NCBI GenBank assembly: GCA_043816765.1
Contig: JBDRHN010000065.1
Location: 1 to 55,545, forward strand
Origin: a bacterium
Lineage (GTDB): Bacteria; Patescibacteriota; Patescibacteriia; JBDRHN01
Length of the DNA: 55,545 bases
Direction: 5' to 3'
Program-made: the position numbers and the translations under genes
The notes under the pieces: model-generated
The model's database searches: none
Seen by the model: only the letters and a program-made list of their open reading frames with translations
What the model was told of the DNA's origin: nothing
Shown: piece after piece, positions 1-55,545 of the stretch
Layout of the letters: every line of letters begins with the position of its first letter
How positions within the stretch are numbered: the first letter of the stretch is position 1

Positions 1-491
1 ATACTGTTATTATATCACATTCTTAGCTAGAATTACAGTAAAAAAAGTGGATAACCCGCATCAAAAATATTCATAATTTTTATCTAAATTTTCTGATTTT
101 TATTAAATTGTCAAAGGGCTTTTTAGACAGCCTGCGAAGCATTAAATTTAAAAATATATCATTTTAAGTGAAACGAAAAATTATATATTTTTAAATTTAA
201 TGCGAAGTGGAGGAATCCCTTTTAAGACGAGAAGGACATATTAAAATTACAAAAATTTTTAAAATTATATTAAACTTGAAATAGCATATTAAAAATTCAA
301 TCGATAAAATAGATTAGCTTTAACATCAAGGGATTCCTCCGCTTCGCAAAAACTTTGAGCAAATTTTATGTCTGCGACAAAAATTTACTATCAAAGTTTT
401 TGCTTCGGTCGGAATGACAATGTTTAAGCGCGAAAATATTAAAATGTATCATTTTGTCAACAAATTATCTAGTATATACAGGAATGACAGG

Positions 492-1115
492 CTAAGTGGT
501 TGCAAAAACCCTTTTAAAACATCGCTTTTCTTCATCTTTAATATGAGGATTCTGTATTAAAATAGCCTCAGAATCTAAAATTTTTCCAATTTGTACTAAA
601 TTATTTTCTTTAAGCGTCCTGCCTGTTTGCGTAATATCACATATAGCATCAGCTAAATTCAATGATGTGGTAATTTCAACCGAGCCGCGAATCTCAATCA
701 CACAGGCGTTAATATTATTTAGTTTAAGAAATTTTTTTAAACTATTGGGATAAGATGTGGCAATACGTTCCCCCTCAAGATCGGCAAGGCTTTTAATGTC
801 GGAGTTTTGCGGCGCGGCTATAACTAATGAACACTGTCCAAATCCTAATTTTTTAATAACTTCAACCTCAGCTTTGTGTTCAAATAATAAATTTTCGCCA
901 ATAATGCCAAAATCAGCAACTCCCTCGTGTATGTATTGAGGAATATCAATGTGCCTCACGCATAAAATTTCAATATCAGAATTTTCGCAAGGAATGATTA
1001 AAGTTCTGCCGTTGTTTGGATTAAACTTCAGCCCATTTGTTTCAAAAAAACGAAAACTTGGCTCCCGCAGTTTTCCCTTGTTTTGTATTGCGATTTTGAA
1101 TTTATTTGCTTTCAT
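492..1115 (-). CDS. hisG: ATP phosphoribosyltransferase, short HisG(S) form without the C-terminal regulatory domain
   Basis: 207-aa ORF with HisG-like segments KIAIQNKGKL, GFGQCSLVIAAP, ATSYPN and TGRTLKEN. The length fits the short form. Confidence 0.8.
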   Translation of the reverse strand: MKANKFKIAIQNKGKLREPSFRFFETNGLKFNPNNGRTLIIPCENSDIEILCVRHIDIPQYIHEGVADFGIIGENLLFEHKAEVEVIKKLGFGQCSLVIAAPQNSDIKSLADLEGERIATSYPNSLKKFLKLNNINACVIEIRGSVEITTSLNLADAICDITQTGRTLKENNLVQIGKILDSEAILIQNPHIKDEEKRCFKRVFATT

Positions 1116-1175
1116 AGTAACCTCAGAGTTTGAGTAAAAATAATTTGCCCAATTTCGCTCATATTCACGCCATCT

Positions 1176-1229
1176 TTGTATAAAAAAATTTTCAAAATAA
1201 CTTGTTATTCTTCAAATTTTTTTATACAA
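1176..1229. repeat. AT-only 54-nt near-perfect palindrome in the hisS-hisG spacer
   Basis: TTGTATAAAAAAATTT (1176-1191) pairs with AAATTTTTTTATACAA (1214-1229). The inner AATAAC/GTTATT also pair. Confidence 0.7.
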
Positions 1230-1261
1230 ATCTGACGCAAATCTGAACGAAATTGAACAAG

Positions 1262-2548
1262 TTATTTTTTCTCAAACCCTGATAAATAAGAAGTTAATTG
1301 CTTGCGGGGTATTGTTTTTTGTTTCCCGCTTTCCATAGTTTTTATTGTAATAGTGTTGCTCTCTCTTTCTTGCGAGCCAGAGATAACAACAAACTGAATT
1401 TTCTTTTTATCGGCATATTTTAATTGTTTGGCGAGTTTTGCCGGTTCAAAATAAATTTCGCTGTTAATCCCCTTGTCAAGCAAATCGCTATAAATATTTA
1501 ACGCGTCATCTGTTGAATTTTCATCAAATAATGTTACCAACACCTGAGAATTTAATCGCGTATTTTTAAATATTCCCATCTCTTCAAGCAGAATCATAAT
1601 CCGTTCAAATCCGAATGAGACACCCACTCCTGATAAATCTTTTGCTCCAAATAGCGAGCATAAATCATCATAACGTCCGCCAGCGCAAATTGTGCCAAAG
1701 TCAGCTTGTTTGCTCACAACTTCATAAATAATGCCGGTATAATAATCAAGTCCGCGCGCAAGCGATGGGTCAAACTGCAAATATTTTTCTGACACTGATA
1801 ATTCATTAGAATATTTCAAAAAAGTTTTTATCTCTTCTGTGTCGTATTGCTCTAATTTTTCCAAAGTTTCTTTGTTTGATTCTGCGGGCTTAAGTAATGC
1901 AAGCATCTTGTCCGCATCTTTTACTTCCAAAGCTTCTATCTCTTTTTCAACAGCCTGTTCTCCAATCTTTTCCAACTTGTCAACACTGCGGATTACATCA
2001 ATATGTTTTTTTTGTGGTACGTTAAACATATCCAATACCGCATTAATCAAACGCCGTGAATTGACTTTGATTTTAAAATCTTTTACATCCAAACTTTTAA
2101 AAACCTCAATAATAACCCGCGCTATTTCCGCTTCGCAAATTAAACTTTTTGAACCGACAATATCAATATCGCATTGATAAAATTCGCGCAATCTCCCTTT
2201 TTGCGGTTTCTCGGCACGCCATACTCGTTGAATTTGATATCGCTTAAACGGCATTGGCAGTTCGCTCCAATTAGAAGCGACAAAACGGGCAAGCGGAACT
2301 GTTAAATCATACGGCAATGCTATATGCCGTCCGCCATTATCTTCAAAGCTGTAAGTGAGCCTCTCACCCTCGTCTCCATATTTACCCAAAATGGTTTCAG
2401 CCGGACAGATAATCGGGGTAGAGATGGCATTATATCCGCAACGATCAAAAATGCTTTTGATTTTATCCATTGCTATATTTCGTTTAATCATATCTAAAGG
2501 TAAAAAATCTCTTGTCCCTTTAAGAATTTTTGGTTCTATTGTTTTCAT
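1262..2548 (-). CDS. hisS: histidine--tRNA ligase (eukaryote/archaeal-like LxYDLTVP type)
   Basis: 428 aa. Class II motif 2 FKRYQIQRVWRAEKPQKGRLREFYQCD, histidine-binding boxes ARGLDYYTG and AGGRYDDL, and a C-terminal anticodon-binding domain. Confidence 0.9.
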   Translation of the reverse strand: MKTIEPKILKGTRDFLPLDMIKRNIAMDKIKSIFDRCGYNAISTPIICPAETILGKYGDEGERLTYSFEDNGGRHIALPYDLTVPLARFVASNWSELPMPFKRYQIQRVWRAEKPQKGRLREFYQCDIDIVGSKSLICEAEIARVIIEVFKSLDVKDFKIKVNSRRLINAVLDMFNVPQKKHIDVIRSVDKLEKIGEQAVEKEIEALEVKDADKMLALLKPAESNKETLEKLEQYDTEEIKTFLKYSNELSVSEKYLQFDPSLARGLDYYTGIIYEVVSKQADFGTICAGGRYDDLCSLFGAKDLSGVGVSFGFERIMILLEEMGIFKNTRLNSQVLVTLFDENSTDDALNIYSDLLDKGINSEIYFEPAKLAKQLKYADKKKIQFVVISGSQERESNTITIKTMESGKQKTIPRKQLTSYLSGFEKK

Positions 2549-2586
2549 ATTGCTTTATTATGATAAAGTATTAAAAATAAAAAAAA

Positions 2587-2886
2587 TTATCTTTTTTTGT
2601 TCATCCTTTCTGTCATTATTTTATAGCCTCCCATGCCATGTTTCAGCCATTTGGAAATTCTGGCAACCGTTGTTGAGCTAAGCCCGGTTTCTTTTTCTAT
2701 CTTTATATAAGTCTCGCCGTCCACAAGCATCTTAACCGCCTTCCATCTGTTGCCAAATTCTATCAGTTCTGTTTTTGTCAACAAGTCGCGAAAAAATTTT
2801 TTAGCTTCGCTGGTATTTTTTAAGGTTAAAATAGCTTCAAGCAATTCTTTTGTGTTTTGGTTGTCCCAATTGTTCGTATTATTCAT
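2587..2886 (-). CDS. TrpR-related YerC/YecD family DNA-binding protein
   Basis: 99 aa. Contains LTKTELIEFGNRW and the helix-turn-helix ETGLSSTTVARISKWLKHG typical of YerC/YecD. Confidence 0.7.
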   Translation of the reverse strand: MNNTNNWDNQNTKELLEAILTLKNTSEAKKFFRDLLTKTELIEFGNRWKAVKMLVDGETYIKIEKETGLSSTTVARISKWLKHGMGGYKIMTERMNKKR

Positions 2887-2998
2887 AATGTTGCTTTAAT
2901 TAAGTAAAGTATAGCGGATGTTTGTGGGTTTGTCAAGTATTTTTTTTACTCATGGTATGGTGTATACGAAAATTATTGAAAATATTAATATGGATAAG

Positions 2999-4045
2999 AG
3001 ACTTGTTGCGCAATAGCAAATATTCTCCAAAAATGTTAAAATTAGTGTAGGTTAATTCACTAAGCTTACATTAATATGATTAATATCAAATATGCGTTTA
3101 AGTCAAATAGAGTAATGAAAGCATTAACAGGCATGACCATTTATGAATTTAATAGCCTTCTTATTAGTTTCGAAAATATATTTGAAACTAATAAGAAGAT
3201 TATTAACAAGCAAAAGAAACGCAAAAGAAAAGAAGGGGCTGGTCTCAAACATACCTTGAATACGATTGAGAAAAAATTATTTTTCATTTTGTTTTGCGCA
3301 AAATGTTATCCAACATTAGATTTAGCAGGTTTTTATTTTGGTGTCGATCGCGCGCAACCTTTTAGGCGGGTAAATGTATTATTGCCAATTTTAGAAAAAA
3401 CACTTGGGCATGAGGTTGTGTTGCCAGATAGATTAATAAAGGACATTGAAGAATTTCAACAAAAATATCCTGAAATTAAAGATATTTTTATCGATGGCAC
3501 AGAGCGACCAATCCAAAGACCCAAAAATGGCAAAAGGCAGAAAAAAAATTATTCTGGCAAAAAGAAAACTCATACAAGAAAGAATATAGTTATTTCAGAT
3601 GAAAACAGAAAAATCATAGCATTAACACCAACCAAATCAGGAAAAACCCATGACAAAAAAATGTTAGACAAAAGTGGAATTACAAACAAAATACCTTCAA
3701 AAATTGCTCAATGGTTTGATACAGGATTTATTGGGGAAAATTCAAATATTATTATGATGCCCAAGAAAAAGCCGAAAGGTAAAATATTGTCATATGAAGA
3801 AAAACAAGAAAACAGAACTATTTCTGGAATTCGGATATTGTCAGAACATGCGATAAATGGACCCAAGAGGTTTAGAATTATTAGTGATAAATTTAGAAAA
3901 CAGTTAGCGACTTTGGATGATAAGTTTATGTTGATTACTTGCGGGCTTTGGAATTACCATTTAAGACTGGCAACGTAAAATTGTAAGGAGCTGGATTTGA
4001 TATATCAAATTTTTATTTTTAAGTTTGCTATTGCGCAACAAGTCT
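2999..4045 (+). mobile_element. Insertion sequence (about 1047 bp) with 22-nt perfect terminal inverted repeats and one transposase ORF
   Basis: AGACTTGTTGCGCAATAGCAAA at 2999-3020 and its exact reverse complement at 4024-4045 bracket ORF 3076..3978. No clear target-site duplication was seen. Confidence 0.85.
3076..3978 (+). CDS. DDE transposase, DDE_Tnp_4 (PIF/Harbinger-like, IS5-superfamily) type
   Basis: 300 aa with FIDGTERPIQRP, YSGKKKTHTRKN, GKTHDKK, WFDTGF and SGIRILSEHAI. The N-terminal region is HTH-like. Confidence 0.8.
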   Translation: MINIKYAFKSNRVMKALTGMTIYEFNSLLISFENIFETNKKIINKQKKRKRKEGAGLKHTLNTIEKKLFFILFCAKCYPTLDLAGFYFGVDRAQPFRRVNVLLPILEKTLGHEVVLPDRLIKDIEEFQQKYPEIKDIFIDGTERPIQRPKNGKRQKKNYSGKKKTHTRKNIVISDENRKIIALTPTKSGKTHDKKMLDKSGITNKIPSKIAQWFDTGFIGENSNIIMMPKKKPKGKILSYEEKQENRTISGIRILSEHAINGPKRFRIISDKFRKQLATLDDKFMLITCGLWNYHLRLAT

Positions 4046-4187
4046 ACTGAATCAGTTAACACTGTCCAGTTTAATTATGCCAATAAATTAGCAAATATAG
4101 AAACAAAATCAACCTCATCCAATTAAAATAACAAACATTCAAAAAATACAAAATGACTTTAAAAAACTCAAATTCAAATTAAAAACT

Positions 4188-4622
4188 CTACTTAAATCCG
4201 TATTCCATATACGTTTCACCAAGCATTTTAGCCTTCAATGCGGCTGCAACATGCAACACTGTATTTTTTGGCAACTTGTCTATCTCAAACCATTCAACGC
4301 CAGCGCATTTTTCAGACTCTAAATTTTTTAAATCACCATTCCATTTATAACAAACAAAGAAAAAATATAATCGTTCTCCTCTTTCGTCTTGATGGTGCAT
4401 AACCAAAGGCTCACCAATATTGTTTATATCTACCTCGGCATTAACTTCTTCTTTGGATTCTCGCACAGTTGCTTTTTTTACTGATTCTCCAGCATCAAGC
4501 CTGCCCGCAGGGACAGACCACTCTCCGTCTTTAAAACCAGTACCCGCCCGTTGCATTAAAAATACTTTTTCATCTTTTATCAAAAAAAGATGAACTGCTA
4601 TTGGTAATATTGCATGACTCAT
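4188..4622 (-). CDS. NUDIX hydrolase
   Basis: Nudix box GRLDAGESVKKATVRESKEEVN (GX5EX7REUXEEXGU). Confidence 0.85.
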   Translation of the reverse strand: MSHAILPIAVHLFLIKDEKVFLMQRAGTGFKDGEWSVPAGRLDAGESVKKATVRESKEEVNAEVDINNIGEPLVMHHQDERGERLYFFFVCYKWNGDLKNLESEKCAGVEWFEIDKLPKNTVLHVAAALKAKMLGETYMEYGFK

Positions 4623-4736
4623 AATTAGTTATTGTGTAAAAACTCGTTTTTAACGTAAAATTAAGTTTGGGGCTTTGCTAATGTTAGCATCATTACGCAG
4701 AACTACGCAGAATTTGAAATTAATTTTATTCTAATT

Positions 4737-7664
4737 TCACCTTCCACAACACTTCTTATACTTCTTGCCACTCCCACAAGGACACTCATCATTGCGCCCA
4801 ACCTTCTCCCCAGACTCATTGCGGACTTTTTTACTAATAATAGGCTGGTCGTTTTCAGCTGAACCTTGATCATCCATCGGACTTCCGCCGGAGTTTGAAG
4901 ATCTTATGCTTTGCGTCATACTTTTCATCATAGAAGAAAGTTTGCTCGCGACCTTTTCCGGCGCAGAAAGATTTATATTTTGACGTTGCAATAAACTTGC
5001 GGTTTCTCTTTGGACAATGCCAACTTTATAAATACTATAAACAATCTGCCTTTGAATATTATTTTGCAACTCATTAAAAAGTATATAACCCTCTTTTTTG
5101 TATTCCACCAAAGGATCTCTCTGCCCATAGCCTTGCAAACCGATTCCAACACGCAAATGCTGCATATTATCCAGATGCTCAACCCAGAATTGATCAATGG
5201 TTCTAAGCGCCATACCTCTTTCTATGTCACGCAAATCACCCCCGCCTTCTTTAATATTTTGTTCTAATTTTTGATACGCTTTTTTTGCCAAATCAACAAG
5301 ATAATTAATAATCTCGGTTCTGGCTTGAGCGTCTTGCGCTCTGTCCCCTGCTTTTAATTTTATCTCTTTCATTTCAACTCTGTCTTTTTCGTCAATAGAA
5401 AAAATCGTATGGACAACTTCATAAATCTCATTAATATTCCAGCTGTTTTCGTCTTCAACGGCAGTATGAAAAGAAACAACCTGCTCAATTTCACTCTCAA
5501 TCATCGCCAGCATTATATCTTTGCTTTTATCGCTTTTTTCCAAAACTTCGTTTCGCTTGCGATAAATCGTCTCGCGATGTTTGTTCATAACATCGTCATA
5601 CTCAACCAATCTTTTTCGCGTGTCAAAATTGTGCCCCTCCACCTTTTTCTGCGCCGATTCAATAGAACTGCTGATGAGTTTATTCTCAATAGGCATATCA
5701 TCGGGAACGCCGAGCTTTTCCATGACATTTTTCATTCTGTCTGACCCAAAAATACGCATAAGATCATCTTCCATACAGACATAAAACTGCGATGAACCGG
5801 GATCTCCTTGCCGTCCGCTGCGTCCGCGCAACTGATTATCTATACGACGCGCCTCATGCCTCTCGCTCCCAATAATACACAACCCCCCAAGCTCTTTAAT
5901 CTTTGCCTGCTCCTCTAAATATTTACTATATTCATCATCATCCTTACTTTCAACTTTCAACTTTTGACTTTCAACTTCGTTCTGACTTTTGACTTTTGAC
6001 TTTTGACTTTTGACTTGCGGCGGATCGCCGCCAAGTTTAATATCAACTCCGCGTCCAGCCATATTGGTAGCCAAAGTCACAGCGCCGATTTTACCAGCCT
6101 GAGAAACAATTTGCGCTTCTTTCAAATGGTGCTTTGCGTTCAACAACTGATGCGGCACGCCGTTTTTCTCAAGCAAACGGCTAAGTATCTCATTTTTTTC
6201 AATGGAAATCGTACCTATTAAAACAGGTTGCCCCTTTTCATGGCGGCGTTTTACTTCATCGACAATCGCCTGAAATTTTCCGCTTTCATTTTTATAAATT
6301 AAATCATGTTTATCTTGTCTGACGACGGGTTGATTTGTCGGAACAGCAACAACAACCAAACCGTAAATTTTATAAAACTCTTCAGACTCAGTAAGCGCCG
6401 TTCCTGTCATTCCTGATAATTTTTTATATATTCTAAATAAATTCTGAAAAGAAATAGTGGCGAGTGTCTGCGACTCCTGTTTTATTTCAACGTCTTCGCC
6501 TCGTATATGCTCTTTTGCCTCAATCGCCTGATGAATACCTTCAGAATACCTGCGGCCAGGCATCATTCTTCCTGTAAACTCGTCAATGATAATCACCTCG
6601 CCGTCTTTGGCAATATAATCTTTATCTTTTGTAAATAAAGCCTTTGCCTTAAGCGCTGATTCTAAATGAAAAATAGTTTTAATGTCATTCTCTTTCCATG
6701 GATCTCTTCCCAATATTTTAGAAATATTCTCAACCCCCCTATCTGTAAAAGTCGCCGAATGCATTTTTTCGTCTTTATTGTAATCCCCCATATTAGGATC
6801 ATTTTCATCAATCTCTTGAGCTTGATAAAACGGACTTACGGTTTTTTTCTTTTCAGTCGTATCCTCTTTAAAATTTTCTACCAATTTCGCGTATTGATAA
6901 TACATTTCCGAAGAATCTTCCGACGGAGCTGAAATAATCAAAGGGGTTCTCGCCTCATCTATTAAAATAGAGTCAACCTCGTCAACAATGGCGTAATTAA
7001 ACGGCCGTTGAACCTTCTGTTCCGGAAGAGCAACCATATTATCGCGCAAATAATCAAAACCAAACTCGTTATTTGTTCCGTAAGTAATATCAACATCATA
7101 CGCCTCTTTGCGCGAGATTGGACGCAAATGAGCCAGTCTCAAGTCTTCCTGATTTTCATCATTATATTCAGGATCATAAATAAAAGCCTGCTCGTGTATA
7201 ATACAGCTTGTGCTCACGCCCAACAAATGATTGGCAGCCCCATTCCATCCCGCATCGCGCCTCGCCAAATAGTCGTTCACCGTAATCAAATGAGCTCCTT
7301 TTCCGCTCAAACTATTCAAATACAAAGACAAAGCCGCCACGTGCGTTTTACCCTCGCCTGTTTTCATTTCAGCAATCTGACCTTTATGCAAAACAATTCC
7401 TCCGACCAACTGCACATCATAATGCCGAACATTTATCGCTCTTTTGCTCGCCTCTCTCACAAGCGCAAAAGCTCTCGGCAAAATGTCGTCCAATGTTTTT
7501 CCTATTTTTAATTCCTCTTTTAATTTACCCGTTTCCAGCTTTAATTCGTCATTAGATAATTTAGATATCCCCTCCTCCAAACCATTAATTTCCGCGGCAA
7601 TAGGCTCTATTTTTTTCAACTCTTTTTTATTGGGATCGCCAAAAACCTTTTTATATATAGACAT
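4737..7664 (-). CDS. secA: preprotein translocase ATPase SecA
   Basis: 975 aa with [57 protein letters not shown] and the C-terminal zinc motif [14 protein letters not shown]. Confidence 0.97.
5984..6017 (-). repeat. Tandem heptanucleotide GACTTTT x4.9 inside the secA coding sequence
   Basis: Units at 5984, 5991, 5998, 6005 and a partial one at 6012. On the gene strand they encode [12 protein letters not shown] in the variable insert after ...DIKLGG. Confidence 0.9.
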
Positions 7665-7746
7665 ATTTTTAGATATGATTTAATAATTACAGTAAAAGCA
7701 TTTTAACTCAAAAAATGGGAGTTGGCAAGAGAGCATATTTTAATAT

Positions 7747-7876
7747 TTCTAATTTCCAATTTTCAATTCTCAATTTTCAATAAATTGATCAATTTTACAA
7801 TTTCCAAACGGTTCTATTTTTTGAAAATTTAGTAATTGAAAATTGATTGAAAATTAGAAATTGAAAATTGAAAATT
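7747..7876. repeat. Long imperfect AT-rich hairpin built from AATTTTCA words (secA upstream spacer)
   Basis: The left arm CAATTTTCAATTCTCAATTTTCAAT is matched by the reverse complement of TTGAAAATTAGAAATTGAAAATTG on the right arm. Confidence 0.6.
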
Positions 7877-7902
7877 ATTTTTCTCGTCTCTATAAACTGC
7901 AA

Positions 7903-8364
7903 TCAATAATAATTCAACCCCTTCCCCCTCAACTCCCTCTTTATCTCCTTATAGTCCGAAATAAACTTCCCCACCAACGCCCAAAACCGAGAAGAATGAT
8001 TAAACTCTTTGAGGTGGCACAACTCATGAACAATAATATAATCCGCCGCGCGAGGAGGAAGCGTTAAAATTTTATAATTAAAACTCAAATTGCCATTCTT
8101 TGAACAGCTCCCCCACCTCGTCTTTTGATTTCTAATATTTATTTTACTAAATTTAAAATCCCGAGTCGCATTCCAAAACTCAATTCTTGTTTTTACAAAT
8201 TTATAAGCATCCCCCCTGCTTTTTAAAAAATCTTTATGCGAACTTTTTGGTAAATCGTTTTTAAAATCTTTAAAATGCTCCAACTTTGAAAGAATCCAAT
8301 CTGCTTTTTTAATTATAAAATTTTCAACTTTTTTCTCGCTTACCCGCGCAGGTTTAGTCGCCAC
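7903..8364 (-). CDS. YgjP/DUF45 (M48-like, HExxH) metal-dependent hydrolase; the ORF as listed lacks its N-terminal ~35 codons
   Basis: RWGSCS...IIVHELCHLKEFNHS. In-frame upstream codons read ITINNKDIEYILQTSKKAKNIRLSIYPDRGLV (the typical family N-terminus), but the ATG at 8470 is out of frame across an A11 run. Confidence 0.75.
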   Translation of the reverse strand: MATKPARVSEKKVENFIIKKADWILSKLEHFKDFKNDLPKSSHKDFLKSRGDAYKFVKTRIEFWNATRDFKFSKINIRNQKTRWGSCSKNGNLSFNYKILTLPPRAADYIIVHELCHLKEFNHSSRFWALVGKFISDYKEIKRELRGKGLNYY

Positions 8365-8478
8365 CAGTCCGCGGTCAGGATAAATAGAAAGACGAATATT
8401 CTTCGCCTTCTTGCTTGTTTGTAAAATATATTCAATGTCTTTATTATTTATTGTAATTTTTTTTTTTCATAAAATAAT

Positions 8479-8611
8479 TAGACACAGATTAACACTGACC
8501 CTTCGGGCGCAGAAAAACACAGATTTTAAATAAGCTTTAAGAAGCTATTGTAAAACAAAAAACAATATCTGTATTAATCTGTGCTTTAGTCTGTGTTCAT
8601 CTGTGTCCTAT
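8479..8611. repeat. Word hairpin (CACAGAT / ATCTGTG words)
   Basis: TAGACACAGATTAACAC (about 8479-8495) pairs with GTGTTCATCTGTGTCCTA (about 8594-8611). Further CACAGAT/ATCTGTG copies lie inside. Confidence 0.6.
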
Positions 8612-8617
8612 ATTTAA

Positions 8618-9481
8618 TCACAAAATAACACTATCATCCCCACCACCGGCAGTTTCCTCTTTCAAAATATAAACATCCCGCCTAAAATCATCTTGCCCCA
8701 CCAACTCCGCCTCGCCGTTTATAATTTTCTCCATTGGCCTGCAAGCAAAACACCCCTGCTTTGGGCAAGACATTTTATTCAACTGACGCGCAAGTTTTAT
8801 TCTTCTCGCTATCTCTAAAACTTTGTTCTTAGACTCCTCAACATCCGGCAACTCAACTTCAGTGCACCTGTTGTCAGTTTCCAGATACCAATAACTCGCT
8901 TTTGCAACATTCCTTTTTTGACAATTCCGCGCCAAAAGATTATATATCGGAAGTTGTAATGAATCATCATTCTCCTTTTTTTTGCCAGTTTTAAAATCAA
9001 TAATATGCACGTTGTCTGTCTCCTGCAAATATTCAAGCCAGTCAATCTTTCCGCACAAAATCATATTCTCTTTTTCAGACAACCAAAAAAACGGCAAATC
9101 ATTATTAATTTTTACAGACAACCTCTCAATCGGTCCTGGATTATTATAAACCCTCTTCAACATCTCCTCCCCCCGTCTTTTATATTTATACTCGCTCTCC
9201 GGATCCAAAAAACCCCCTTTTTTACCCGACACCTTTTGCCACTCTTCGTCAAATTTTGTTATCAAAGATTTCGCAAAACGTTGCTCTTTTGGCAAGACAG
9301 AAAGACTTTCCAAAACATTGTGCACGCTTTGTCCCAAAGCAAGCGGCGGATTCATCAAATTAATCTTGTGTCCCGTTTTCGGGTCTTTATAAATATTTTT
9401 TAAATAATAAGCGCGAGGGCATTGTAAAAAATCGCTTATTGAAGAATGCGAAAGCCAAAGGGCTGTGTATTTGTCAGGCAT
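8618..9481 (-). CDS. PD-(D/E)XK nuclease, Cas4/AddB-like with a putative Fe-S cysteine cluster
   Basis: 287 aa with GKIDWLEY...IIDFKTGKK, QLPIYNLL, one N-terminal Cys (QCPRAY) and a C-terminal CPKQGCFAC. Confidence 0.7.
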   Translation of the reverse strand: MPDKYTALWLSHSSISDFLQCPRAYYLKNIYKDPKTGHKINLMNPPLALGQSVHNVLESLSVLPKEQRFAKSLITKFDEEWQKVSGKKGGFLDPESEYKYKRRGEEMLKRVYNNPGPIERLSVKINNDLPFFWLSEKENMILCGKIDWLEYLQETDNVHIIDFKTGKKKENDDSLQLPIYNLLARNCQKRNVAKASYWYLETDNRCTEVELPDVEESKNKVLEIARRIKLARQLNKMSCPKQGCFACRPMEKIINGEAELVGQDDFRRDVYILKEETAGGGDDSVIL

Positions 9482-9552
9482 ACTTTATAAATTTTTAATT
9501 TTTAATTTAAAATTTTAAAATAATTTTTAATGTTTTAATTTTTAATTTTTTT

Positions 9553-9612
9553 ACTTGCACCGTTCTGTTGGAATCTCTCGCTACTTGCGCTGCTCCGTTG
9601 GAGTCTCTCGCT
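9553..9612. repeat. Tandem 30-nt direct repeat (about 80 percent identical)
   Basis: ACTTGCACCGTTCTGTTGGAATCTCTCGCT followed by ACTTGCGCTGCTCCGTTGGAGTCTCTCGCT. Confidence 0.8.
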
Positions 9613-9691
9613 GTTGGGTGATAGAAATAATTTTAGATCAATTTATTATTTGTCATTAAATATAATTCTTAAGTCCAGCCAAGAGGACTCC

Positions 9692-9729
9692 AACGAGGTT
9701 TTGCAACCACAACGAGGTTTTGCAACCAC
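9692..9729. repeat. Perfect tandem duplication of a 19-nt unit
   Basis: AACGAGGTTTTGCAACCAC x2. Each unit contains a GGTT-TTGC-AACC mini-hairpin. Confidence 0.85.
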
Positions 9730-9813
9730 ACGATATTTTTCACCTATAACCTTTGTATTTTTTCCTTTCATTAACCTTCCCTCCATTATGCCCCCCGCCA
9801 AACAAAAATGAAA

Positions 9814-9845
9814 ATAAAAAACCGCCAAATTGGCGGTTTTTTTTA
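9814..9845 (-). terminator. Rho-independent (bidirectional) terminator after the giant surface-protein gene
   Basis: A-run, ACCGCCA-AAT-TGGCGGT (9821-9837), T-run. It starts 5 nt beyond the stop codon at 9850-9852. Confidence 0.8.
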
Positions 9846-9849
9846 ACAT

Positions 9850-12800
9850 TTACCTCGTCGCTCCGCTATAAGCTATCGCTCTTACAATATCCCAATCGGT
9901 TGCTGATGCGGGGTTGTATTTGAAAATAGCTTTAAAGAAATTGGCCGCAATCTTTTCGTTGCCCAGATTTCTATCAGACGGTCTGAGACCATAAGCGATT
10001 ACAGTCACTGCCGCGTTATCATTTGGGTTAGCCATATTGGCTTCTTTTTTGTAGATTTTTTTAAATTCTTCTTTAGCTTTAACCTCTGCCGCAGAATTAG
10101 TTTCACTAGGCCATCTGCCGTTGGCAATTTTCACCACGTCTTCCCACTCGGCTTGGCTTGACGGCAATTTTCCAAAAGCGCTTTTATAGGAATTAATCAC
10201 GCCAGCCCGCTCTCCCACTCCAAGAGTTTGAGTTGTCTTGGTTCCGTAGACAACAAAATTAGTAATGGCGTAAATATTATTTGATGACAAACCGACTGCG
10301 CCGCTGGTCAATTTTGAAGTGTAATCTTTGTAGCCGTCGCTTTCAGCCTTGAAGTCGCGCTTTGAATCTGTATTAGCAAGCGTTAAAACAACATTCCCGT
10401 CGTAAACATCATTGGCGTCTTGCGCTATATCCGCCAACTGAACTTCACGCTCATCAAACTCAACGCCCAAAACTTTCACTTCATATTTGTCAAGAATTTC
10501 GTCAAGGATTTGTTTAAATTTTATTTCAGGTTTTACTTCAATGATTACCGGTTTGGCGCGATTGGAGTTATTATCAAAAGCGACCAAGCCGTAATAATAA
10601 TTCTTGCCCTCTTCAATTTCGGTGTCAATATATTGTTTGTCTTTGCCTTGGTATATCTCTTTTCCCTTGGTCTTTAGCTGTGTTAATGTCATACTCCCGT
10701 CAATAGTTTCTAAACTTTTGACCAACACAACATCTCTAAAATCAGAATCGCTCGGATTTGTCCAGCTGATAACAATCTGCTTGCCATCTCTTTTTGCTTG
10801 AAAATCCTTTGGTTGAGATGGAGGAGTTCTATCTATAAAAATTCCTCCGCCTCCTCCGCTTGACGGCTGAACTGCGATTACGGTTTGGGTGTAGGTGATA
10901 AATTTGGTAAAATGTTTTGTCCAGATGATTAAATCAGAACCGACCTTAATTTTACAATCGCCGTCAGCTGTCAAAGCATCGCCGACCGATTGAGTGTCTG
11001 ACCCGCAAGTTTGAGTAATTCGGGTAAATGTTCCGCTTCTGGAATAACCTGCATATCTGCCAGCTTGATTTTTTAATTCAATCCTTACCGCTTTGTCAAA
11101 ATTTAATTTGACATCGTCAAATCCTATTTCAATGACTGAAGAAACGTTTGCGGTCTTGCCTGAATCGGGCGTGACAGTAACACTGGAATTTTCTTTAACT
11201 TGCGGAAAATTGATCTCTCCGGTCCAGTTTGAGTCGGCTGAAATTTGTCCTGCTGGTATCGCAACATTTACATCGCCGATACTGGTGGCGGATTGAATAG
11301 TGATATTTGTTTGGAGGTCAACGTTTTTGGTGTCGGTGCCGCTTAATAATGCTGAAACGTTTAATGTCCCGTTGACGACCGAAGATGGCGCGATTATAGT
11401 AGAACCAGCTGGCGCGTTACTTCCGATTAATACTTCTGGCGCGGAAGTATCAAGACTTACCTCATCAGTTAGAACGGTTTGACTCTCTGCGACAGCGAAC
11501 ACTAAAATTGTTCGCTTAATCTCCGTTGCCTTATTCTCAGAAGAGTCGGCGGCATTATATGTAATAACATAAGTTCCGACTGTTGCTGTGTCAACTGTAT
11601 CGCCTCCGATATTGATCTTTACTTCAGTATCAAGATTATCTGTGGCAACAGCTCGCTCGGTATATATTGTGCCTTGATATATATTCATATCGCCGCCGTT
11701 TAGGGTAATTACTGGGGCAATGCTATCCTCTGTTATGGTAAAAACAGTTGAACTCACGCTTTCATTTCCCGCCAAATCCACGGCTATTGCTATAAAATTA
11801 TTGTCAGAATTTTGCGCAAGATTAACTTCTATTGAATAATCAGTTTCTCCTGTTCCTAATTGTTGGCTTCCAGCTAATTCGGTTCCCCTGTAAATTTCAA
11901 CCAAAGAATTATTTTCTGCTGTCCCAGTTATAGAATATGTGTCAGAATTTAAGATTATAGTTTCTGCTGGATTAACTATCGCTGGACTGTTTGGAGCAGT
12001 TAAATCTATTGTCCATGTTTCTGAAATTTCATCTGACCAATTTCCCGCATCATCTCTGCCTTTCACAAAAAGCGTATGCGCGCCGTTTGCTAAACCTGAT
12101 AAAACTATATTTGTGTCAATAGATATTTCTGCGCCATAACCAGCACCATCTAAATTATATTTATAAAAAACAATGCCGTCTCCGCTCACTGCAATATTGG
12201 CAGTTGTTTGATTGGTTGGGTTATTTGGCGTTCCCGAAAGAGTAGCAGTTGGAGGAATTGTGTCAGGAATTTCAGTCACTGTAATTGTTATTTCTTCAAA
12301 AGCAACTGCGTCTCCGTCGCTCACTTCAAAGCGAACATTTGAATATATTTCAGCTTGTCCAATATTAGGTGTCCAAGAAAATGTTTTGGTACCAGTGTCA
12401 AAATTAGCGCCTTCTGGCAAATTGCTGGCAGAATAAATTAAGTCGTCTCCGTCAACGTCAGTTGCTGAAATAGTGAATGTTAAAGCTTCACCTTCAACAA
12501 CTGTTTTATTGCCGATTAAATTCATTACTGGGGGGTTGTTTGGTGTTTCCGCTATGCTAAAACTAATTTCAAAATCGTCTGTGTTGTAGGTGTCTAGTTC
12601 ATCTTTACATTTAACATAATAAACATAACTTTGCCCGTCCACCAAATTAGTAATAGTTGCAGAATGAGCCGCCCCTCCCCCTGTCGCTAAAAATGTATTA
12701 GTCATTAAATGATATTCTATATTTTGTGTTACAGAATATTTACAAGTGGCATTTTCGTTTGTTGTTAAAGAGATTGAAGTTTGGGTTGTACCTGATGATA

Positions 12801-13686
12801 ATTGTCCAGTTGGCAAACCATCGCTACGAATTGGAGCGGTTGTGTCAACAATTATATAATGGTCAAGATACTCATCAAATATATTTCCAGCCTCATCTTT
12901 TATTTTTACTTTTATTTTATAATCTCCATCAACTAGTGTTCCTGATGACAATGAACCATCCCAAGTTTCTACACACTGTGAATTTCCATCGCAATCATCA
13001 CTAGGAGAATAATATTTATATATTCCATCATCATCCACATTTTCTATTTTCAACGAAACCCAGTTATCAATATCCTCATCTGCATTTAATATAATTTCAA
13101 CCGTTTCGCTTGAATTTGGATTAAAGGTAGTATTGCTTTCAGCACCACTTAAAGTATAACTGGTAATTGTCGGAGGAGTTGTATCATTTAAAGCAATGAT
13201 TCCGTCGGTAAAAATGGTGGAAATGGAATTACCAGAACTATTTCCTATTACAGAAGAAGAATCAAAAGTAATATTAGTAGTTGTGGTATCTCCAGAAATT
13301 ACCTTAAAATTTAAATTTAACAATATATCCTCGCTATCAAAAGATATCGGATCCGCTCCAATTGAAGCAAACCAAAGAATTGTAATCTGATTTCCAGTTT
13401 GGCTAACAGTTGCTGGTGGCAACTGATCTAATGTGTGGTCAGTATATTCAAGAAAGTTTAAATCATAATTAACATATATAGTCACGCTACCAACATCCGA
13501 AAAAGAATTGCCAGCGGTAATTGGAATACTAATTGATTCGTTATTATTCGCAGTCGCATTTCCTATTATCAATTCCTCTCCAACAGCTTGTGTGACTGGA
13601 ACAAAAATTAAATTACAAGTAATCATTGACATTACAAGCATATAGCTTATAATTTTTTTGAATTTGTTTAATAATCTTTTTTTCAT
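9850..13686 (-). CDS. Giant secreted surface protein: signal/anchor, cohesin-like domain, multiple Ig-like/cadherin-like/DUF5011-like repeats, FN3, C-terminal repeat domain
   Basis: 1278 aa. N-terminal hydrophobic segment. Residues about 38-166 fit the cohesin pattern (SISIPITAGN..VTIYVNYD..LEY...ITILWFAS...LLNLNFKV). PPVMNLIGNKTVVEGEALTFTISATDVDGDDL is a putative-Ig/cadherin-like repeat. PPSQPKDFQA...YYYGLVAFD is FN3-like. Confidence 0.75.
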   Translation of the reverse strand: MKKRLLNKFKKIISYMLVMSMITCNLIFVPVTQAVGEELIIGNATANNNESISIPITAGNSFSDVGSVTIYVNYDLNFLEYTDHTLDQLPPATVSQTGNQITILWFASIGADPISFDSEDILLNLNFKVISGDTTTTNITFDSSSVIGNSSGNSISTIFTDGIIALNDTTPPTITSYTLSGAESNTTFNPNSSETVEIILNADEDIDNWVSLKIENVDDDGIYKYYSPSDDCDGNSQCVETWDGSLSSGTLVDGDYKIKVKIKDEAGNIFDEYLDHYIIVDTTAPIRSDGLPTGQLSSGTTQTSISLTTNENATCKYSVTQNIEYHLMTNTFLATGGGAAHSATITNLVDGQSYVYYVKCKDELDTYNTDDFEISFSIAETPNNPPVMNLIGNKTVVEGEALTFTISATDVDGDDLIYSASNLPEGANFDTGTKTFSWTPNIGQAEIYSNVRFEVSDGDAVAFEEITITVTEIPDTIPPTATLSGTPNNPTNQTTANIAVSGDGIVFYKYNLDGAGYGAEISIDTNIVLSGLANGAHTLFVKGRDDAGNWSDEISETWTIDLTAPNSPAIVNPAETIILNSDTYSITGTAENNSLVEIYRGTELAGSQQLGTGETDYSIEVNLAQNSDNNFIAIAVDLAGNESVSSTVFTITEDSIAPVITLNGGDMNIYQGTIYTERAVATDNLDTEVKINIGGDTVDTATVGTYVITYNAADSSENKATEIKRTILVFAVAESQTVLTDEVSLDTSAPEVLIGSNAPAGSTIIAPSSVVNGTLNVSALLSGTDTKNVDLQTNITIQSATSIGDVNVAIPAGQISADSNWTGEINFPQVKENSSVTVTPDSGKTANVSSVIEIGFDDVKLNFDKAVRIELKNQAGRYAGYSRSGTFTRITQTCGSDTQSVGDALTADGDCKIKVGSDLIIWTKHFTKFITYTQTVIAVQPSSGGGGGIFIDRTPPSQPKDFQAKRDGKQIVISWTNPSDSDFRDVVLVKSLETIDGSMTLTQLKTKGKEIYQGKDKQYIDTEIEEGKNYYYGLVAFDNNSNRAKPVIIEVKPEIKFKQILDEILDKYEVKVLGVEFDEREVQLADIAQDANDVYDGNVVLTLANTDSKRDFKAESDGYKDYTSKLTSGAVGLSSNNIYAITNFVVYGTKTTQTLGVGERAGVINSYKSAFGKLPSSQAEWEDVVKIANGRWPSETNSAAEVKAKEEFKKIYKKEANMANPNDNAAVTVIAYGLRPSDRNLGNEKIAANFFKAIFKYNPASATDWDIVRAIAYSGATR

Positions 13687-13724
13687 AAGTTTAATTTAAA
13701 GTTAAATTTTTAATATATATAAAT

Positions 13725-16250
13725 TTAATTATTGTTCCATGAATTATTTACATCCCCCATCTTAACACCTGTAAAATTTTGATTAGTCATATCAGCTGTT
13801 AAATCAGTATATGTCTTGGACGGCTCTTCTGTCAAATAATTTTCTTCAGTCAAAACAGTATCGGAAGAATAAAACTTCCAATCACCGCTTGGCAATTCGC
13901 TATCAAACCCAACAATATATCTAACTATTTTTGTTAAATCAAGTCCATTAATTTTTCCTGTTTCATCAGCATCAGATGCAACTATTTTAAATATAGAATC
14001 AAATGTTTCAAGCCCTGTTATATGACGAACTATTTTTGTCAGATCAAGACCATTGACTTCAGTTGAAGTAATAGCATCATCTTTCTCAATTTTAACAACA
14101 TAATTCTCTCCATTTTCTAATCCTGTAAATTCATAATAACCACTTGCATCAGTTATAGCAACAGCTATTTGCGCGCCAACATTATTTTCCAAAATTACAG
14201 TAGAATTTGGAACCGCTTTTATTCCATCATAATATTTTACTGTTCCCGAGATTGTAAAATTTTCCGAAGTCAAAGAGTTCAAGGCGTTAAAAGCGTTGAT
14301 TCTTTTGCCACTAACTGTCTTGCCCAATAAATCAACGTTATCATCGCCTGTTGTTAAAATTACATTTTTAACTTCGCTATAAGTCAATTCCGGACGATAC
14401 CCCCAAATCAATCCTGCCAGTCCCGCAACGTGCGGGGCGACCATTGAGGTGCCACTTTTATAACCATACTGTTCATCTGATCCATCGGAATATTTTGTAA
14501 TTTTTATGTCATCAATTGTACATCCTAAATTATAATCAATTGACGAATCAGTTATCCAATCAAAACTAAACTTAAAATCACTTGATAGATAATTTGAAAT
14601 ATCCTCACTATAATTTTTATAATAACCACTATGACCATCGTCTGTCCATTGTTTACCACCATCTAAAAAAATTTTAAATTCATCATATTTATTAGAATCA
14701 TGCCAAAATCCATTAGAATAGTAATAGGTATTTATATAATCATCATAAGTAATGCTAATTGGAGTATCACACCAAATAGTAAAACTTAAAGAGGCACTGC
14801 TGATATTAGAATCCGATAAATCCAATGCATCACTTTGCAATAACCAAGTATGTGCATCTGAATCATATGGATATGAATTATCAGAATAAACTACCTTGGA
14901 AGAACCATCATTATTTACAACCCAATGACTTGTTGTGTCTCCTCCGTGACTAACGATATAAGTATCCTCCTCAAAATTTTCTGAAAATAAATCAACGCCT
15001 GCTACAGTACTATAAATACCAACTCCAGGTGCGCCGACATCAACAGACGTCGCTCCATAATTGGAAAATGAAGCCAACTCATCATTTTGATCAGTCGCTG
15101 CTACTGAGATGATATTATCTAAATCATAATCAGACGGATAATAATGTGTGCCATCATTGTTGTTTGCATCGTTTCCGGCAGCGGCTATAAATATACCACC
15201 CGCATCTCTAAAACGACCTATTGCATCATATTCAGCTTGGGTAGAATTAGAGCCACCGAAACTAGCGTTAATAACTTTAACTCCATTGTGTATCGCAAAA
15301 TCAATCGCTTTTACAACATCACCAGTTACAGCGCCTTTGTAATTGCCAACTTTCAATGCCATTAATTTGACATTCCAACTAATTCCAGACACACCAATAC
15401 CATTATCCCCTTCTGCACCAATAGTTCCAGCCACATGGGTTCCGTGCCCATGATCATCAATTGGGTTATTATCGTTGTTTGTATAATCCCAACCATGATA
15501 AGGGCAAGATACATTTTGATTATTTTCATTTTTACAACCAGTAGCACCATCCCACATATTGTTTATCAAATCCGGATGATTGTACGCTATACCACTATCC
15601 AAAACAGCTACAACAACCGAAGCAGATCCAGTTGAAATATCCCAAGCCTCTGGCGCGTCAATATCAACATCATTTGTGTTATGCAATCCCCATAATTTAT
15701 CAAAATCAAGATCGTTGGGGGTTGTTGATGTCCATGGATGAATATAATTAGGCTCAACATATTCAACGTCTGGATCATTTTTTAGTCTGTCAACCATCTC
15801 TTCAACAGACTCATCACTTTTAGTTTTCAAAACCGAAATATTGCTTTTTCTAATATCCTCTTTTTTGTCCAAATTTTTACTCTCAGCAAACAACCGCGAT
15901 TTTTTAATACCTGCAGATTGTCGTAAATTTATTTTTTGATTTTTAAATTTGACCAAAACTTCACCTTGAACATAACTTTGTTTGACAGTATTATTAGCCT
16001 TGGTCGTTGGCAAAAATTTATTAAAATTATCTTTTGGGCTTTTTGTCGGCTGATTTTTTAATTTTTTATCAACCAAATTACGCTCGACAGCGGATAATGC
16101 TTTTTGTTGAGATTGCAAACGGCTTAACACCTCATTTTCATCTGACGAGACCGCCTCGCCAGCTTTCGCTCTAGTCATATTGGCGGAACTAATCGGCGCA
16201 AGCCCAAAAAGATAAACCACTACCAAAATAGTTGTAAATATTCTTTTCAT
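13725..16250 (-). CDS. Secreted S8 (subtilisin-family) serine peptidase with I9 propeptide, inserted beta-rich domain, CarboxypepD_reg-like domain and C-terminal dockerin-like repeats
   Basis: 841 aa. Signal peptide; catalytic D218 (VAVLDSG), H269 (HGHGTHVAG) and S602 (SGTSMVAPH). Duplicated NGLDLTKIVR[HY]I.G segments, the second preceded by DADETGKI. Confidence 0.9.
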   Translation of the reverse strand: MKRIFTTILVVVYLFGLAPISSANMTRAKAGEAVSSDENEVLSRLQSQQKALSAVERNLVDKKLKNQPTKSPKDNFNKFLPTTKANNTVKQSYVQGEVLVKFKNQKINLRQSAGIKKSRLFAESKNLDKKEDIRKSNISVLKTKSDESVEEMVDRLKNDPDVEYVEPNYIHPWTSTTPNDLDFDKLWGLHNTNDVDIDAPEAWDISTGSASVVVAVLDSGIAYNHPDLINNMWDGATGCKNENNQNVSCPYHGWDYTNNDNNPIDDHGHGTHVAGTIGAEGDNGIGVSGISWNVKLMALKVGNYKGAVTGDVVKAIDFAIHNGVKVINASFGGSNSTQAEYDAIGRFRDAGGIFIAAAGNDANNNDGTHYYPSDYDLDNIISVAATDQNDELASFSNYGATSVDVGAPGVGIYSTVAGVDLFSENFEEDTYIVSHGGDTTSHWVVNNDGSSKVVYSDNSYPYDSDAHTWLLQSDALDLSDSNISSASLSFTIWCDTPISITYDDYINTYYYSNGFWHDSNKYDEFKIFLDGGKQWTDDGHSGYYKNYSEDISNYLSSDFKFSFDWITDSSIDYNLGCTIDDIKITKYSDGSDEQYGYKSGTSMVAPHVAGLAGLIWGYRPELTYSEVKNVILTTGDDNVDLLGKTVSGKRINAFNALNSLTSENFTISGTVKYYDGIKAVPNSTVILENNVGAQIAVAITDASGYYEFTGLENGENYVVKIEKDDAITSTEVNGLDLTKIVRHITGLETFDSIFKIVASDADETGKINGLDLTKIVRYIVGFDSELPSGDWKFYSSDTVLTEENYLTEEPSKTYTDLTADMTNQNFTGVKMGDVNNSWNNN

Positions 16251-16275
16251 AATTTATCATTTAAAATTCCCGTCG

Positions 16276-16347
16276 CAGCCCGTAGGGGAATCGAACCCCT
16301 ATTACATGGATGAGAACCATGCGTCCTAACCATTAGACGAACGGGCC
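16276..16347 (-). tRNA. tRNA-Glu(CUC): tRNA-Glu (anticodon CUC)
   Basis: The reverse complement GGCCCGTTCGTCTAATGGTTAGGACGCATGGTTCTCATCCATGTAATAGGGGTTCGATTCCCCTACGGGCTG folds as a cloverleaf. Anticodon loop TTCTCAT, T-loop TTCGATT, no encoded CCA. Confidence 0.9.
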
Positions 16348-16455
16348 AAATTATTACAAAAAATAAAAAACCTTGTCCCAATTTAATGAAACAAAAATAC
16401 TTTACATTATTTATTATAATTAATCAATGGGACGCAAAATTTTGCGCCCCTACGA

Positions 16456-17724
16456 TTATTTCCCGCAATTAATCAAGAGATGTTTAGAAAGTAGCGGATC
16501 AGCCATCAGCTCTTTTACAATCTTTTCCATTTCCATCGCCGCCGAACCGGTAATGAGAACAACATCATTCTTCTCCAATCTTTTTTGTAAAAATTTACCC
16601 GCGCCAAGAACATCATCAAAAGAAAACACCTTATCCTCTTCCATTCCAGCCTCTCTCGCGGCAACAGCAACATCTTTTGAACGTTCCCCGACAGTAATTA
16701 TTTTATCAATCCCCCGCTCTTCCGCATAATGGCCGATTTCTCTGTGAATATCCTCGCTCATATTTCCCAAATCCATAATATCGCCGATAACAGCATAACT
16801 TTCAACATTCTCTTTCAACGGAATTAAAGCCAAAGAACCCAAAGCGGCTTTCACAGAAACAGAAGACGAAGAAAACGTATCGTCAATAATCAGAGTATTT
16901 TTAATCCCCTTTAACAATCTCATCCTCCCCGCGGGCGGATGATATTCTCTCAAATTATTAGAAATCTCGCTCAAATTCATCTGATATACCAATCCGCACA
17001 TAATCGCCGCTAGAACAGAATAAATTTGATGCGTGCCCAAAATCTCGGGAATTAATATCGGGACAACACTCCCTTTGTAATTAATTTTAAAACTGATTCC
17101 CTTGATCGGCAACCCATCCGCTTCTTCGTTGTTTACTGAAATCGCCGGCTCATTTGCTTTTAAATCCGCATCATTAATAACCCCCAAAGTCATCATGCTC
17201 GCTTTAGTCTTCATCCCCTTCACCATCTCATCATCAACATTCAAAATAGCAATTCCGTCCTTTGGGAGCCTGCTTATCATAATTTCATATTCAGCGGCTA
17301 ATTTCTTGGCGCTGGAAAAAGCAGATGGTTGGACTGCTTCGCTGGATGTAATCATTCCTATATGAAAAGGAATATATTCAGTTAAACGTTCCAAATCTCC
17401 AGGCTTTTTTACATCAATCTCCAAAACCAAAATATCAGGATATTTTGAATCTTTAATAATCAATAATTTTAAAGCATGAAACACCAAAGAATACCAACCA
17501 CGCCTCTTGCTATCCGCGCCAATTATAGAGAAAATAATTTCAATTTTATTATTGCCTTTGCTTGAATTTTTACGGACATTAAACTTGCTGGACAAAACAG
17601 AATATATCGCTTCTTGCGTTGTTGTCTTCCCAACACTGCCAACAATGCCAATAACATCAGGATGATATTTCTTTAAAATTTTTTTGCTCAAACTGTATAA
17701 AAATTTTGTTTTAAACGTTTCCAT
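16456..17724 (-). CDS. murF: Mur ligase family protein, MurF-like (UDP-MurNAc-tripeptide--D-Ala-D-Ala ligase)
   Basis: 422 aa with P-loop GIVGSVGKTTT and C-terminal IIDDTFSSSSVSVKAAL resembling the MurF IDDSYNANP region. Sits in dcw context downstream of ftsI. Confidence 0.6.
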   Translation of the reverse strand: METFKTKFLYSLSKKILKKYHPDVIGIVGSVGKTTTQEAIYSVLSSKFNVRKNSSKGNNKIEIIFSIIGADSKRRGWYSLVFHALKLLIIKDSKYPDILVLEIDVKKPGDLERLTEYIPFHIGMITSSEAVQPSAFSSAKKLAAEYEIMISRLPKDGIAILNVDDEMVKGMKTKASMMTLGVINDADLKANEPAISVNNEEADGLPIKGISFKINYKGSVVPILIPEILGTHQIYSVLAAIMCGLVYQMNLSEISNNLREYHPPAGRMRLLKGIKNTLIIDDTFSSSSVSVKAALGSLALIPLKENVESYAVIGDIMDLGNMSEDIHREIGHYAEERGIDKIITVGERSKDVAVAAREAGMEEDKVFSFDDVLGAGKFLQKRLEKNDVVLITGSAAMEMEKIVKELMADPLLSKHLLINCGK

Positions 17725-17794
17725 AGGTTTATAGAGAGTTAGTCCAAAGTGATATTTGGCGAGAGTCCTCTTATTTCGTGTGGATTATAATATA

Positions 17795-18008
17795 TTAATT
17801 AAAAATTGAAATATCAAAATGAAAAATTACAGTTTAAAATGTTAAAATTTATAAACAACAAATGATTCTTAGTTTCCAATTTGCGGGTGGAAAATGGCTC
17901 TTCTCCCACTGGTTTTTATTAATCTTAAATTTGTGCATTAATAATTCAAAAAGACATTTTTAAATTTTAAATTGTCATTTTTCATTTTGAGATCTACATT
18001 TTTAATTT
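17795..18008. repeat. About 210-nt spacer bounded by long AT-rich inverted repeats (murF-ftsI spacer)
   Basis: AAAAATTGAAATATCAAAATGAAAAATTACAGTTTAAAAT on the left is roughly complementary to ATTTTAAATTGTCATTTTTCATTTTGAGATCTACATTTTTAATTTT on the right. Confidence 0.55.
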
Positions 18009-19886
18009 TCAATCCCTTGTCGGCGGAATTTCATAATATTTTAAAATAAACTCTGCTAATTTTTTAAAAATAGGCGCTGTTGTCTGAGACGCAAACTTGA
18101 TTCCTTCTCCTTTCGGATTATTAATTTTTATTAAAACCACAAACTGCGGATCATCAATAGGACCAAATCCTGCAAATGAATGATTAAACTTATCTTCAGA
18201 ATATCCGCCGCCAGCATCGGAAACCTGCGCCGTTCCAGTCTTTCCAGCCAAATGATACCCCTTAACACCAGCCATCTTAGAATGACCCTCATTAATAACA
18301 GAAACAAGCATAGCCTTTAGCAACGTTGCCGCTCTCGGTGAAATAACCTGCCTTATCTGCTTTGGCATCGTCTTTGTTCTTTTGCCTTCAAAATCAACAA
18401 TTTCATCAACTAAATAAGGTTTCATCAATTTCCCGTCATTGGCAATAGCTGCAAAAGCGTTAATCATCTGAATGGGCGTAACAGTAATCCCCTGCCCAAA
18501 AGACGCGGTAAAAGTATAAACATCATTCAAGTTCTCCAAAGAATTAATGTCGCCAAGCGCCTCTCCGCCTAATTCAATTCCAACCTTGCTCCCAAAGCCG
18601 AATTTTTTGACATAATTTAAAAATTCTTCATTCCCAACCTGCTTAGCCGCAAAAATCGCTCCAGTGTTCAAAGACTTTTCCAGTACCTGTGTCATGGTTT
18701 GCCATCCATTTGCCATGCCATCAGAATTTCTAATCGTGAAACGGTCAACCTTAATAAAACCTTCGTCGTTATATTTTGTATCCGGCGCAACCTTGTCTAA
18801 ATCAAGAGCCGACGCCATAGTAACAGCCTTAAATATTGAACCGGGTTCATAAGTATGTAAAATAGCTTGATTATTAAATACGCTTATATTCCCGCCAGCC
18901 TTACTATAAGTATTAGGATCAAAATCAGGATAATTAACCATTGCTAAAATGGCCCCGGTTCTTGGCTGCATCACTATAATTGTACCCTCTTCTATCTTAT
19001 AATCGCCAACCGCTTTTTGCAAATATTCATAAGCCTTAAACTGTATCGCGCGATCAATCGTAAGATACAAATCAGAACCATTTTTTGCTTCAACAAAATC
19101 AACATTCCCCAAAATAATTGGATTCCCTTTGGCTCCCTCTTCGCCATATAAATGCCCTGAGGTTCCCGCTAAAATATCATCAAAATACCCCTCCAAACCG
19201 TATTGTCCGATACTTTTTTCCTCATCATAACGGACAAAACCCAAAATGTGGCTCTCTATATTATTATCGGGGTAATAACGTCGCAACTCCTTCGCATCAT
19301 AAATTCCTGTAATTTTAAATTGATTAATTTCGTCAACGGTTTCTATGTCAACCTTTTTCTTTAAAGATTCATAAGGATCATCTTTTTTATTTAATTTACT
19401 TAATAAAATTTTAAAATTCTCATCTTCATCTAATTTTTCCCCCTTTCGAAAAGGGGGGCTGGGGGGATTTTCGCCAACAACCTCTTCTTCTTCTTCTTTA
19501 GCTTCTGCTATTTCTTCTTTGAATAACAAAGGATATATCTCTCGAGCTGCATTGTCCGGTTCTTTAATTAATTTTGGCTGAGCATAAATTAATGCGTATT
19601 CTTTATTAACAGCCAAAGGGAAAAATTTATCATCTCCATTGCCATCTTTTTCTTTGACAAAAATCCTTCCGCGCGAAGGAAATAATTTTTGATAAATTTC
19701 ATGTTGGCCAGAAGCTAAAACGTCATACATATCCCTATGTATCACCTGCAAATCAAACAGCCTTAAAACAGTAATAAGTATTACTGCGATTATAAATAAT
19801 TTTAAAACCGCAACACGCCAATTTTTTATTTTTTCTATTCTTTTTGAATTATTTTTTTTTATATACCTCATGTCTCGCCATTTCAA
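18009..19886 (-). CDS. ftsI: Class B penicillin-binding protein (FtsI/PBP2-type transpeptidase); probable true start is the ATG at 19871
   Basis: 625 aa. N-terminal TM anchor, SxxK (GSIFK), SxN (KSLNTG) and KTGT (AGKTGTA). dcw context. Confidence 0.9.
   Translation of the reverse strand: MKWRDMRYIKKNNSKRIEKIKNWRVAVLKLFIIAVILITVLRLFDLQVIHRDMYDVLASGQHEIYQKLFPSRGRIFVKEKDGNGDDKFFPLAVNKEYALIYAQPKLIKEPDNAAREIYPLLFKEEIAEAKEEEEEVVGENPPSPPFRKGEKLDEDENFKILLSKLNKKDDPYESLKKKVDIETVDEINQFKITGIYDAKELRRYYPDNNIESHILGFVRYDEEKSIGQYGLEGYFDDILAGTSGHLYGEEGAKGNPIILGNVDFVEAKNGSDLYLTIDRAIQFKAYEYLQKAVGDYKIEEGTIIVMQPRTGAILAMVNYPDFDPNTYSKAGGNISVFNNQAILHTYEPGSIFKAVTMASALDLDKVAPDTKYNDEGFIKVDRFTIRNSDGMANGWQTMTQVLEKSLNTGAIFAAKQVGNEEFLNYVKKFGFGSKVGIELGGEALGDINSLENLNDVYTFTASFGQGITVTPIQMINAFAAIANDGKLMKPYLVDEIVDFEGKRTKTMPKQIRQVISPRAATLLKAMLVSVINEGHSKMAGVKGYHLAGKTGTAQVSDAGGGYSEDKFNHSFAGFGPIDDPQFVVLIKINNPKGEGIKFASQTTAPIFKKLAEFILKYYEIPPTRD
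19439..19466. repeat. GC-only C6/G6 palindromic element, in frame within ftsI
   Basis: CCCCC-TTTCGAAAA-GGGGGG-CT-GGGGGG. The gene strand reads ENPPSPPFRKGE (residues 139-150). Confidence 0.9.
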
Positions 19887-19888
19887 AA

Positions 19889-19987
19889 AATAAATTAAGC
19901 GCTAACGCGCGCATTATCTTGGGTAGGTGCCAGCAATTGCTGGCATCTACCCGTGCAATATTCAAATTCCTCTGCAATAAATTAAGC
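19889..19987. repeat. GC-hairpin element with conserved flanks (family copy 1), flanked by a 12-nt direct repeat
   Basis: 5' box GCGCTAACGCGCGCAT, hairpin GGGTAGGTGCCAGCAATTGCTGGCATCTACCC (19921-19952), 3' box GCAATATTCAAATTCCTCTGCAA. AATAAATTAAGC occurs at 19889-19900 and 19976-19987. Confidence 0.85.
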
Positions 19988-20009
19988 CTTACGGCGGTAC
20001 ATGCGTTTT

Positions 20010-20357
20010 CTAACGAACTGCCACAATAGAACTTGCGCGATCAATATGCGCGGCTTGACTGCCGTCAATCATATTAAGTTCAACAATTTTATCGCCGATA
20101 TTAAACATTGATTGAAACTCAAGCGCGTTCACCTCAAGCTGTCTGTTTTTTGCTTCAATTTTTGAAATCTGATTTTTTAAATCATCTATCTTATATCCTT
20201 CGGTGGCAATAAAATTAGTCTGAATTAAATAAACAATGCCCAATACGCACGCGATACCCAAAACAGACAAGTTGAAAAAAGCGGATCTTCCCTGTTTTTT
20301 CTTCATCCTTATTTTTCTGCATTTTTCTTGAGTTTTTGATAATGGAGTCTTAGGCAT
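20010..20357 (-). CDS. ftsL: FtsL-like cell-division protein (single TM plus coiled coil); trimmed from the ORF-track start at 20495
   Basis: The position between rsmH and ftsI; a basic N-terminus, TM SAFFNLSVLGIACVLGIVYLI, then the coiled coil DDLKNQISKIEAKNRQLE. The upstream 46 codons are translated repeats. Confidence 0.55.
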   Translation of the reverse strand: MPKTPLSKTQEKCRKIRMKKKQGRSAFFNLSVLGIACVLGIVYLIQTNFIATEGYKIDDLKNQISKIEAKNRQLEVNALEFQSMFNIGDKIVELNMIDGSQAAHIDRASSIVAVR

Positions 20358-20371
20358 AACTTGCAACTTAT

Positions 20372-20413
20372 AACTTGGAACTTGGAACTTGGAACTTGGA
20401 ACTTGGAACTTGG
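20372..20413. repeat. Tandem heptanucleotide AACTTGG x6
   Basis: Six perfect units in the rsmH-ftsL spacer, followed at about 20448-20490 by GACTTTATG/GACTTTACG words. Confidence 0.9.
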
Positions 20414-20491
20414 AACACAAATTATAAATTTTAAATCCCAATAAACTTTTAACTTTATGGACTTTACGGACTTTATGGACTTTCGACTTCG

Positions 20492-21493
20492 TCACACTCG
20501 TTCCGCCACTCTCATCTTCGCGCTTCTGCTTCGCGGATTATTTTTTACCTCTTCCTCGTTGGGAGTAACAGGTTTTCTAGTTAATATTCTTAATTTTGGA
20601 TAACCCTCGCACTTGCAAATCGGAAACGACGGCGGACAGATGCAAGATCTGCTTTCTTTCGCAAAAAACTGTTTTACAATCCTATCTTCAAGCGAGTGAA
20701 AAGATATTACCGCGACCTTCCCGCCCTTTTCTAAAATTTGCAAAATCTGCGGCAAAACAGCGACTAAATTTTCCAGCTCTTCATTAACAGCTATTCGCAA
20801 CGCCTGAAACACTCTCGTGGCTGGGTGTGTTTTTCTAAAATTAAATTTTAATGGAATATTACCGCTTATTATCTTTGTTAACTTTTGCGTGCTATCAATC
20901 AATTCTTCACCGCGAAATTTTACAATTGCTCTAGCAATCTGTCTTGCAAAAATCTCTTCCCCATATTTCCTAAAAATATTCTCCAACTTTTTTTCCGACC
21001 ATTTATTAATCACCTCAGATGCCTTAAACTTGGAATCTTGATCAAAATTCATATCTAAATAACCATCTTTTTTAAATGAAAAACCTCTGCTGGGTTCATC
21101 AAACTGCCGTGAAGAAACACCCAAATCCAACAAAATACCATGCACCGGCAAGCCAGAAAAATTCTTATTATAAATATCAGTTAAATTTTTAAAATTATCC
21201 TGAACCAAAACTAAATTTTTTGCCATTCCCCCCTGACAAGGGGGGCTAGGGGGGTTTTCCTGTTTGTTGATTTTATCTTTTTTATGCAACAAACCAACTT
21301 TCAATTTTACAGCTTCAATAGCCTCTTTGTCCAAATCAATTCCCAACACTTTCCCTTTTTGCCCAACTCTTTTTAAAATCTCCAAAGTATGACCGCCCCC
21401 GCCCAATGTGCAATCAATAAAATTCTGATTAGGCTTTGGATCCAAAAAGCCAATTACCTCTTTTTTTAATACTGAAATATGATGATAATCCAT
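20492..21493 (-). CDS. rsmH: 16S rRNA (cytosine1402-N4)-methyltransferase RsmH; start moved to MDYHHISVL
   Basis: HISVLKKEVIGFL, the SAM motif DCTLGGGGHT, and ISFHSLEDRIVK. The listed N-terminal 67 codons run through repeat DNA and overlap mraZ. Confidence 0.9.
   Translation of the reverse strand: MDYHHISVLKKEVIGFLDPKPNQNFIDCTLGGGGHTLEILKRVGQKGKVLGIDLDKEAIEAVKLKVGLLHKKDKINKQENPPSPPCQGGMAKNLVLVQDNFKNLTDIYNKNFSGLPVHGILLDLGVSSRQFDEPSRGFSFKKDGYLDMNFDQDSKFKASEVINKWSEKKLENIFRKYGEEIFARQIARAIVKFRGEELIDSTQKLTKIISGNIPLKFNFRKTHPATRVFQALRIAVNEELENLVAVLPQILQILEKGGKVAVISFHSLEDRIVKQFFAKESRSCICPPSFPICKCEGYPKLRILTRKPVTPNEEEVKNNPRSRSAKMRVAERV
21228..21254. repeat. GC-only C6/G6 palindromic element, in frame within rsmH
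   Basis: CCCCCC-TGACAA-GGGGGG-CTA-GGGGGG. The gene strand reads ENPPSPPCQGG (ORF-track residues 146-156). Confidence 0.9.
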
Positions 21494-21498
21494 ACATA

Positions 21499-21653
21499 CT
21501 GTCATCCTGAGCGACTTATAATCAAAACTCAAAAGATAAAAAATTATTATTATTTTATAAAGTTGAAAAATAAAACGATCTAAGCGAAGGATCCCGACGT
21601 TTTTGCAATTACAACGAGATTCTTTTCCGTCAGCCGACGGATCAGAATGACAG
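21499..21653. repeat. Composite palindromic element filling the mraZ-rsmH spacer
   Basis: Outer inverted repeat CTGTCATCCTGA (21499-21510) / TCAGAATGACAG (21642-21653). Inner 16-nt palindrome TCCGTCAGCCGACGGA (21626-21641). Confidence 0.75.
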
Positions 21654-21659
21654 GTTTGC

Positions 21660-22106
21660 CTAGATACTTTCCCCTTCTCCCAAACTCTCACCAAGTCTTT
21701 CCGCTATCTCATCGCTCTGATTTTCTGTCTCTTTTTTATAATCCTCCCATTTATCTTCATCCCAAATTTCAATCCTGTTATACAAACCCGCAATCACCGC
21801 TTTTCTGCTAAGCCCGCTATATTTTCGCAAATACTCAGGCAAAATAATTCTCCCCTGCTTATCTAGCTCAACCTCCATCGCGCCAGCCAACATTAAACGA
21901 GAATACGCTCTAGTATTTTTTTGGCTAACGGGCAGTTTCGCAATCTTTTGCGCAATCGTTTCCCACTCAGATTTTGTATAAAGAAACAAACATTCATCAA
22001 GCCCCCTAGTAACCACAGCGCCATTTGCCAATTCATTACGAAATTTAACCGGTATGGCCAACCGACCTTTTTCATCCATAGAATGATTGTATTCTCCTAA
22101 AAACAT
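21660..22106 (-). CDS. mraZ: Transcriptional regulator MraZ; start moved to MFLGEYNHS
   Basis: Two DxxxR SpoVT/AbrB-like repeats (DEKGRLAIP, DKQGRIILP). First gene of the dcw block. Confidence 0.9.
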   Translation of the reverse strand: MFLGEYNHSMDEKGRLAIPVKFRNELANGAVVTRGLDECLFLYTKSEWETIAQKIAKLPVSQKNTRAYSRLMLAGAMEVELDKQGRIILPEYLRKYSGLSRKAVIAGLYNRIEIWDEDKWEDYKKETENQSDEIAERLGESLGEGESI

Positions 22107-22116
22107 AAATTTATTG

Positions 22117-22163
22117 GCGGGATTTGCAGAGATGAGGCAATGCCTCGTCTCTGCAAATCCCGC
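22117..22163. repeat. 23-bp-stem hairpin 11 nt upstream of the mraZ ATG
   Basis: GCGGGATTTGCAGAGATGAGGCA / TGCCTCGTCTCTGCAAATCCCGC, with one G-U type mismatch. Confidence 0.85.
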
Positions 22164-22166
22164 AAT

Positions 22167-22215
22167 TTTATCCACAGAAAACATTACTTATCCCCACTTT
22201 TATCCACTTTTCACC
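22167..22215 (-). promoter_or_regulatory. Putative MraZ operator: phased AAAGTGG direct repeats upstream of mraZ
   Basis: The gene strand reads AAGGTGAAAAGTGGATAAAAGTGGGGATAAG, with two AAAGTGG boxes exactly 10 nt apart, plus a GTGGATAAA box 22 nt downstream. This resembles published MraZ boxes (AAAGTG[G/T] / TGGGN repeats). Confidence 0.45.
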
Positions 22216-22330
22216 TTATAAATCCATTATAAACCATTTTCATTTAAAAAACAACCACTTCAAATGGTTGTCTAATAATATTATTTTTAGCTAAAATTAG
22301 TAAAAAATAATTTATTTGTGTTTAAGCTGG

Positions 22331-22400
22331 GGATAAAATAGGTGCTAACGCACGCATCGTGGCTGGTTCCCAGCACAGCTGGGAACCAGCGGATAAAATA
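22331..22400. repeat. GC-hairpin element (family copy 2, short form) flanked by a 10-nt direct repeat
   Basis: GGTGCTAACGCACGCATCGTG followed by a perfect 13-bp stem GCTGGTTCCCAGC-ACA-GCTGGGAACCAGC (22362-22390). GGATAAAATA occurs at 22331-22340 and 22391-22400. Confidence 0.8.
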
Positions 22401-22501
22401 TTTATTTAAAATTGTCAGAGTTAAGCTTTTGTTTAAAACTATTAGCAGTTATTAAACTTATTAATTATATACGATTACGATGTGCTTATTAATCCTACCA
22501 A

Positions 22502-23956
22502 TCACTCCCCCCTCCCCCTCAAATTCAAAACCTCCCCAACAAGCCCAACCCTCACTCCCCCAATCAAAAACATCACCCCAAAATACACGGCAACCGCCAA
22601 CGGAATAATAATAAATAGATTCAACCGCGACATAAAATATAGAAACAAAGCCATCACCCCGCTGGCAACTATAGACTTAAGCAAAACAGTAAACTTCGGC
22701 CAACGTTTAACTGTTTTTACAACCATTAGAAAAGACAAAACAGTAATCAAAGTTTCAGAATAAAGAGTTACACCCACAGCTCCCCAATAAGAATACAAAG
22801 GGATAAAAATAAAATAACCAAAAAGCGAAGTAACCGCCGCAAATAAATATCCCCGCATCATACTCTTCTGCTTATCAATAGCAACAACGCTATGGCTGAA
22901 AACATTACCAATATAAATCATCCCAAGAGCGATAATCAAAACGCGAAGAACAGAGCCGGAACCCTCAAACTCTTTACCAGCTATCAAAACCATAATCGGC
23001 TTTGATAAAAAAATAACCCCGACAACTAAAGGCGCCGCGATAATTGTAAGCGCGTCAAACCCCTTTTGCAAAATAGACATAAAACGTTCCTTGTTATTTT
23101 CCGCCCACGCCAAAGACAAAATCGGCAAAAGCAAACCGACAAACAAATATGGAAAAACAGTTAGAACATCAATCGCGCGATAAGCCGCCCCGTAAATTCC
23201 AACAACATCCTGCTTGTAATACAAAGATAAAATTAAAATATCCGCCTTTAGATAAACCAAATTAAAAATAATAGAAAGAGAAAGCGGCCACGATCTCTTG
23301 AAAATTTCTTTCCAAACGGAAAGCTGAACCAAAAAACGCACCCGAACAAATTTACGCGACCAATAAAATAGTAAAACAAAATGAATCAAATGCGACAAAA
23401 CCAAAAACCCCAAAACGCCGTATAAATTCCAATTCTTTATAGTTACCAGATAAACCCCAGCCAAAAAAGACGCCTTTGACACAACATCAGAAATAGCCGG
23501 TTTGTTCATTTCTATATTTTTCTGAAAAACGCTTTGAAGAATCTGAACCAAAGAGATACATAAAAAACCGACACAGCAAATCAAAACGCCATATTTTACC
23601 TGCGCTGGATACGGAAAAAACCAAACAACAATCGGAGCAATACATAACAAAACAAAAACAGAAACCAAACGCAAAGTAAAAATATTACTGAAAATATCAT
23701 TTGTCTTTTGTTGATGAACAACTTCATCTTTATCTGTAATTTCAGAAATTAGCTGAACTGACATTAGATTCAAACCGAGGTCAGCCAAAATACTGAACAA
23801 CTGCAAAAAAGTAAAAATCGTAACATAATTTCCAAAACCTTCTACGCCCAAATAGCGAGTAATTAAACCTAAACTAATCAAACTAAAAAACAGACCGATT
23901 CCCCTTCCGAGAATCTGCCAAAAAGTATTTTTAGCGATTTTATGCGTTAAACTCAT
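22502..23956 (-). CDS. MOP-superfamily oligosaccharide/polysaccharide flippase (Wzx-like)
   Basis: 484 aa, about 12-14 predicted TM segments, N-terminus KNTFWQILGRGIGLFFSL typical of the family. Confidence 0.7.
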   Translation of the reverse strand: MSLTHKIAKNTFWQILGRGIGLFFSLISLGLITRYLGVEGFGNYVTIFTFLQLFSILADLGLNLMSVQLISEITDKDEVVHQQKTNDIFSNIFTLRLVSVFVLLCIAPIVVWFFPYPAQVKYGVLICCVGFLCISLVQILQSVFQKNIEMNKPAISDVVSKASFLAGVYLVTIKNWNLYGVLGFLVLSHLIHFVLLFYWSRKFVRVRFLVQLSVWKEIFKRSWPLSLSIIFNLVYLKADILILSLYYKQDVVGIYGAAYRAIDVLTVFPYLFVGLLLPILSLAWAENNKERFMSILQKGFDALTIIAAPLVVGVIFLSKPIMVLIAGKEFEGSGSVLRVLIIALGMIYIGNVFSHSVVAIDKQKSMMRGYLFAAVTSLFGYFIFIPLYSYWGAVGVTLYSETLITVLSFLMVVKTVKRWPKFTVLLKSIVASGVMALFLYFMSRLNLFIIIPLAVAVYFGVMFLIGGVRVGLVGEVLNLRGRGE

Positions 23957-24171
23957 AAAAATTAGTAAAGCTATTATACAACAATATCCTAAAAAATAAA
24001 ATTCCCATCCTAAAACGGAATTTTATCAACAACTCATCTTTTAGCATCATCGCCTTTTCTTTTTCTCTTTTGGTTTCCGCCAAATCATACGCAAAATTAT
24101 TTTTCGCTTGCAAAATAACATGTCCATACTTTTCCTTGTTTAAATCTCTCATTTAATTTGATATATAACCA

Positions 24172-24621
24172 TTAATCAATAATAAAAGGACTGTCTTCAT
24201 CTGTTTCCCACCTGATTTCATCAACTTCGTCTTTTTTATTTTCACCCCGATATAACTTATTAGGAAGATTTATCACAAGTCCTTGTTCTTCTGATATGCA
24301 TTTGTAGCCATGAACTACGCCTGGAGGGACAATTACGGACACGGGATTGCCCTCGCCAACTTCATAGGTTTTCAACTCCCTAAAACCCTCTTTGCCTTGA
24401 CGATTTTCCCAAAGATAAAGTCTGAATTTTCCTTGTTCCAAAAATATAAAAAAATCGGACTGGTTTTTATGTTCGTGCGGACCGCGCGCGACGCCAGATT
24501 TTGTTACAGAAACATATCCCATTTCCGGTTTTATGTCTGTTTCGTCTATGCGAAAAATTTCGGCTAGCCAACCGCGGTCGTCGTTATATTTTTTTAATTC
24601 TTTAATAATTACACTGTTCAT
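24172..24621 (-). CDS. dTDP-4-dehydrorhamnose 3,5-epimerase-family cupin (RmlC-like); start moved to MNSVIIKEL
   Basis: DDRGWLAEIF, ARGPHEHKNQSDFF, PPGVVHGYKC. The listed N-terminal 35 codons are a translated repeat element. Confidence 0.7.
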   Translation of the reverse strand: MNSVIIKELKKYNDDRGWLAEIFRIDETDIKPEMGYVSVTKSGVARGPHEHKNQSDFFIFLEQGKFRLYLWENRQGKEGFRELKTYEVGEGNPVSVIVPPGVVHGYKCISEEQGLVINLPNKLYRGENKKDEVDEIRWETDEDSPFIID

Positions 24622-24640
24622 AATTTTTAATTTTAATAAA

Positions 24641-24748
24641 TTAGGCGCCAACGTTGCGCATAGAAAGGGCAGATTTGTGGAAACCAAGCGTCCAACGTGG
24701 ACGTTCGGTTTCCACAAACCGTTCAATATTGAAATTCCTGCAAATTTA
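24641..24748. repeat. GC-hairpin element (family copy 3, long hairpin)
   Basis: GGCGCCAACGTTGCGCAT, AGAAAGGGCA, a 49-nt hairpin at 24672-24720 (GATTTGTGGAAACCAAGCGTCCA-ACG-TGGACGTTCGGTTTCCACAAACC), then GTTCAATATTGAAATTCCTGCAA. Confidence 0.85.
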
Positions 24749-25114
24749 CCACAGGGTTAACCCTAATAAAAATGCAACCACTCCGCCAACCAAACTAATT
24801 AATATGCTCCACATTCCCAAATCATAAGTAAAAAACATTATAAAAATAAAAACCATAATACTTATAGTAAGCAATATGCTCTTTTTAATTTTACTTTCAT
24901 CTGGTAAATTTTCCGCAGGTATTTGTTTTTCAAAAAACACGATAAAAATTCCGGTTATAAGACACAAAAGCAAAACATAGTTTAAATTAATATAAGCAAT
25001 GACAAATTTAGGCTTGATCAATTCAAGAAAAAACAGTACTACAAAACTAATAATAGAGACGGTAAAAATGTCCTTGTTGAACTGAATTAAAAAATTTTTT
25101 GCGGATAGATTCAT
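24746..25114 (-). CDS. Small integral membrane protein (about 4 TM), function unknown
   Basis: 122 aa, strongly hydrophobic segments, co-oriented in the glycan cluster. Confidence 0.5.
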   Translation of the reverse strand: MNLSAKNFLIQFNKDIFTVSIISFVVLFFLELIKPKFVIAYINLNYVLLLCLITGIFIVFFEKQIPAENLPDESKIKKSILLTISIMVFIFIMFFTYDLGMWSILISLVGGVVAFLLGLTLW

Positions 25115-25143
25115 GTTTTTTGAAATATCATTTTTTTTATCTT

Positions 25144-26604
25144 TTATGTTTTTTGGTAAAAGTTGCTCAGAATGACATTGTATAACCGTTCGCGAACTTT
25201 TGTAAAAAATGGTCTTGTTTCCAATATTACTCTAATCTCATTAATTATAACCTCTCCTTTCGCTCTGTTCAAGTTTGGCGCGGAAATTATTATTTTTACT
25301 TTGTTATTTTCTTTATTGAGCGCAAGTAAATTCAAAACCGTTTTGCCGACTATCCAGCCATCGGATAAAATCGGCGGGTGATAATTGGCGATAATATAAT
25401 TAATTCCGTCTAAATTATCTTTTTTGTTTAAAACTTTTATTCTTGGATTAAAAAATTGTTCGGCGCCGAAGCTAAATAATCCGTCCCCTGAAATAAGTAT
25501 GCTTCCTTTGGGAATTTCAATATTATATCCGTTTTCCGCGTTTTCAATATCCTTTATATATTCAATATTAAGTTCCTGAATATCTAATTCTTGCCCGTCA
25601 ACTTTTACTGTCTGAAACCCAGAGGTGGAATTAACCGCAGCTTTAAACAGAGAAGAATTAGAAAAAAGACGAATAGAATATTGCGGATTTTCGCCATTGC
25701 AAAGATTTAATTTATTTACAAAGGCGATTAATTTTTGTTTGGTCTTTATTTTATTGATTAAAATATCATCGGGAAAAAGAAGGTTGATTTTATACAAACC
25801 GCTTTTTGGGTTTTCTAAATTTATTTTCCATTCTCTTGAATCATTTTTTGTTTTATTTTCGTCAACTATTCCATCGTCGGGAATGATCTGTTTTTTAATT
25901 AATTCCGAACCGCGGTAAATTTCAATCTCTCCCTCATCGCTTCCGTTGCGTTCGTTCAAATCTTCAATCCAAAAAGAAAAATCCATATCTTCGCCATCTC
26001 CTAAATATGTATAAAAACTATGCTGGCCTTTTAATTTTTGCTGAATCTCTAAATATTCATCGCTCTTTTCGTAATTTGGATAAATATATTCGTAAGGTAA
26101 ATTGTAATTAAAAACAGCGATTTCATCTATCAACGGCAAATTTTCAATAAATGAATCTATTGAATTATATTTTTTTTCTCTTTGCAATAAAATTGTCTCT
26201 CCTTTTTGCGTCTTATCCCACTTGCCGATTAGTTCGTCAATTATCAAATTTTGCATAGGCTGTATCTGAAAATTCCAAATATTTTTACTAGCCAGCGCGC
26301 CTATTTCAATAATCGGCCGAGCTTTGCTTTGATAAGTCATTTGAATTGTTGCGGTCTGATAATTTGCGGGCAATTCCAAATCAAAATAAACAGGATCAAT
26401 TTTTATTGTCTGGGAATGCTTGCCGTCGGTCTTGCTGATTTCGCTTAGTCTGCCTATTGGATACAAATGACTAATAAAAGCGTTTGGTTTTTTAAAATCA
26501 TAAACTATTTCCAGCTTGCCGTTTAGGGGAAATTGTTTATTGAATAAATAAAATAACGCCAATATTGGGATTAGTATTAAGATTGTTTTGATGTATTTAT
26601 ACAT
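25144..26604 (-). CDS. Hypothetical membrane-anchored extracytoplasmic protein
   Basis: 486 aa with an N-terminal TM (ILILIPILALFYLF). No motif I can recognise. Confidence 0.5.
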   Translation of the reverse strand: MYKYIKTILILIPILALFYLFNKQFPLNGKLEIVYDFKKPNAFISHLYPIGRLSEISKTDGKHSQTIKIDPVYFDLELPANYQTATIQMTYQSKARPIIEIGALASKNIWNFQIQPMQNLIIDELIGKWDKTQKGETILLQREKKYNSIDSFIENLPLIDEIAVFNYNLPYEYIYPNYEKSDEYLEIQQKLKGQHSFYTYLGDGEDMDFSFWIEDLNERNGSDEGEIEIYRGSELIKKQIIPDDGIVDENKTKNDSREWKINLENPKSGLYKINLLFPDDILINKIKTKQKLIAFVNKLNLCNGENPQYSIRLFSNSSLFKAAVNSTSGFQTVKVDGQELDIQELNIEYIKDIENAENGYNIEIPKGSILISGDGLFSFGAEQFFNPRIKVLNKKDNLDGINYIIANYHPPILSDGWIVGKTVLNLLALNKENNKVKIIISAPNLNRAKGEVIINEIRVILETRPFFTKVRERLYNVILSNFYQKT

Positions 26605-26708
26605 ATTAATAAAATACCTAAATTACAAATTATAATTACTAATAAAATTTCCAAATCAAAATGTCAAATTATTGGAAATTAGAAATTATAATTTAGAAAT
26701 ACAGTTTT

Positions 26709-28310
26709 TTAATTTTTATTTTTTTCAACCATTACCACATCAAACAGCCTCTCTCCTTCCCTGATTTTTTTTGCGTTGGTCAAATTAAGTTTATATTTAT
26801 TTAAAATTTTATTCAGATACAAAATATCTTGATCGCTGTTCCATGAATAATAATAGATAGGGCGCTTTTTTTCAAGTAATTTACTGATTTCGTTTAGCCT
26901 TTTGTCCCTCTCTTCGTCAATATTCTCAATAACTAACCTGTCCGGAAAAAACAGTTTATCGTAATAACCCGCGATAATAATTGAATTATTTTCCGTTAAA
27001 TTTAAAACGGCATTTTTAATTTCCGCATATTGCCCCAAAACATTACGCCCGATGCTTTCATCTGTCAATTTAAAAACAAAAAGAACATTGTAACTTATCA
27101 ACAAAGCTAACACGCACAGAAATATTGCGTTACTTTTTGCCATCCTTTTTTGTTTAATTTTCAATAACAGCATGGACAAAAAGGGCATTGAAAAAATATA
27201 GATGGGGAGCCAGTATCGCGCGTAAGATGTCCCTATTGTAATTTTTGTCGGGTCTGGATTGTCGTGAAAAGACCAACTTCCATAATAAAGTATTAAATAA
27301 ACAGAGCCGATTAAAAAAGCTATTAGATATTTTTTTTGTTTACTTTCCAGCTTTTTATAATTTTTTAATAGCAAAAAAATACCAAAGCACGTTGGCAGGC
27401 TTAGCCACCAAAACAGATAAATACCGTAGTTCCATGAATTGCGAAAGATATTTAAAACAGCGACGCGCAATGTGTTAAGTAACAACGAACTTCTAATTGA
27501 AGCGGATATTGAATTTGTGTCTATTGATTTTCCGATTGAGCTATAGCCGTTTGAAAGCGGATTTCCGTAAAGTTTATTGTTCAAAAAAAATATCGGAATT
27601 GATAAGACGAAAAGTATTAGAAAACAGATTATTGCCTGTTTTTTGCTTATTTTATCTTTGTTGAAAAAATACAGGATAATTAAAATTAAAACAACCCATG
27701 GAATTTCTGAATACCTCGCCATTAACGATAATCCGATAAATATGCTTCCCAAGATGATGTTTGCGCATTGTTTTTTGTTTTGGGCGTTAGAATTATTTTT
27801 AACAAAAAAATATATCCCCATAATTAAAAGACTGGCAAACAGAACATTGTGATACATTGAATGGGTTGAGTAATACCAAAAAGCGGGATTTATAAAAACT
27901 AAAACACTGGACAGAAAGGCGATTTTTTCGTCAAATATTTTTTTAATAATTTCATAAAAAAAGAGTACGCTTATCGCGGCTATGATTGGAGTAAAAAATA
28001 TGATGGCATTGGATCCAAAAATCTTACCCAAAAAACCGTAAATTAGCGGCATTCCTAAAAAACTTTGAGGGACGATTTTTTGATCTGCAACCGCCATGCT
28101 GCGCGGGTGAATAATATCGCTATTTTCTTTCAGCGGATAATCCAGCCTGCTTTCGCGGGCAAACAGGTTGGCGAAAAAATAATTGGCGTTTTCATCAGGA
28201 GAATTAAAAATAGTCCCTGCCCTAAAAGCTAGAAACGAATAGACAAAAACAAAAAAAATAGCTAGTATAATTAATATTTTTTTATTATGTTTTATTTGGG
28301 GTTGGTTCAT
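26709..28310 (-). CDS. GT-C fold glycosyltransferase, family 39-like (ArnT/PMT-like); start moved to MNQPQIKHN
   Basis: Multi-TM protein with a first-loop SPDENANYFFANLF (DE motif) and a C-terminal soluble domain. Confidence 0.6.
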   Translation of the reverse strand: MNQPQIKHNKKILIILAIFFVFVYSFLAFRAGTIFNSPDENANYFFANLFARESRLDYPLKENSDIIHPRSMAVADQKIVPQSFLGMPLIYGFLGKIFGSNAIIFFTPIIAAISVLFFYEIIKKIFDEKIAFLSSVLVFINPAFWYYSTHSMYHNVLFASLLIMGIYFFVKNNSNAQNKKQCANIILGSIFIGLSLMARYSEIPWVVLILIILYFFNKDKISKKQAIICFLILFVLSIPIFFLNNKLYGNPLSNGYSSIGKSIDTNSISASIRSSLLLNTLRVAVLNIFRNSWNYGIYLFWWLSLPTCFGIFLLLKNYKKLESKQKKYLIAFLIGSVYLILYYGSWSFHDNPDPTKITIGTSYARYWLPIYIFSMPFLSMLLLKIKQKRMAKSNAIFLCVLALLISYNVLFVFKLTDESIGRNVLGQYAEIKNAVLNLTENNSIIIAGYYDKLFFPDRLVIENIDEERDKRLNEISKLLEKKRPIYYYSWNSDQDILYLNKILNKYKLNLTNAKKIREGERLFDVVMVEKNKN

Positions 28311-28487
28311 TTTTATGCTAAAATTTAATTTATCATGGAGGGGGGGTAGATGCGAGCCCTCGCTCGCGTATGGAAAAGTCACCATGACTCCGCACTAAAA
28401 ACTTTCCCCTTAGCGCGGTTTCTAAATGTGATGTCCATAGGTGGAAGCGAGGGCTTCCACCTACCCAACACTTACAAGACTTAATTT

Positions 28488-30815
28488 ATGAAAACCTACC
28501 AAAAGTATACCATATTTACCTTTATATTAGGAATATTGGTTTTATTTGCATCTTATTCTACTACTGTTTCTGTGATTTTGCCAATTATTGGTCTAATTTA
28601 CATTATAACCGTCGCTTACTGTTTGGGCAAGTTCTTTTTTGATTGCCAAGAGTTAATAGAAAGAACAATACTAGGCTTGTTGATTGAGATTTTTGTCGTT
28701 ATGATAGTTGGTTCTGTTTTTTTCTACTGCTATGCGTTAAATAATGTTTTTTTTATTGCAACTACTCTCGGATTTCCGGTTTTAATATTTTTTTTGGAGC
28801 GTAAAAGCGTGAACAAAAAATGTTTGACTGCTTACCATCAACCCCCCCTCCGCCAGCTGGCGGACACCTTATCAGGGGGGTTACGCGAATTCCCCCCCAA
28901 CAAGGTGGGCAAGAGGGGGTTGATAGGGGGCGATTTTAGATTCAAATTTAGCAGATGCGCTGTAAAATTTGATTTATCATCGTTTATCTTAATTTCCACA
29001 TACCTAATTTCCACATCAACCCTTTTTTATATACTAATTTCCCATTCAACACTTCTGCCAATTAGAACGCCTTGGGAAGTCATTCCAAAATATTTTTTTG
29101 CCATTTTCTTCATCAACACACTCGCGCTCACAACAATACTCTTGGGCAAAAAAGATTTTAAAATAATAAATTATAAGTTAATTTTAACCTCAATCTATCT
29201 GTTTTTATTTTTTAACGTTGCTTATTTTATTTATAGGCTTGGTTATGGGTTTGACCCTTTTATCCACAGGGCAACACTAGATGTCATATTAAAAACAGGG
29301 ACAATCACGCCAAAGCCGTTTTATTATATTGGTGAATATAGTCTGGTATTTTATCTTTCAAAATTGCTTGGCGCAAATATAAACATCTTGGAAAAAATCC
29401 TTGTCCCTCTTTCGTCGGCTATTTTTTTACCCGCTGCTTTGTATTATTATTTAAATAAAAAATTTCAATCTAATAATAATTGGCTAATAATACTTTCTTT
29501 GCTTTTGATGCCTGTCGTTTTTCTGATTGTTACAACTCCGCAAAATTTAGCAAATCTGCTTTTAATTATTTTGATTATTTTTTCATTAAACTATTCGCGC
29601 TCCCCCGCGCCGCAATCCCCCGCCTCTCGGCGAGGAGACTGCGGCGGAGCGATGAATATTTTTTTAATTCTCAACGTACTCGCCATATTTTTTATTCACC
29701 CAATTTCAGGAATTCCCGCTATTTTATTTTTAATACTTTTATTTTTATGGCGCAAGGCCGCTAAGACGCAAGAAATACAAAATACTAAATTCAAAATACT
29801 AAATACTAAATACGGCAAATTATTCATAATTCTCACTTGCCTTGGATTGATATCTTTCCCAACTATTTGGCTATTTAATTCTATAATATCTCCGCAAACA
29901 GCTGTTACAATTAATTCAAAAATTTTAGCCGAGCTGATTTTATATTTGCAAAATTTAAAATTACTGTCATTTGGAAATTTGGAACAATTTAAAATTATCT
30001 TAAATATTATTTATTTTTTCTATTTTAATTTGCCGATAATTTTAATCGCTGTTTTTGTTTTTATTTTAAGAAAAATTTATCAAGAAAAAAAGGCTGTAGA
30101 ATATGTGCCATATTTAATATCTTTTCTAATCTTTTTTCTTAACTATTTAATTTTGAAAATATTTATAAATTTTGGATTTCTCATTGATTATGAGCAGGAT
30201 AATTACACAAACAGGGTCTTGCAAATATCTATTTTATTTTTGATTCCGTTCTTTTTGATTTTTATTGATAATTTTTGGGGGAAAGTTAGCCAGAAAAATT
30301 TTATAATTAAATATGTTCTAATCATAATTTTGCCAATCTGCCTTTGCGCGAGTCTTTATTTTACTTACCCGCGCCATGATAATTTTACTGCGAGCCATGG
30401 GTATAATACTTCAAAGTATGATATTATGGCGGTTGATTATATTGATAAAAATTCAAAAAAAGATTTTATTGTTTTGGCAAACCAGCAAGTTTCCGCCGCC
30501 GCGCTGCAAGAGTTTGGATTTAAAAAATATTATGACACTTGCAACGGAAAGCTGTTTTATTACCCCATTCCGACGGGAAACGCGCTTTACCAATATTATT
30601 TGGAAATGGTAAATAAAAAACCGGCCAAAGAAACGATGGAAAGCGCGATGAAATTGACCGACGTAAAAGAGGGGTATTTTATTGTGAATAAATATTGGTT
30701 TGAATCTAAGCGAATTGTTGATTTGGCAAAATTAGTTTCAGATGAATATGTTATAATCGGGGATGATGACGTTTATATTTTTAAATTTACTATGGCAAAT
30801 ACTCCAATGGATTAA
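28488..30815 (+). CDS. Large polytopic membrane protein with a C-terminal soluble domain (GT-C-like architecture; function unknown)
   Basis: 775 aa, more than 12 hydrophobic segments. Carries three GC-rich repeat insertions in frame. Confidence 0.55.
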   Translation: MKTYQKYTIFTFILGILVLFASYSTTVSVILPIIGLIYIITVAYCLGKFFFDCQELIERTILGLLIEIFVVMIVGSVFFYCYALNNVFFIATTLGFPVLIFFLERKSVNKKCLTAYHQPPLRQLADTLSGGLREFPPNKVGKRGLIGGDFRFKFSRCAVKFDLSSFILISTYLISTSTLFYILISHSTLLPIRTPWEVIPKYFFAIFFINTLALTTILLGKKDFKIINYKLILTSIYLFLFFNVAYFIYRLGYGFDPFIHRATLDVILKTGTITPKPFYYIGEYSLVFYLSKLLGANINILEKILVPLSSAIFLPAALYYYLNKKFQSNNNWLIILSLLLMPVVFLIVTTPQNLANLLLIILIIFSLNYSRSPAPQSPASRRGDCGGAMNIFLILNVLAIFFIHPISGIPAILFLILLFLWRKAAKTQEIQNTKFKILNTKYGKLFIILTCLGLISFPTIWLFNSIISPQTAVTINSKILAELILYLQNLKLLSFGNLEQFKIILNIIYFFYFNLPIILIAVFVFILRKIYQEKKAVEYVPYLISFLIFFLNYLILKIFINFGFLIDYEQDNYTNRVLQISILFLIPFFLIFIDNFWGKVSQKNFIIKYVLIIILPICLCASLYFTYPRHDNFTASHGYNTSKYDIMAVDYIDKNSKKDFIVLANQQVSAAALQEFGFKKYYDTCNGKLFYYPIPTGNALYQYYLEMVNKKPAKETMESAMKLTDVKEGYFIVNKYWFESKRIVDLAKLVSDEYVIIGDDDVYIFKFTMANTPMD
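28842..28930. repeat. Two degenerate C7/G6 elements in frame in the 775-aa membrane protein
   Basis: 28842-28880: C7-TC-[CCGCCAGCTGGCGG]-ACACC-TTATCA-G6. 28892-28930: C7-AACAA-GGTGGG-CAA-GAGGGGG-TTGATA-GGGGG. Together they encode PPLRQLADTLSGGLREFPPNKVGKRGLIGG. Confidence 0.8.
29596..29651. repeat. GC-rich imperfect palindrome (TIR family CGCTCC..GCCGCA / TGCGGCGGAGCG), in frame in the same membrane protein
   Basis: CGCGCTCCCCCGCGCCGCAATCCCCCGCCTCTCGGCGAGGAGACTGCGGCGGAGCG encodes (S)RSPAPQSPASRRGDCGGA. Confidence 0.85.
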
Positions 30816-32031
30816 TCGGTATTCCATCTTTTCTTACTTCAAAATGAAGATGCGGACCTGTTGTCATTGATCCTGCCCCTTTGGTTCCTGGCGTGCCGCC
30901 AACCGCGCCTATGATCTGCCCCTTTGCGATATAACTGTCTTGCTCTACATCAATGCGGCTAGTATGTCCATAGACTGTTGAAAGCCCATTTCCGTGAATA
31001 ATCATAATATAACTATAACCATAGCCGTTGTTTTTGGCTTTTGCCACATAGCCGCTTTCCGCGGCTTTTATGTTTGTCCCTTGATACGCCCTGATGTCAA
31101 TCGCCGGATGTTCAAAAATATGTCTGAAAGGATAATCAGGATCATGGAAATAGGCCGAGATTCCGCGTGTTGGATTAACTGGCCAGCTCAACTGAGCGTC
31201 TTGATTAATATCAAAACCATCTTCTTTTTTATTCATTTCCTGCAGTCGGCGCCTTATTGCGGCTTCTAGATCCATTATTTCTGAATTTACGCGATCCTGT
31301 TCTGTTTTAAGCTGGAAAATTGTATTTTGAAAATTTTTTTCCGAAAATTTTGTTTGAACCAATAAATCGCTTTTTGCTAAATTGCTCTCGGCAAGCATCT
31401 CTTCTTGCTGAAGCAATTTATTCTGCAAAGCGTCAAGCTCGTCTTTTTTATTTCTTAAGGTTAAAATATGCTGATCAAGCTCGCCCTTTTTTTCTTTGGA
31501 ATCTACTAATGTTTGACGCACCTGCACCTGTATGTCGTCCAGATAATTTAATTGATTAAAAAATGAAGAAAATGAATCGTTGACCGCTAAAATTTCCAAA
31601 AAATCTTGTTGTCCGTCTTTATCTATTATTCTTATAAATTCAGACAATCGCGCGTGATTTTTATTGATTTGCTCGACAGTCGCCGAAATTTGTCTGTTTG
31701 TTTTTTCTATTTCTAAATTTGTCTCTTCAAGCTGTTCTTTGGTAGCTTTTATTTTTAAATTATTTTTATAAATTTGATCGCCTAAAATTGAAAGCTGGTT
31801 TTTTAATGTTACTGATTTTTCCTGCGCAAGCTGTATATTTTTTTCATAAATCTCTATTTTTTCTTTTATTTTTTCTATATCTGTTTTTTTGTTTTCAATG
31901 CTTTTGTTTAATTCGTCTAAATTTTGAACCCCTTGAACTTCTTGGGCGATAATAAAATTAACAGTAAATAAAAATCCTATTAATAAAAAAAATATTAAAA
32001 TATATTTTGTCGCGTTTTTTTTGTTTGGCAT
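30790..32031 (-). CDS. M23 family peptidoglycan DD-metalloendopeptidase with an N-terminal coiled coil (EnvC-like architecture)
   Basis: HPAIDIRA, VYGHTS, GPHLHFEVR; a long coiled-coil N-terminal half; signal/anchor. Confidence 0.85.
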   Translation of the reverse strand: MPNKKNATKYILIFFLLIGFLFTVNFIIAQEVQGVQNLDELNKSIENKKTDIEKIKEKIEIYEKNIQLAQEKSVTLKNQLSILGDQIYKNNLKIKATKEQLEETNLEIEKTNRQISATVEQINKNHARLSEFIRIIDKDGQQDFLEILAVNDSFSSFFNQLNYLDDIQVQVRQTLVDSKEKKGELDQHILTLRNKKDELDALQNKLLQQEEMLAESNLAKSDLLVQTKFSEKNFQNTIFQLKTEQDRVNSEIMDLEAAIRRRLQEMNKKEDGFDINQDAQLSWPVNPTRGISAYFHDPDYPFRHIFEHPAIDIRAYQGTNIKAAESGYVAKAKNNGYGYSYIMIIHGNGLSTVYGHTSRIDVEQDSYIAKGQIIGAVGGTPGTKGAGSMTTGPHLHFEVRKDGIPINPLEYLP

Positions 32032-32078
32032 TGGCGTATTATATCAAAAATTATAATATATGGCAATTTGAATATTTT

Positions 32079-32106
32079 TAAAAAACCGCCGATGGCGGTT
32101 TTTTAA
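32079..32106 (-). terminator. Rho-independent (bidirectional) terminator after rplU
   Basis: A-run, ACCGCC-GAT-GGCGGT (32085-32099), T-run. The stem sequence is almost the same as in the terminator at 9821-9837. Confidence 0.75.
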
Positions 32107-32116
32107 AAATATTCAA

Positions 32117-32437
32117 CTAAGCAATTGCTCCGATTTCTACTTCGGTGAAATGTTGCTTGTGTCCAAGTTTTCGGCGATATCTCACTTTTGCTTTGTATTT
32201 GATTACTGTAATTTTTTTCGCGCGGGAATGACGCAGGATTGTCGCTTCAACTTTCGCGCCTTCTACTATCGGCTTTCCGATTTTAACGTCTTTTCCGTCC
32301 TCATCCGCGACAAGTAAAATCTCATTAAAATCCACCTTGTCGCCTGCTTCGCCTTTAATTTTTTCAATTTTAATTTTGTCTTTGCTTTTAACGTTATATT
32401 GCTTTCCGCCTGTTTTAATAACCGCTATTTTTAACAT
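32117..32437 (-). CDS. rplU: 50S ribosomal protein bL21
   Basis: 106 aa with AVIKTGGKQYNV...KYKAKVRYRRKLGHKQHFTEVEI. Confidence 0.95.
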   Translation of the reverse strand: MLKIAVIKTGGKQYNVKSKDKIKIEKIKGEAGDKVDFNEILLVADEDGKDVKIGKPIVEGAKVEATILRHSRAKKITVIKYKAKVRYRRKLGHKQHFTEVEIGAIA

Positions 32438-32492
32438 ATTGATAATATTAATTTTTAATATGTTCCTATTCTATGCGTTTTGTTCTGTTTTG

Positions 32493-33077
32493 TCAATACT
32501 TTATTATTTGAACTTCATCTCCAACTTTTAAATCATTATCTTTAACAAATTCCGCATTCACTTCCAAGACATAATTTATCCCCTCTTTTGACGTTGCTCT
32601 TTTTATATTCCCATTTTCCGGAATTAGCAAATTTTCGCTTATATCTATAATTTTATTGTCAGCTATCCAGATAATATCTATGGGGAAAAGCATATCTTTC
32701 ATCCAAAAAGTTCGTATTTCTTTGTCAAAATAAACAAAAAGCATTCCTTCATTTTCTCCCAGTTTTTCCCGTCCGCTTAGTCCTTGTATTTGCTCCTCTG
32801 GGGTTTCAACGACATCGGCTGTTATTGTTGTGTTATTAATTTTGATTTCCGCTTTTTTAATATTTTCATAATTATTATTTTTAACACCACAAGCCGAAAG
32901 AAAAAAAACTAGCATTATTGCGCAGAGCTGAACTTTGTTCGCTCCCCGCCAAACCCCCCAACCCCCCTTATCAGGGGGGCTATTTCGGATTCCCCCCTGA
33001 CAAGGGGGGCTAGGGGGGTTTGATGGAATACGAGATGAATTTTTAAAATTATTTTGCGGTAAATTATTTTTTTCCAT
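32493..33077 (-). CDS. DUF192 domain protein, probable lipoprotein; N-terminal 45 codons are largely repeat-derived
   Basis: GLSGREKLGENEGMLFVY...FWMKDMLFPIDIIW (DUF192), with the lipobox LSAC after a hydrophobic stretch. Confidence 0.7.
   Translation of the reverse strand: MEKNNLPQNNFKNSSRIPSNPPSPPCQGGIRNSPPDKGGWGVWRGANKVQLCAIMLVFFLSACGVKNNNYENIKKAEIKINNTTITADVVETPEEQIQGLSGREKLGENEGMLFVYFDKEIRTFWMKDMLFPIDIIWIADNKIIDISENLLIPENGNIKRATSKEGINYVLEVNAEFVKDNDLKVGDEVQIIKY
32954..33018. repeat. Two C6/G6 elements in opposite orientation, in frame at the 5' end of the DUF192 gene
   Basis: 32954-32979: C6-AA-C6-TTATCA-G6. 32992-33018: C6-TGACAA-G6-CTA-G6. The gene strand reads NPPSPPCQGGIRNSPPDKGGWGV. 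Confidence 0.9.
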
Positions 33078-33093
33078 TTTGATATTTCCATTT

Positions 33094-34113
33094 TTAATTT
33101 TTACTTTTTTTTCCCAAAAACCCCGCTATCAATGCCATTATTATAACTAAAAAAATTAAGACAAAAAACTTGCCTTTGCTTTGTAAAAATAATGTTGCGC
33201 CGCCGAATAGCGCGGTTAAAAAGTAATAGACTATGACGCCGTTTCTTTGTGAAAGTCCAATATCAATCAAACGATGGTGGAGATGTTTTCTGTCCGCAAC
33301 ATTGATTGCTCTTCCCTCTTTCCATCTTCGCAAAATAACCCAAATCAAATCAAGAATCGGGATTCCCATTATTAATAATGTTGTGGCGATTTTTCCTTTT
33401 GATAAAATCGCCATGCACGCGAGCAAAAATCCGCACAAAAGACTTCCCCCTTCTCCTAAAAAAATTTTCGCGGGATGAAAATTCCAAAATAAAAATCCGA
33501 CGCATGACCCAACCAAAATCAAAGCTAATGTCGCCACTTCCGGCTGGATAAAATATTTTTGAAAACTGGCAAAGAAAATAATAATCGCGCCAATGGCTGT
33601 TGTTCCCGCGACAAGTCCGTCTAGTCCGTCTAAAATTTTTGTGGTATACATCATTCCCATGATCCACAAAAAAGTTATTATCGCGCCAAAAATTAATCCT
33701 ATTTCAAAAAATCCTCCGAACGGGTTTGTGATGTAATCAATTTTTAGCCCGCTAATTACGACTGCTAGCGCGGCTAAAATCGGCGCTATTATAGACTTTG
33801 ATGGAGACAACTCGTATTTGTCGTCAAAGTAGCCCCCAATCATTAGAATAATCGCGCCGATTAGCATTGCTATGATAAACTTCTGCGAAACGGTTTGGCT
33901 TATGATATTTTTAAAATTTATAAAAGCAACGATAAAAAAACCGCCAAAAATCGCCAATCCACCTAAAAGCGGTGTTGGTTTATTGTGTATTTTTCTTTCG
34001 CCCCTGGGATGGTCTAAAATTTTTAATTTTAGCGCTAGTTTTAAAACTAGCCAGCTTAAAACAAACGAAAAGAGAATAGAAAGTATTAATGGTTGAATGT
34101 AATTATTTAACAT
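33094..34113 (-). CDS. MraY/WecA-family (GT4) polyprenyl-phosphate sugar-1-phosphate transferase
   Basis: 339 aa, about 10 TM, with HNKPTPLLGGLAIF, DDKYELS, LDGLDGLVAG and FLGEGGS. Confidence 0.8.
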   Translation of the reverse strand: MLNNYIQPLILSILFSFVLSWLVLKLALKLKILDHPRGERKIHNKPTPLLGGLAIFGGFFIVAFINFKNIISQTVSQKFIIAMLIGAIILMIGGYFDDKYELSPSKSIIAPILAALAVVISGLKIDYITNPFGGFFEIGLIFGAIITFLWIMGMMYTTKILDGLDGLVAGTTAIGAIIIFFASFQKYFIQPEVATLALILVGSCVGFLFWNFHPAKIFLGEGGSLLCGFLLACMAILSKGKIATTLLIMGIPILDLIWVILRRWKEGRAINVADRKHLHHRLIDIGLSQRNGVIVYYFLTALFGGATLFLQSKGKFFVLIFLVIIMALIAGFLGKKSKN

Positions 34114-34156
34114 TGGTTCTGGTTTTTTGTTTTATTGTTTTTGTGTTTTATTGCGA

Positions 34157-34702
34157 TTACCACGGAACATCTTTAAATCCCAATTTGTATCCGATTATAT
34201 TAATCAACGGATGCGCCACTAAAGCAAATCCCGCATAAAATACCCACATTTGCAAACTCACGGGTTTAATAATTGAAATAAAAATTCCGACGCCGATGAG
34301 CATATCAAGCTGATCCCATGGAAAAAATCTGTCTCCGGATCGGACATTAAAACGTCTTTTGATTAAACTTTTAATTGCGTCGCCAAATAATGCACCGAAA
34401 CCAAAAAGAAAACCAATCAAAATCACGCTCTCTTTTTGATAATTAATATAGCTAATGTTTGAAAAGCTACTATATTGATATAATAATTTTTGTATAAATA
34501 CAAATATTATAGCCGTTATGATGCCGACAAAAAAACCTCTCCATGTTTTATGCGAGCCAAGAATTGGCTTGCCGTTCCACTTTTTTCCTCCATCAACGGG
34601 TTTGGCGAGAAATTTTAAATAATTTTTACAACAAGCCGGCGCCATATTTGCGACCATTGCGGGCAGGGCGAAATAGATTGATGTTAAAATGAAATTGAAC
34701 AT
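34157..34702 (-). CDS. CDP-archaeol synthase (CarS, PF01864/DUF46)-like CTP-dependent membrane enzyme
   Basis: 181 aa, about 5 TM, with PAMVANMAP, GSHKTWRGFF and GALFGDAIKSLIKRRFNVRSGDRFFPWDQLD. These match the CarS-family signature regions. Confidence 0.7.
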   Translation of the reverse strand: MFNFILTSIYFALPAMVANMAPACCKNYLKFLAKPVDGGKKWNGKPILGSHKTWRGFFVGIITAIIFVFIQKLLYQYSSFSNISYINYQKESVILIGFLFGFGALFGDAIKSLIKRRFNVRSGDRFFPWDQLDMLIGVGIFISIIKPVSLQMWVFYAGFALVAHPLINIIGYKLGFKDVPW

Positions 34703-34710
34703 AACTTTAG

Positions 34711-34806
34711 TAATCAGTAACTAGTAATAAGTAAACAGTAATAAAAGTTTTAAAAAAATTAAAAAATTATAATCCAAAAATTACTTATTACTAATTACTA
34801 GTTACC
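34711..34806. repeat. Hairpin of AGTAA / TTACT words
   Basis: AGTAATCAGTAACTAGTAATAAGTAAACAGTAATAA pairs with TTACTTATTACTAATTACTAGTTAC. The right arm overlaps the last codons of the ribF-like gene. Confidence 0.7.
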
Positions 34807-35151
34807 GTCTCTATGTCTTTTAAAATCTGCTTTTTCAACTTTTCTGCGGAAGAAAATTTTTTGATGTCTCTAATTTTTTTATTGATTTCCAACTCCACTT
34901 CATTGTCGTATAGATCGCCGGAAAAATCAATAATTGCCGCTTCAATTACGGGTTCGGGTAAATTAAACGTGAGGCGCGGACCAATAAAAAACGCGGCTTT
35001 GTATTTTTTTTTTGTTTATTGAAATAAAACCTGAAAAAACACCCGATTCTGGAGTTTGATAATTTTTGTTTAATTTAATATTTGCCGTTGGCGCACCAAG
35101 CTGTTTTCCGACACCGCGTCCGCGAACAACTATACCTTTGATTGTCTGCAT
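34791..35151 (-). pseudogene. ribF: Monofunctional riboflavin kinase interrupted by one extra A in an A10 run (35004-35013)
   Basis: Frame 1 reads MQTIKGIVVRGRGVGKQLGAPTANI...GFISINKKK. Frame 2 continues YKAAFFIGPRLTFNLPEPVIEAAIIDFSGDLYDNEVELEINKKIRDIKKFSSAEKLKKQILKD. Joined, they form a complete kinase domain of about 119 aa. Confidence 0.8.
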
Positions 35152-35208
35152 AAATAATTTAAAAATTAAATCATTAAAAATTATTTAAAAATTAAAAAAT
35201 TAAAAATT

Positions 35209-36021
35209 TTATATAAACATCCACAATAAAATAATAAAGCCCAATAATATTCTATACCATCCAAACCAAACCAAGCTATGCTTTTCTAAAAACTTAATAA
35301 AATATTTTATCACCAAATAGCTTACAACAAAAGAGCTTAATATCCCAATGAGAAAAATTAATTTATCTAATGTTGATAAAATAGCCAAATTCAAATCAAA
35401 CATTTTTTTTGCCACCGCTCCAAAAATAATCGGAATTGCCAATAGAAAAGAAAATTCCGCCGCGGCTTTGCGTTGGAGTTTTAATCCCAAACCTGCTATA
35501 ATAGTAGTAGCGCTTCTTGAAACACCTGGAATCAAAGCAAAAGCTTGGGCAATGCCTATTAAAAATATTTCTGTCGCGCTTAACGAATAAATGTCTTTTT
35601 GTTTTTTGCTGTATTTATCGACGATTATTAACAATATACCGCCAATAATCAAAGTTAAGCTTACAACCGTTATGTTCCTAAAATATGACTCTATTGCGTC
35701 TTCAAAAAAGAATCCTATCAGACCTGCAGGAATAGTGGCGAAAAAAATAAAAAAGAAAAGCCTTAAATTTTTTTTACTTTTATCTTGTTGTTTGTCTGCT
35801 TTGCCGAAAACGGAAAACAAGCTGTAAATTTTCTTTCTAAAATATATAAATAAAGCAAGCAAAGAACCGAGATGAAGCGCAACATCAAAAATCAAATTAT
35901 CTACGTCAAGATTAGAAAACTTATGGAGTATAATCAGGTGACCGGAGCTGGAAATAGGCAAAAATTCCGTTATCCCCTGCGCGGCGCCGAATATTGCTGA
36001 GAAAAAAAATTTTAAATACAT
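35209..36021 (-). CDS. uppP: undecaprenyl-diphosphate phosphatase
   Basis: 270 aa with GITEFLPISSSGHL, PGVSRSATTI and about 8 TM. Confidence 0.9.
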   Translation of the reverse strand: MYLKFFFSAIFGAAQGITEFLPISSSGHLIILHKFSNLDVDNLIFDVALHLGSLLALFIYFRKKIYSLFSVFGKADKQQDKSKKNLRLFFFIFFATIPAGLIGFFFEDAIESYFRNITVVSLTLIIGGILLIIVDKYSKKQKDIYSLSATEIFLIGIAQAFALIPGVSRSATTIIAGLGLKLQRKAAAEFSFLLAIPIIFGAVAKKMFDLNLAILSTLDKLIFLIGILSSFVVSYLVIKYFIKFLEKHSLVWFGWYRILLGFIILLWMFI

Positions 36022-36034
36022 AAATAGTTATTTT

Positions 36035-36478
36035 ATGCTCAATATGCTGTCAACTTATAAATTATTTGTAATACCAATGGCGGTTATTTTTTCTTCACAG
36101 TTGTTAAAACTGATAATTGAAGCCGCCAACGGGAATTTTTCTTGGAGAAATTTTGACAAATACGGCGGGATGCCTTCTTCACACACTGCGTTTGTCACAT
36201 CGCTTGTAACTATTATGGGGGCTACGCAAGGAATAAATTCTTCGGTTTTTGCCATCTCTTTTATCCTCGCTGTGCTTACAATCCGAGATGCTATGGGTTT
36301 ACGAAAATATTTGGGAAATAATAGCAAGGTTATAAATTTATTGATTAAAAAATTGCCAGATAAAGACGAAATTGAATTTCCGCATATTGAAGAACGGCTC
36401 GGGCATACTCCTATACAGGTTTTTGGAGGAATGATTTTGGGTTTTGCTGTGAGTATGATTTTGTTGAGATTTTTGTAA
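36035..36478 (+). CDS. Divergent PAP2 family (DUF212) membrane phosphatase-like protein
   Basis: GGMPSSHTAFVTSL, IRDAMGLR, LGHTPIQVFGG. Confidence 0.8.
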   Translation: MLNMLSTYKLFVIPMAVIFSSQLLKLIIEAANGNFSWRNFDKYGGMPSSHTAFVTSLVTIMGATQGINSSVFAISFILAVLTIRDAMGLRKYLGNNSKVINLLIKKLPDKDEIEFPHIEERLGHTPIQVFGGMILGFAVSMILLRFL

Positions 36479-36576
36479 ATTGGGCGCTAATGCGCATAGA
36501 AAGGGCAGGTTTGTGGAAACCGAGCGTCCAACGTGGACGCTCGGTTTCCACAAACCGTTCTACCCGCAAAAATTTA
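36478..36576. repeat. GC-hairpin element (family copy 4), near-identical to copy 3
   Basis: GGGCGCTAATGCGCAT, AGAAAGGGCA, a perfect 23-bp stem at 36508-36556 (GGTTTGTGGAAACCGAGCGTCCA-ACG-...), then GTTCTACCCGCAAAAATTTA. Lies between convergent gene ends. Confidence 0.9.
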
Positions 36577-37809
36577 CTTCGGCGCGATATCGCGCAATTT
36601 TTTAACTGTTTTAATTAAAACTTTAACCGTCTGATCAATTTCATCTTTTGTCGTGGATTTTCCCAATGTAATTCTCAAACTGTTGTGGCAAATCTCCTGT
36701 GGGATATTCATTGCTAGCAAAACATGAGAAGGTTTTAATGATCCTGATGAACAAGCCGAGCCTGTGGAAACGGCAATCCCTTCCATATCAAGCATGATTA
36801 ACATGCTTTCGCCTTCCGCGCCAACTAAGCTAAAATTAGCATTTCCCTCTACCATATTTTTTAAATCTCCATTCAAATGTGAATTTGGAATTTTTTTTAA
36901 CACTTGCGAAATTAAATAATCTCTTAATTTTTTTATTTTTAATATATTTTTTTTATACTCAACGTTTTGTAATAATTCAATCGCTTTTCCGAGTCCGACT
37001 ATTCCCAGAGAATTATATGTTCCGGGGCGTTTGCTTTTTTCTTGATGCCCTCCGACCATTATTGGCAAAAATGGAACTCCGTTTTTTATATATAACGCTC
37101 CAACGCCTTTTGGTCCATAAATTTTATGTCCAGACAAAGAGAGTAGTTCAACTTTGAGTTTTTTAACATCACAATCGCAATAACTTATTGCTTGCACGGC
37201 ATCGGTGTGAAAATAGATATGCGGCAATTTTTTGCAAGTTCCCATGTTGCAATTTTCTTTGGAACAATGGTCTCTTGTTTTATTGATTTTTTCAATCTCT
37301 TTTCCGATTTCTTGAATAGGCTGTATCGTCCCCACTTCATTATTAACGAACATAACAGAGACTAACGCCGTATTGTCTTTAATTGATTTTTTAAAATCTG
37401 AAAATTTAATTAATCCATTTTTTGAAACTGGCAAATATGTAACTTCAAATCCTTCCTGCTCCAGTCTTTTGCACGGTTCCATAACGGCGGGGTGCTCAAT
37501 TTTTGATGTGATAATATGTAATTTTGTATTTGGATATTGTCTTTTCAACGCTCTTGCCACTCCGAAGATTGCCATGTTGTCGCTCTCTGTCGCGCCTGAT
37601 GTAAAAATAACTTCTTCGTTTTTGCAGTTTAAAAATTTAGAAATATTCCCTCTTGCGATTTCAACCGCCTTTAACGCGTCTTCGCCGAAAGTATGCAAAG
37701 AAGATGCGTTGCCAAAACTCTCGCAAAAATACGGCATCATTAAAGCTATCACCCTTGGGTCAACGGGTGTTGTGGCTGAGTGGTCTAAATAGATTCTTTT
37801 GAGTGGCAT
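36574..37809 (-). CDS. iscS: Cysteine desulfurase (NifS/IscS class V aminotransferase)
   Basis: YLDHSATTPVDPRV, the PLP lysine in SLSGHKIYGPKG, and the catalytic loop STGSACSSGS. Confidence 0.9.
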   Translation of the reverse strand: MPLKRIYLDHSATTPVDPRVIALMMPYFCESFGNASSLHTFGEDALKAVEIARGNISKFLNCKNEEVIFTSGATESDNMAIFGVARALKRQYPNTKLHIITSKIEHPAVMEPCKRLEQEGFEVTYLPVSKNGLIKFSDFKKSIKDNTALVSVMFVNNEVGTIQPIQEIGKEIEKINKTRDHCSKENCNMGTCKKLPHIYFHTDAVQAISYCDCDVKKLKVELLSLSGHKIYGPKGVGALYIKNGVPFLPIMVGGHQEKSKRPGTYNSLGIVGLGKAIELLQNVEYKKNILKIKKLRDYLISQVLKKIPNSHLNGDLKNMVEGNANFSLVGAEGESMLIMLDMEGIAVSTGSACSSGSLKPSHVLLAMNIPQEICHNSLRITLGKSTTKDEIDQTVKVLIKTVKKLRDIAPK

Positions 37810-37823
37810 ACCTCTTTATTTAT

Positions 37824-37913
37824 AAATTAGGCGCTAACGCGCGCATTTTGCAGAGACGCATTGCAATGCGTCTCTACGGACATGCAAATATTGAAATTCC
37901 TCTGCAAAAATTT
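37824..37913. repeat. GC-hairpin element (family copy 5), abutting the iscS ribosome-binding region
   Basis: AAATTAGGCGCTAACGCGCGCAT, the perfect 22-nt palindrome GAGACGCATTGCAATGCGTCTC (37853-37874), then GCAAATATTGAAATTCCTCTGCAAAAATTTA. Confidence 0.9.
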
Positions 37914-38023
37914 AAAAATGAAAAGTTAAAAGTTGTAGTTAAAAGTTTAAAATTTTATTAGGCATAAAGTTTGTTTAACTTTTAATTTTAAACTCAATTT
38001 TTAAATTTAAACTTTTAATTTTA

Positions 38024-38248
38024 TTAAACCGCGACAACTTCTTTCACCCCACTAACCTTTTCCTTCAAAACTCTTTCAACTCCTTCTTTGAGCGTCAATG
38101 CCGCCATCGGACAACCAGAACAAGCGCCCGTCAATTTAACTTTAACTATTCCGTTTTTTTCGTCAACATCAATTAATTTTATATCTCCGCCGTCCGCTTG
38201 AAGCGAAGGACGAATTTCGTTTAAAACTTCTTCAACTTGTTTTTTCAT
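38024..38248 (-). CDS. NifU C-terminal (Nfu-type) Fe-S carrier domain protein
   Basis: 74 aa with [17 protein letters not shown]...[11 protein letters not shown]. Confidence 0.9.
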
Positions 38249-38289
38249 GGTTTTGTTTTTGTTAAAATGTTAATTAATTGAGGTAATGC

Positions 38290-38337
38290 CGTCACAGACG
38301 CTAAGTGTCTGAGCTCAGACACTTAGCGTCTGTGACG
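38290..38337. repeat. Perfect 48-nt palindrome
   Basis: CGTCACAGACGCTAAGTGTCTGAG|CTCAGACACTTAGCGTCTGTGACG, with no mismatch and no loop. Lies between the ACT-domain gene and nfu. Confidence 0.9.
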
Positions 38338-38342
38338 ATTGA

Positions 38343-38741
38343 TTATTCAACCTCTACCGAAAAACCAATTTTTCTTAGCGCTTCAATTACAATCTCGTTT
38401 GTTTCCTCTTTAACAAGAATATAATCTTTTGAAAAGGTAGAAACAACAAGAACGTTTAAATCTTTATCGGATATTGTTTTTGTAATTTTAGCTAGAAAAT
38501 TTTTCGCATGAAACGGCAGGGAGACTTTTATTTCAATCAGCTTAAACCATTTTACGTCTTTATCATATTTTACATTGGGAATATTTTTTTCTTCTGTTAT
38601 AACCGTAATTTCATCTTCATCTTTTGAAATAAAAAAATGATTGTTTATTGTTGTTTCGTTCGCCTTTAAATACGCATACCTGCCCGCACGAACAACGACT
38701 TTGCTTGATTTTATAACTTCATCTAGGGTTAAATTTTTCAT
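38343..38741 (-). CDS. ACT-domain (ACT_7-like) protein; start moved to MKNLTLDEV
   Basis: 132 aa. The pattern YAYLK...DEDEITVI...WFKLIEIKVSLPF...VSTFSKDYILVKEE is typical of small ACT_7 proteins. The listed N-terminal 27 codons are translated repeat. Confidence 0.55.
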   Translation of the reverse strand: MKNLTLDEVIKSSKVVVRAGRYAYLKANETTINNHFFISKDEDEITVITEEKNIPNVKYDKDVKWFKLIEIKVSLPFHAKNFLAKITKTISDKDLNVLVVSTFSKDYILVKEETNEIVIEALRKIGFSVEVE

Positions 38742-38748
38742 ACGATTG

Positions 38749-38873
38749 CTCGTCTTTGCGCCGCAGTCCCCTGACAGGAGACAGAAGCAAGGGTGCTGAA
38801 CACCCCGCTGGGTGTCCAGCACCTAAGGCGCAATATTTCATAAAACTTGACTTAGAATATCTGCGGCGGAGCG
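38749..38873. repeat. Long copy of the CGCTC..GCGCCGCAGTCCCC / CTGCGGCGGAGCG TIR family, containing its own hairpin
   Basis: The left end GCGCCGCAGTCCCC and right end CTGCGGCGGAGCG match the ends of the in-frame element at 29596-29651. Inner hairpin GGTGCTGAACACC / GGTGTCCAGCACC at 38792-38823. Confidence 0.75.
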
Positions 38874-38914
38874 TAAAAAATACTGATTACTGTTTACTTG
38901 TTACTGATTACTGA

Positions 38915-39298
38915 TTACTTGTCCAAATACTCGTCAAACGCCTTATTCAACGCCTCTACCGCCAACATAGAACAATGCACTTTAATCGGCGGCAATCCGC
39001 CAAGTCCGTCAACTATATCCTGTTTTGAAATCTCTTTTGCTTCTCTTATTGTTTTTCCTTTTACCATATCTGTAAGTATTGAAGAAATGGCAATCGCGGC
39101 CGCGCAACCCAAGGTTTCAAATTTAATATCTTTAATGACATGATCTTCTTTGTTTTTGCCTTTTGGGTCAACTTTTAGATAAAGCTTCATGACGTCTCCG
39201 CATACTTTGTTGCCCGCTTGCCCGATTACGGTAGCGTCTTTGATTACTCCTTGATTGTGCGGATTTTTGAAATGTTGCAGAACTTTTTCGGTATACAT
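38915..39298 (-). CDS. iscU: IscU/SufU-type Fe-S cluster scaffold
   Basis: FKNPHNQG, NKVCGDVM, ETLGCAAAIA, KVHCSMLA. Confidence 0.9.
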   Translation of the reverse strand: MYTEKVLQHFKNPHNQGVIKDATVIGQAGNKVCGDVMKLYLKVDPKGKNKEDHVIKDIKFETLGCAAAIAISSILTDMVKGKTIREAKEISKQDIVDGLGGLPPIKVHCSMLAVEALNKAFDEYLDK

Positions 39299-39448
39299 AT
39301 CTTATGTTAATTTTTAATTTTAAATTTTTAATTTTTAAACAATTTCAAATGTTTTTAATTTTAAAATTCAAAACATTTAATTTTAGTATTCTGGGCGTAT
39401 TCAATACGCCCCTGCAATAATAACTTTCAACTTTATAGACTTTCGACT

Positions 39449-40150
39449 TTATAGACTGTGGATTATGATTTCTTCAAACAAAAATTCTTGGCTTAAATCT
39501 GCTTCGTTTTGTTTTACTAATTCCAAAATTGCCAAAAAACTGACAATTATTTCTGTTCGGTTTTCTGCTGTTTCTATCAGATGATTAAAGCTAAAACTTT
39601 TTTGGCCTATTATTAAATCTTTTATTTGCTGAATTTTTTCTTTGATGCTGATGGTTTTTTCAATCAATTTTTTTGGAAGTTCAAAAATCGGTTCCAACTT
39701 TGCTAAAACGTCGTTGAATATTTCAAATAGTCGGCGGGTGTTAACACTTTTTGGCGGATTAAATATTATATCATTTGCCGTTATCTGTTTTTCTCTTGCG
39801 AAAGTAAATCTTTTTTTATTAATCATCTTTCTAATTTTCCCAGAAGCTTCCAAAAATTCTTTATACAGTTTTAGTTGTTGCTCCAAATCTCCCTCTTCTT
39901 CTTCGTCCCATATTAAAAATGGCATTAACGCCTTGGATTTAATATACAAAAGTTTTGCCGCGACAACTAAAAAATCAGCTAAATCAACTGACCTTGCCTC
40001 TTCTACTTCTCTTATATATGACACATATTGATCTGTAACTTTTGCTAAAGATATTTTTGTAATATCAAAATTATTTTCCTCAATTAATTTAAGCAGCAGG
40101 GAGAGCGGCCCTTCAAATTGTTCCAATTTAACTTCGTGCATATTAACCAA
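39449..40150 (-). CDS. scpA: Segregation and condensation protein A
   Basis: LEQFEGPLSLLLKLIEENNFDITKISLAKVTDQY, and the C-terminal winged-helix region VSFLAILELVK. Confidence 0.85.
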   Translation of the reverse strand: MVNMHEVKLEQFEGPLSLLLKLIEENNFDITKISLAKVTDQYVSYIREVEEARSVDLADFLVVAAKLLYIKSKALMPFLIWDEEEEGDLEQQLKLYKEFLEASGKIRKMINKKRFTFAREKQITANDIIFNPPKSVNTRRLFEIFNDVLAKLEPIFELPKKLIEKTISIKEKIQQIKDLIIGQKSFSFNHLIETAENRTEIIVSFLAILELVKQNEADLSQEFLFEEIIIHSL

Positions 40151-40152
40151 AA

Positions 40153-40572
40153 CTATTTTTTCAAAAAATTGTTAATAAATTTTAAATATTCTAAATAATC
40201 ATTAATTTCATTTTTAATGTCGTCAATCATTCTTTTTAAATCAACTTTGCCGTATTTATGAATAATTAAATTTCTCAACCCGACAGATGGAGCGATTTTT
40301 AACGCAAAATTCATCGGCAGTATTTTATTCTCGCCCAATGTTATAAAGGTGCTCTGATAATCTTCTGGAACTTGCATATTAAGTTCGGAAATAATATGCG
40401 TATTAATATCAACGGCGGTATCAACTATTAATTGAAATAATCTCTCTGTTGTATAAAGTTTTAAATCATCTTCAATTAGCATTCTCGCATCTTCCTTTAA
40501 TACCGCCTCCAACTTTTCATAATATTTTCTAAGATCGTTTAATTTGTTTTTAATTAATTGTTTATCAATCAT
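40153..40572 (-). CDS. hepT: HEPN-domain (DUF86, HepT-like) toxin
   Basis: 139 aa with the Rx4H motif GLRNLIIHKY. Overlaps the upstream MNT gene by 4 nt (ATGA). Confidence 0.8.
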   Translation of the reverse strand: MIDKQLIKNKLNDLRKYYEKLEAVLKEDARMLIEDDLKLYTTERLFQLIVDTAVDINTHIISELNMQVPEDYQSTFITLGENKILPMNFALKIAPSVGLRNLIIHKYGKVDLKRMIDDIKNEINDYLEYLKFINNFLKK

Positions 40573-40973
40573 ATTTTCTGTATAAATTTATCTAATGATA
40601 AATCTCTTAATTTTAATAAATTTTTGGCTTCCATAAAACGTTTAAATCCATAAATTTTAAAATTCGCAAACACAAATTGCTCTTTTTCATAAAGAAGGAT
40701 TGACTTTTGCGCTATTTGTTTTAATAAAAGCGGCGTCGCATTTTTTAAATCAACCAATTCTAAATTTTTAATTTTTAATTTTTGAGAAATTTCAAGCTGA
40801 ATTTTCGCCGCATCGCTTGGTCTTAGATGCTTTTCAGAAACAAAAGCAATATCCACATCGCTATTTGCGTGAGTTTTTCCTGTTGCCTGCGAACCAAAAA
40901 GCAACACCAACGAAAGCTTGTGTTTTTTTGCTATTTTTTTTATCTTGGATTTTATCTCATCTATTTGCAACAT
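40569..40973 (-). CDS. mntA: Minimal nucleotidyltransferase (MntA-like) antitoxin
   Basis: 134 aa with LLFGSQATGKTHANSDVDIAF (GSx10-11DxD). Confidence 0.8.
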   Translation of the reverse strand: MLQIDEIKSKIKKIAKKHKLSLVLLFGSQATGKTHANSDVDIAFVSEKHLRPSDAAKIQLEISQKLKIKNLELVDLKNATPLLLKQIAQKSILLYEKEQFVFANFKIYGFKRFMEAKNLLKLRDLSLDKFIQKI

Positions 40974-41058
40974 AACTAATGTTTTCTTGTTTTTTTGTTT
41001 TCGTGCTTTCTCTTGTTTTTGCGTTTTTGTGTTTTCTTAATCCCGACCGGCAATTTAT

Positions 41059-41592
41059 TTAACGTTTTTTTATCTGTCCTTTCGCTTTTTTGACTTTCTT
41101 TTGCGCTTTTGCTTTAACTTTTTTAAATTCTTTTGTCTTGCTTACTTCTCCTACTACCGCTTCTTCCAATTTTACAAAATCTTTAACGGCCATTTTAATG
41201 CTTTTTGTAAAATCGCTTGTGGCAAGTATCACTTTTTTATTTTTTAAAACATTTTTATCAACGTAAACTTTTAGCTGACGCAATTTCCCGAAAGCGCCTA
41301 CAGCTTCTTTTTTTAATTTTAAAGTTTTAGCCATTACTTTTTCTGAAACAATTTCTATTTTTTTTGCTCCGAGTTTTGCTTTTAGCTTGGCAATGTCAAG
41401 CTGTCTGTTGGCGGGCAAAAGTATCAGCATATATTTACCGTCAACTTTTACCACAAGCGGTTTGCCGATTTCTTGAAGTTTGGCTTTTAACGTCTGCGCC
41501 GCGTCATGTGCGGTATAGACTGTCTTGTGCGCTAATTCTTCAAATTTTATCTTGTTTTCCTCAAGATAGTTTTTTATTTTTTGAGTGTCCAT
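41059..41592 (-). CDS. YbaK/EbsC-family aminoacyl-tRNA deacylase-like protein with a Lys-rich tail
   Basis: YTAHDAAQTL...KPLVVKVDGKYMLILLPANRQLDIAKLK...AVGAFG, with the C-terminal KKVKAKAQKKVKKAKGQIKKR. Confidence 0.65.
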   Translation of the reverse strand: MDTQKIKNYLEENKIKFEELAHKTVYTAHDAAQTLKAKLQEIGKPLVVKVDGKYMLILLPANRQLDIAKLKAKLGAKKIEIVSEKVMAKTLKLKKEAVGAFGKLRQLKVYVDKNVLKNKKVILATSDFTKSIKMAVKDFVKLEEAVVGEVSKTKEFKKVKAKAQKKVKKAKGQIKKR

Positions 41593-41597
41593 TTTTT

Positions 41598-41674
41598 GAT
41601 TAGTAATCAGTAATTAGTAAATAGTAAATTTTGGATAATTAACCACTAATTACTGATTACTATTTACTGATTAC
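41598..41674. repeat. Hairpin of AGTAA / TTACT words
   Basis: GATTAGTAATCAGTAATTAGTAAATAGTAAA pairs with ACTAATTACTGATTACTATTTACTGATTAC. Confidence 0.75.
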
Positions 41675-41679
41675 AGGAG

Positions 41680-42351
41680 TTAGAGTAATTTAAAGTTATT
41701 TATATTTAAATGAAAGTTGCATCCAATCTTTTGCGCTGAAATTTTGCAATACGACATACGTTCAATAAAAATTTCAAGATAATCCATTACGTCAATCATT
41801 TTATTGTCAATTTCTAATTTTAATTCAATAGTTTTTGTGTCTTTGTTTAAAACTAAATGATTGTCAATTACCGCAAAATTTACGCGATCATGTATATCGT
41901 TTTTTAAATTTTTCACTCCTCTTGAATGTTTTCTGACGCGATTGCGATGCACATCGCTCTTGTCTGCAATTACAACCGCGGCCGTTATTTCATCAACCAG
42001 CTCTTTTTCGTATTTATCGTGGCTCGCGATTGCGTGCATTATTTGCGTTAATCCGGAAAGATCGTCTGTGTGGTGGGCGAAAATTTGATTAAAAAGCAAA
42101 GCCCCCCAATAGTGATGCTGTCCGCGACCGATAAAATTTGCCATGTCATGGCAAAATCCCGCGATTTTAGCATATTCTACTTTTTTTCTGTTAAAGTCAA
42201 AAGTTTCCGCTATTTCTCCAGCTCTTTTTGAAACTAAATCAACATGGCTTAATCCATGGTAGGTGTAGTCTAATTTGTTTAACACTATATCGCTTTGCTC
42301 TATATATGCCAAAACTTGTTTATTTTTTTTGACTTGATCTAGGGTAATCAT
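41680..42351 (-). CDS. HD-domain phosphohydrolase
   Basis: HGLSHVDLV, FCHDMANF, ASHD, ADKSD. Confidence 0.7.
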   Translation of the reverse strand: MITLDQVKKNKQVLAYIEQSDIVLNKLDYTYHGLSHVDLVSKRAGEIAETFDFNRKKVEYAKIAGFCHDMANFIGRGQHHYWGALLFNQIFAHHTDDLSGLTQIMHAIASHDKYEKELVDEITAAVVIADKSDVHRNRVRKHSRGVKNLKNDIHDRVNFAVIDNHLVLNKDTKTIELKLEIDNKMIDVMDYLEIFIERMSYCKISAQKIGCNFHLNINNFKLL

Positions 42352-42536
42352 ATTAAAATAATTTCAAAGCTCAAATATCAAATGCCAAATCAAATCCAAA
42401 TTTTTAAATGTCAAAATTTTGAATTTTAGGCTTTAGTATTTGTTTGAAATAATTTGGTCCGTCAGCTGACGGATAAATTTTGACATTTTTCATTTATAAT
42501 TATACCCTGTTTCGCTTTTCCAGTCAAAAAAAGGCT

Positions 42537-43394
42537 TTAGATTCCAGCCTTTTTAAATGCGTCCGGCAGATATTCTATTATATCAGAGGCTATGAGGCTA
42601 AATTTACCCTTTTTTGACGCCGCTATGTCTCCGGCTAGTCCGTGCAAATAAACAGCCGCTACTGTCGCGCTAAAATCGTCCATTCCTTGCCCGACAAATG
42701 AGGTTATAATTCCCGTTAAAACATCTCCCGTTCCCCCGCTTGCCATTCCGGAATTTCCTGTTTTGTTGATATAAATTTCTCCGCTCGAGCTTGCAACAAC
42801 TGTTCTGTGTCCTTTCAGACAAACAACGGCTCCTGTTGTTTGGGCGATATCTTTGGCAATATTTTCTCTGTTTAATTGTATGTGTGTGATATCTTTTTTA
42901 ATTAAGCGCGACATTTCCCCAGGGTGCGGGGTTATGATTGTTCTGTTTTTTCTTTTTTTAAAAATTTTAATATCGCCGTTTAGAGCGTTAATTCCGTCGG
43001 CGTCAAGAATGATTGGTTTTTCGATTTTTAAAATTAATTCTTTGACTAATTTTTGCGTTTCTTTGTTTTGTCCTAATCCTGGTCCAATGGCTATTGAGTC
43101 GCACTTTTTAGAAAATTCTAAAATTTTATTTTTTGCTTTCAAACTTAAAAAATGGTCTTTAGTTTCAAACAGGGGCAGTGTCATTGCTTCTGTAAACTTA
43201 ACTTCCATGATTTGATTTAAAGACTTCGGAATTCCACATGTAACCAGTCCGCTTCCCGTCCTAAGCGCGACTTGAGAACACAAATAAGCGGCGCCGGTCA
43301 TTCCGATTGATCCTGCTAAAATAAAAACTTTTCCGTAATCGCTTTTGTTTGAATCTTCGGGGCGTTTTATTTTTTTGAGATGTTTTTGAGGCAT
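42537..43394 (-). CDS. nnrD: ADP/ATP-dependent NAD(P)H-hydrate dehydratase (YjeF C-terminal type); start moved to MPQKHLKK
   Basis: DYGKVFILAGSIGMTGAAYL, DADGINAL, ITPHPGEMSRL, GGTGDVLTGII. Confidence 0.85.
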   Translation of the reverse strand: MPQKHLKKIKRPEDSNKSDYGKVFILAGSIGMTGAAYLCSQVALRTGSGLVTCGIPKSLNQIMEVKFTEAMTLPLFETKDHFLSLKAKNKILEFSKKCDSIAIGPGLGQNKETQKLVKELILKIEKPIILDADGINALNGDIKIFKKRKNRTIITPHPGEMSRLIKKDITHIQLNRENIAKDIAQTTGAVVCLKGHRTVVASSSGEIYINKTGNSGMASGGTGDVLTGIITSFVGQGMDDFSATVAAVYLHGLAGDIAASKKGKFSLIASDIIEYLPDAFKKAGI

Positions 43395-43641
43395 AAAAGG
43401 TAGGCAGGCGAGATGAGGCGCGCTGCATTGAAGCATTTCATAGTGCGAAATTTTTAAGCGCCCACTTCCACGTGAAATTTCATCGGGGTGTGTTAATATT
43501 CTCATCTCGCCTTGAGTATTATTATAATACTAAAAAATATTATTACAAGGATTTGCATTGTGTAGAGAGAAGATGGGTTCACAGGGGTGAACCGTTCAAT
43601 TTTGAAATTTATGCGGAATAAATAAAACGATTATGATGAAA

Positions 43642-43686
43642 AATAGGCTGGTGGTTACAAAAGTAACACACCAGCCTATTTGCATG
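43642..43686 (-). terminator. Rho-independent terminator after the nitronate monooxygenase-like gene
   Basis: AATAGGCTGGTGGTTAC-AAAA-GTAACACACCAGCCTATT; on the gene strand a T-run follows. Confidence 0.7.
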
Positions 43687-43726
43687 GTTGAAGGAACAAA
43701 AAATAAGGGTAGTAATTTCAAAGTTA

Positions 43727-44818
43727 TTAGAGAATTCTGAGTCCTCCCCTGAAATATTCAAAAACCTCCTCTACAGATATAATCCTATCCGCCTCCCATC
43801 CTTTTGCTCCTATGAACGCAAATCCGTTTGTGAGGTCGCCCTGTTGGGCGCGTAGCAGTGCTTCCGCAATGCAATAGGGACTTTCAAGAGGATTACATCT
43901 TTTTAGACATTTAAAACGGCAACTAACATGTCTTTTTACTCCATTTGTTATTTCATCCAAAAACGGATTTCTTACAGCCCTTCCTAGCATGCCCACGGGG
44001 CTTATAATTATAACAACATCCTTCTCTCTGGCGTTTAAATAAACCCGCTTAAACTCCAAATCTGCGTCGCATTCGTGGGTTGGCACAAATGGAGAGGACA
44101 ACTGTACACCAGAAGCACCTAGATCTAAAAAATTACTTATTTTCTCTCCGCTAGAAACACCTCCACCTACAAAAACGGGGATTATCTTATTGTGCTGGAT
44201 CTCAAAAGGTCTTATTTCGTCCAGAACCTCTTTAAGTAAAACTTCTAGGGCAAACCTAGGGTTACCAATTTCTTCTTTTTTAAACCCCAGATGCCCTCCA
44301 GCTAAAAAACCCTCTACAACGAAAGCATCAGGCAAACAACCAAATCTCTTCCACCATATTTGGCATATAATCCTTGCCGCTTGTGCTGAAGATACTATTA
44401 TTACCAGCTTGGTTTTGCTATATCTCGTAAGATAGCTCGGAAGATCTCGGGCAAGTCCTGCTCCCGAAAATATAGCATCAACATTTTCTTCTATCGCTGC
44501 CGTAACTAAGTCGGAATAATTAGTTACGGCAAACATTATATTGACCCCTAATATGCCATTTGTATTTCTTCTGAATTCTCTGATTGCCTTTTTAAGCTCT
44601 CTAATGGCAACCTTTTTGGGATTTCTGACATAGTCGGGTTGATCAATACCAATCAAACTGGCAGCAATAGTACCGACAAAATCTCCACTTTCAAACAGAT
44701 AACCACTTGCCGCAGCAGCCGCCAATCTTGGGCCAGAAATTCCATAAGCCATTCCGCCCAAAAAACCCCTAACTACTCTCCCTCTTATTTTTAATGCTCT
44801 TTCTTTCTCTTTTTCCAT
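43727..44818 (-). CDS. Nitronate monooxygenase / FabK-like FMN-dependent oxidoreductase (NMO family); start moved to MEKEKER
   Basis: TIM-barrel NMO pattern: GGMAYGISG, IMFAV, VVEGFLAGGHLG, FVGGGVSSGEKI..LGASGVQLSSPF. RBS AAAGGGGTG upstream of the ATG at 44818. Confidence 0.7.
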   Translation of the reverse strand: MEKEKERALKIRGRVVRGFLGGMAYGISGPRLAAAAASGYLFESGDFVGTIAASLIGIDQPDYVRNPKKVAIRELKKAIREFRRNTNGILGVNIMFAVTNYSDLVTAAIEENVDAIFSGAGLARDLPSYLTRYSKTKLVIIVSSAQAARIICQIWWKRFGCLPDAFVVEGFLAGGHLGFKKEEIGNPRFALEVLLKEVLDEIRPFEIQHNKIIPVFVGGGVSSGEKISNFLDLGASGVQLSSPFVPTHECDADLEFKRVYLNAREKDVVIIISPVGMLGRAVRNPFLDEITNGVKRHVSCRFKCLKRCNPLESPYCIAEALLRAQQGDLTNGFAFIGAKGWEADRIISVEEVFEYFRGGLRIL

Positions 44819-45303
44819 GAAAACCACCCCTTTCTTAAAATTGAATGAACGAAAAGGGGATCATTCCCCTGTTTATGTTAAAATTAACATAGCTTCATAT
44901 TATCATAATTTTCATTAAAAACAATATATTTTATGTGCTTATAGTGTGCATATTAAACAAAAAACCCGCCAATTAGCGAGTGTGCATAAAATTAAATTAT
45001 TAATATTGATATTTTTTAAAATATAATATAAAATTGGGTTAATTTATTTTGACCTTTTCACGAAGAAGGGGGAGGGAAAAATCTTTTGTCTTTGCCCAAA
45101 GATACCTCCAATATTCCCAAACCCTTCTTCCTGCAATTAAAATTTTACGGGGACGCGGTGCTATTTTTTGAGTAGTACTTTCTAAACAAAATGAGGATTA
45201 CACAAAGCATTGCGTCCCTTATCCTCCCCTTTTTGTTATATTTTTAAATTTTCATCCCCAATAAGGATGCTTTTTTATTTTTGTAGAGTTCAAGAGATTA
45301 TTC

Positions 45304-45930
45304 TTAGATTATCCTAAAAATCACATTATAAAAAAAATTGATTAAATCTATCCCAACAAAAGAGAAAAGCATTATTGCTAAAATTAGGCTTAATATTTGA
45401 TTTTGGGCAAAATAGCGATAGATGCTTTCATATTTATCGTGAATTATCATAAGCAGAACTTTTGAGCCATCCAACGGTGGCAGTGGGATTAGGTTGAAAA
45501 CCATCAACACCAAATTCATTACTATTAATTGCTCCAAGAGAACAAAAATCAAATTAGACGGCGGGAAAGTTCCGTTCATTATTAAAACTTTGTATATAAT
45601 AGCAAAGATAACGGCGGAAAAAAAATTGGCAAGGATTCCAGCGAGCGAAACTAACAGGACGCCGAATCTTCCGTGTCTTATTTTATAAGGATCAATCGGC
45701 ACAGGTTTTGCCGCCCCCAGTCCGATTATAAAAATCATGGTTGTTAGAATCGGGTCAAAATGCGTCAAAGGGTTTACAGTCAGTCTGCCTGCCATCTTGG
45801 CTGTATCGTCGCCAAGCATATATGCTGTCCAGCCGTGAAAATACTCATGGATGGTCAGGCCAAAAATTACTGATATTACAACAATAAGATAAAGTATCGG
45901 ATTTTCAAATAAACGTGATATTATAAACAT
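45304..45930 (-). CDS. Site-2 protease family (M50) membrane metalloprotease
   Basis: HEYFHGWTAY (HExxH) and NLIPLPPLDGSKV; about 6 TM. Confidence 0.85.
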   Translation of the reverse strand: MFIISRLFENPILYLIVVISVIFGLTIHEYFHGWTAYMLGDDTAKMAGRLTVNPLTHFDPILTTMIFIIGLGAAKPVPIDPYKIRHGRFGVLLVSLAGILANFFSAVIFAIIYKVLIMNGTFPPSNLIFVLLEQLIVMNLVLMVFNLIPLPPLDGSKVLLMIIHDKYESIYRYFAQNQILSLILAIMLFSFVGIDLINFFYNVIFRII

Positions 45931-46048
45931 ACATTAGTCGAAAGTCTGTAAAGTCCATAAAGTCGAAAGTTTATGGGAATTATTTTTTTTTTGACTTTTT
46001 TATTATTTAGTGATAATATTTTAGCAAATAATTAATAATTTTAATTTT

Positions 46049-46225
46049 ATGGCTAGAAGCTGTACTGTTTGCGGTCGCGGACCGCTAAAGGGAAAATCTA
46101 GAAGTCATTCCAATATTGCGACAAACAGGCACCAAAACATTAATTTGCAGAATAAAACGATTCACGGGAAAAAGGTAAAAATCTGCGCTAGATGTTTACG
46201 CAATACAAAAAAAGTTACAGAATAG
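46049..46225 (+). CDS. rpmB: 50S ribosomal protein bL28 (not in the ORF track; 58 aa)
   Basis: Translates to MARSCTVCGRGPLKGKSRSHSNIATNRHQNINLQNKTIHGKKVKICARCLRNTKKVTE, the canonical L28 N-terminus MAR.C..CG...G...SHSN. Confidence 0.9.
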   Translation: MARSCTVCGRGPLKGKSRSHSNIATNRHQNINLQNKTIHGKKVKICARCLRNTKKVTE

Positions 46226-46249
46226 TTTTGATTATAGCAAATATTTTTA

Positions 46250-46284
46250 AAAAAACCAAGCCTTTCTATGGGTTGGTTTTTTTA
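46250..46284. terminator. Bidirectional terminator between rpmB (+) and the convergent membrane-protein gene (-)
   Basis: A-run, AACCAAGCC-TTTCTAT-GGGTTGGTT (one mismatch), T-run. Confidence 0.6.
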
Positions 46285-46296
46285 ATTAAAAATGCA

Positions 46297-46767
46297 TTAA
46301 TTTTCATTCGCCCACAACACTCCTCCAAGCAAGAAAATAAATTGAAAAATCATAGAGCCAAGCGCTATTGATGAAAAAGCGACCAAACCATTGACACACC
46401 CGCTTGAGCCCCTCATCTCTCTTATGCCTATGAGTAAATTTTCATAAATAAGAATCAAAAGAATTGGCGACGAACCGATTAAATTAATTACTAAAAATTT
46501 TATTGTTTTTTTTGTTTTTAACGCTCTATTAATTTCTTTCCCAAAAATAAACCAAATATAAATACTGATTAGTCCAAATAAAACAATAAAAACCGACGGA
46601 GGGAAAAGCATTTTAATATTCAGTCTTGAAAAAATAATTTCTACAAATAAACAAAATCCAAATATGATTCCAAAAGAAAACAATAAAGAAAAATTGATGA
46701 ACATTAGCATCATGCCGTCAAAAATAAAGTTGCTGGATATTTTTCTTTTCAATAGATTTGTGAACAT
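46297..46767 (-). CDS. Hypothetical integral membrane protein
   Basis: 156 aa with 4-5 hydrophobic segments. No recognisable motif. Confidence 0.45.
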   Translation of the reverse strand: MFTNLLKRKISSNFIFDGMMLMFINFSLLFSFGIIFGFCLFVEIIFSRLNIKMLFPPSVFIVLFGLISIYIWFIFGKEINRALKTKKTIKFLVINLIGSSPILLILIYENLLIGIREMRGSSGCVNGLVAFSSIALGSMIFQFIFLLGGVLWANEN

Positions 46768-46859
46768 AAATATTAGACTTGGTTGAAAAATTTTTTTAAT
46801 TATAGCAAAAAATTGAAATAAAATAAAATCTCATTCTTTTAGGGAATAAGATTTTAGTG

Positions 46860-46932
46860 TGGACTTAGGGAGATTCGAACTCCCGACCTCTGCAATGCGA
46901 ATGCAGCGCTCTACCAGCTGAGCTATAAGCCC
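46860..46932 (-). tRNA. tRNA-Ala(CGC): tRNA-Ala (anticodon CGC)
   Basis: The reverse complement is GGGCTTATAGCTCAGCTGGTAGAGCGCTGCATTCGCATTGCAGAGGTCGGGAGTTCGAATCTCCCTAAGTCCA. It has the G3:U70 identity pair, anticodon loop TTCGCAT and T-loop TTCGAAT. Confidence 0.92.
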
Positions 46933-46939
46933 GAGATGA

Positions 46940-47070
46940 AAAATGTCAAAATCCAAGTTATTCCAAATTATTTCAAACAAATGTCAAAGTACAAAATCTA
47001 AAACTTTTTGACATTTAAAATTTGAATTTGATTTGGAATAATTTGGATTTTGGAGTAATTTGAAACAATT
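46940..47070. repeat. Long hairpin, CAAACAAAT...ATTTG family (copy a), tRNA-Ala/atpD spacer
   Basis: TCAAAATCCAAGTTATTCCAAATTATTTCAAACAAATGTCAAAG...CTTTTTGACATTTAAAATTTGAATTTGATTTGGAATAATTTGGATTTTGG. Confidence 0.75.
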
Positions 47071-47078
47071 TCTTCATT

Positions 47079-47708
47079 TTAAGCAGTCTGTTTTTCCAGC
47101 ATCTCTTTTACAACCATCAAAGTCGCGATGCCTGAACGTTCCTGTTCTGCCAGCTTCATATAAATATATTTCATTGTTTCTTCAAGGTCTGGAATTAAAA
47201 TATATTCAAGCGCGTTCACCCGTCTTCTTGTTTTTTCAATTTCTACTGCTAAAAGCGCGGCGCTTTTTTCAATTGTAGAAAGCTGAATTAAGTCGTTCAA
47301 TGATTTTTTAAACTTATCCAGAGCAATATCCATTTCTCCTGATGTTCCCAAAAATCCATAGCCTGATGGCTTTGGCGTAATTTCAAAATTAAATTCTGGA
47401 ATATTTACGCTCATTACATTTTTTGTTGCGGCGCTAATTTTTATTTCACTGCTTTGCACCATCAATGCCGATTCAATGGCTTCAGGTCTCATGACTGAAG
47501 ATGCCATCATAAAATTTGAAAAACTTTTTCCAAGAATATCTTCTACTCGAAAACGTAAAATTTTGGCTTCTTTGATAACGATCATAAATTCACGCATCAA
47601 ACCATCCCGCTTTTCTTTGAGCAGTTTGTGTCCGCGACGAGCCGTAACTATTCTCTTCTTCAATTTTAGAAGCTCCATTCTGGTTGGATTGACGTTTAGC
47701 AATGCCAT
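47079..47708 (-). CDS. atpD: V/A-type ATP synthase subunit D
   Basis: NVNPTRMELLKLKKRIVTARRGHKLLKEKRDGLMREF. Confidence 0.92.
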   Translation of the reverse strand: MALLNVNPTRMELLKLKKRIVTARRGHKLLKEKRDGLMREFMIVIKEAKILRFRVEDILGKSFSNFMMASSVMRPEAIESALMVQSSEIKISAATKNVMSVNIPEFNFEITPKPSGYGFLGTSGEMDIALDKFKKSLNDLIQLSTIEKSAALLAVEIEKTRRRVNALEYILIPDLEETMKYIYMKLAEQERSGIATLMVVKEMLEKQTA

Positions 47709-47785
47709 AGGATATTAGTCAAAAGTCCATAAAGTCCTTAAAGTTATAAAGTCTTTATAAAACCTAATAAAATGTAAAATTAAAA

Positions 47786-47915
47786 TATCAAAATCCAAAT
47801 TGTTCCAAATTATTCCAAACAAATGTCAATGTCCAAAATTCAAAACTTTTTGATATTTGAAATTTGGATTTGATTTGGAATAATTTGAACTTTGGAATAA
47901 TTTGGAATAATTTTT
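47786..47915. repeat. Long hairpin, same family (copy b), atpB/atpD spacer
   Basis: TCAAAATCCAAATTGTTCCAAATTATTCCAAACAAATGTCAATG...CTTTTTGATATTTGAAATTTGGATTTGATTTGGAATAATTTGAACTTTGG. Clearly homologous to copy a; percent identity was not computed. Confidence 0.8.
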
Positions 47916-47939
47916 TTGAAATGATTAACGTTTATTGGC

Positions 47940-49313
47940 TTAGACTTTCAAATACTTTTCTATATGCTCCGCCTTCACACGTTTCAATTCGCTCTTTGGC
48001 AAAATAGACATAAGCTCCCAGCCCAAATCCAGTGTTTGTTCAATGGTTCTATTTTCATTTTCACCTTGTTGAACAAATTTTTGTTCAAAATCATCTGCGA
48101 ATTTTAAATATTTTTTATCAATATCAGATAGCGCCGCTTCTCCCAAAATAACGGATAGTTCTTTTACTTCTTTTCCGCGCGCGTAGCTTGCGAACAGCTG
48201 GTTCAAAACTCCGCTGTGATCTTCTCTTGTTTTGCCTTCGCCGATACCTTTATCTTTTAAACGAGAAAGTGACGGTAAAACATCAACAGATGGATAAATT
48301 CCTTTTTTGTGCAATGTTCGGTCAACCATGATTTGTCCTTCTGTGATGTATCCGGTTAAGTCGGGGATTGGGTGGGTTTTGTCGTCTTCAGGCATTGTTA
48401 AAATTGGAATCTGGGTGATTGATCCTTTTTTGCCCTTGATTCTTCCTGCTCGTTCGTAGAGGGTTGAAAGGTCTGTGTATAGATAACCTGGATAACCTCG
48501 TCGTCCGGGAATTTCTTTACGGGCGGCTGATACTTCACGCAGGGCTTCGCAATAATTTGTCATGTCGGTTATGATAACCAAGACATGCATATCTTTTTCG
48601 TATGCCAAATATTCTGCGGCTGTTAGAGCCATGCGCGGTGTTGCTATACGTTCAACTACTGGATCGTCTGCTAGATTAATAAAAAGTATTGAACGTGCGA
48701 GTGCGCCTGATTTTTTAAACTCGTTGATAAAATATTCTTTTTCTTCAAATGTAATTCCCATTGCCGCAAATACTACTGCGAATGGTTCGTTGCTTCCAAC
48801 TACTTGAGCTTGTCTTGCAATCTGTGTTGCTAGTTTTGAGTGTGTTAAACCGGCGCCGGAAAAGATAGGTAATTTTTGTCCGCGCACAAGCGTATTTAGT
48901 CCGTCTATTGTTGAAATTCCTGTCTGAATAAAGTCGTTTGGAAAATCTCGTGAATATGGGTTTAATGGGTTTCCGTTGATGTTTAACTTTTTTTCTGGAA
49001 TAATTTTCGCCCCGCCGTCAATCGGTCGTCCCATTCCGTCAAATACTCGTCCTAATGCGTCGGGGGAAATATTTAGCTGAACTCCCCTGCCCAAAAATTG
49101 CGCTTTTACGTTTTTTATATCAAGTCCGATGGAGCTTTCAAACATCTGCACCATTGCGTATTTGTCTGAAATTTCCAAAACTTTTCCAAGACGCGGCTTG
49201 TCGTCTCCCTCTTTTTGGATTTTAACAAGCTCTTCATATTTGACGCCTTCAACTCCCTCTACTATCAAAAGAGGACCTGAAATTTCTTTGACTGTTTTGT
49301 ATTCTTTTAACAT
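47940..49313 (-). CDS. atpB: V/A-type ATP synthase subunit B
   Basis: 457 aa with [13 protein letters not shown] and the non-catalytic P-loop-like [18 protein letters not shown]. Confidence 0.95.
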
Positions 49314-49356
49314 ATCTATTTTTAATTATGATATTAATTTTATTTTAGCTTTTTTT

Positions 49357-49380
49357 GCAAAGAACTAAAAGCAAAGAACT
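49357..49380. repeat. Left 24-nt inverted repeat flanking the GxxExxY gene
   Basis: GCAAAGAACTAAAAGCAAAGAACT. Its partner at 50236-50259 has reverse complement GCAAAGAACTAAAGGCAAAGAACT, a 23/24 match. Confidence 0.9.
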
Positions 49381-49414
49381 ATTTTAAATTTTATAAATAT
49401 TTGGCGCATCTTTT

Positions 49415-50221
49415 TTAAATAGTTATTTTTTTTAATTCTTTGCCTATTGAAATAATTCTAATATCTACATAACTAATGCCGAAATTTACTATTATTCCAA
49501 TTTCTAAATTAGTATTTTTTAAAATAGTTTTTATATAATTTTTATAATCAATTTGCAGTAAACCAACGGCTTTAACTACAACAAATATTTTATTTTCAAC
49601 AATTAATTTAAGGGGTTGTTCTTCAATTGGCTGTCCTAAATATTTAACTGAAAAATTAACATCCAAATTGCAATTTAAATTGTTTAATCCTAATTCAACA
49701 GCTAGAGCATTATAATAAACTTGCTCAAGATAGCCAGCTCCCAAACTTTTGTAAATTAGACAAATTGCTCTAACAAAATCTTTAACTAAATTATTATTAG
49801 AAAAACCGCCATAATCAACCCTCATCTTTGGTGTTACAATAAAACCTTTTAAAACGTTGCGCAAAATAATCGGCTCAAAATAATTACTGCCATAATTTGC
49901 CAATATTCCAATTCCGCTATCCAATCCTTTCATGTAACAAATTAATTGCGCTTTATGCTTAGGATTAATAATATCAACAGATTTTAATTCAATTGGAACT
50001 AAATTATTTATGTAAAGATCAGCTCTATAATCGCCAACTTGTTCGTTTTTATAAAAAATCTTAATCGCTTTTTCTTTTTCGCAAAAAATTTTTAGATTTT
50101 TAAATTCAATTGATAATGCTTTCTGATATAGTTCTTCTGCTAATCCTGTGCCTAATTGTTTTCGAACATTAAACAATACTCCTCTAATTTTATAAACCAA
50201 TTCACTATGAACATATGGCAT
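49415..50221 (-). CDS. Tandem-domain GxxExxY protein (PD-(D/E)XK-fold family); first domain intact, second degenerate
   Basis: Domain 1: GLAEELY...YRADLYI..VPIELKSV. Domain 2: GYLEQVY..., but LKLIVENKIFVVVKAV lacks the D...ExK residues. Confidence 0.75.
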   Translation of the reverse strand: MPYVHSELVYKIRGVLFNVRKQLGTGLAEELYQKALSIEFKNLKIFCEKEKAIKIFYKNEQVGDYRADLYINNLVPIELKSVDIINPKHKAQLICYMKGLDSGIGILANYGSNYFEPIILRNVLKGFIVTPKMRVDYGGFSNNNLVKDFVRAICLIYKSLGAGYLEQVYYNALAVELGLNNLNCNLDVNFSVKYLGQPIEEQPLKLIVENKIFVVVKAVGLLQIDYKNYIKTILKNTNLEIGIIVNFGISYVDIRIISIGKELKKITI

Positions 50222-50235
50222 ATATAAAAAAAATT

Positions 50236-50259
50236 AGTTCTTTGCCTTTAGTTCTTTGC
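50236..50259. repeat. Right 24-nt inverted repeat flanking the GxxExxY gene; overlaps the last codons and stop of atpA
   Basis: AGTTCTTTGCCTTTAGTTCTTTGC. The atpA C-terminus ...FLAKN-stop is encoded by TTGGCAAAGAACTAA. Confidence 0.9.
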
Positions 50260-52008
50260 CAAAAATCCAACCTCATCTTTAATCTTCTCAATTAACGCGT
50301 CAAATTTATCTAACTCTTTTTCCCCAATCAACTTTGACTGGACAATCTCTTCTGATAATTCACTCAACCCTTTAATTGCTTCTAACTTCACTTCACGTTC
50401 AAGCGCTTTTTCTGCTTCATGGTGGAATGTTAAAATCGCTTTTAACATATAATACTGTTTTTTCAACGAAGTATAAGTATCAACATCATCAAAAGCATTC
50501 TGATGCAAAAAATCTTCGCGTAGATTTTTGGCTGTTTGCAAAACCAACTGCTCTTTAAACGAAAGCGCGTCAACTCCAACAAGCCGAACAATTTCTTCAA
50601 GCGACGATTCCTGCTGTAAAATTGCCATTGTTTCTTTTTGCAATTCCGGATAATCAATGGCGATTTCTTTTTTATAATATTCATCAAGACTTTCACTATA
50701 CAAAGAATAGCTGTTCAGCCAGTTAATAGCCGGGAAATGTCGGCGGTAAGCGAGTTTTGCGTCTAGTCCCCAAAAAACTTTTGTAACTCGGAGTGTGTTT
50801 TGGGTAACTGGCTCTGAAAGGTCTCCGCCGGGAGGGGAAACAGCGCCGACAACCGTAAGCGAACCCATTCTGTTTTCACTGCCCAGACATTCAACCATGC
50901 CGGCTCGTTCGTAAAAGTCGGCCGTTCGCGAACCAAGATAAGCGGGATAGCCTTCTTCGCCGGGCATCTCTTCAAGGCGGCCTGACATTTCCCGCAAAGC
51001 CTCCGCCCAACGGGATGTAGAGTCTGCCATAAGAGCTACTTTGTATCCCATATCGCGATAAAATTCGGCAATAGTAATTCCTGTGTAAACACTGGCTTCA
51101 CGAGCCGCCACAGGCATGTTTGAAGTGTTAGCGATTAATAACGTTCTTTCCATCAGCTTCTCTCCGGACTTTGGGTCAACAAGTTCAGGAAATTCCATCA
51201 ATACATCGGTCATCTCGTTTCCACGCTCGCCGCATCCTATAAAAACTATAATATCGGCGTCAGCCCATTTGGCAAGCTGGTGCTGGACAACTGTCTTTCC
51301 CGAGCCAAAAGGTCCCGGCGCGCATCCTGTTCCGCCTTTTACTATTGGAAATAATGTATCAATAATTCTTTGTCCTGTGATTAACGGTTCTTTTGGAACT
51401 AATTTTTTGTTGACGGGGCGAGGGTTTCTGATTGGCCAAATTTGCATTAATTTAATTTGCGCTTTTGTTTTATCTTCTTTTTCAACTTCCGCCACTATTT
51501 CTTCAACTGTATAATCATTGCTTGCTATTTTAGAAATTTTTCCAAAAACTCCCGGCGGAACCATAACTTTAAAAACAATCAACTCTGTCTCTTTTACTTC
51601 TCCGATAATATCCCCTGCTTTTACTTTATCTCCAACTTTTTTGACGGCTTTAAATCCCCATTTTTTACTGCGGCTCAAGGCTGGCGCTTCAATTCCTCTT
51701 GTTATAAAAGGACCGCCTGCTTGTTTTTCTATTTCAGCCAATGGACGTTGGACGCCATCATAAAATGATTTTAAAAGTCCCGGTCCAAGTTCAACAGAGA
51801 GCGGACTGCCTGTTGTTATAACTTGTTCTCCCGGCCCGATTCCAGCAGTATCTTCATAAACCTGAATATAGCAATCATCCCCCTTCATTTTAATAATTTC
51901 TCCGACTAGTTTTTTATCAGAAACCTTTACAACATCAAACATTTTTGCGCCATCAATATTTGAAGCTATGATTAACGGTCCTGATACTTTTTTGATTATT
52001 CCACTCAT
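50248..52008 (-). CDS. atpA: V/A-type ATP synthase catalytic subunit A
   Basis: 586 aa with the Walker [10 protein letters not shown] and the non-homologous insert typical of A subunits. Confidence 0.96.
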
Positions 52009-52094
52009 AGATTTAAGTAACTAGTAATCAGTAACTAGTAATAAGCAACTCCATGATTTTAAAAATTTACTTGTTACTTATTACTAGTTACTAA

Positions 52095-52463
52095 TTACTG
52101 ACTATTACGATTTATTGAATTTATTAAACCATTAATTAATTTTATAATTTCATTTAACTTTTCACCCAAATTCTTGCACTCTTCCCAAGTTATATATTCT
52201 AAATCTTTTGTTAACAGTAAAAAATCCTGAACTTCTGTTGCTGATCCTCTGGCTTGATAATAAAATCTAATTTTATCTTTAAAATGATACCTTCCAAAAC
52301 CTTCGGCTATATTTGCGGTAATAGAACTTGATGCTCTTCGCAATTGACTGATTACCCCAAACTGTTCTTCTTTTGGAAAATTTTTTGTAATTTTATAAAT
52401 ATCTAATACAAGTTCATGCGCTTGCTTCCAAGCCGTCAAATCATAAAAATTTTTAATCTCCAT
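52095..52463 (-). CDS. Four-helix-bundle protein (23S rRNA intervening-sequence protein / Avd-like family, PF05635)
   Basis: 122 aa with FYDLTAWKQAHELVLDIYKITKNFPKEEQFGVISQLRRASSSITANIAEGFGR...ARGSATEV. Confidence 0.8.
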   Translation of the reverse strand: MEIKNFYDLTAWKQAHELVLDIYKITKNFPKEEQFGVISQLRRASSSITANIAEGFGRYHFKDKIRFYYQARGSATEVQDFLLLTKDLEYITWEECKNLGEKLNEIIKLINGLINSINRNSQ

Positions 52464-52471
52464 ATTACTTG

Positions 52472-52524
52472 TTACTGATTACTAGTTACTGATTACTAGT
52501 TACTGATTACTAGTTACTGATTAC
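52472..52524. repeat. Tandem 14-nt repeat TTACTGATTACTAG x3.8
   Basis: Units at 52472, 52486, 52500 and a partial one at 52514. Lies between the four-helix-bundle gene start and the atpF stop. Confidence 0.9.
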
Positions 52525-52528
52525 TTTA

Positions 52529-52837
52529 CTAATTTAATATATCTGAGCCAATCGCCTGCTCGATTGTTTTTTTTAATTTTTTAATACCTATTCCTTGACT
52601 GCCTTTGATTCCCGGGATGACTATAAATGCCGGTGTTACGTCTTGGTCGGCTTTGTTTATTATCTCTTCATTTCCAGCGGCCAAATCTTCTGTTATAAAT
52701 ACAATACCAAAATCTTTTTGTTTTATTGCTTCTAAATTATTTTGAAAACTATTGGCGCTATCAAGCTCAATAACTTCAACGCCGAGATTTTCAAATCCGG
52801 CGGTTACATCTTTATTTCCTAGTATTCCTATTTTCAT
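52529..52837 (-). CDS. atpF: V/A-type ATP synthase subunit F
   Basis: 102 aa with MKIGILGNKDVTAGFENLGVEV...FITEDLA. Confidence 0.85.
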   Translation of the reverse strand: MKIGILGNKDVTAGFENLGVEVIELDSANSFQNNLEAIKQKDFGIVFITEDLAAGNEEIINKADQDVTPAFIVIPGIKGSQGIGIKKLKKTIEQAIGSDILN

Positions 52838-52889
52838 AAAATTATAATTTTATTTTTAGAACATTTCTGTCAATAAATACCGCAAATTC

Positions 52890-52937
52890 ATCCGCACCTG
52901 TCATTCCAAAAAATTTTCTGGAATGACAGGTGCGGAT
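52890..52937. repeat. Perfect 18-bp-stem hairpin between atpC and atpF
   Basis: ATCCGCACCTGTCATTCC, a 12-nt loop, then GGAATGACAGGTGCGGAT. Shares the CTGTCAT core with 21499-21653. Confidence 0.9.
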
Positions 52938-52944
52938 TTTCGAC

Positions 52945-54000
52945 TCAATAAATTTCCCTCACCCGTTCTTTAATCAACTTCGGCTCAATGTTGTTAATCT
53001 TCGCGAGCATTATAATTCTTATATTTCTCACTTCGTTATGTTTTCCCCAGAGATACGCAAATGCTACTTCGGGGCCATAAGTAATATATTTAGCTTTTTT
53101 TAATATTCTTACTAAAATATTATCTATGTCGCGTTCCAGCATCCAAAATTCATTATTTTGAATGTAGAAAACCCATCCGTTTTTTATGTCCATCCAATAA
53201 TCTGTTTTATTTAATTCTTTTTTGAAGTGATCAAGCGACTTTTCAATGGATGTTTTGAAAATGTTTGTTTTAATCTTTCCTCCGTCAATAATCGCTAATT
53301 CCAAAATATCCTTTCCGCGCTCGCCTCTTTTCAGCCGCAGAAAAGTTAAAATATTTTGCAAATCAATTTGAGCAATAATATAGTCTTTTATAAAACTGCT
53401 TGAGAAAAATTTTGCCCAACGCAACAATTCCGCATAATAATGCTTGTCTAAAATCAGGTCAATCATGGCTGGATTTTTGTCTTCTGAATTATTTTTGTAA
53501 TAATCCAAGACTTCTTTGACTGCCAAATGGTAAGCTAATTTTAAATCTTTTAAGGCGACTTTTTTTCTTTTGTTTTTAGTTTTTCGCCTTGGCGGTTCGT
53601 ACTCAATGCATTCTCTCAGAAAATCTCTATTCACGTTAGCTAAATCGCTTTCTATTTCTGATTTTGTTTCTTCAAATAACTTTTCTTTCAATAAAATTTT
53701 CAAATTGGAAAAATTATATTTTAAAGCAAGATAACGAACTGTATTGTTGTCAGAAATATTTTGTTTTAGAAATTTTCGCACATCATGAAGTTCTTCATCA
53801 AGAACTTTTTGAAAATTTTCTAATTTTCCATCAGGCAATTCAAGAAGGTTATCGGAAAAATCGGTGTCGTTTAAAACACGAAAAGCCTCTTTAGCGCTTG
53901 GGGCGTCAACCATTCGTTCCAAATCAACAGCATTAAACATGCGAGTTTCTTTTACCCGCAGTCTGCCTGTAATATATAAATATTTTGATTTCTGAAACAT
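52945..54000 (-). CDS. atpC: V/A-type ATP synthase subunit C (d-subunit homologue); start moved to MFQKSKYLY
   Basis: 351 aa with YLYITGRLRVKETRMF...YGPEVAFAYLWGKHNEVRNIRIIM. The listed first 21 codons are translated GATACAAG words. Confidence 0.85.
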   Translation of the reverse strand: MFQKSKYLYITGRLRVKETRMFNAVDLERMVDAPSAKEAFRVLNDTDFSDNLLELPDGKLENFQKVLDEELHDVRKFLKQNISDNNTVRYLALKYNFSNLKILLKEKLFEETKSEIESDLANVNRDFLRECIEYEPPRRKTKNKRKKVALKDLKLAYHLAVKEVLDYYKNNSEDKNPAMIDLILDKHYYAELLRWAKFFSSSFIKDYIIAQIDLQNILTFLRLKRGERGKDILELAIIDGGKIKTNIFKTSIEKSLDHFKKELNKTDYWMDIKNGWVFYIQNNEFWMLERDIDNILVRILKKAKYITYGPEVAFAYLWGKHNEVRNIRIIMLAKINNIEPKLIKERVREIY

Positions 54001-54006
54001 ATGTTT

Positions 54007-54143
54007 AAAGATACAAGAAACAAGGATACAAGATACAAACAAATTCCAAGATACAATATTCAATAATCAAATGTTTGAAATTTTGAATTTGAATATTTGG
54101 AATTTGTTTGTATCTTGTATCTTGTATCCTTGTTTCTTTGTCT
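54007..54143. repeat. Long hairpin (about 40-bp stem) of GATACAAG words with the CAAACAAAT/ATTTGTTTG core (copy c), atpE/atpC spacer
   Basis: GAAACAAGGATACAAGATACAAACAAATTCCAA pairs with TTGGAATTTGTTTGTATCTTGTATCTTGTATCCTTGTTTC. Confidence 0.85.
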
Positions 54144-54155
54144 GTAATATATTTT

Positions 54156-54722
54156 TTAATCAAACAACAGTTCCACTATCTCCATTTCTTTTTCTTCAAA
54201 AATTTGACTTACAATATCAGCAAAAGAATTATTGATTTCAAACTTGTCTGTCTTGATTATAAAGCCGCCTTTTAAATTTTTGTCTGCTTTCGCGGTAAAA
54301 TTTTTATTCGCGGCTTTCAAGGCATTTTTACTTTCAAATTTTTTGCTTTCTGGAATAATAATTTCAACCTCGCTGCCGTTGAGTGAAATTTTTTCAAGCA
54401 ACTTTTTGATAATGCCTTCATACTCACTGCTTTTTAGTTTGCGCAAACCTTCAATTGCATTATCTTGCGCCTCTTTAATCAATTCTAATTTTTTTGCCAA
54501 AACAGAATTTCTTCGCTGAATTTCTAAAAAAATTTTATTTTGCTCTTTAAGGCTTTTAATTTTTGAATTTGTCTTTTCTTGGATTTCTTTAATTATATTT
54601 TCTTTTTCATTATTAATCTCAGCTTCAATTTTTTGAACCTGTTTTTGAGCTTCTTTTTTAATCTCGGCAATTTTTTCTTGCGCCTGCTTTTTAATTGTTT
54701 CTTGAATGTTTTTAAGCGGCAT
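54156..54722 (-). CDS. atpE: V/A-type ATP synthase subunit E
   Basis: 188 aa with an N-terminal long coiled coil and a C-terminal globular domain GGFIIKTDKFEINNSF. Operon position supports the call. Confidence 0.85.
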   Translation of the reverse strand: MPLKNIQETIKKQAQEKIAEIKKEAQKQVQKIEAEINNEKENIIKEIQEKTNSKIKSLKEQNKIFLEIQRRNSVLAKKLELIKEAQDNAIEGLRKLKSSEYEGIIKKLLEKISLNGSEVEIIIPESKKFESKNALKAANKNFTAKADKNLKGGFIIKTDKFEINNSFADIVSQIFEEKEMEIVELLFD

Positions 54723-54796
54723 ATCAATTAATTTATAAGTGACCTTTAAAACGACTAAATTCTATAAATTTTTAACCTTGATAATAATTTTTAAAA

Positions 54797-54926
54797 AAGA
54801 TACAAGGATACAAGATACAATAACCAAACAAATCACAAGATACAAATTTCAATAATCAAACTTTTGTAATTTGAATATTGAATATTGGAATTTGTTTGTA
54901 TCCTTGTTTCTTGTATCTTGTTTCTT
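54797..54926. repeat. Long hairpin, same family (copy d), atpK/atpE spacer
   Basis: AAGATACAAGGATACAAGATACAATAACCAAACAAAT pairs with GGAATTTGTTTGTATCCTTGTTTCTTGTATCTT. Confidence 0.8.
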
Positions 54927-54993
54927 AAAAAAATTATTTTTATTTTTCAAACTGCTTTATGTCAATACTCTACTGCTATTACGGTCTAATGTT

Positions 54994-55470
54994 CTAAGCT
55001 ACCTTAATTCCCATTATTAACAAAATTGTTGCTAGCAAACCTAGGACTGCGTAAGTTTCTACCATTGCTGACAAAATAATAGCGTTACCGCTTTTATCTG
55101 GGTTTTTGGCAACTAAGTTAAGCCCGGCGGTAGAAACCTTGCCTTGAAAAATGGCTGATATAAGCCCGCCAATGGCAACGGGCAAACAAGCAATGAAAAA
55201 TTGCCAGCCCTGCATTACACTAATAGTTTTTGGAGCGTCGCCCAAAAGTCCTAATTGGTTTAGCACAAAAAATGTGCCGATAAAGCCGTAGATGCCTTGG
55301 GTTCCAGGTAATACCTCAAGCAATAAAACTTTTCCAAAAAGTTCCGGTTTTTCGGTGCACACGCCGGCGGCTCCTTGTCCAACCATGGCTACGCCAAGAA
55401 TTGAACCGATGCCAGCTATAGATACTGACATAGCTGCTCCCGCAAGAGCAAGAAATAATCCTAATTCCAT
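54994..55470 (-). CDS. atpK: V/A-type ATP synthase proteolipid subunit K (double-hairpin, 4 TM)
   Basis: 158 aa with LLLEVLPGTQGIYGF and ILSAMVETYAVLGLL, resembling Enterococcus hirae NtpK. Confidence 0.9.
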   Translation of the reverse strand: MELGLFLALAGAAMSVSIAGIGSILGVAMVGQGAAGVCTEKPELFGKVLLLEVLPGTQGIYGFIGTFFVLNQLGLLGDAPKTISVMQGWQFFIACLPVAIGGLISAIFQGKVSTAGLNLVAKNPDKSGNAIILSAMVETYAVLGLLATILLIMGIKVA

Positions 55471-55545
55471 AGTTTTTTTAGTTAATTTTAATTAAATTTT
55501 TTTAAAATTTTAATTTATTTTATTAAAAAGTATTTTATTTTATTA

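Follow-up and report, generated by a model that had tools for sequence, protein, structure and literature searches.

Two adjacent genes in the 55,545-nt stretch of DNA analysed here (the window) raise the question of whether a protease and a giant surface protein are encoded as partners that dock through a dockerin and a cohesin. The initial annotation had described two open reading frames of 1278 and 841 aa from a small-genome or episymbiotic lineage; both are present (Table 1), and the lineage is consistent with the groundwater source and with the fact that homologs of the scaffold C-terminal domain bear Patescibacteria names. An independent groundwater contig shows 0 differences across 13508-13828, indicating that the junction is not an assembly chimera. 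In this groundwater ultra-small CPR/Patescibacteria bacterium, dockerin plug and cohesin socket apparently make up a minimal two-part connector of the cellulosome type, and the pair apparently serves to hang the protease on the cell surface. We consider it probable that the genes encode a two-gene, non-cellulosomal cohesin-dockerin docking system in Patescibacteria (CPR). The system is set apart by having one cohesin, one dockerin, no CAZymes and no SLH or sortase anchor; instead of a known anchor, the scaffold has a CPR-specific C-terminal domain of orphan fold. The anchoring geometry, co-transcription and biological role set out below are inferred.

Table 1. Features of the gene pair and its flanks (residue numbers refer to the respective protein).
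Feature	Coordinates	Strand	Basis
tRNA-Glu (anticodon CTC), 24 nt upstream of protease start	16275..16347	-	ARAGORN; Rfam tRNA 61.5 bits
Gene 1, secreted S8 subtilase, 841 aa, C-terminal dockerin tag	13725..16250	-	ORF and Pfam
Protease signal peptide, residues 1-23 (MKRIFTTILVVVYLFGLAPISSA)	16182..16250	-	Read from sequence; kept in P0022
Prodomain, residues 85-168	15747..15998	-	Pfam PF22148, 52.2 bits
S8 catalytic domain, residues 211-655	14286..15620	-	Pfam, two stretches; motifs located
169-aa insert splitting S8 domain, residues 417-585	14496-15002	-	Weak InhA-like MAM match, E=0.02
CarboxypepD_reg-like (prealbumin-like) beta-sandwich, residues 666-726, directly before dockerin	14073..14255	-	Pfam
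Dockerin, residues 725-781, two segments and linker	13908..14078	-	Pfam Dockerin_1, PDB matches, duplication
Dockerin segment 1, residues 725-746 (22 residues)	14013-14078	-	Degenerate loop
Dockerin segment 2, residues 760-781 (22 residues)	13908-13973	-	Canonical DxDxxGxIxxxD loop
60-aa post-dockerin tail (…SGDWKFYSS…GVKMGDVNNSWNNN), within 120-aa module	13728..13907	-	Exhaustive phmmer matches
Intergenic spacer, 38 nt	13687..13724	-	37/38 identical in L030
Gene 2, cohesin-bearing stalk (scaffoldin-like) protein, 1278 aa	9850..13686	-	ORF and Pfam
Scaffold signal peptide, residues 1-34 (…FVPVTQA/VG)	13585..13686	-	Read from sequence; 65% identical in P0027
Single N-terminal cohesin, residues 39-164	13195..13572	-	Pfam PF00963
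Ig-like beta-sandwich stalk, residues 175-940 (~770 aa)	10867..13164	-	Pfam
Stalk modules: He_PIG 386-471, Y_Y_Y 503-560, Big_6 577-648, Bact_surface_Ig-like 660-729, and unassigned			
Gly5 linker (residues 941-950) and FN3-like module (951-1052)	10531..10866	-	Read from sequence
CPR-specific all-alpha C-terminal domain, residues 1065-1278, candidate envelope anchor	9853..10494	-	
Intrinsic-terminator-like hairpin, 12-bp stem then T run, 8 nt past scaffold stop	9816..9842	-	

The product of gene 1 is a Sec-exported pro-subtilase with a portable C-terminal tag made up of a prealbumin-like domain, a dockerin and a 60-aa tail; its signal peptide is predicted to be cleaved. The prodomain matches the Fervidolysin_NPro-like family (E=8e-14) and the catalytic domain Peptidase_S8 (E=2.8e-54), with the motif residues located at D218, H269, N360 and S602. 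The insert that splits the catalytic domain is also kept in P0022, a CPR relative. The CarboxypepD_reg-like domain scored 32.0 bits, slightly below the Pfam cutoff of 32.3, and 40.3 bits in the sister fragment; of 38 proteins terminating in the same dockerin and tail, 32 have it.

A duplicated two-segment dockerin had been proposed at 13902-14081, with the DxDxxGxIxxxD pattern in both segments. The duplication holds, 14 of 22 residues being identical between the segments, and so does the pattern in segment 2, but segment 1 has a degenerate loop, D-A-I-T-S-T-E-V-N-G-L-D, in which position 3 is Ile and position 6 is Thr. Dockerin_1 marginally exceeded its cutoff of 22.9 bits when the segment was scanned in isolation (23.6 bits) and was sub-threshold in the full-length protease (19.6 bits). 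A phmmer search of PDB sequences matched solved dockerins (8X39, E=3e-5; 4FL4, E=1.5e-4; CelD, E=4e-3), and no match was obtained with a reversed copy of the segment or with three shuffled ones. Given that both segments bear identical 'NGLDLTKIVR' helices, a dual binding mode is possible. Matches to the dockerin and tail usually covered the whole 120 residues, and the tail is 72% identical in the sister locus and 32% in L040.

The cohesin, initially placed at scaffold residues 38-166 (13189-13575), was recovered by Pfam at nearly the same residues, with 48.2 bits (E=1.6e-12) on an isolated 151-aa segment and 45.1 bits on scaffold residues 1-300. These scores are about twice the cutoff of 24.1, and the match spans profile positions 3-137 of 139. 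It was seen only in scans of fragments of at most 300 aa; neither the Pfam scan of the full-length 1278-aa protein nor the precomputed annotation contains it, its loss in long scans being an artefact of filtering. The segment gave no match when reversed (one copy) or shuffled (five copies), indicating that the match depends on residue order. The AF2 prediction reached pLDDT 39.7 with a 7-sequence alignment, no solved cohesin was matched by sequence search or by the window-derived cohesin profile, and the hhalign probability against four verified cohesins was 0.8%. Since neither fold prediction nor comparison with solved cohesins gave confirmation, the Pfam HMM is the footing of the cohesin call.

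Behind a signal peptide that is probably cleaved and the cohesin, the Sec-exported scaffold continues as a stalk whose modules are common to, and shuffled in, P0022 and P0027, the scaffold of the sister locus; the Gly5 linker and FN3-like region aligns with P0022 and with another CPR protein, P0110. Domain scans of the scaffold detected no SLH, LPXTG or other known anchor. The all-alpha domain at its end was predicted with confidence (AF2 pLDDT 90.1), has no fold match in PDB or BFVD and no Pfam family, and occurs in at least 407 homologs with names in Patescibacteria, always at the C-terminus; by analogy it may be the envelope anchor. P0027 lacks it (3% identity across residues 941-1278), and the domain is therefore not essential to the gene pair.

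The proposal that the two genes form a matched pair gains support from three independent comparisons. The same gene pair was found in a single sister locus (L030, GCA_964412905.1). Its protease C-terminus is 73% identical to that of the window overall and 79% within the dockerin, and it is followed by the 38-nt spacer, with 37 of 38 positions identical, and then by the P0027 gene, whose cohesin is 67% identical to that of the window (Pfam, 42.6 bits); the genes downstream of the pair differ between the two loci. The 120-aa dockerin and tail module was matched in 4936 representative proteins at E<=1e-3 and in 439 at E<=1e-10; as judged from these matches it is a widespread portable tag. Among the 38 proteins that it terminates the cargo is varied, S8 proteases being the commonest (12/38). 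In 77 of the top 149 matches the module is followed by 190-350 aa, and 33 of the first 48 of these 77, taken unselected, have a Pfam Cohesin after the module in the same polypeptide (best E=4.5e-17). The order of these fusions is that of the two window genes, and the window-derived cohesin profile A4 matches cohesins fused after the same dockerin type. Finally, in P0022 the same protease, stalk and C-terminal domain form one covalent chain: its residues 6-681 align with residues 1-666 of the protease (43% identity, E=5e-138), the match stops exactly at the start of the dockerin module, and the remainder matches the stalk modules, with an FN3 and alpha domain 51% identical to scaffold residues 952-1278. 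P0022 carries no dockerin and no cohesin.

We regard it as unlikely that dockerin and cohesin form a mainly structural or self-associating dyad, an intramolecular clasp or head-to-tail oligomeriser of giant surface proteins, of which the window would hold a split version for surface layer or fibre assembly with the protease as incidental cargo or maturation factor. Most relatives do have both modules adjoining in one polypeptide, close to the C-terminal end of T9SS-type surface proteins of very large size; some proteins bear 2-4 copies of the module, and just one Ca loop is canonical. However, the closest relatives, at 45-65% identity, carry the module at the very end of a variety of enzymes and have no cohesin after it, which is the behaviour of a recruiting tag, and the end product seen in P0022 is a protease on a stalk. 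A structural dyad also predicts that the window domains bind each other, and differs from docking of the protease in purpose, not in interaction.

There is little likelihood that the modules are real but not mutual partners, the dockerin binding another cohesin or a non-protein ligand elsewhere on the cell, the cohesin binding other dockerin-tagged proteins, and their adjacency reflecting merely a surface-protein gene neighbourhood. The 55 kb of visible genome contain no further dockerin or cohesin besides the pair; P0110 has a cohesin together with this same C-terminal domain, yet no dockerin gene lies close by, which shows that a cohesin need not have a neighbouring partner; and cross-specificity is common in known systems (PMC12484212). 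Against this, adjacency and spacer are kept while flanking genes differ, the fusions repeat the order of the window genes, the window cohesin groups with cohesins fused to this dockerin type, and P0022 fuses the same two proteins. It is very improbable that there is no docking at all, the 'dockerin' being an EF-hand-like Ca-binding insertion in the prealbumin-like domain, the 'cohesin' a further beta-sandwich of the stalk, and the neighbouring genes coding for a secreted protease and an adhesin of ordinary kind. The borderline Dockerin_1 score and degenerate first loop, the unconfirmed cohesin fold and its absence from the full-length scan would fit such a reading, but it does not account for a cohesin match over the whole profile with clean shuffled controls, for the specific matches to solved dockerins, for a co-occurrence of modules across hundreds of proteins that chance leaves unexplained, or for the peptide bond that takes the place of precisely these two modules in P0022.

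If protease and scaffold are a docking pair, then after Sec export and loss of the signal peptides the protease dockerin would bind the stalk cohesin 1:1, probably in a Ca2+-dependent manner through the canonical second loop. The C-terminal domain would fix the stalk to the cell envelope, and the active protease would thus be displayed at the distal end, at a distance of a few tens of nanometres. There it might degrade extracellular or host-surface proteins for peptide supply, or process surface proteins; a role in host-surface attack or nutrient acquisition is speculation.

Cohesin-like and dockerin-like modules outside cellulosomes have reportedly been described. Such modules occur here and there in bacteria and archaea that do not degrade cellulose, frequently in small numbers; they are often part of proteases or surface proteins, and at times a single protein contains both; the window pair belongs to the same general class. 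Our literature search found no report of cohesin-dockerin systems in Patescibacteria/CPR, and no description of the dyad of dockerin and tail followed by cohesin or of the split, fused and covalent triad of architectures. The canonical anchoring scaffoldins of C. thermocellum (SdbA, OlpB and ScaD, with SLH domains) follow the same logic of signal peptide, cohesin(s), linker or stalk and C-terminal envelope-binding domain, whereas the window scaffold has no detected SLH or LPXTG and ends in a domain without Pfam family or structural relative.

The nearest known parallel is the S8 protease of C. thermocellum whose double dockerin binds the cell-bound ScaD cohesin (2024 work, as summarised in PMC12484212). 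Both are subtilisin-like S8 proteases with C-terminal dockerin(s) and proposed surface anchoring via the cohesin of an anchoring scaffoldin (PMC12484212), and 8X39 is the best PDB sequence match of the window dockerin. In contrast, the window has a single dockerin of another subtype (prealbumin-like domain, dockerin and 60-aa tail, degenerate first loop), its partner is a single cohesin encoded by the adjacent gene, and there is no cellulosome, CAZyme or SLH anchor in a host that is a CPR bacterium, not a Firmicute. In Ruminococcus flavefaciens the X-dockerin dyad of a cysteine peptidase binds the ScaE cohesin (Levy-Assaraf et al. 2013, cited in PMC12484212), and, according to that summary, a peptidase is likewise tethered through cohesin-dockerin binding to a cell-wall-anchored single-cohesin protein; it describes another peptidase class and dockerin type and a short, sortase-anchored ScaE within an elaborate cellulosome, whereas the window cohesin lies at the N-terminal tip of a stalk of ~1100 aa. 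The cellulosome-like complex of Ca. Stygibacter (Cloacimonadota), predicted from genomes only, also unites S8/S53 and C25 peptidases that bear dockerins with a cohesin scaffoldin whose C-terminal domain serves to attach it to the surface of its own cell, but the scaffoldin there carries cohesins in tandem, CBMs and a CTD of T9SS type, and glycosidases are among its many cargo enzymes (PMC8542988); the window scaffold has a lone cohesin, lacks a CBM and ends in an orphan alpha domain.

The two genes lie on the same strand with a 38-nt gap, a scan of this spacer revealed no convincing terminator, and the hairpin after gene 2 was rated a strong terminator; this gene layout suggests that they are co-transcribed. 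A promoter-like site (16379-16350) lies just upstream of the tRNA-Glu gene, which is possibly the first gene of the transcription unit. Another promoter-like site, with 11 of 12 matches, lies inside the 3' end of the protease gene (13835-13806) and could allow separate transcription of gene 2.

The window, a whole contig of 55,545 bp, has ~35% GC and carries the protease and scaffold genes in the order given in the table. Their neighbours are housekeeping genes (mraZ-mraW-PBP-Mur ligase … SecA), which excludes a mobile-element or phage origin; the locus is a housekeeping chromosomal setting. Assembly chimera at the gene junction was also excluded, as an independent contig matches 13508-13828 with 0 differences, indicating that the junction is not an assembly artefact. 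Metagenomes of groundwater and biofilm, sampled in at least four studies, contain near-identical DNA, and the named homologs of the scaffold's C-terminal domain are nearly all Patescibacteria, Parcubacteria or Falkowbacteria. These homologs, together with the groundwater source, support a predicted CPR origin. By exact look-up, neither the protease nor the scaffold protein has an identical recorded entry.

Features of the protease-scaffold locus and its neighbours
Feature	Position	Strand	Placement
mraZ, mraW, small ORF, PBP transpeptidase, Mur ligase		minus	in this order, before tRNA-Glu
tRNA-Glu(CTC)	16275-16347	minus	after Mur ligase, before the 841-aa ORF
Protease ORF, 841 aa	13725-16250	minus	
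Intergenic spacer, 38 nt	13687-13724	minus	between the protease and scaffold genes
Scaffold ORF, 1278 aa	9850-13686	minus	
Terminator, 12-bp stem	9842-9816	minus	after the scaffold ORF
PD-(D/E)XK nuclease, YgjP-like peptidase, SecA			beyond the terminator

Judged by its sequence, the product of the first gene is an S8 subtilase: Pfam identified Peptidase_S8 (PF00082) at E=2.8e-54 and a Fervidolysin-like prodomain at residues 85-168, and the triad residues D218 (DSG), H269 (HGTH) and S602 (GTSM) stand in D-H-S order together with the oxyanion Asn, N360 (AAGN). A CarboxypepD_reg-like domain was assigned by Pfam to residues 666-726. Between N360 and S602 lies a 169-aa insert (residues 417-585; window 14496-15002), which gave only a weak InhA-like MAM match (E=0.02) and may be a substrate-binding beta-sandwich. 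The insert is kept in P0022, a CPR relative in which the protease is fused to a stalk, and, by alignment coverage, also in distant Nitrospirota-type relatives (L001-L003). Genome contigs yielded only distant S8 relatives of the protease, 36-45% identical and none of them CPR, and the metagenome contig scan returned mostly the generic S8 motif M[VA]APHVAG, with contig L040 as the sole informative match.

At the C-terminus of the protease, the initial annotation had proposed a dockerin with two segments of the pattern DxDxxGxIxxxD. The duplication stands: residues 725-746 and 760-781 form tandem segments of 22 residues each, 14/22 positions being identical and NGLDLTKIVR occurring in both, and in each a Ca-binding F-hand loop precedes a helix, as is typical of dockerins. 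The pattern itself applies to segment 2 only, DADETGKINGLD, which conforms to the Ca pattern (D/N at positions 1, 3 and 5; D at 12), whereas segment 1, DAITSTEVNGLD, with Ile at the third and Thr at the sixth position, departs from the canonical form, its loop (D-A-I-T-S-T-E-V-N-G-L-D) being without a position-3 ligand. The segment 1 loop is likewise degenerate in the family consensus of the module, indicating that this dockerin belongs to a divergent subtype and probably has a single Ca site. Recognition by Pfam was marginal: Dockerin_1 (PF00404) scored 23.6 bits against a GA cutoff of 22.9 when the segment was scanned alone, but only 19.6 bits, below the cutoff, at residues 730-779 of the full 841-aa protein; the fragment from the sister locus scored 21.4 bits. 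Among PDB sequences, phmmer matched the dockerin segment to the 8X39 'serine protease' double dockerin (E=3e-5), 4FL4 (1.5e-4) and CelD (4e-3). Neither a reversed copy of the segment nor any of three shuffled ones gave a Dockerin or Cohesin match.

At the N-terminus of the scaffold, Pfam detected a Cohesin domain (PF00963) with 48.2 bits on an isolated 151-aa segment and 45.1 bits on residues 1-300 (GA 24.1). The match lies at 13195-13572 and covers profile positions 3-137 of 139. One reversed and five shuffled copies of this segment matched neither Cohesin nor Dockerin. With these negative controls we take the observation of a cohesin and a marginal dockerin as confirmed, their coordinates agreeing within a few residues with those of the initial annotation. 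The full-length Pfam scan of the 1278-aa protein returned several Ig-like families and no cohesin, phmmer and a two-sequence profile of the domain matched no solved cohesin among PDB sequences, and a word-indexed search with scaffold residues 1-180 found no homologs. A 7-sequence profile does match PDB cohesins, but the other cohesins in it, which had already been verified, drive the result, so that these matches are not independent evidence. Alignment by hhalign of the profile built from the window cohesin and that of the sister scaffold, P0027, with four verified cohesins gave a probability of 0.8% because the profiles were too shallow, and AF2 with the 7-sequence alignment produced an unusable model (pLDDT 39.7), in which DSSP assigned beta strands only. 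The assignment of this putative cohesin is based on the Pfam HMM alone. In the window scaffold, in P0027 and in P0110, a CPR protein described below, the cohesin has no precomputed annotation and appears only in fragments of at most 300 aa. Full-length Pfam scans of long repeat-rich proteins miss such cohesins, suggesting that these systems are probably under-counted, and databases probably lack many cohesin annotations for long repeat proteins of biased composition.

Conservation in a sister genome, a check that followed from the initial annotation, was found in GCA_964412905.1, where both genes of the pair are present. P0027 has the same signal peptide as the window scaffold and a cohesin 67% identical to it (Pfam 42.6 bits), and directly upstream lies a protease gene's 3' end, with 73% identity across 254 residues and 79% in the dockerin, NGLDLTKIVR being unchanged in both segments. 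The spacer is identical at 37 of its 38 positions between the window and the sister locus (L030), and ~115 nt around it (about 13650-13765; L030 765-880) are ~95% identical including synonymous sites, as compared with ~75% further upstream. The high identity of the spacer and its flanks points to an element under constraint, for regulation or translational coupling. For the sister scaffold, an upstream ATG (MKKMLLNK…) is probably the true start in place of the called one. The genes downstream of the sister pair are unrelated to those of the window; comparison of the two scaffolds shows the highest conservation in the cohesin and the module after it (67-68%), and the rest of the stalk is rearranged.

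Searching 1.84 billion representative proteins exhaustively by phmmer with protease residues 722-841, we obtained 4936 matches at E<=1e-3 and 439 at E<=1e-10, usually spanning all 120 residues, indicating that the dockerin and its 60-aa tail are one module. Among the best 149 matches, the module is terminal in 44, which are the closest (45-65% identity), and is followed by 190-350 further residues in 77. In the first 48 of these 77, taken unselected, Pfam identified a cohesin after the module in 33 proteins (best E=4.5e-17), and 23 of the 48 had a Pfam match to a T9SS sorting tail. Furthermore, the profile of the window and P0027 cohesins detects module-fused cohesins (P0329, 7.8e-10; P0301, 1.2e-7). 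These fusions indicate that many proteins contain this dockerin subtype and, after it, this cohesin subtype, a unit that the window, on this comparison, splits exactly at the domain boundary. Thirty-two of 38 proteins that end in the module have a CarboxypepD_reg-like domain just before it; the cargo of the 38 is S8 in 12 and also includes NosD/beta-helix, fn3, DUF5018, BNR and ice-binding-like domains. Some proteins among the best ~150 relatives contain 2-4 copies of the module. The metagenome contig L040 (Ga0209187_1000396) encodes two tandem giant proteins of >1400 aa each (ORFs 2-4960 and 6896-11149), both of which have, near the C-terminus, the module of prealbumin-like domain, dockerin and 'IKMGDVNN' tail; in at least one of them the module precedes a cohesin-like domain and a sorting tail of the T9SS type.

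A search with the full-length scaffold returned mostly He_PIG/Ig repeat proteins, and only P0022, P0027 and P0110 were informative. In P0022 (1623 aa, with the CPR-specific C-terminal domain of the scaffold), residues 6-681 align to protease residues 1-666 with 43% identity (E=5e-138), comprising the signal peptide, prodomain, catalytic domain and insert, and the alignment ends where the CarboxypepD_reg-dockerin module begins. The remainder of P0022 matches the window's stalk modules, its FN3 and C-terminal domain being 51% identical to scaffold residues 952-1278. Cohesin and dockerin queries run with the HMMER filters off found no match in P0022, in which a peptide bond appears to take the role proposed for the dockerin and cohesin.

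Together, the conserved gene pair, the dockerin-then-cohesin fusions and the covalent P0022, evidence drawn from comparative genomics only, support the earlier proposal of a matched pair, and we consider it likely that the predicted dockerin binds the predicted cohesin, thereby tethering the protease to the stalk. Both proteins have signal-peptide-like N-termini, and the gene layout is operon-like. In the mechanism that we propose, both would be exported by Sec and their signal peptides cleaved (between …ISSA and N in the protease and between …VTQA and VG in the scaffold), and the protease would remove its prodomain autocatalytically, as other subtilases do. The dockerin would bind the N-terminal cohesin of the scaffold in a 1:1 ratio, with loop 2, if not both loops, holding Ca2+; the helices of the two segments, being identical, would permit a dual binding mode. 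Such a mode is known from type I dockerins. The C-terminal domain of the scaffold (residues 1065-1278; termed the alpha domain) would fix the stalk of about nine beta-sandwich modules to the envelope, much as SLH domains do in anchoring scaffoldins, and the protease would be held at a distance of some tens of nanometres from the cell. The biological role could be peptide scavenging, host-surface attack or the processing of proteins on the cell's own surface.

The anchoring role of the alpha domain, which we infer by analogy, is the weakest step of this mechanism. Neither SLH nor LPXTG was detected in the scaffold, which ends in …AYSGATR, and its last ~214 residues matched no Pfam family. The alpha domain (9853-10494) has at least 407 homologs, in which it is always located at the extreme C-terminus of signal-peptide proteins, mostly of 370-420 aa. 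AF2 folded it into 11 helices with pLDDT 90.1 and pTM 0.80, and the model had no structural match in PDB or BFVD. Many aromatic and charged residues are invariant, e.g. E120-R121, W142, D144, R196, R200 and W226-D227 (domain numbering). We regard the alpha domain as a candidate new envelope anchor or binding domain, and a confidently modelled orphan fold in hundreds of secreted CPR proteins makes the anchor possibility of interest beyond this locus. The C-terminus of P0027 is entirely different from it. P0110 (L031 10001-12535) carries an N-terminal cohesin (Pfam 28.1 bits) and the same alpha C-terminal domain, and no dockerin gene was found within 10 kb on either side, suggesting that cohesin-tipped stalks may recur in CPR with partners encoded elsewhere. 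No cohesins were found on the ~400-aa CPR proteins with an alpha domain.

Whether the window encodes a cellulosome can be judged from its composition. Cellulosomes have multiple cohesins, several dockerin-bearing CAZymes and usually a CBM, and are anchored by SLH or a sortase motif, whereas the window has one cohesin, no CBM and no CAZyme, its scaffold has neither anchoring signal, and the protease is the only dockerin protein in the 55 kb. The predicted system would function like a cellulosome connector and is not a cellulosome; it would represent a minimal, operon-like 1:1 cohesin-dockerin system outside any cellulosome. Non-cellulosomal cohesins and dockerins are reportedly widespread, a finding attributed to Peer et al. 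2009. Peptidases have been connected with cohesin and dockerin modules in general, as a cysteine peptidase is tethered to ScaE in R. flavefaciens (PMC12484212) and a complex resembling a cellulosome, in which S8 and C25 peptidases bear dockerins, was predicted in Cloacimonadota (PMC8542988). The system proposed here would operate in a similar way. The literature searched contained no report of cohesin-dockerin systems in CPR/Patescibacteria, an absence that such a search does not prove, and no description of a cassette of dockerin and tail followed by cohesin.

The natural occurrence of fused, split and covalent variants provides unusually clean genomic evidence on binding partners. CPR/Patescibacteria are ultra-small and metabolically dependent, and their host contact and exploitation are poorly understood; a stalk with a docked protease would be a concrete, testable element of the CPR-host interface. 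A broader reading, which we think unlikely, is that the prealbumin-like domain, dockerin and tail followed by cohesin form an ancient, widespread and hitherto undescribed connector cassette with three interchangeable states: cis-fused in giant T9SS surface proteins, split between adjacent genes as in the window, or replaced by a peptide bond as in P0022, and that with the alpha-domain anchor it makes up a modular display in CPR. If this were true, the cassette and the alpha domain (in >400 secreted CPR proteins), as a new kind of envelope anchor, would constitute a modular surface display, and ultra-small episymbionts would mount exchangeable enzymes, proteases first, on the tips of long stalks for attack on host cell surfaces or for feeding from them.

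Two tRNAs were the only Rfam matches in the window. The tRNA-Glu(CTC) gene is on the same strand as the protease gene, 24 nt ahead of its start codon, and a promoter-like site is located just upstream of the tRNA. The tRNA and both protein genes may be transcribed as a single unit. A perfect sigma-70 consensus (TTGACA, 16 nt, TATAAT) was found at 13626-13653 on the plus strand, opposite to the genes, within the 5' end of the scaffold gene and directed into the 3' end of the protease gene; it may be a chance occurrence in AT-rich DNA or an antisense promoter. The AT skew is slightly negative in most of the window and rises to +0.257 at 22001-24000, where a gene for a Polysacc_synt-family membrane protein is located (22502-23956, minus strand), suggesting that the skew is probably an effect of codon or amino-acid composition.

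Follow-up and report, generated by a model that had tools for sequence, protein, structure and literature searches.

A dispersed repeat with a triplex-type mirror third arm lies in frame in ftsI, rsmH and other genes of a Patescibacteria genome and belongs to a cross-phylum class associated with DUF559 nuclease genes

The window analysed here is a whole 55.5-kb stretch (55,545 nt) of a Patescibacteria genome with a G+C content of 35%. Six blocks of C and G runs with short spacers had been pointed out in it by a first-pass annotation (19439-19466, 21228-21254, 32954-32979, 32992-33018, 28842-28880, and 28892-28930), and the sequences at all six positions are as described there. The genes and features concerned are as follows.

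18009-19886, minus strand: ftsI, encoding a PBP2-type transpeptidase (Pfam PF00905, PF03717)
19439-19469, plus strand: triplex-motif singlet in ftsI, perfect copy; pyrimidine arm CCCCCTTT (19439-19446), loop CGA, purine arm AAAGGGGG (19450-19457), linker GCTG, mirror third arm GGGGGATT (19462-19469)
20492-21493, minus strand: rsmH, encoding the 16S rRNA m4C1402 methyltransferase (Pfam and homologues)
21228-21255, plus strand: triplex-motif singlet in rsmH, perfect copy; CCCCCCT, loop GACA, AGGGGGG, linker CTA, GGGGGGT
28488-30815, plus strand: ORF for a 775-aa polytopic membrane protein, for which a Pfam search gave no match
28836-28960, plus strand: decayed composite doublet with flank, in frame in the membrane-protein ORF, with about 120 nt of homology to an insert in another genome (L208)
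28849-28868, plus strand: nested insertion inside the composite, delimited by comparison with L208
32493-33077, minus strand: gene for a DUF192 protein (Pfam)
32951-33020, no strand assigned: inverted doublet in the N-terminal tail of the DUF192 protein, from inverted-repeat and fold analysis
32953-32979, minus strand: left unit of this doublet, perfect; CCCCCCT, loop GATA, AGGGGGG, linker TT, GGGGGGT
32992-33019, plus strand: right unit of this doublet, perfect and identical to the rsmH copy

Pfam confirmed the earlier identification of ftsI and rsmH; the rsmH ORF spans 20492-21694, and the ATG at 21493 is its probable start. On the plus strand, 19439-19466 reads CCCCC-TTTCGAAAA-GGGGGG-CT-GGGGGG and 21228-21254 reads CCCCCC-TGACAA-GGGGGG-CTA-GGGGGG, while 32954-32979 holds the same unit in the opposite orientation. 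A search with GGGGGGCTNGGGGG allowing up to 2 mismatches returned 6 matches in the window against 0.14 expected from shuffles. Every copy lies within an ORF and leaves the frame unbroken in all four host genes, as the first-pass annotation had claimed, and the peptides that it quoted are correct: ENPPSPPFRKGE for the ftsI copy (residues 139-150 of a TTG-start ORF) and ENPPSPPCQGG for the rsmH copy, with SPPDKGGWG and PP..LSGG at other copies. Read on the gene strand, the singlets give NPPSPPFRKG in ftsI and NPPSPPCQGG in rsmH. The copies occupy variable linkers or tails of their host proteins, in keeping with the suggestion that they are tolerated in linkers; the ftsI site is a hypervariable acidic linker, and in RsmH the match to Pfam Methyltransf_5 is broken by the block at about profile position 68. 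Since ORFs make up about 85% of the window, the ORF location of these copies is not significant in itself (P of about 0.52 for four independent loci all falling in ORFs).

In ViennaRNA folds, which cover the hairpin only and not the triplex, the ftsI copy gave −7.9 kcal/mol, the DUF192 doublet (32951-33020, with 12 nt between its units) gave a 75-nt hairpin of −31.6 kcal/mol as single-stranded DNA (z = −6.9), and the composite at 28836-28960 gave −26.3 kcal/mol (z = −3.6). The copies within this composite, at 28842-28880 and 28892-28930, are degenerate. The nested insertion lies in the hairpin loop of the composite's left unit, measures 21 nt against L208 if the additional C of a C7 run is included, and holds a 16-nt perfect palindrome, TCCGCCAGCTGGCGGA; the equivalent site in L208 reads CAA-CCCCCC-TTATCA-GGGGGG, without the insert.

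The element had been described as a palindrome with a C6-spacer-G6 core that can fold as a hairpin. The hairpin is indeed predicted to fold, but the element is not a simple palindrome: the second G6 and the T that follows it constitute a mirror-image third arm, and the element is therefore a class II intrastrand triplex motif. Read along one strand, it consists of a pyrimidine arm, a loop of 3-4 nt, a purine arm, a linker of 2-5 nt, and a mirror-image purine arm, with singlets of about 27-33 nt and inverted doublets of about 65-75 nt. The third arm includes the T or ATT that follows the last G-run, so that the functional unit reaches 1-3 nt past the ends given in the first-pass annotation. In the window the arms are C6T/AG6 with the third arm GGGGGGT, apart from C5T3/A3G5 in the ftsI copy, and the C6T/AG6 copies are the simplest version of the architecture. 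All of these units agree with the ITxF block definition, in which pyrimidine, purine, and purine blocks follow each other on one strand, their stems being 6-15 nt and their loops 1-6 nt long (Holder et al. 2015, NAR; PMC4666352): arm length is 7 nt in the rsmH copy and in the units at 32953-32979 and 32992-33019 and 8 nt in the ftsI copy, and the two loops measure 4 and 3 nt in the rsmH copy and 3 and 4 nt in the ftsI copy. The third block is the mirror and not the direct copy of the purine arm (AGGGGGG/GGGGGGT and AAAGGGGG/GGGGGATT), as is compatible with antiparallel binding. An example oligonucleotide of the motif is CCCCCCTGACAAGGGGGGCTAGGGGGGT.

The third arm covaries with the hairpin across a genome collection, in which the core C6-TGAYAA-G6-N-G6-T is present in many phyla. 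Among the 149 matches to an 18-mer core, 139 have a second run of at least five Gs, the linker is at most 7 nt in 132 of those 139, and a T follows the run in 135. More generally, a perfect triplex-compatible mirror copy lies 3' of 111 of the 272 non-redundant hairpins with asymmetric purine arms, whereas, among the controls, direct copies on the 3' side numbered 21, the two 5'-side counts were 4 and 3, and shuffled flanks gave 3; a mirror partner was found for 46 of the 56 distinct asymmetric arm sequences. An internal A of the purine arm is often paired with T in the third arm, which purine-motif rules permit. The linker is the least conserved part of the element, frequently contains the tetranucleotide GTAG or CTAG and, where it is long, carries a mini-hairpin of its own.

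The first-pass annotation saw the element as spreading in this lineage; given this distribution, it did not originate as something peculiar to the lineage. The suggested tabulation of coding against intergenic copies also came out differently at the two scales: the window copies are all coding, but the family at large is mainly intergenic, with 23%–39% of copies within long open frames compared with 64%–82% of random positions. In-frame location is thus a product of the compact Patescibacteria genome rather than something that the element prefers. Other genomes commonly contain doublets, and copies of the unit are present both in complete chromosomes from long reads and in cultured isolates.

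Orthologue alignments bore out the expectation that the block would behave as an indel. In RsmH it is present in the window and in one relative (P0001), decayed in a second (P0002), and absent from four more (P0003, P0004, P0005, and P0007), while P0006 carries a copy of a different subfamily at the identical site. In FtsI, a decayed orthologous copy is found in L206 and none in L123, and the DUF192 relatives P0127, P0128, and P0130 have plain MKK N-termini. The composite of about 120 nt is shared between unrelated host genes of different genomes, its host in L208 being a DUF192 gene with an N-terminal insert, and another Parcubacteria genome (L073) has a further in-frame copy in the N-terminal tail of gyrA. 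Permissive sites are also occupied by other subfamilies and by unrelated GC-rich inserts. Judged by these alignments, the blocks are discrete insertions with a patchy presence among close orthologues, and the presence/absence patterns suggest mobility. Neither a target-site duplication nor a clean element boundary was definable in the copies compared; in the single E. coli comparison of a filled with an empty site (adk-hemH), the whole intergenic segment was replaced, with no clean insertion. As for MITE features, a candidate autonomous unit, motif-DUF559-motif, exists in other genomes, with none in the window.

The closest known relatives of the element are the BoxC/PIT/TMECO repeats, intrastrand triplex motifs attributed to Hoyne and Maher (2000) as cited in PMC4666352, whose Py-loop-Pu-loop-Pu pattern was defined by Holder et al. 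(2015); related G/C-rich motifs were found in proteobacteria and cyanobacteria in that published survey (PMC4666352). They share with the present repeat the pyrimidine arm, loop, purine arm, short loop, and second purine arm under purine-motif rules, as well as a G/C-rich composition, dispersed and highly conserved copies, inverted doublets, and a presence that varies between close relatives. For TMECO, CD and NMR demonstrate a stable triplex, inverted doublets are reported, and DMS footprinting did not detect the triplex in vivo (PMC4666352). By analogy with this E. coli relative, the member of the class with NMR proof, the window copies would be expected to fold likewise. They are not TMECO or BoxC elements in the strict sense, as they lack the consensus CCCTCNCCC-N3-6-GGGNGAGGG-N3-GGGNGAGGG: TMECO has mixed 9-nt arms (CCCTCNCCC/GGGNGAGGG), whereas the window arms are homopolymeric, so the window copies share the architecture but form a separate subfamily. 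TMECO is also reported as always intergenic, whereas all window copies lie within ORFs, in frame even in essential genes.

Other repeat systems resemble the element in part. Like REP/REPIN-RAYT systems, it comprises numerous short, structured, dispersed repeats that occur as singlets and as inverted doublets folding into long hairpins (32951-33020 in the window), and a small nuclease-type gene is bracketed by repeats whose sequence follows the enzyme lineage. It differs in that the bracketed gene is not a Y1 HUH (RAYT) gene but encodes DUF559, a PD-(D/E)XK protein of the Vsr fold, in its mirror third arm, in having no conserved 5' GTAG, and in a core that does not change from phylum to phylum, REPs being species-specific. 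Rickettsia palindromic elements (RPEs), with which the first-pass annotation compared the blocks, are about 100-150 bp long and confined to Rickettsia; we know of no triplex architecture and no enzyme for them. The comparison holds for behaviour: in both cases conserved and even essential proteins tolerate selfish palindromic DNA as an in-frame peptide insert, which is absent from orthologues (RsmH, FtsI, and DUF192 alignments, and GyrA in L073). It does not extend to a demonstrated relationship, and none is expected at the sequence level: the units are set apart from RPEs by size (singlets of 27-33 nt and doublets of 65-75 nt) and by host, which its best homologues place in Patescibacteria. 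Yeast mitochondrial GC clusters are likewise mobile palindromic blocks made of G and C only within a genome very rich in AT; they are short, occasionally in frame, and often near free-standing endonuclease ORFs, but they are organellar and eukaryotic, their endonuclease families differ, and to our knowledge no mirror third arm has been described in them. The SDRs of Nostoc and related cyanobacteria, reportedly described by Elhai and colleagues in 2008, are mobile hairpin repeats of 21-27 nt whose insertion sites include genes as well as other copies of the repeats; they resemble in size the CCCCCC-TTTTTAA-GGGGGG-TA-GGGGGG-AT units carried by cyanobacterial DUF559 loci.

The association with DUF559, for which published TMECO work has no counterpart, emerged from both sides. 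A DUF559 (PF04480) ORF is bracketed by the element at 6 of the 120 motif-centred genome loci, with 60%–69% identity across phyla, and all-against-all clustering of the 2,294 ORFs from these loci left DUF559 as the sole recurrent family bracketed by motifs. Starting from the protein, metagenome DUF559 loci were collected by means of a query that derived from motif-adjacent genes; one or more strict motifs lie no more than 150 nt away in 71 of these 80 loci, compared with 8 motifs in 138,651 nt at distances above 300 nt. In sets chosen independently of motif adjacency, the DUF559 genes of cultured isolates are flanked in six of six cases (Picosynechococcus, Deinococcus, Neisseria, Azospirillum, Sphingomonas, and Sinorhizobium), and TMECO #9 lies 168 nt downstream of E. 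coli ycjD (estimated chance probability about 0.004), the nearest relatives of YcjD being flanked by TMECO-type arms. DUF559 protein pairs share 51% identity where the arm class is the same and 45% otherwise. E. coli phylogroups A, B1, and C, which have ycjD, carry 19-30 TMECOs, compared with 1-2 in B2 strains, where eefRABCD replaces ycjD, a correlation based on few phylogenetic events. Motifs occur in both orientations beside the DUF559 ORF, many ORFs lie between two direct doublet copies, and those of the C6 subfamily have no obvious start codon. No DUF559 gene was found in the window or in the examined contigs of close relatives. The flanking suggests, by analogy, a REP/RAYT-like partnership, and DUF559 is the probable partner enzyme of this repeat class, one that had apparently gone unnoticed. 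The flanking pattern is equally compatible with homing of the DUF559 gene into pre-existing motifs.

We favour, at a probability of about 60%, a tiny dispersed repeat of triplex architecture that is selfish and spread horizontally, with DUF559 as its most likely mobilising or cognate enzyme. A single strand would form a Watson-Crick hairpin on whose purine arm the third arm lies antiparallel, and triplets of G*G:C plus A*A:T or T*A:T would give a class II, purine-motif intrastrand triplex. In a compact genome with about 85% ORFs, most insertions would strike genes; survivors would be in-frame copies that are read so that the TGA and TAG triplets of the element do not act as stop codons and that are located in linkers or tails able to tolerate them, leaving short Pro/Gly-rich peptide inserts. 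The nuclease of about 115 aa (YcjD-like, with a Vsr-fold PD-(D/E)XK domain), whose gene is flanked by motifs much as RAYT genes are by REPs, may act in trans on the structure once it has folded or been extruded, and its role in mobilisation is inferred. The interpretation in the first-pass annotation is partly supported.

It is possible, although unlikely, that DUF559 is a parasite or passenger of the motifs, a homing-type nuclease gene that inserts beside or between doublets. The motifs would then owe their spread to some other process, for instance replication slippage, template switching, recombination, or the action of another enzyme. Both motif orientations beside the ORF and the many ORFs between direct doublet copies would fit, homing endonucleases of the Vsr fold (EDxHD) exist, and adk-hemH resembles patch replacement rather than transposition. 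However, independently spreading motifs would not be expected to be scarce in E. coli lineages without ycjD, arm type follows protein relatedness, and REP/RAYT systems show just this combination of one nuclease gene and numerous dispersed short repeats. We regard ordinary REP/REPIN- or MITE-type elements moved by a conventional transposase (HUH Y1 RAYT or an IS family), with an incidental second G-run, as very improbable: short, dispersed palindromes in inverted doublets with frequent GTAG or CTAG recall such elements, but these tetranucleotides sit in the least conserved part, no transposase-hairpin model predicts mirror covariation of the third arm, and the ORF clustering yielded no recurrent transposase.

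Retention of the copies for host benefit, as sites where replication or transcription pauses, as variation-generating hot spots of recombination, as G-quadruplex or i-motif switches, or as Pro/Gly linkers, also seems quite improbable, even though the perfect window copies contrast with decayed orthologous copies in relatives and TMECO loci have been linked to local genome variability (PMC4666352). Presence is patchy among close relatives, the same permissive sites hold other subfamilies and unrelated GC-rich inserts, and the earlier work, so far as Holder et al. cite it, gave no promoter, terminator, or polymerase effect; a quadruplex in particular does not fit arms such as GGGAGAGGG and was excluded by NMR for TMECO (PMC4666352). 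A metagenome-type assembly and error-prone homopolymer runs might raise the suspicion of a sequencing artefact or of chance low-complexity sequence, to which we give practically no credence, as the blocks are strongly non-random, the same unit recurs in long-read chromosomes and cultured isolates, and orthologous copies in independent samples show codon-level decay.

We tentatively hold a broader proposal, at slightly less than even odds: DUF559/YcjD nucleases may be the missing protein partners of BoxC/PIT/TMECO-type triplex repeats, forming a cross-phylum system like REP/RAYT whose Vsr-fold PD-(D/E)XK nuclease would recognise a triple helix or hairpin and disseminate or maintain repeats of 27-75 nt. 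If so, this would be the first mobile-element system with an intramolecular DNA triplex as its recognition signal, and compact genomes such as those of Patescibacteria would have short Pro/Gly inserts written by it into their essential proteins.

The C6/G6 blocks are present in the window at the positions and with the sequences reported in the first-pass annotation, and its claim that they lie within ORFs without breaking the frame was borne out for all copies. The window has a G+C content of 35%, and its copies are as follows.

Copies of the element in the window and their host genes
19439-19466, in ftsI (18009-19886, minus strand): CCCCC-TTTCGAAAA-GGGGGG-CT-GGGGGG
21228-21254, in rsmH (20492-21493, minus strand): CCCCCC-TGACAA-GGGGGG-CTA-GGGGGG
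32992-33018, in the DUF192 gene (32493-33077, minus strand): CCCCCC-TGACAA-GGGGGG-CTA-GGGGGG, equal to the rsmH block
32954-32979, in the same DUF192 gene: same unit as 32992-33018, in reverse orientation
28842-28930, in the membrane-protein ORF (28488-30815, plus strand): two degenerate copies

The G6-N-G6 part gives six matches to a loose pattern against 0.14 expected from shuffles. Three hosts were identified by Pfam as a PBP2/FtsI transpeptidase, RsmH, and a DUF192 protein; the fourth is a membrane protein of 775 aa. As ORFs make up 85% of the window, the location of all four independent loci in ORFs is unremarkable (probability ~0.52), and enrichment in coding sequence was rejected, being not significant in the window and reversed in the family at large. 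The TGACAA/CTA variant contains TGA or TAG in 3 of its 6 orientation-and-frame combinations and the genic copies are confined to the open ones (NPPSPPCQG, PPDKGGWG); in-frame survival is thus the expected residue of purifying selection and not a property of the element.

We consider that the window blocks belong to the class II triplex-motif repeat architecture, with a probability of about 0.9. The hairpin is C6T/AG6 closed by a GAYA tetraloop (~-8 kcal/mol as DNA), and the doublet forms a 75-nt hairpin of -31.6 kcal/mol (z = -6.9). An antiparallel purine-motif third strand (G*G:C, A*A:T, T*A:T) requires exactly a mirror purine block 3' of a pyrimidine-purine hairpin, and relatives with mixed arms reveal that the third block mirrors the purine arm rather than copying it directly, as in GGGGAGAGGG-tt-GGGAGAGGGG, AAAGGGAG...GAGGGATT, and AAGAGGGG-cta-GGGGAGAT.

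Perfect third-block copies in a non-redundant set of 272 hairpins whose arms are pure purine and internally asymmetric (scoring rule: G opposite G; A opposite A or T)
3' side: 111 mirror copies, 21 direct copies
5' side: 4 mirror copies, 3 direct copies
Shuffled 3' flank: 3 mirror copies

A mirror partner is present for 46 of the 56 distinct arm sequences, and the linker measures 2-4 nt, or 12-23 nt where it bears a mini-hairpin of its own. The window arms obey the same pattern (AGGGGGG / GGGGGGT and AAAGGGGG / GGGGGATT). Purine-motif triplexes are not known for RNA (PMC4666352), which disfavours a role as RNA, and an Rfam scan of nine motif-bearing loci returned no curated RNA family, only sub-threshold microRNA-hairpin look-alikes. 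A G-quadruplex reading was also rejected, as it misfits the mixed-arm variants and is excluded by NMR for TMECO, the E. coli class II repeat.

Catalogues of BoxC/PIT/TMECO intrastrand triplex repeats go back to the 1990s and, to our knowledge, nobody has yet assigned them an origin, a mobility mechanism, or a partner protein. Class II motifs were described by Holder et al. (2015), after Hoyne and Maher's PIT elements and the older BoxC, with the E. coli consensus CCCTCNCCC-N3-6-GGGNGAGGG-N3-GGGNGAGGG for TMECO, a stable triplex in vitro by CD and NMR, and 3,610 copies in 262 proteobacterial genomes (PMC4666352). G/C-rich motifs are abundant in cyanobacteria, inverted doublets of type A plus type B exist, and motif loci were linked to variability of the surrounding genome (PMC4666352). 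The E. coli K-12 copies are intergenic without exception, transposases or integrases were 'never found' nearby, and the triplex was undetected by in vivo DMS footprinting (PMC4666352). That paper does not mention DUF559, ycjD, or endonucleases (PMC4666352), and our literature search found no paper linking DUF559/YcjD to intrastrand triplex or BoxC repeats. The class II architecture itself is therefore already published and the element is of a known class. What is new is the cross-phylum C6/G6 subfamily with its homopolymeric arms, the finding that it resides in frame in FtsI, RsmH, and GyrA of Patescibacteria, and the systematic bracketing of DUF559/YcjD genes by triplex motifs.

Scanning species-representative genomes for CCCCCCTGAYAAGGGGGG produced at least 120 matching stretches. 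The matches listed come from Poribacteria, Nitrospinota, Nitrospirales, Geobacter, Desulfuromonadaceae, Gallionella, Rhodocyclaceae, Zoogloeaceae, Omnitrophota, Chloroflexota, Zixibacteria, Rickettsiales MAGs (20-30% G+C), a Paludibacter, a Firmicutes MAG, Peribacteraceae, and Parcubacteria, and include several complete long-read chromosomes. Among these listed matches, 139 of the 149 with enough flank carry a second G5+ run, the linker before it is ≤7 nt in 132 of those 139, and T follows the second G-run in 135. An almost invariant C6/G6 core is common to many phyla, including candidate-phyla-radiation bacteria and sponge symbionts; a full-text literature search for the core sequence found no paper with a match. 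The element is thus not confined to the lineage in which its spread had been proposed earlier, and it is placed in the triplex-motif repeat class and not with the Rickettsia palindromic elements (RPEs). Three MAGs of uncultured Rickettsiales (L028, L051, L081) contain several perfect C6-TGATAA-G6-TAA-G6-TTT units in extremely AT-rich intergenic DNA; neither size nor form relates these units to RPEs, though RPEs have been described in the same order.

When location was tabulated for the loci listed from other genomes, motif sites were depleted from long open frames (23-39% inside vs 64-82% of random positions), so that the exclusively coding location seen in the window did not extend to them and is specific to compact Patescibacteria genomes. 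In L123, a locus from a relative with synteny to the window, an apparently intergenic copy, AACCCCCCAACCCCCCTTATCAGGGGGG, lies at 18020-18056 with a PDDEXK_1 gene on one side and a YgjP-like gene on the other. Viral contigs yielded 16 core matches, of which 0 lie beside a DUF559 gene, giving no evidence for phage carriage.

The window blocks are probably mobile or selfish insertions, past or present, and not host-designed sequence. Their mobility is inferred from a patchy presence among relatives. In RsmH, a Lys-rich surface loop is longer by ~18 residues in the window protein and two orthologues, P0001 (94% identical) and P0002 (81%), the latter with a copy decayed at the DNA level to AACCCCCCTGCCCCCTTTGTCAGGAGGG; P0003 (84%), P0004, P0005, and P0007 lack the extension. 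At the same site, the orthologue P0006 (locus L123) carries another subfamily, TCCCTCC-TAAC-TCCCC-TTTGCGAAA-GGGGGG. The FtsI block sits in a hypervariable acidic linker; the orthologue in L206 (72% identical) has a decayed copy at the orthologous place, and the FtsI of L123 has no copy of it. The alignment proposed earlier to reveal a clean indel therefore confirmed that the block is missing from several orthologues, but at RsmH neither a clean boundary nor a target-site duplication could be defined because the flanks are too diverged. The N-terminal tail of the DUF192 protein is an insertion hot spot, where distant relatives have a plain MKK start and close relatives have assorted G+C-rich inserts. 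Window 28836-28960, although part of the unrelated membrane-protein ORF, has a homologous counterpart of ~120 nt, a composite that L208, from another genome, carries in its DUF192 gene, and the GyrA N-terminal tail of a Parcubacteria genome (L073) holds an in-frame copy reading TPLNPPLSGG. The idea of a selfish palindrome tolerated in essential proteins stands in substance, with the correction that the element falls into an already described class of triplex-motif repeats.

Other small inserts and palindromes were observed nearby. At 28849-28868, a nested 21-nt insert (the extra C of a C7 run counted) containing the perfect 16-nt palindrome TCCGCCAGCTGGCGGA occupies the loop of a triplex-motif hairpin, and the homologous composite of L208 is without it; here one small element has inserted into another. 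A 57-nt block at 29595-29651 with >79% G+C (TCGCGCTCCCCCGCGCCGCAATCCCCCGCCTCTCGGCGAGGAGACTGCGGCGGAGCG), in frame in the membrane-protein ORF and reading SRSPAPQSPASRRGDCGG, is without the triplex-motif architecture and may come from a second family of G+C-rich inserts. The N-terminal tails of two DUF192 relatives, P0123 and P0125, share a recurrent G+C-rich insert (…LRGSLPA…LAKRS…TPARSKINF) that differs from the C6/G6 unit; several mini-insert families thus share one permissive site in the lineage. A near-perfect palindrome of ~45-49 nt, (GG)TTTGTGGAAACCGAGCGTCCA-NNN-TGGACGCTCGGTTTCCACAAA(CC), occurs in two copies, at 24674-24718 and 36508-36556, the one falling within the 5' end of ORF 24172-24726, the other lying in intergenic DNA. 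The window also contains a perfect 48-nt palindrome (38290-38337), a 47-nt palindrome within ORF 21660-22184 (22117-22163), an inverted repeat with 79-nt arms (1123-1282), and a C/A-rich low-complexity tract, CCCCCCTCCCCCTCAAATTCAAAACCTCCCCAACAAGCCCAACCCTCACTCCCCC (22502-22561), at the 3' end of ORF 22502-23956 and in a 2-kb stretch of unusual AT skew (+0.26).

Clustering of 2,294 ORFs from 120 motif-centred loci among the matches listed yielded a single small ORF that recurs and has the element immediately on either side, a DUF559 domain of ~115 aa (PF04480, E = 2e-31) related to PDB entry 3HRL. The arrangement [C6-TGAYAA-G6-N-G6-TT] ORF [AA-C6-N-C6-TTRTCA-G6] was found at six of the listed loci, which belong to different phyla and whose DUF559 proteins are 60-69% identical in amino acids. 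A RAYT (the transposase bracketed by REPs) or IS transposase was rejected as partner, as no transposase recurs in the 2,294 neighbouring ORFs. A metagenome scan with the DUF559 alignment gave 80 loci (39-64% identity), 71 of which have at least one strict motif ≤150 nt from the ORF, upstream in 58/77, downstream in 50/77, and on both sides in 37/74; farther than 300 nt from these ORFs, 138,651 nt contained eight motifs. Arm sequences vary between DUF559 loci and track protein relatedness, and motifs with lineage-specific arms flank all six DUF559 genes checked in cultured isolates (Picosynechococcus PCC 7002, Deinococcus psychrotolerans, Neisseria gonorrhoeae, Azospirillum, Sphingomonas, and Sinorhizobium). 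For DUF559 ORFs of the C6 subfamily no separate start codon is apparent, and translation may run into them from the host frame; in L048 (1-1971), the ORF and its flanking motifs are in frame within a DNA methyltransferase ORF. Elsewhere, a DUF559 ORF with motifs forms a C-terminal fusion with a SelD-like ORF (L093, 4565-5184), and another lies directly upstream of RseP (L009, 3989-4409), where the host stop codon is the TGA of the motif loop. Neither the window nor the relatives' contigs contain a DUF559 gene.

In E. coli K-12, TMECO #9 (1,351,204-1,351,239) lies 168 nt downstream of ycjD, a proximity with an estimated chance of ~0.004 (18 TMECO loci, 4.64 Mb), and YcjD is 44-50% identical to metagenomic DUF559s with TMECO-type arms. 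Within MG1655 1,351,040-1,351,407 (L205), a partial duplicate of the ycjD 3' end, GGAGACGGTGCTGGAGAATATTC…CTGAACCG, was observed between ycjD and TMECO #9; the ycjD stop codon falls within a degenerate pyrimidine arm, CACCCTCTCCCTGA, and a 16-bp perfect hairpin with TGACAA/TTGTCA lies upstream of the gene.

TMECO copies per strain and the ycjD locus in E. coli phylogroups
A, B1, C: 19-30 copies; ycjD present
D, E, F: 6-15 copies; ycjD replaced by eefRABCD, except in ST69 and ST182
B2: 1-2 copies; ycjD replaced by eefRABCD

The presence of ycjD parallels TMECO copy number, a pattern that is suggestive only because few evolutionary events lie behind it. The adk-hemH TMECO site is filled in 2,917 out of 5,426 genomes, and in the others a different intergenic segment of ~55 nt takes its place, which indicates replacement and not simple insertion; no clean boundary or target-site duplication was found there.

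We lean towards the view that the DUF559 nuclease specifically recognises such motifs. It is possible, though we hold this more tentatively and at somewhat under even odds, that it mobilises them in trans, in a REP/RAYT-like manner, as opposed to homing into them.

In a compact genome, these repeats become in-frame inserts in essential proteins such as FtsI, RsmH, and GyrA, which annotators and structural modellers should treat as foreign. DUF559 (YcjD in E. coli) is a small, widespread domain of unknown function that is motif-flanked at nearly all loci, with arms that covary with the protein, and this link makes the question of a partner open to direct experiment in E. coli. If true, the link would assign a function to DUF559 and would provide a natural case of a protein recognising a DNA triplex.
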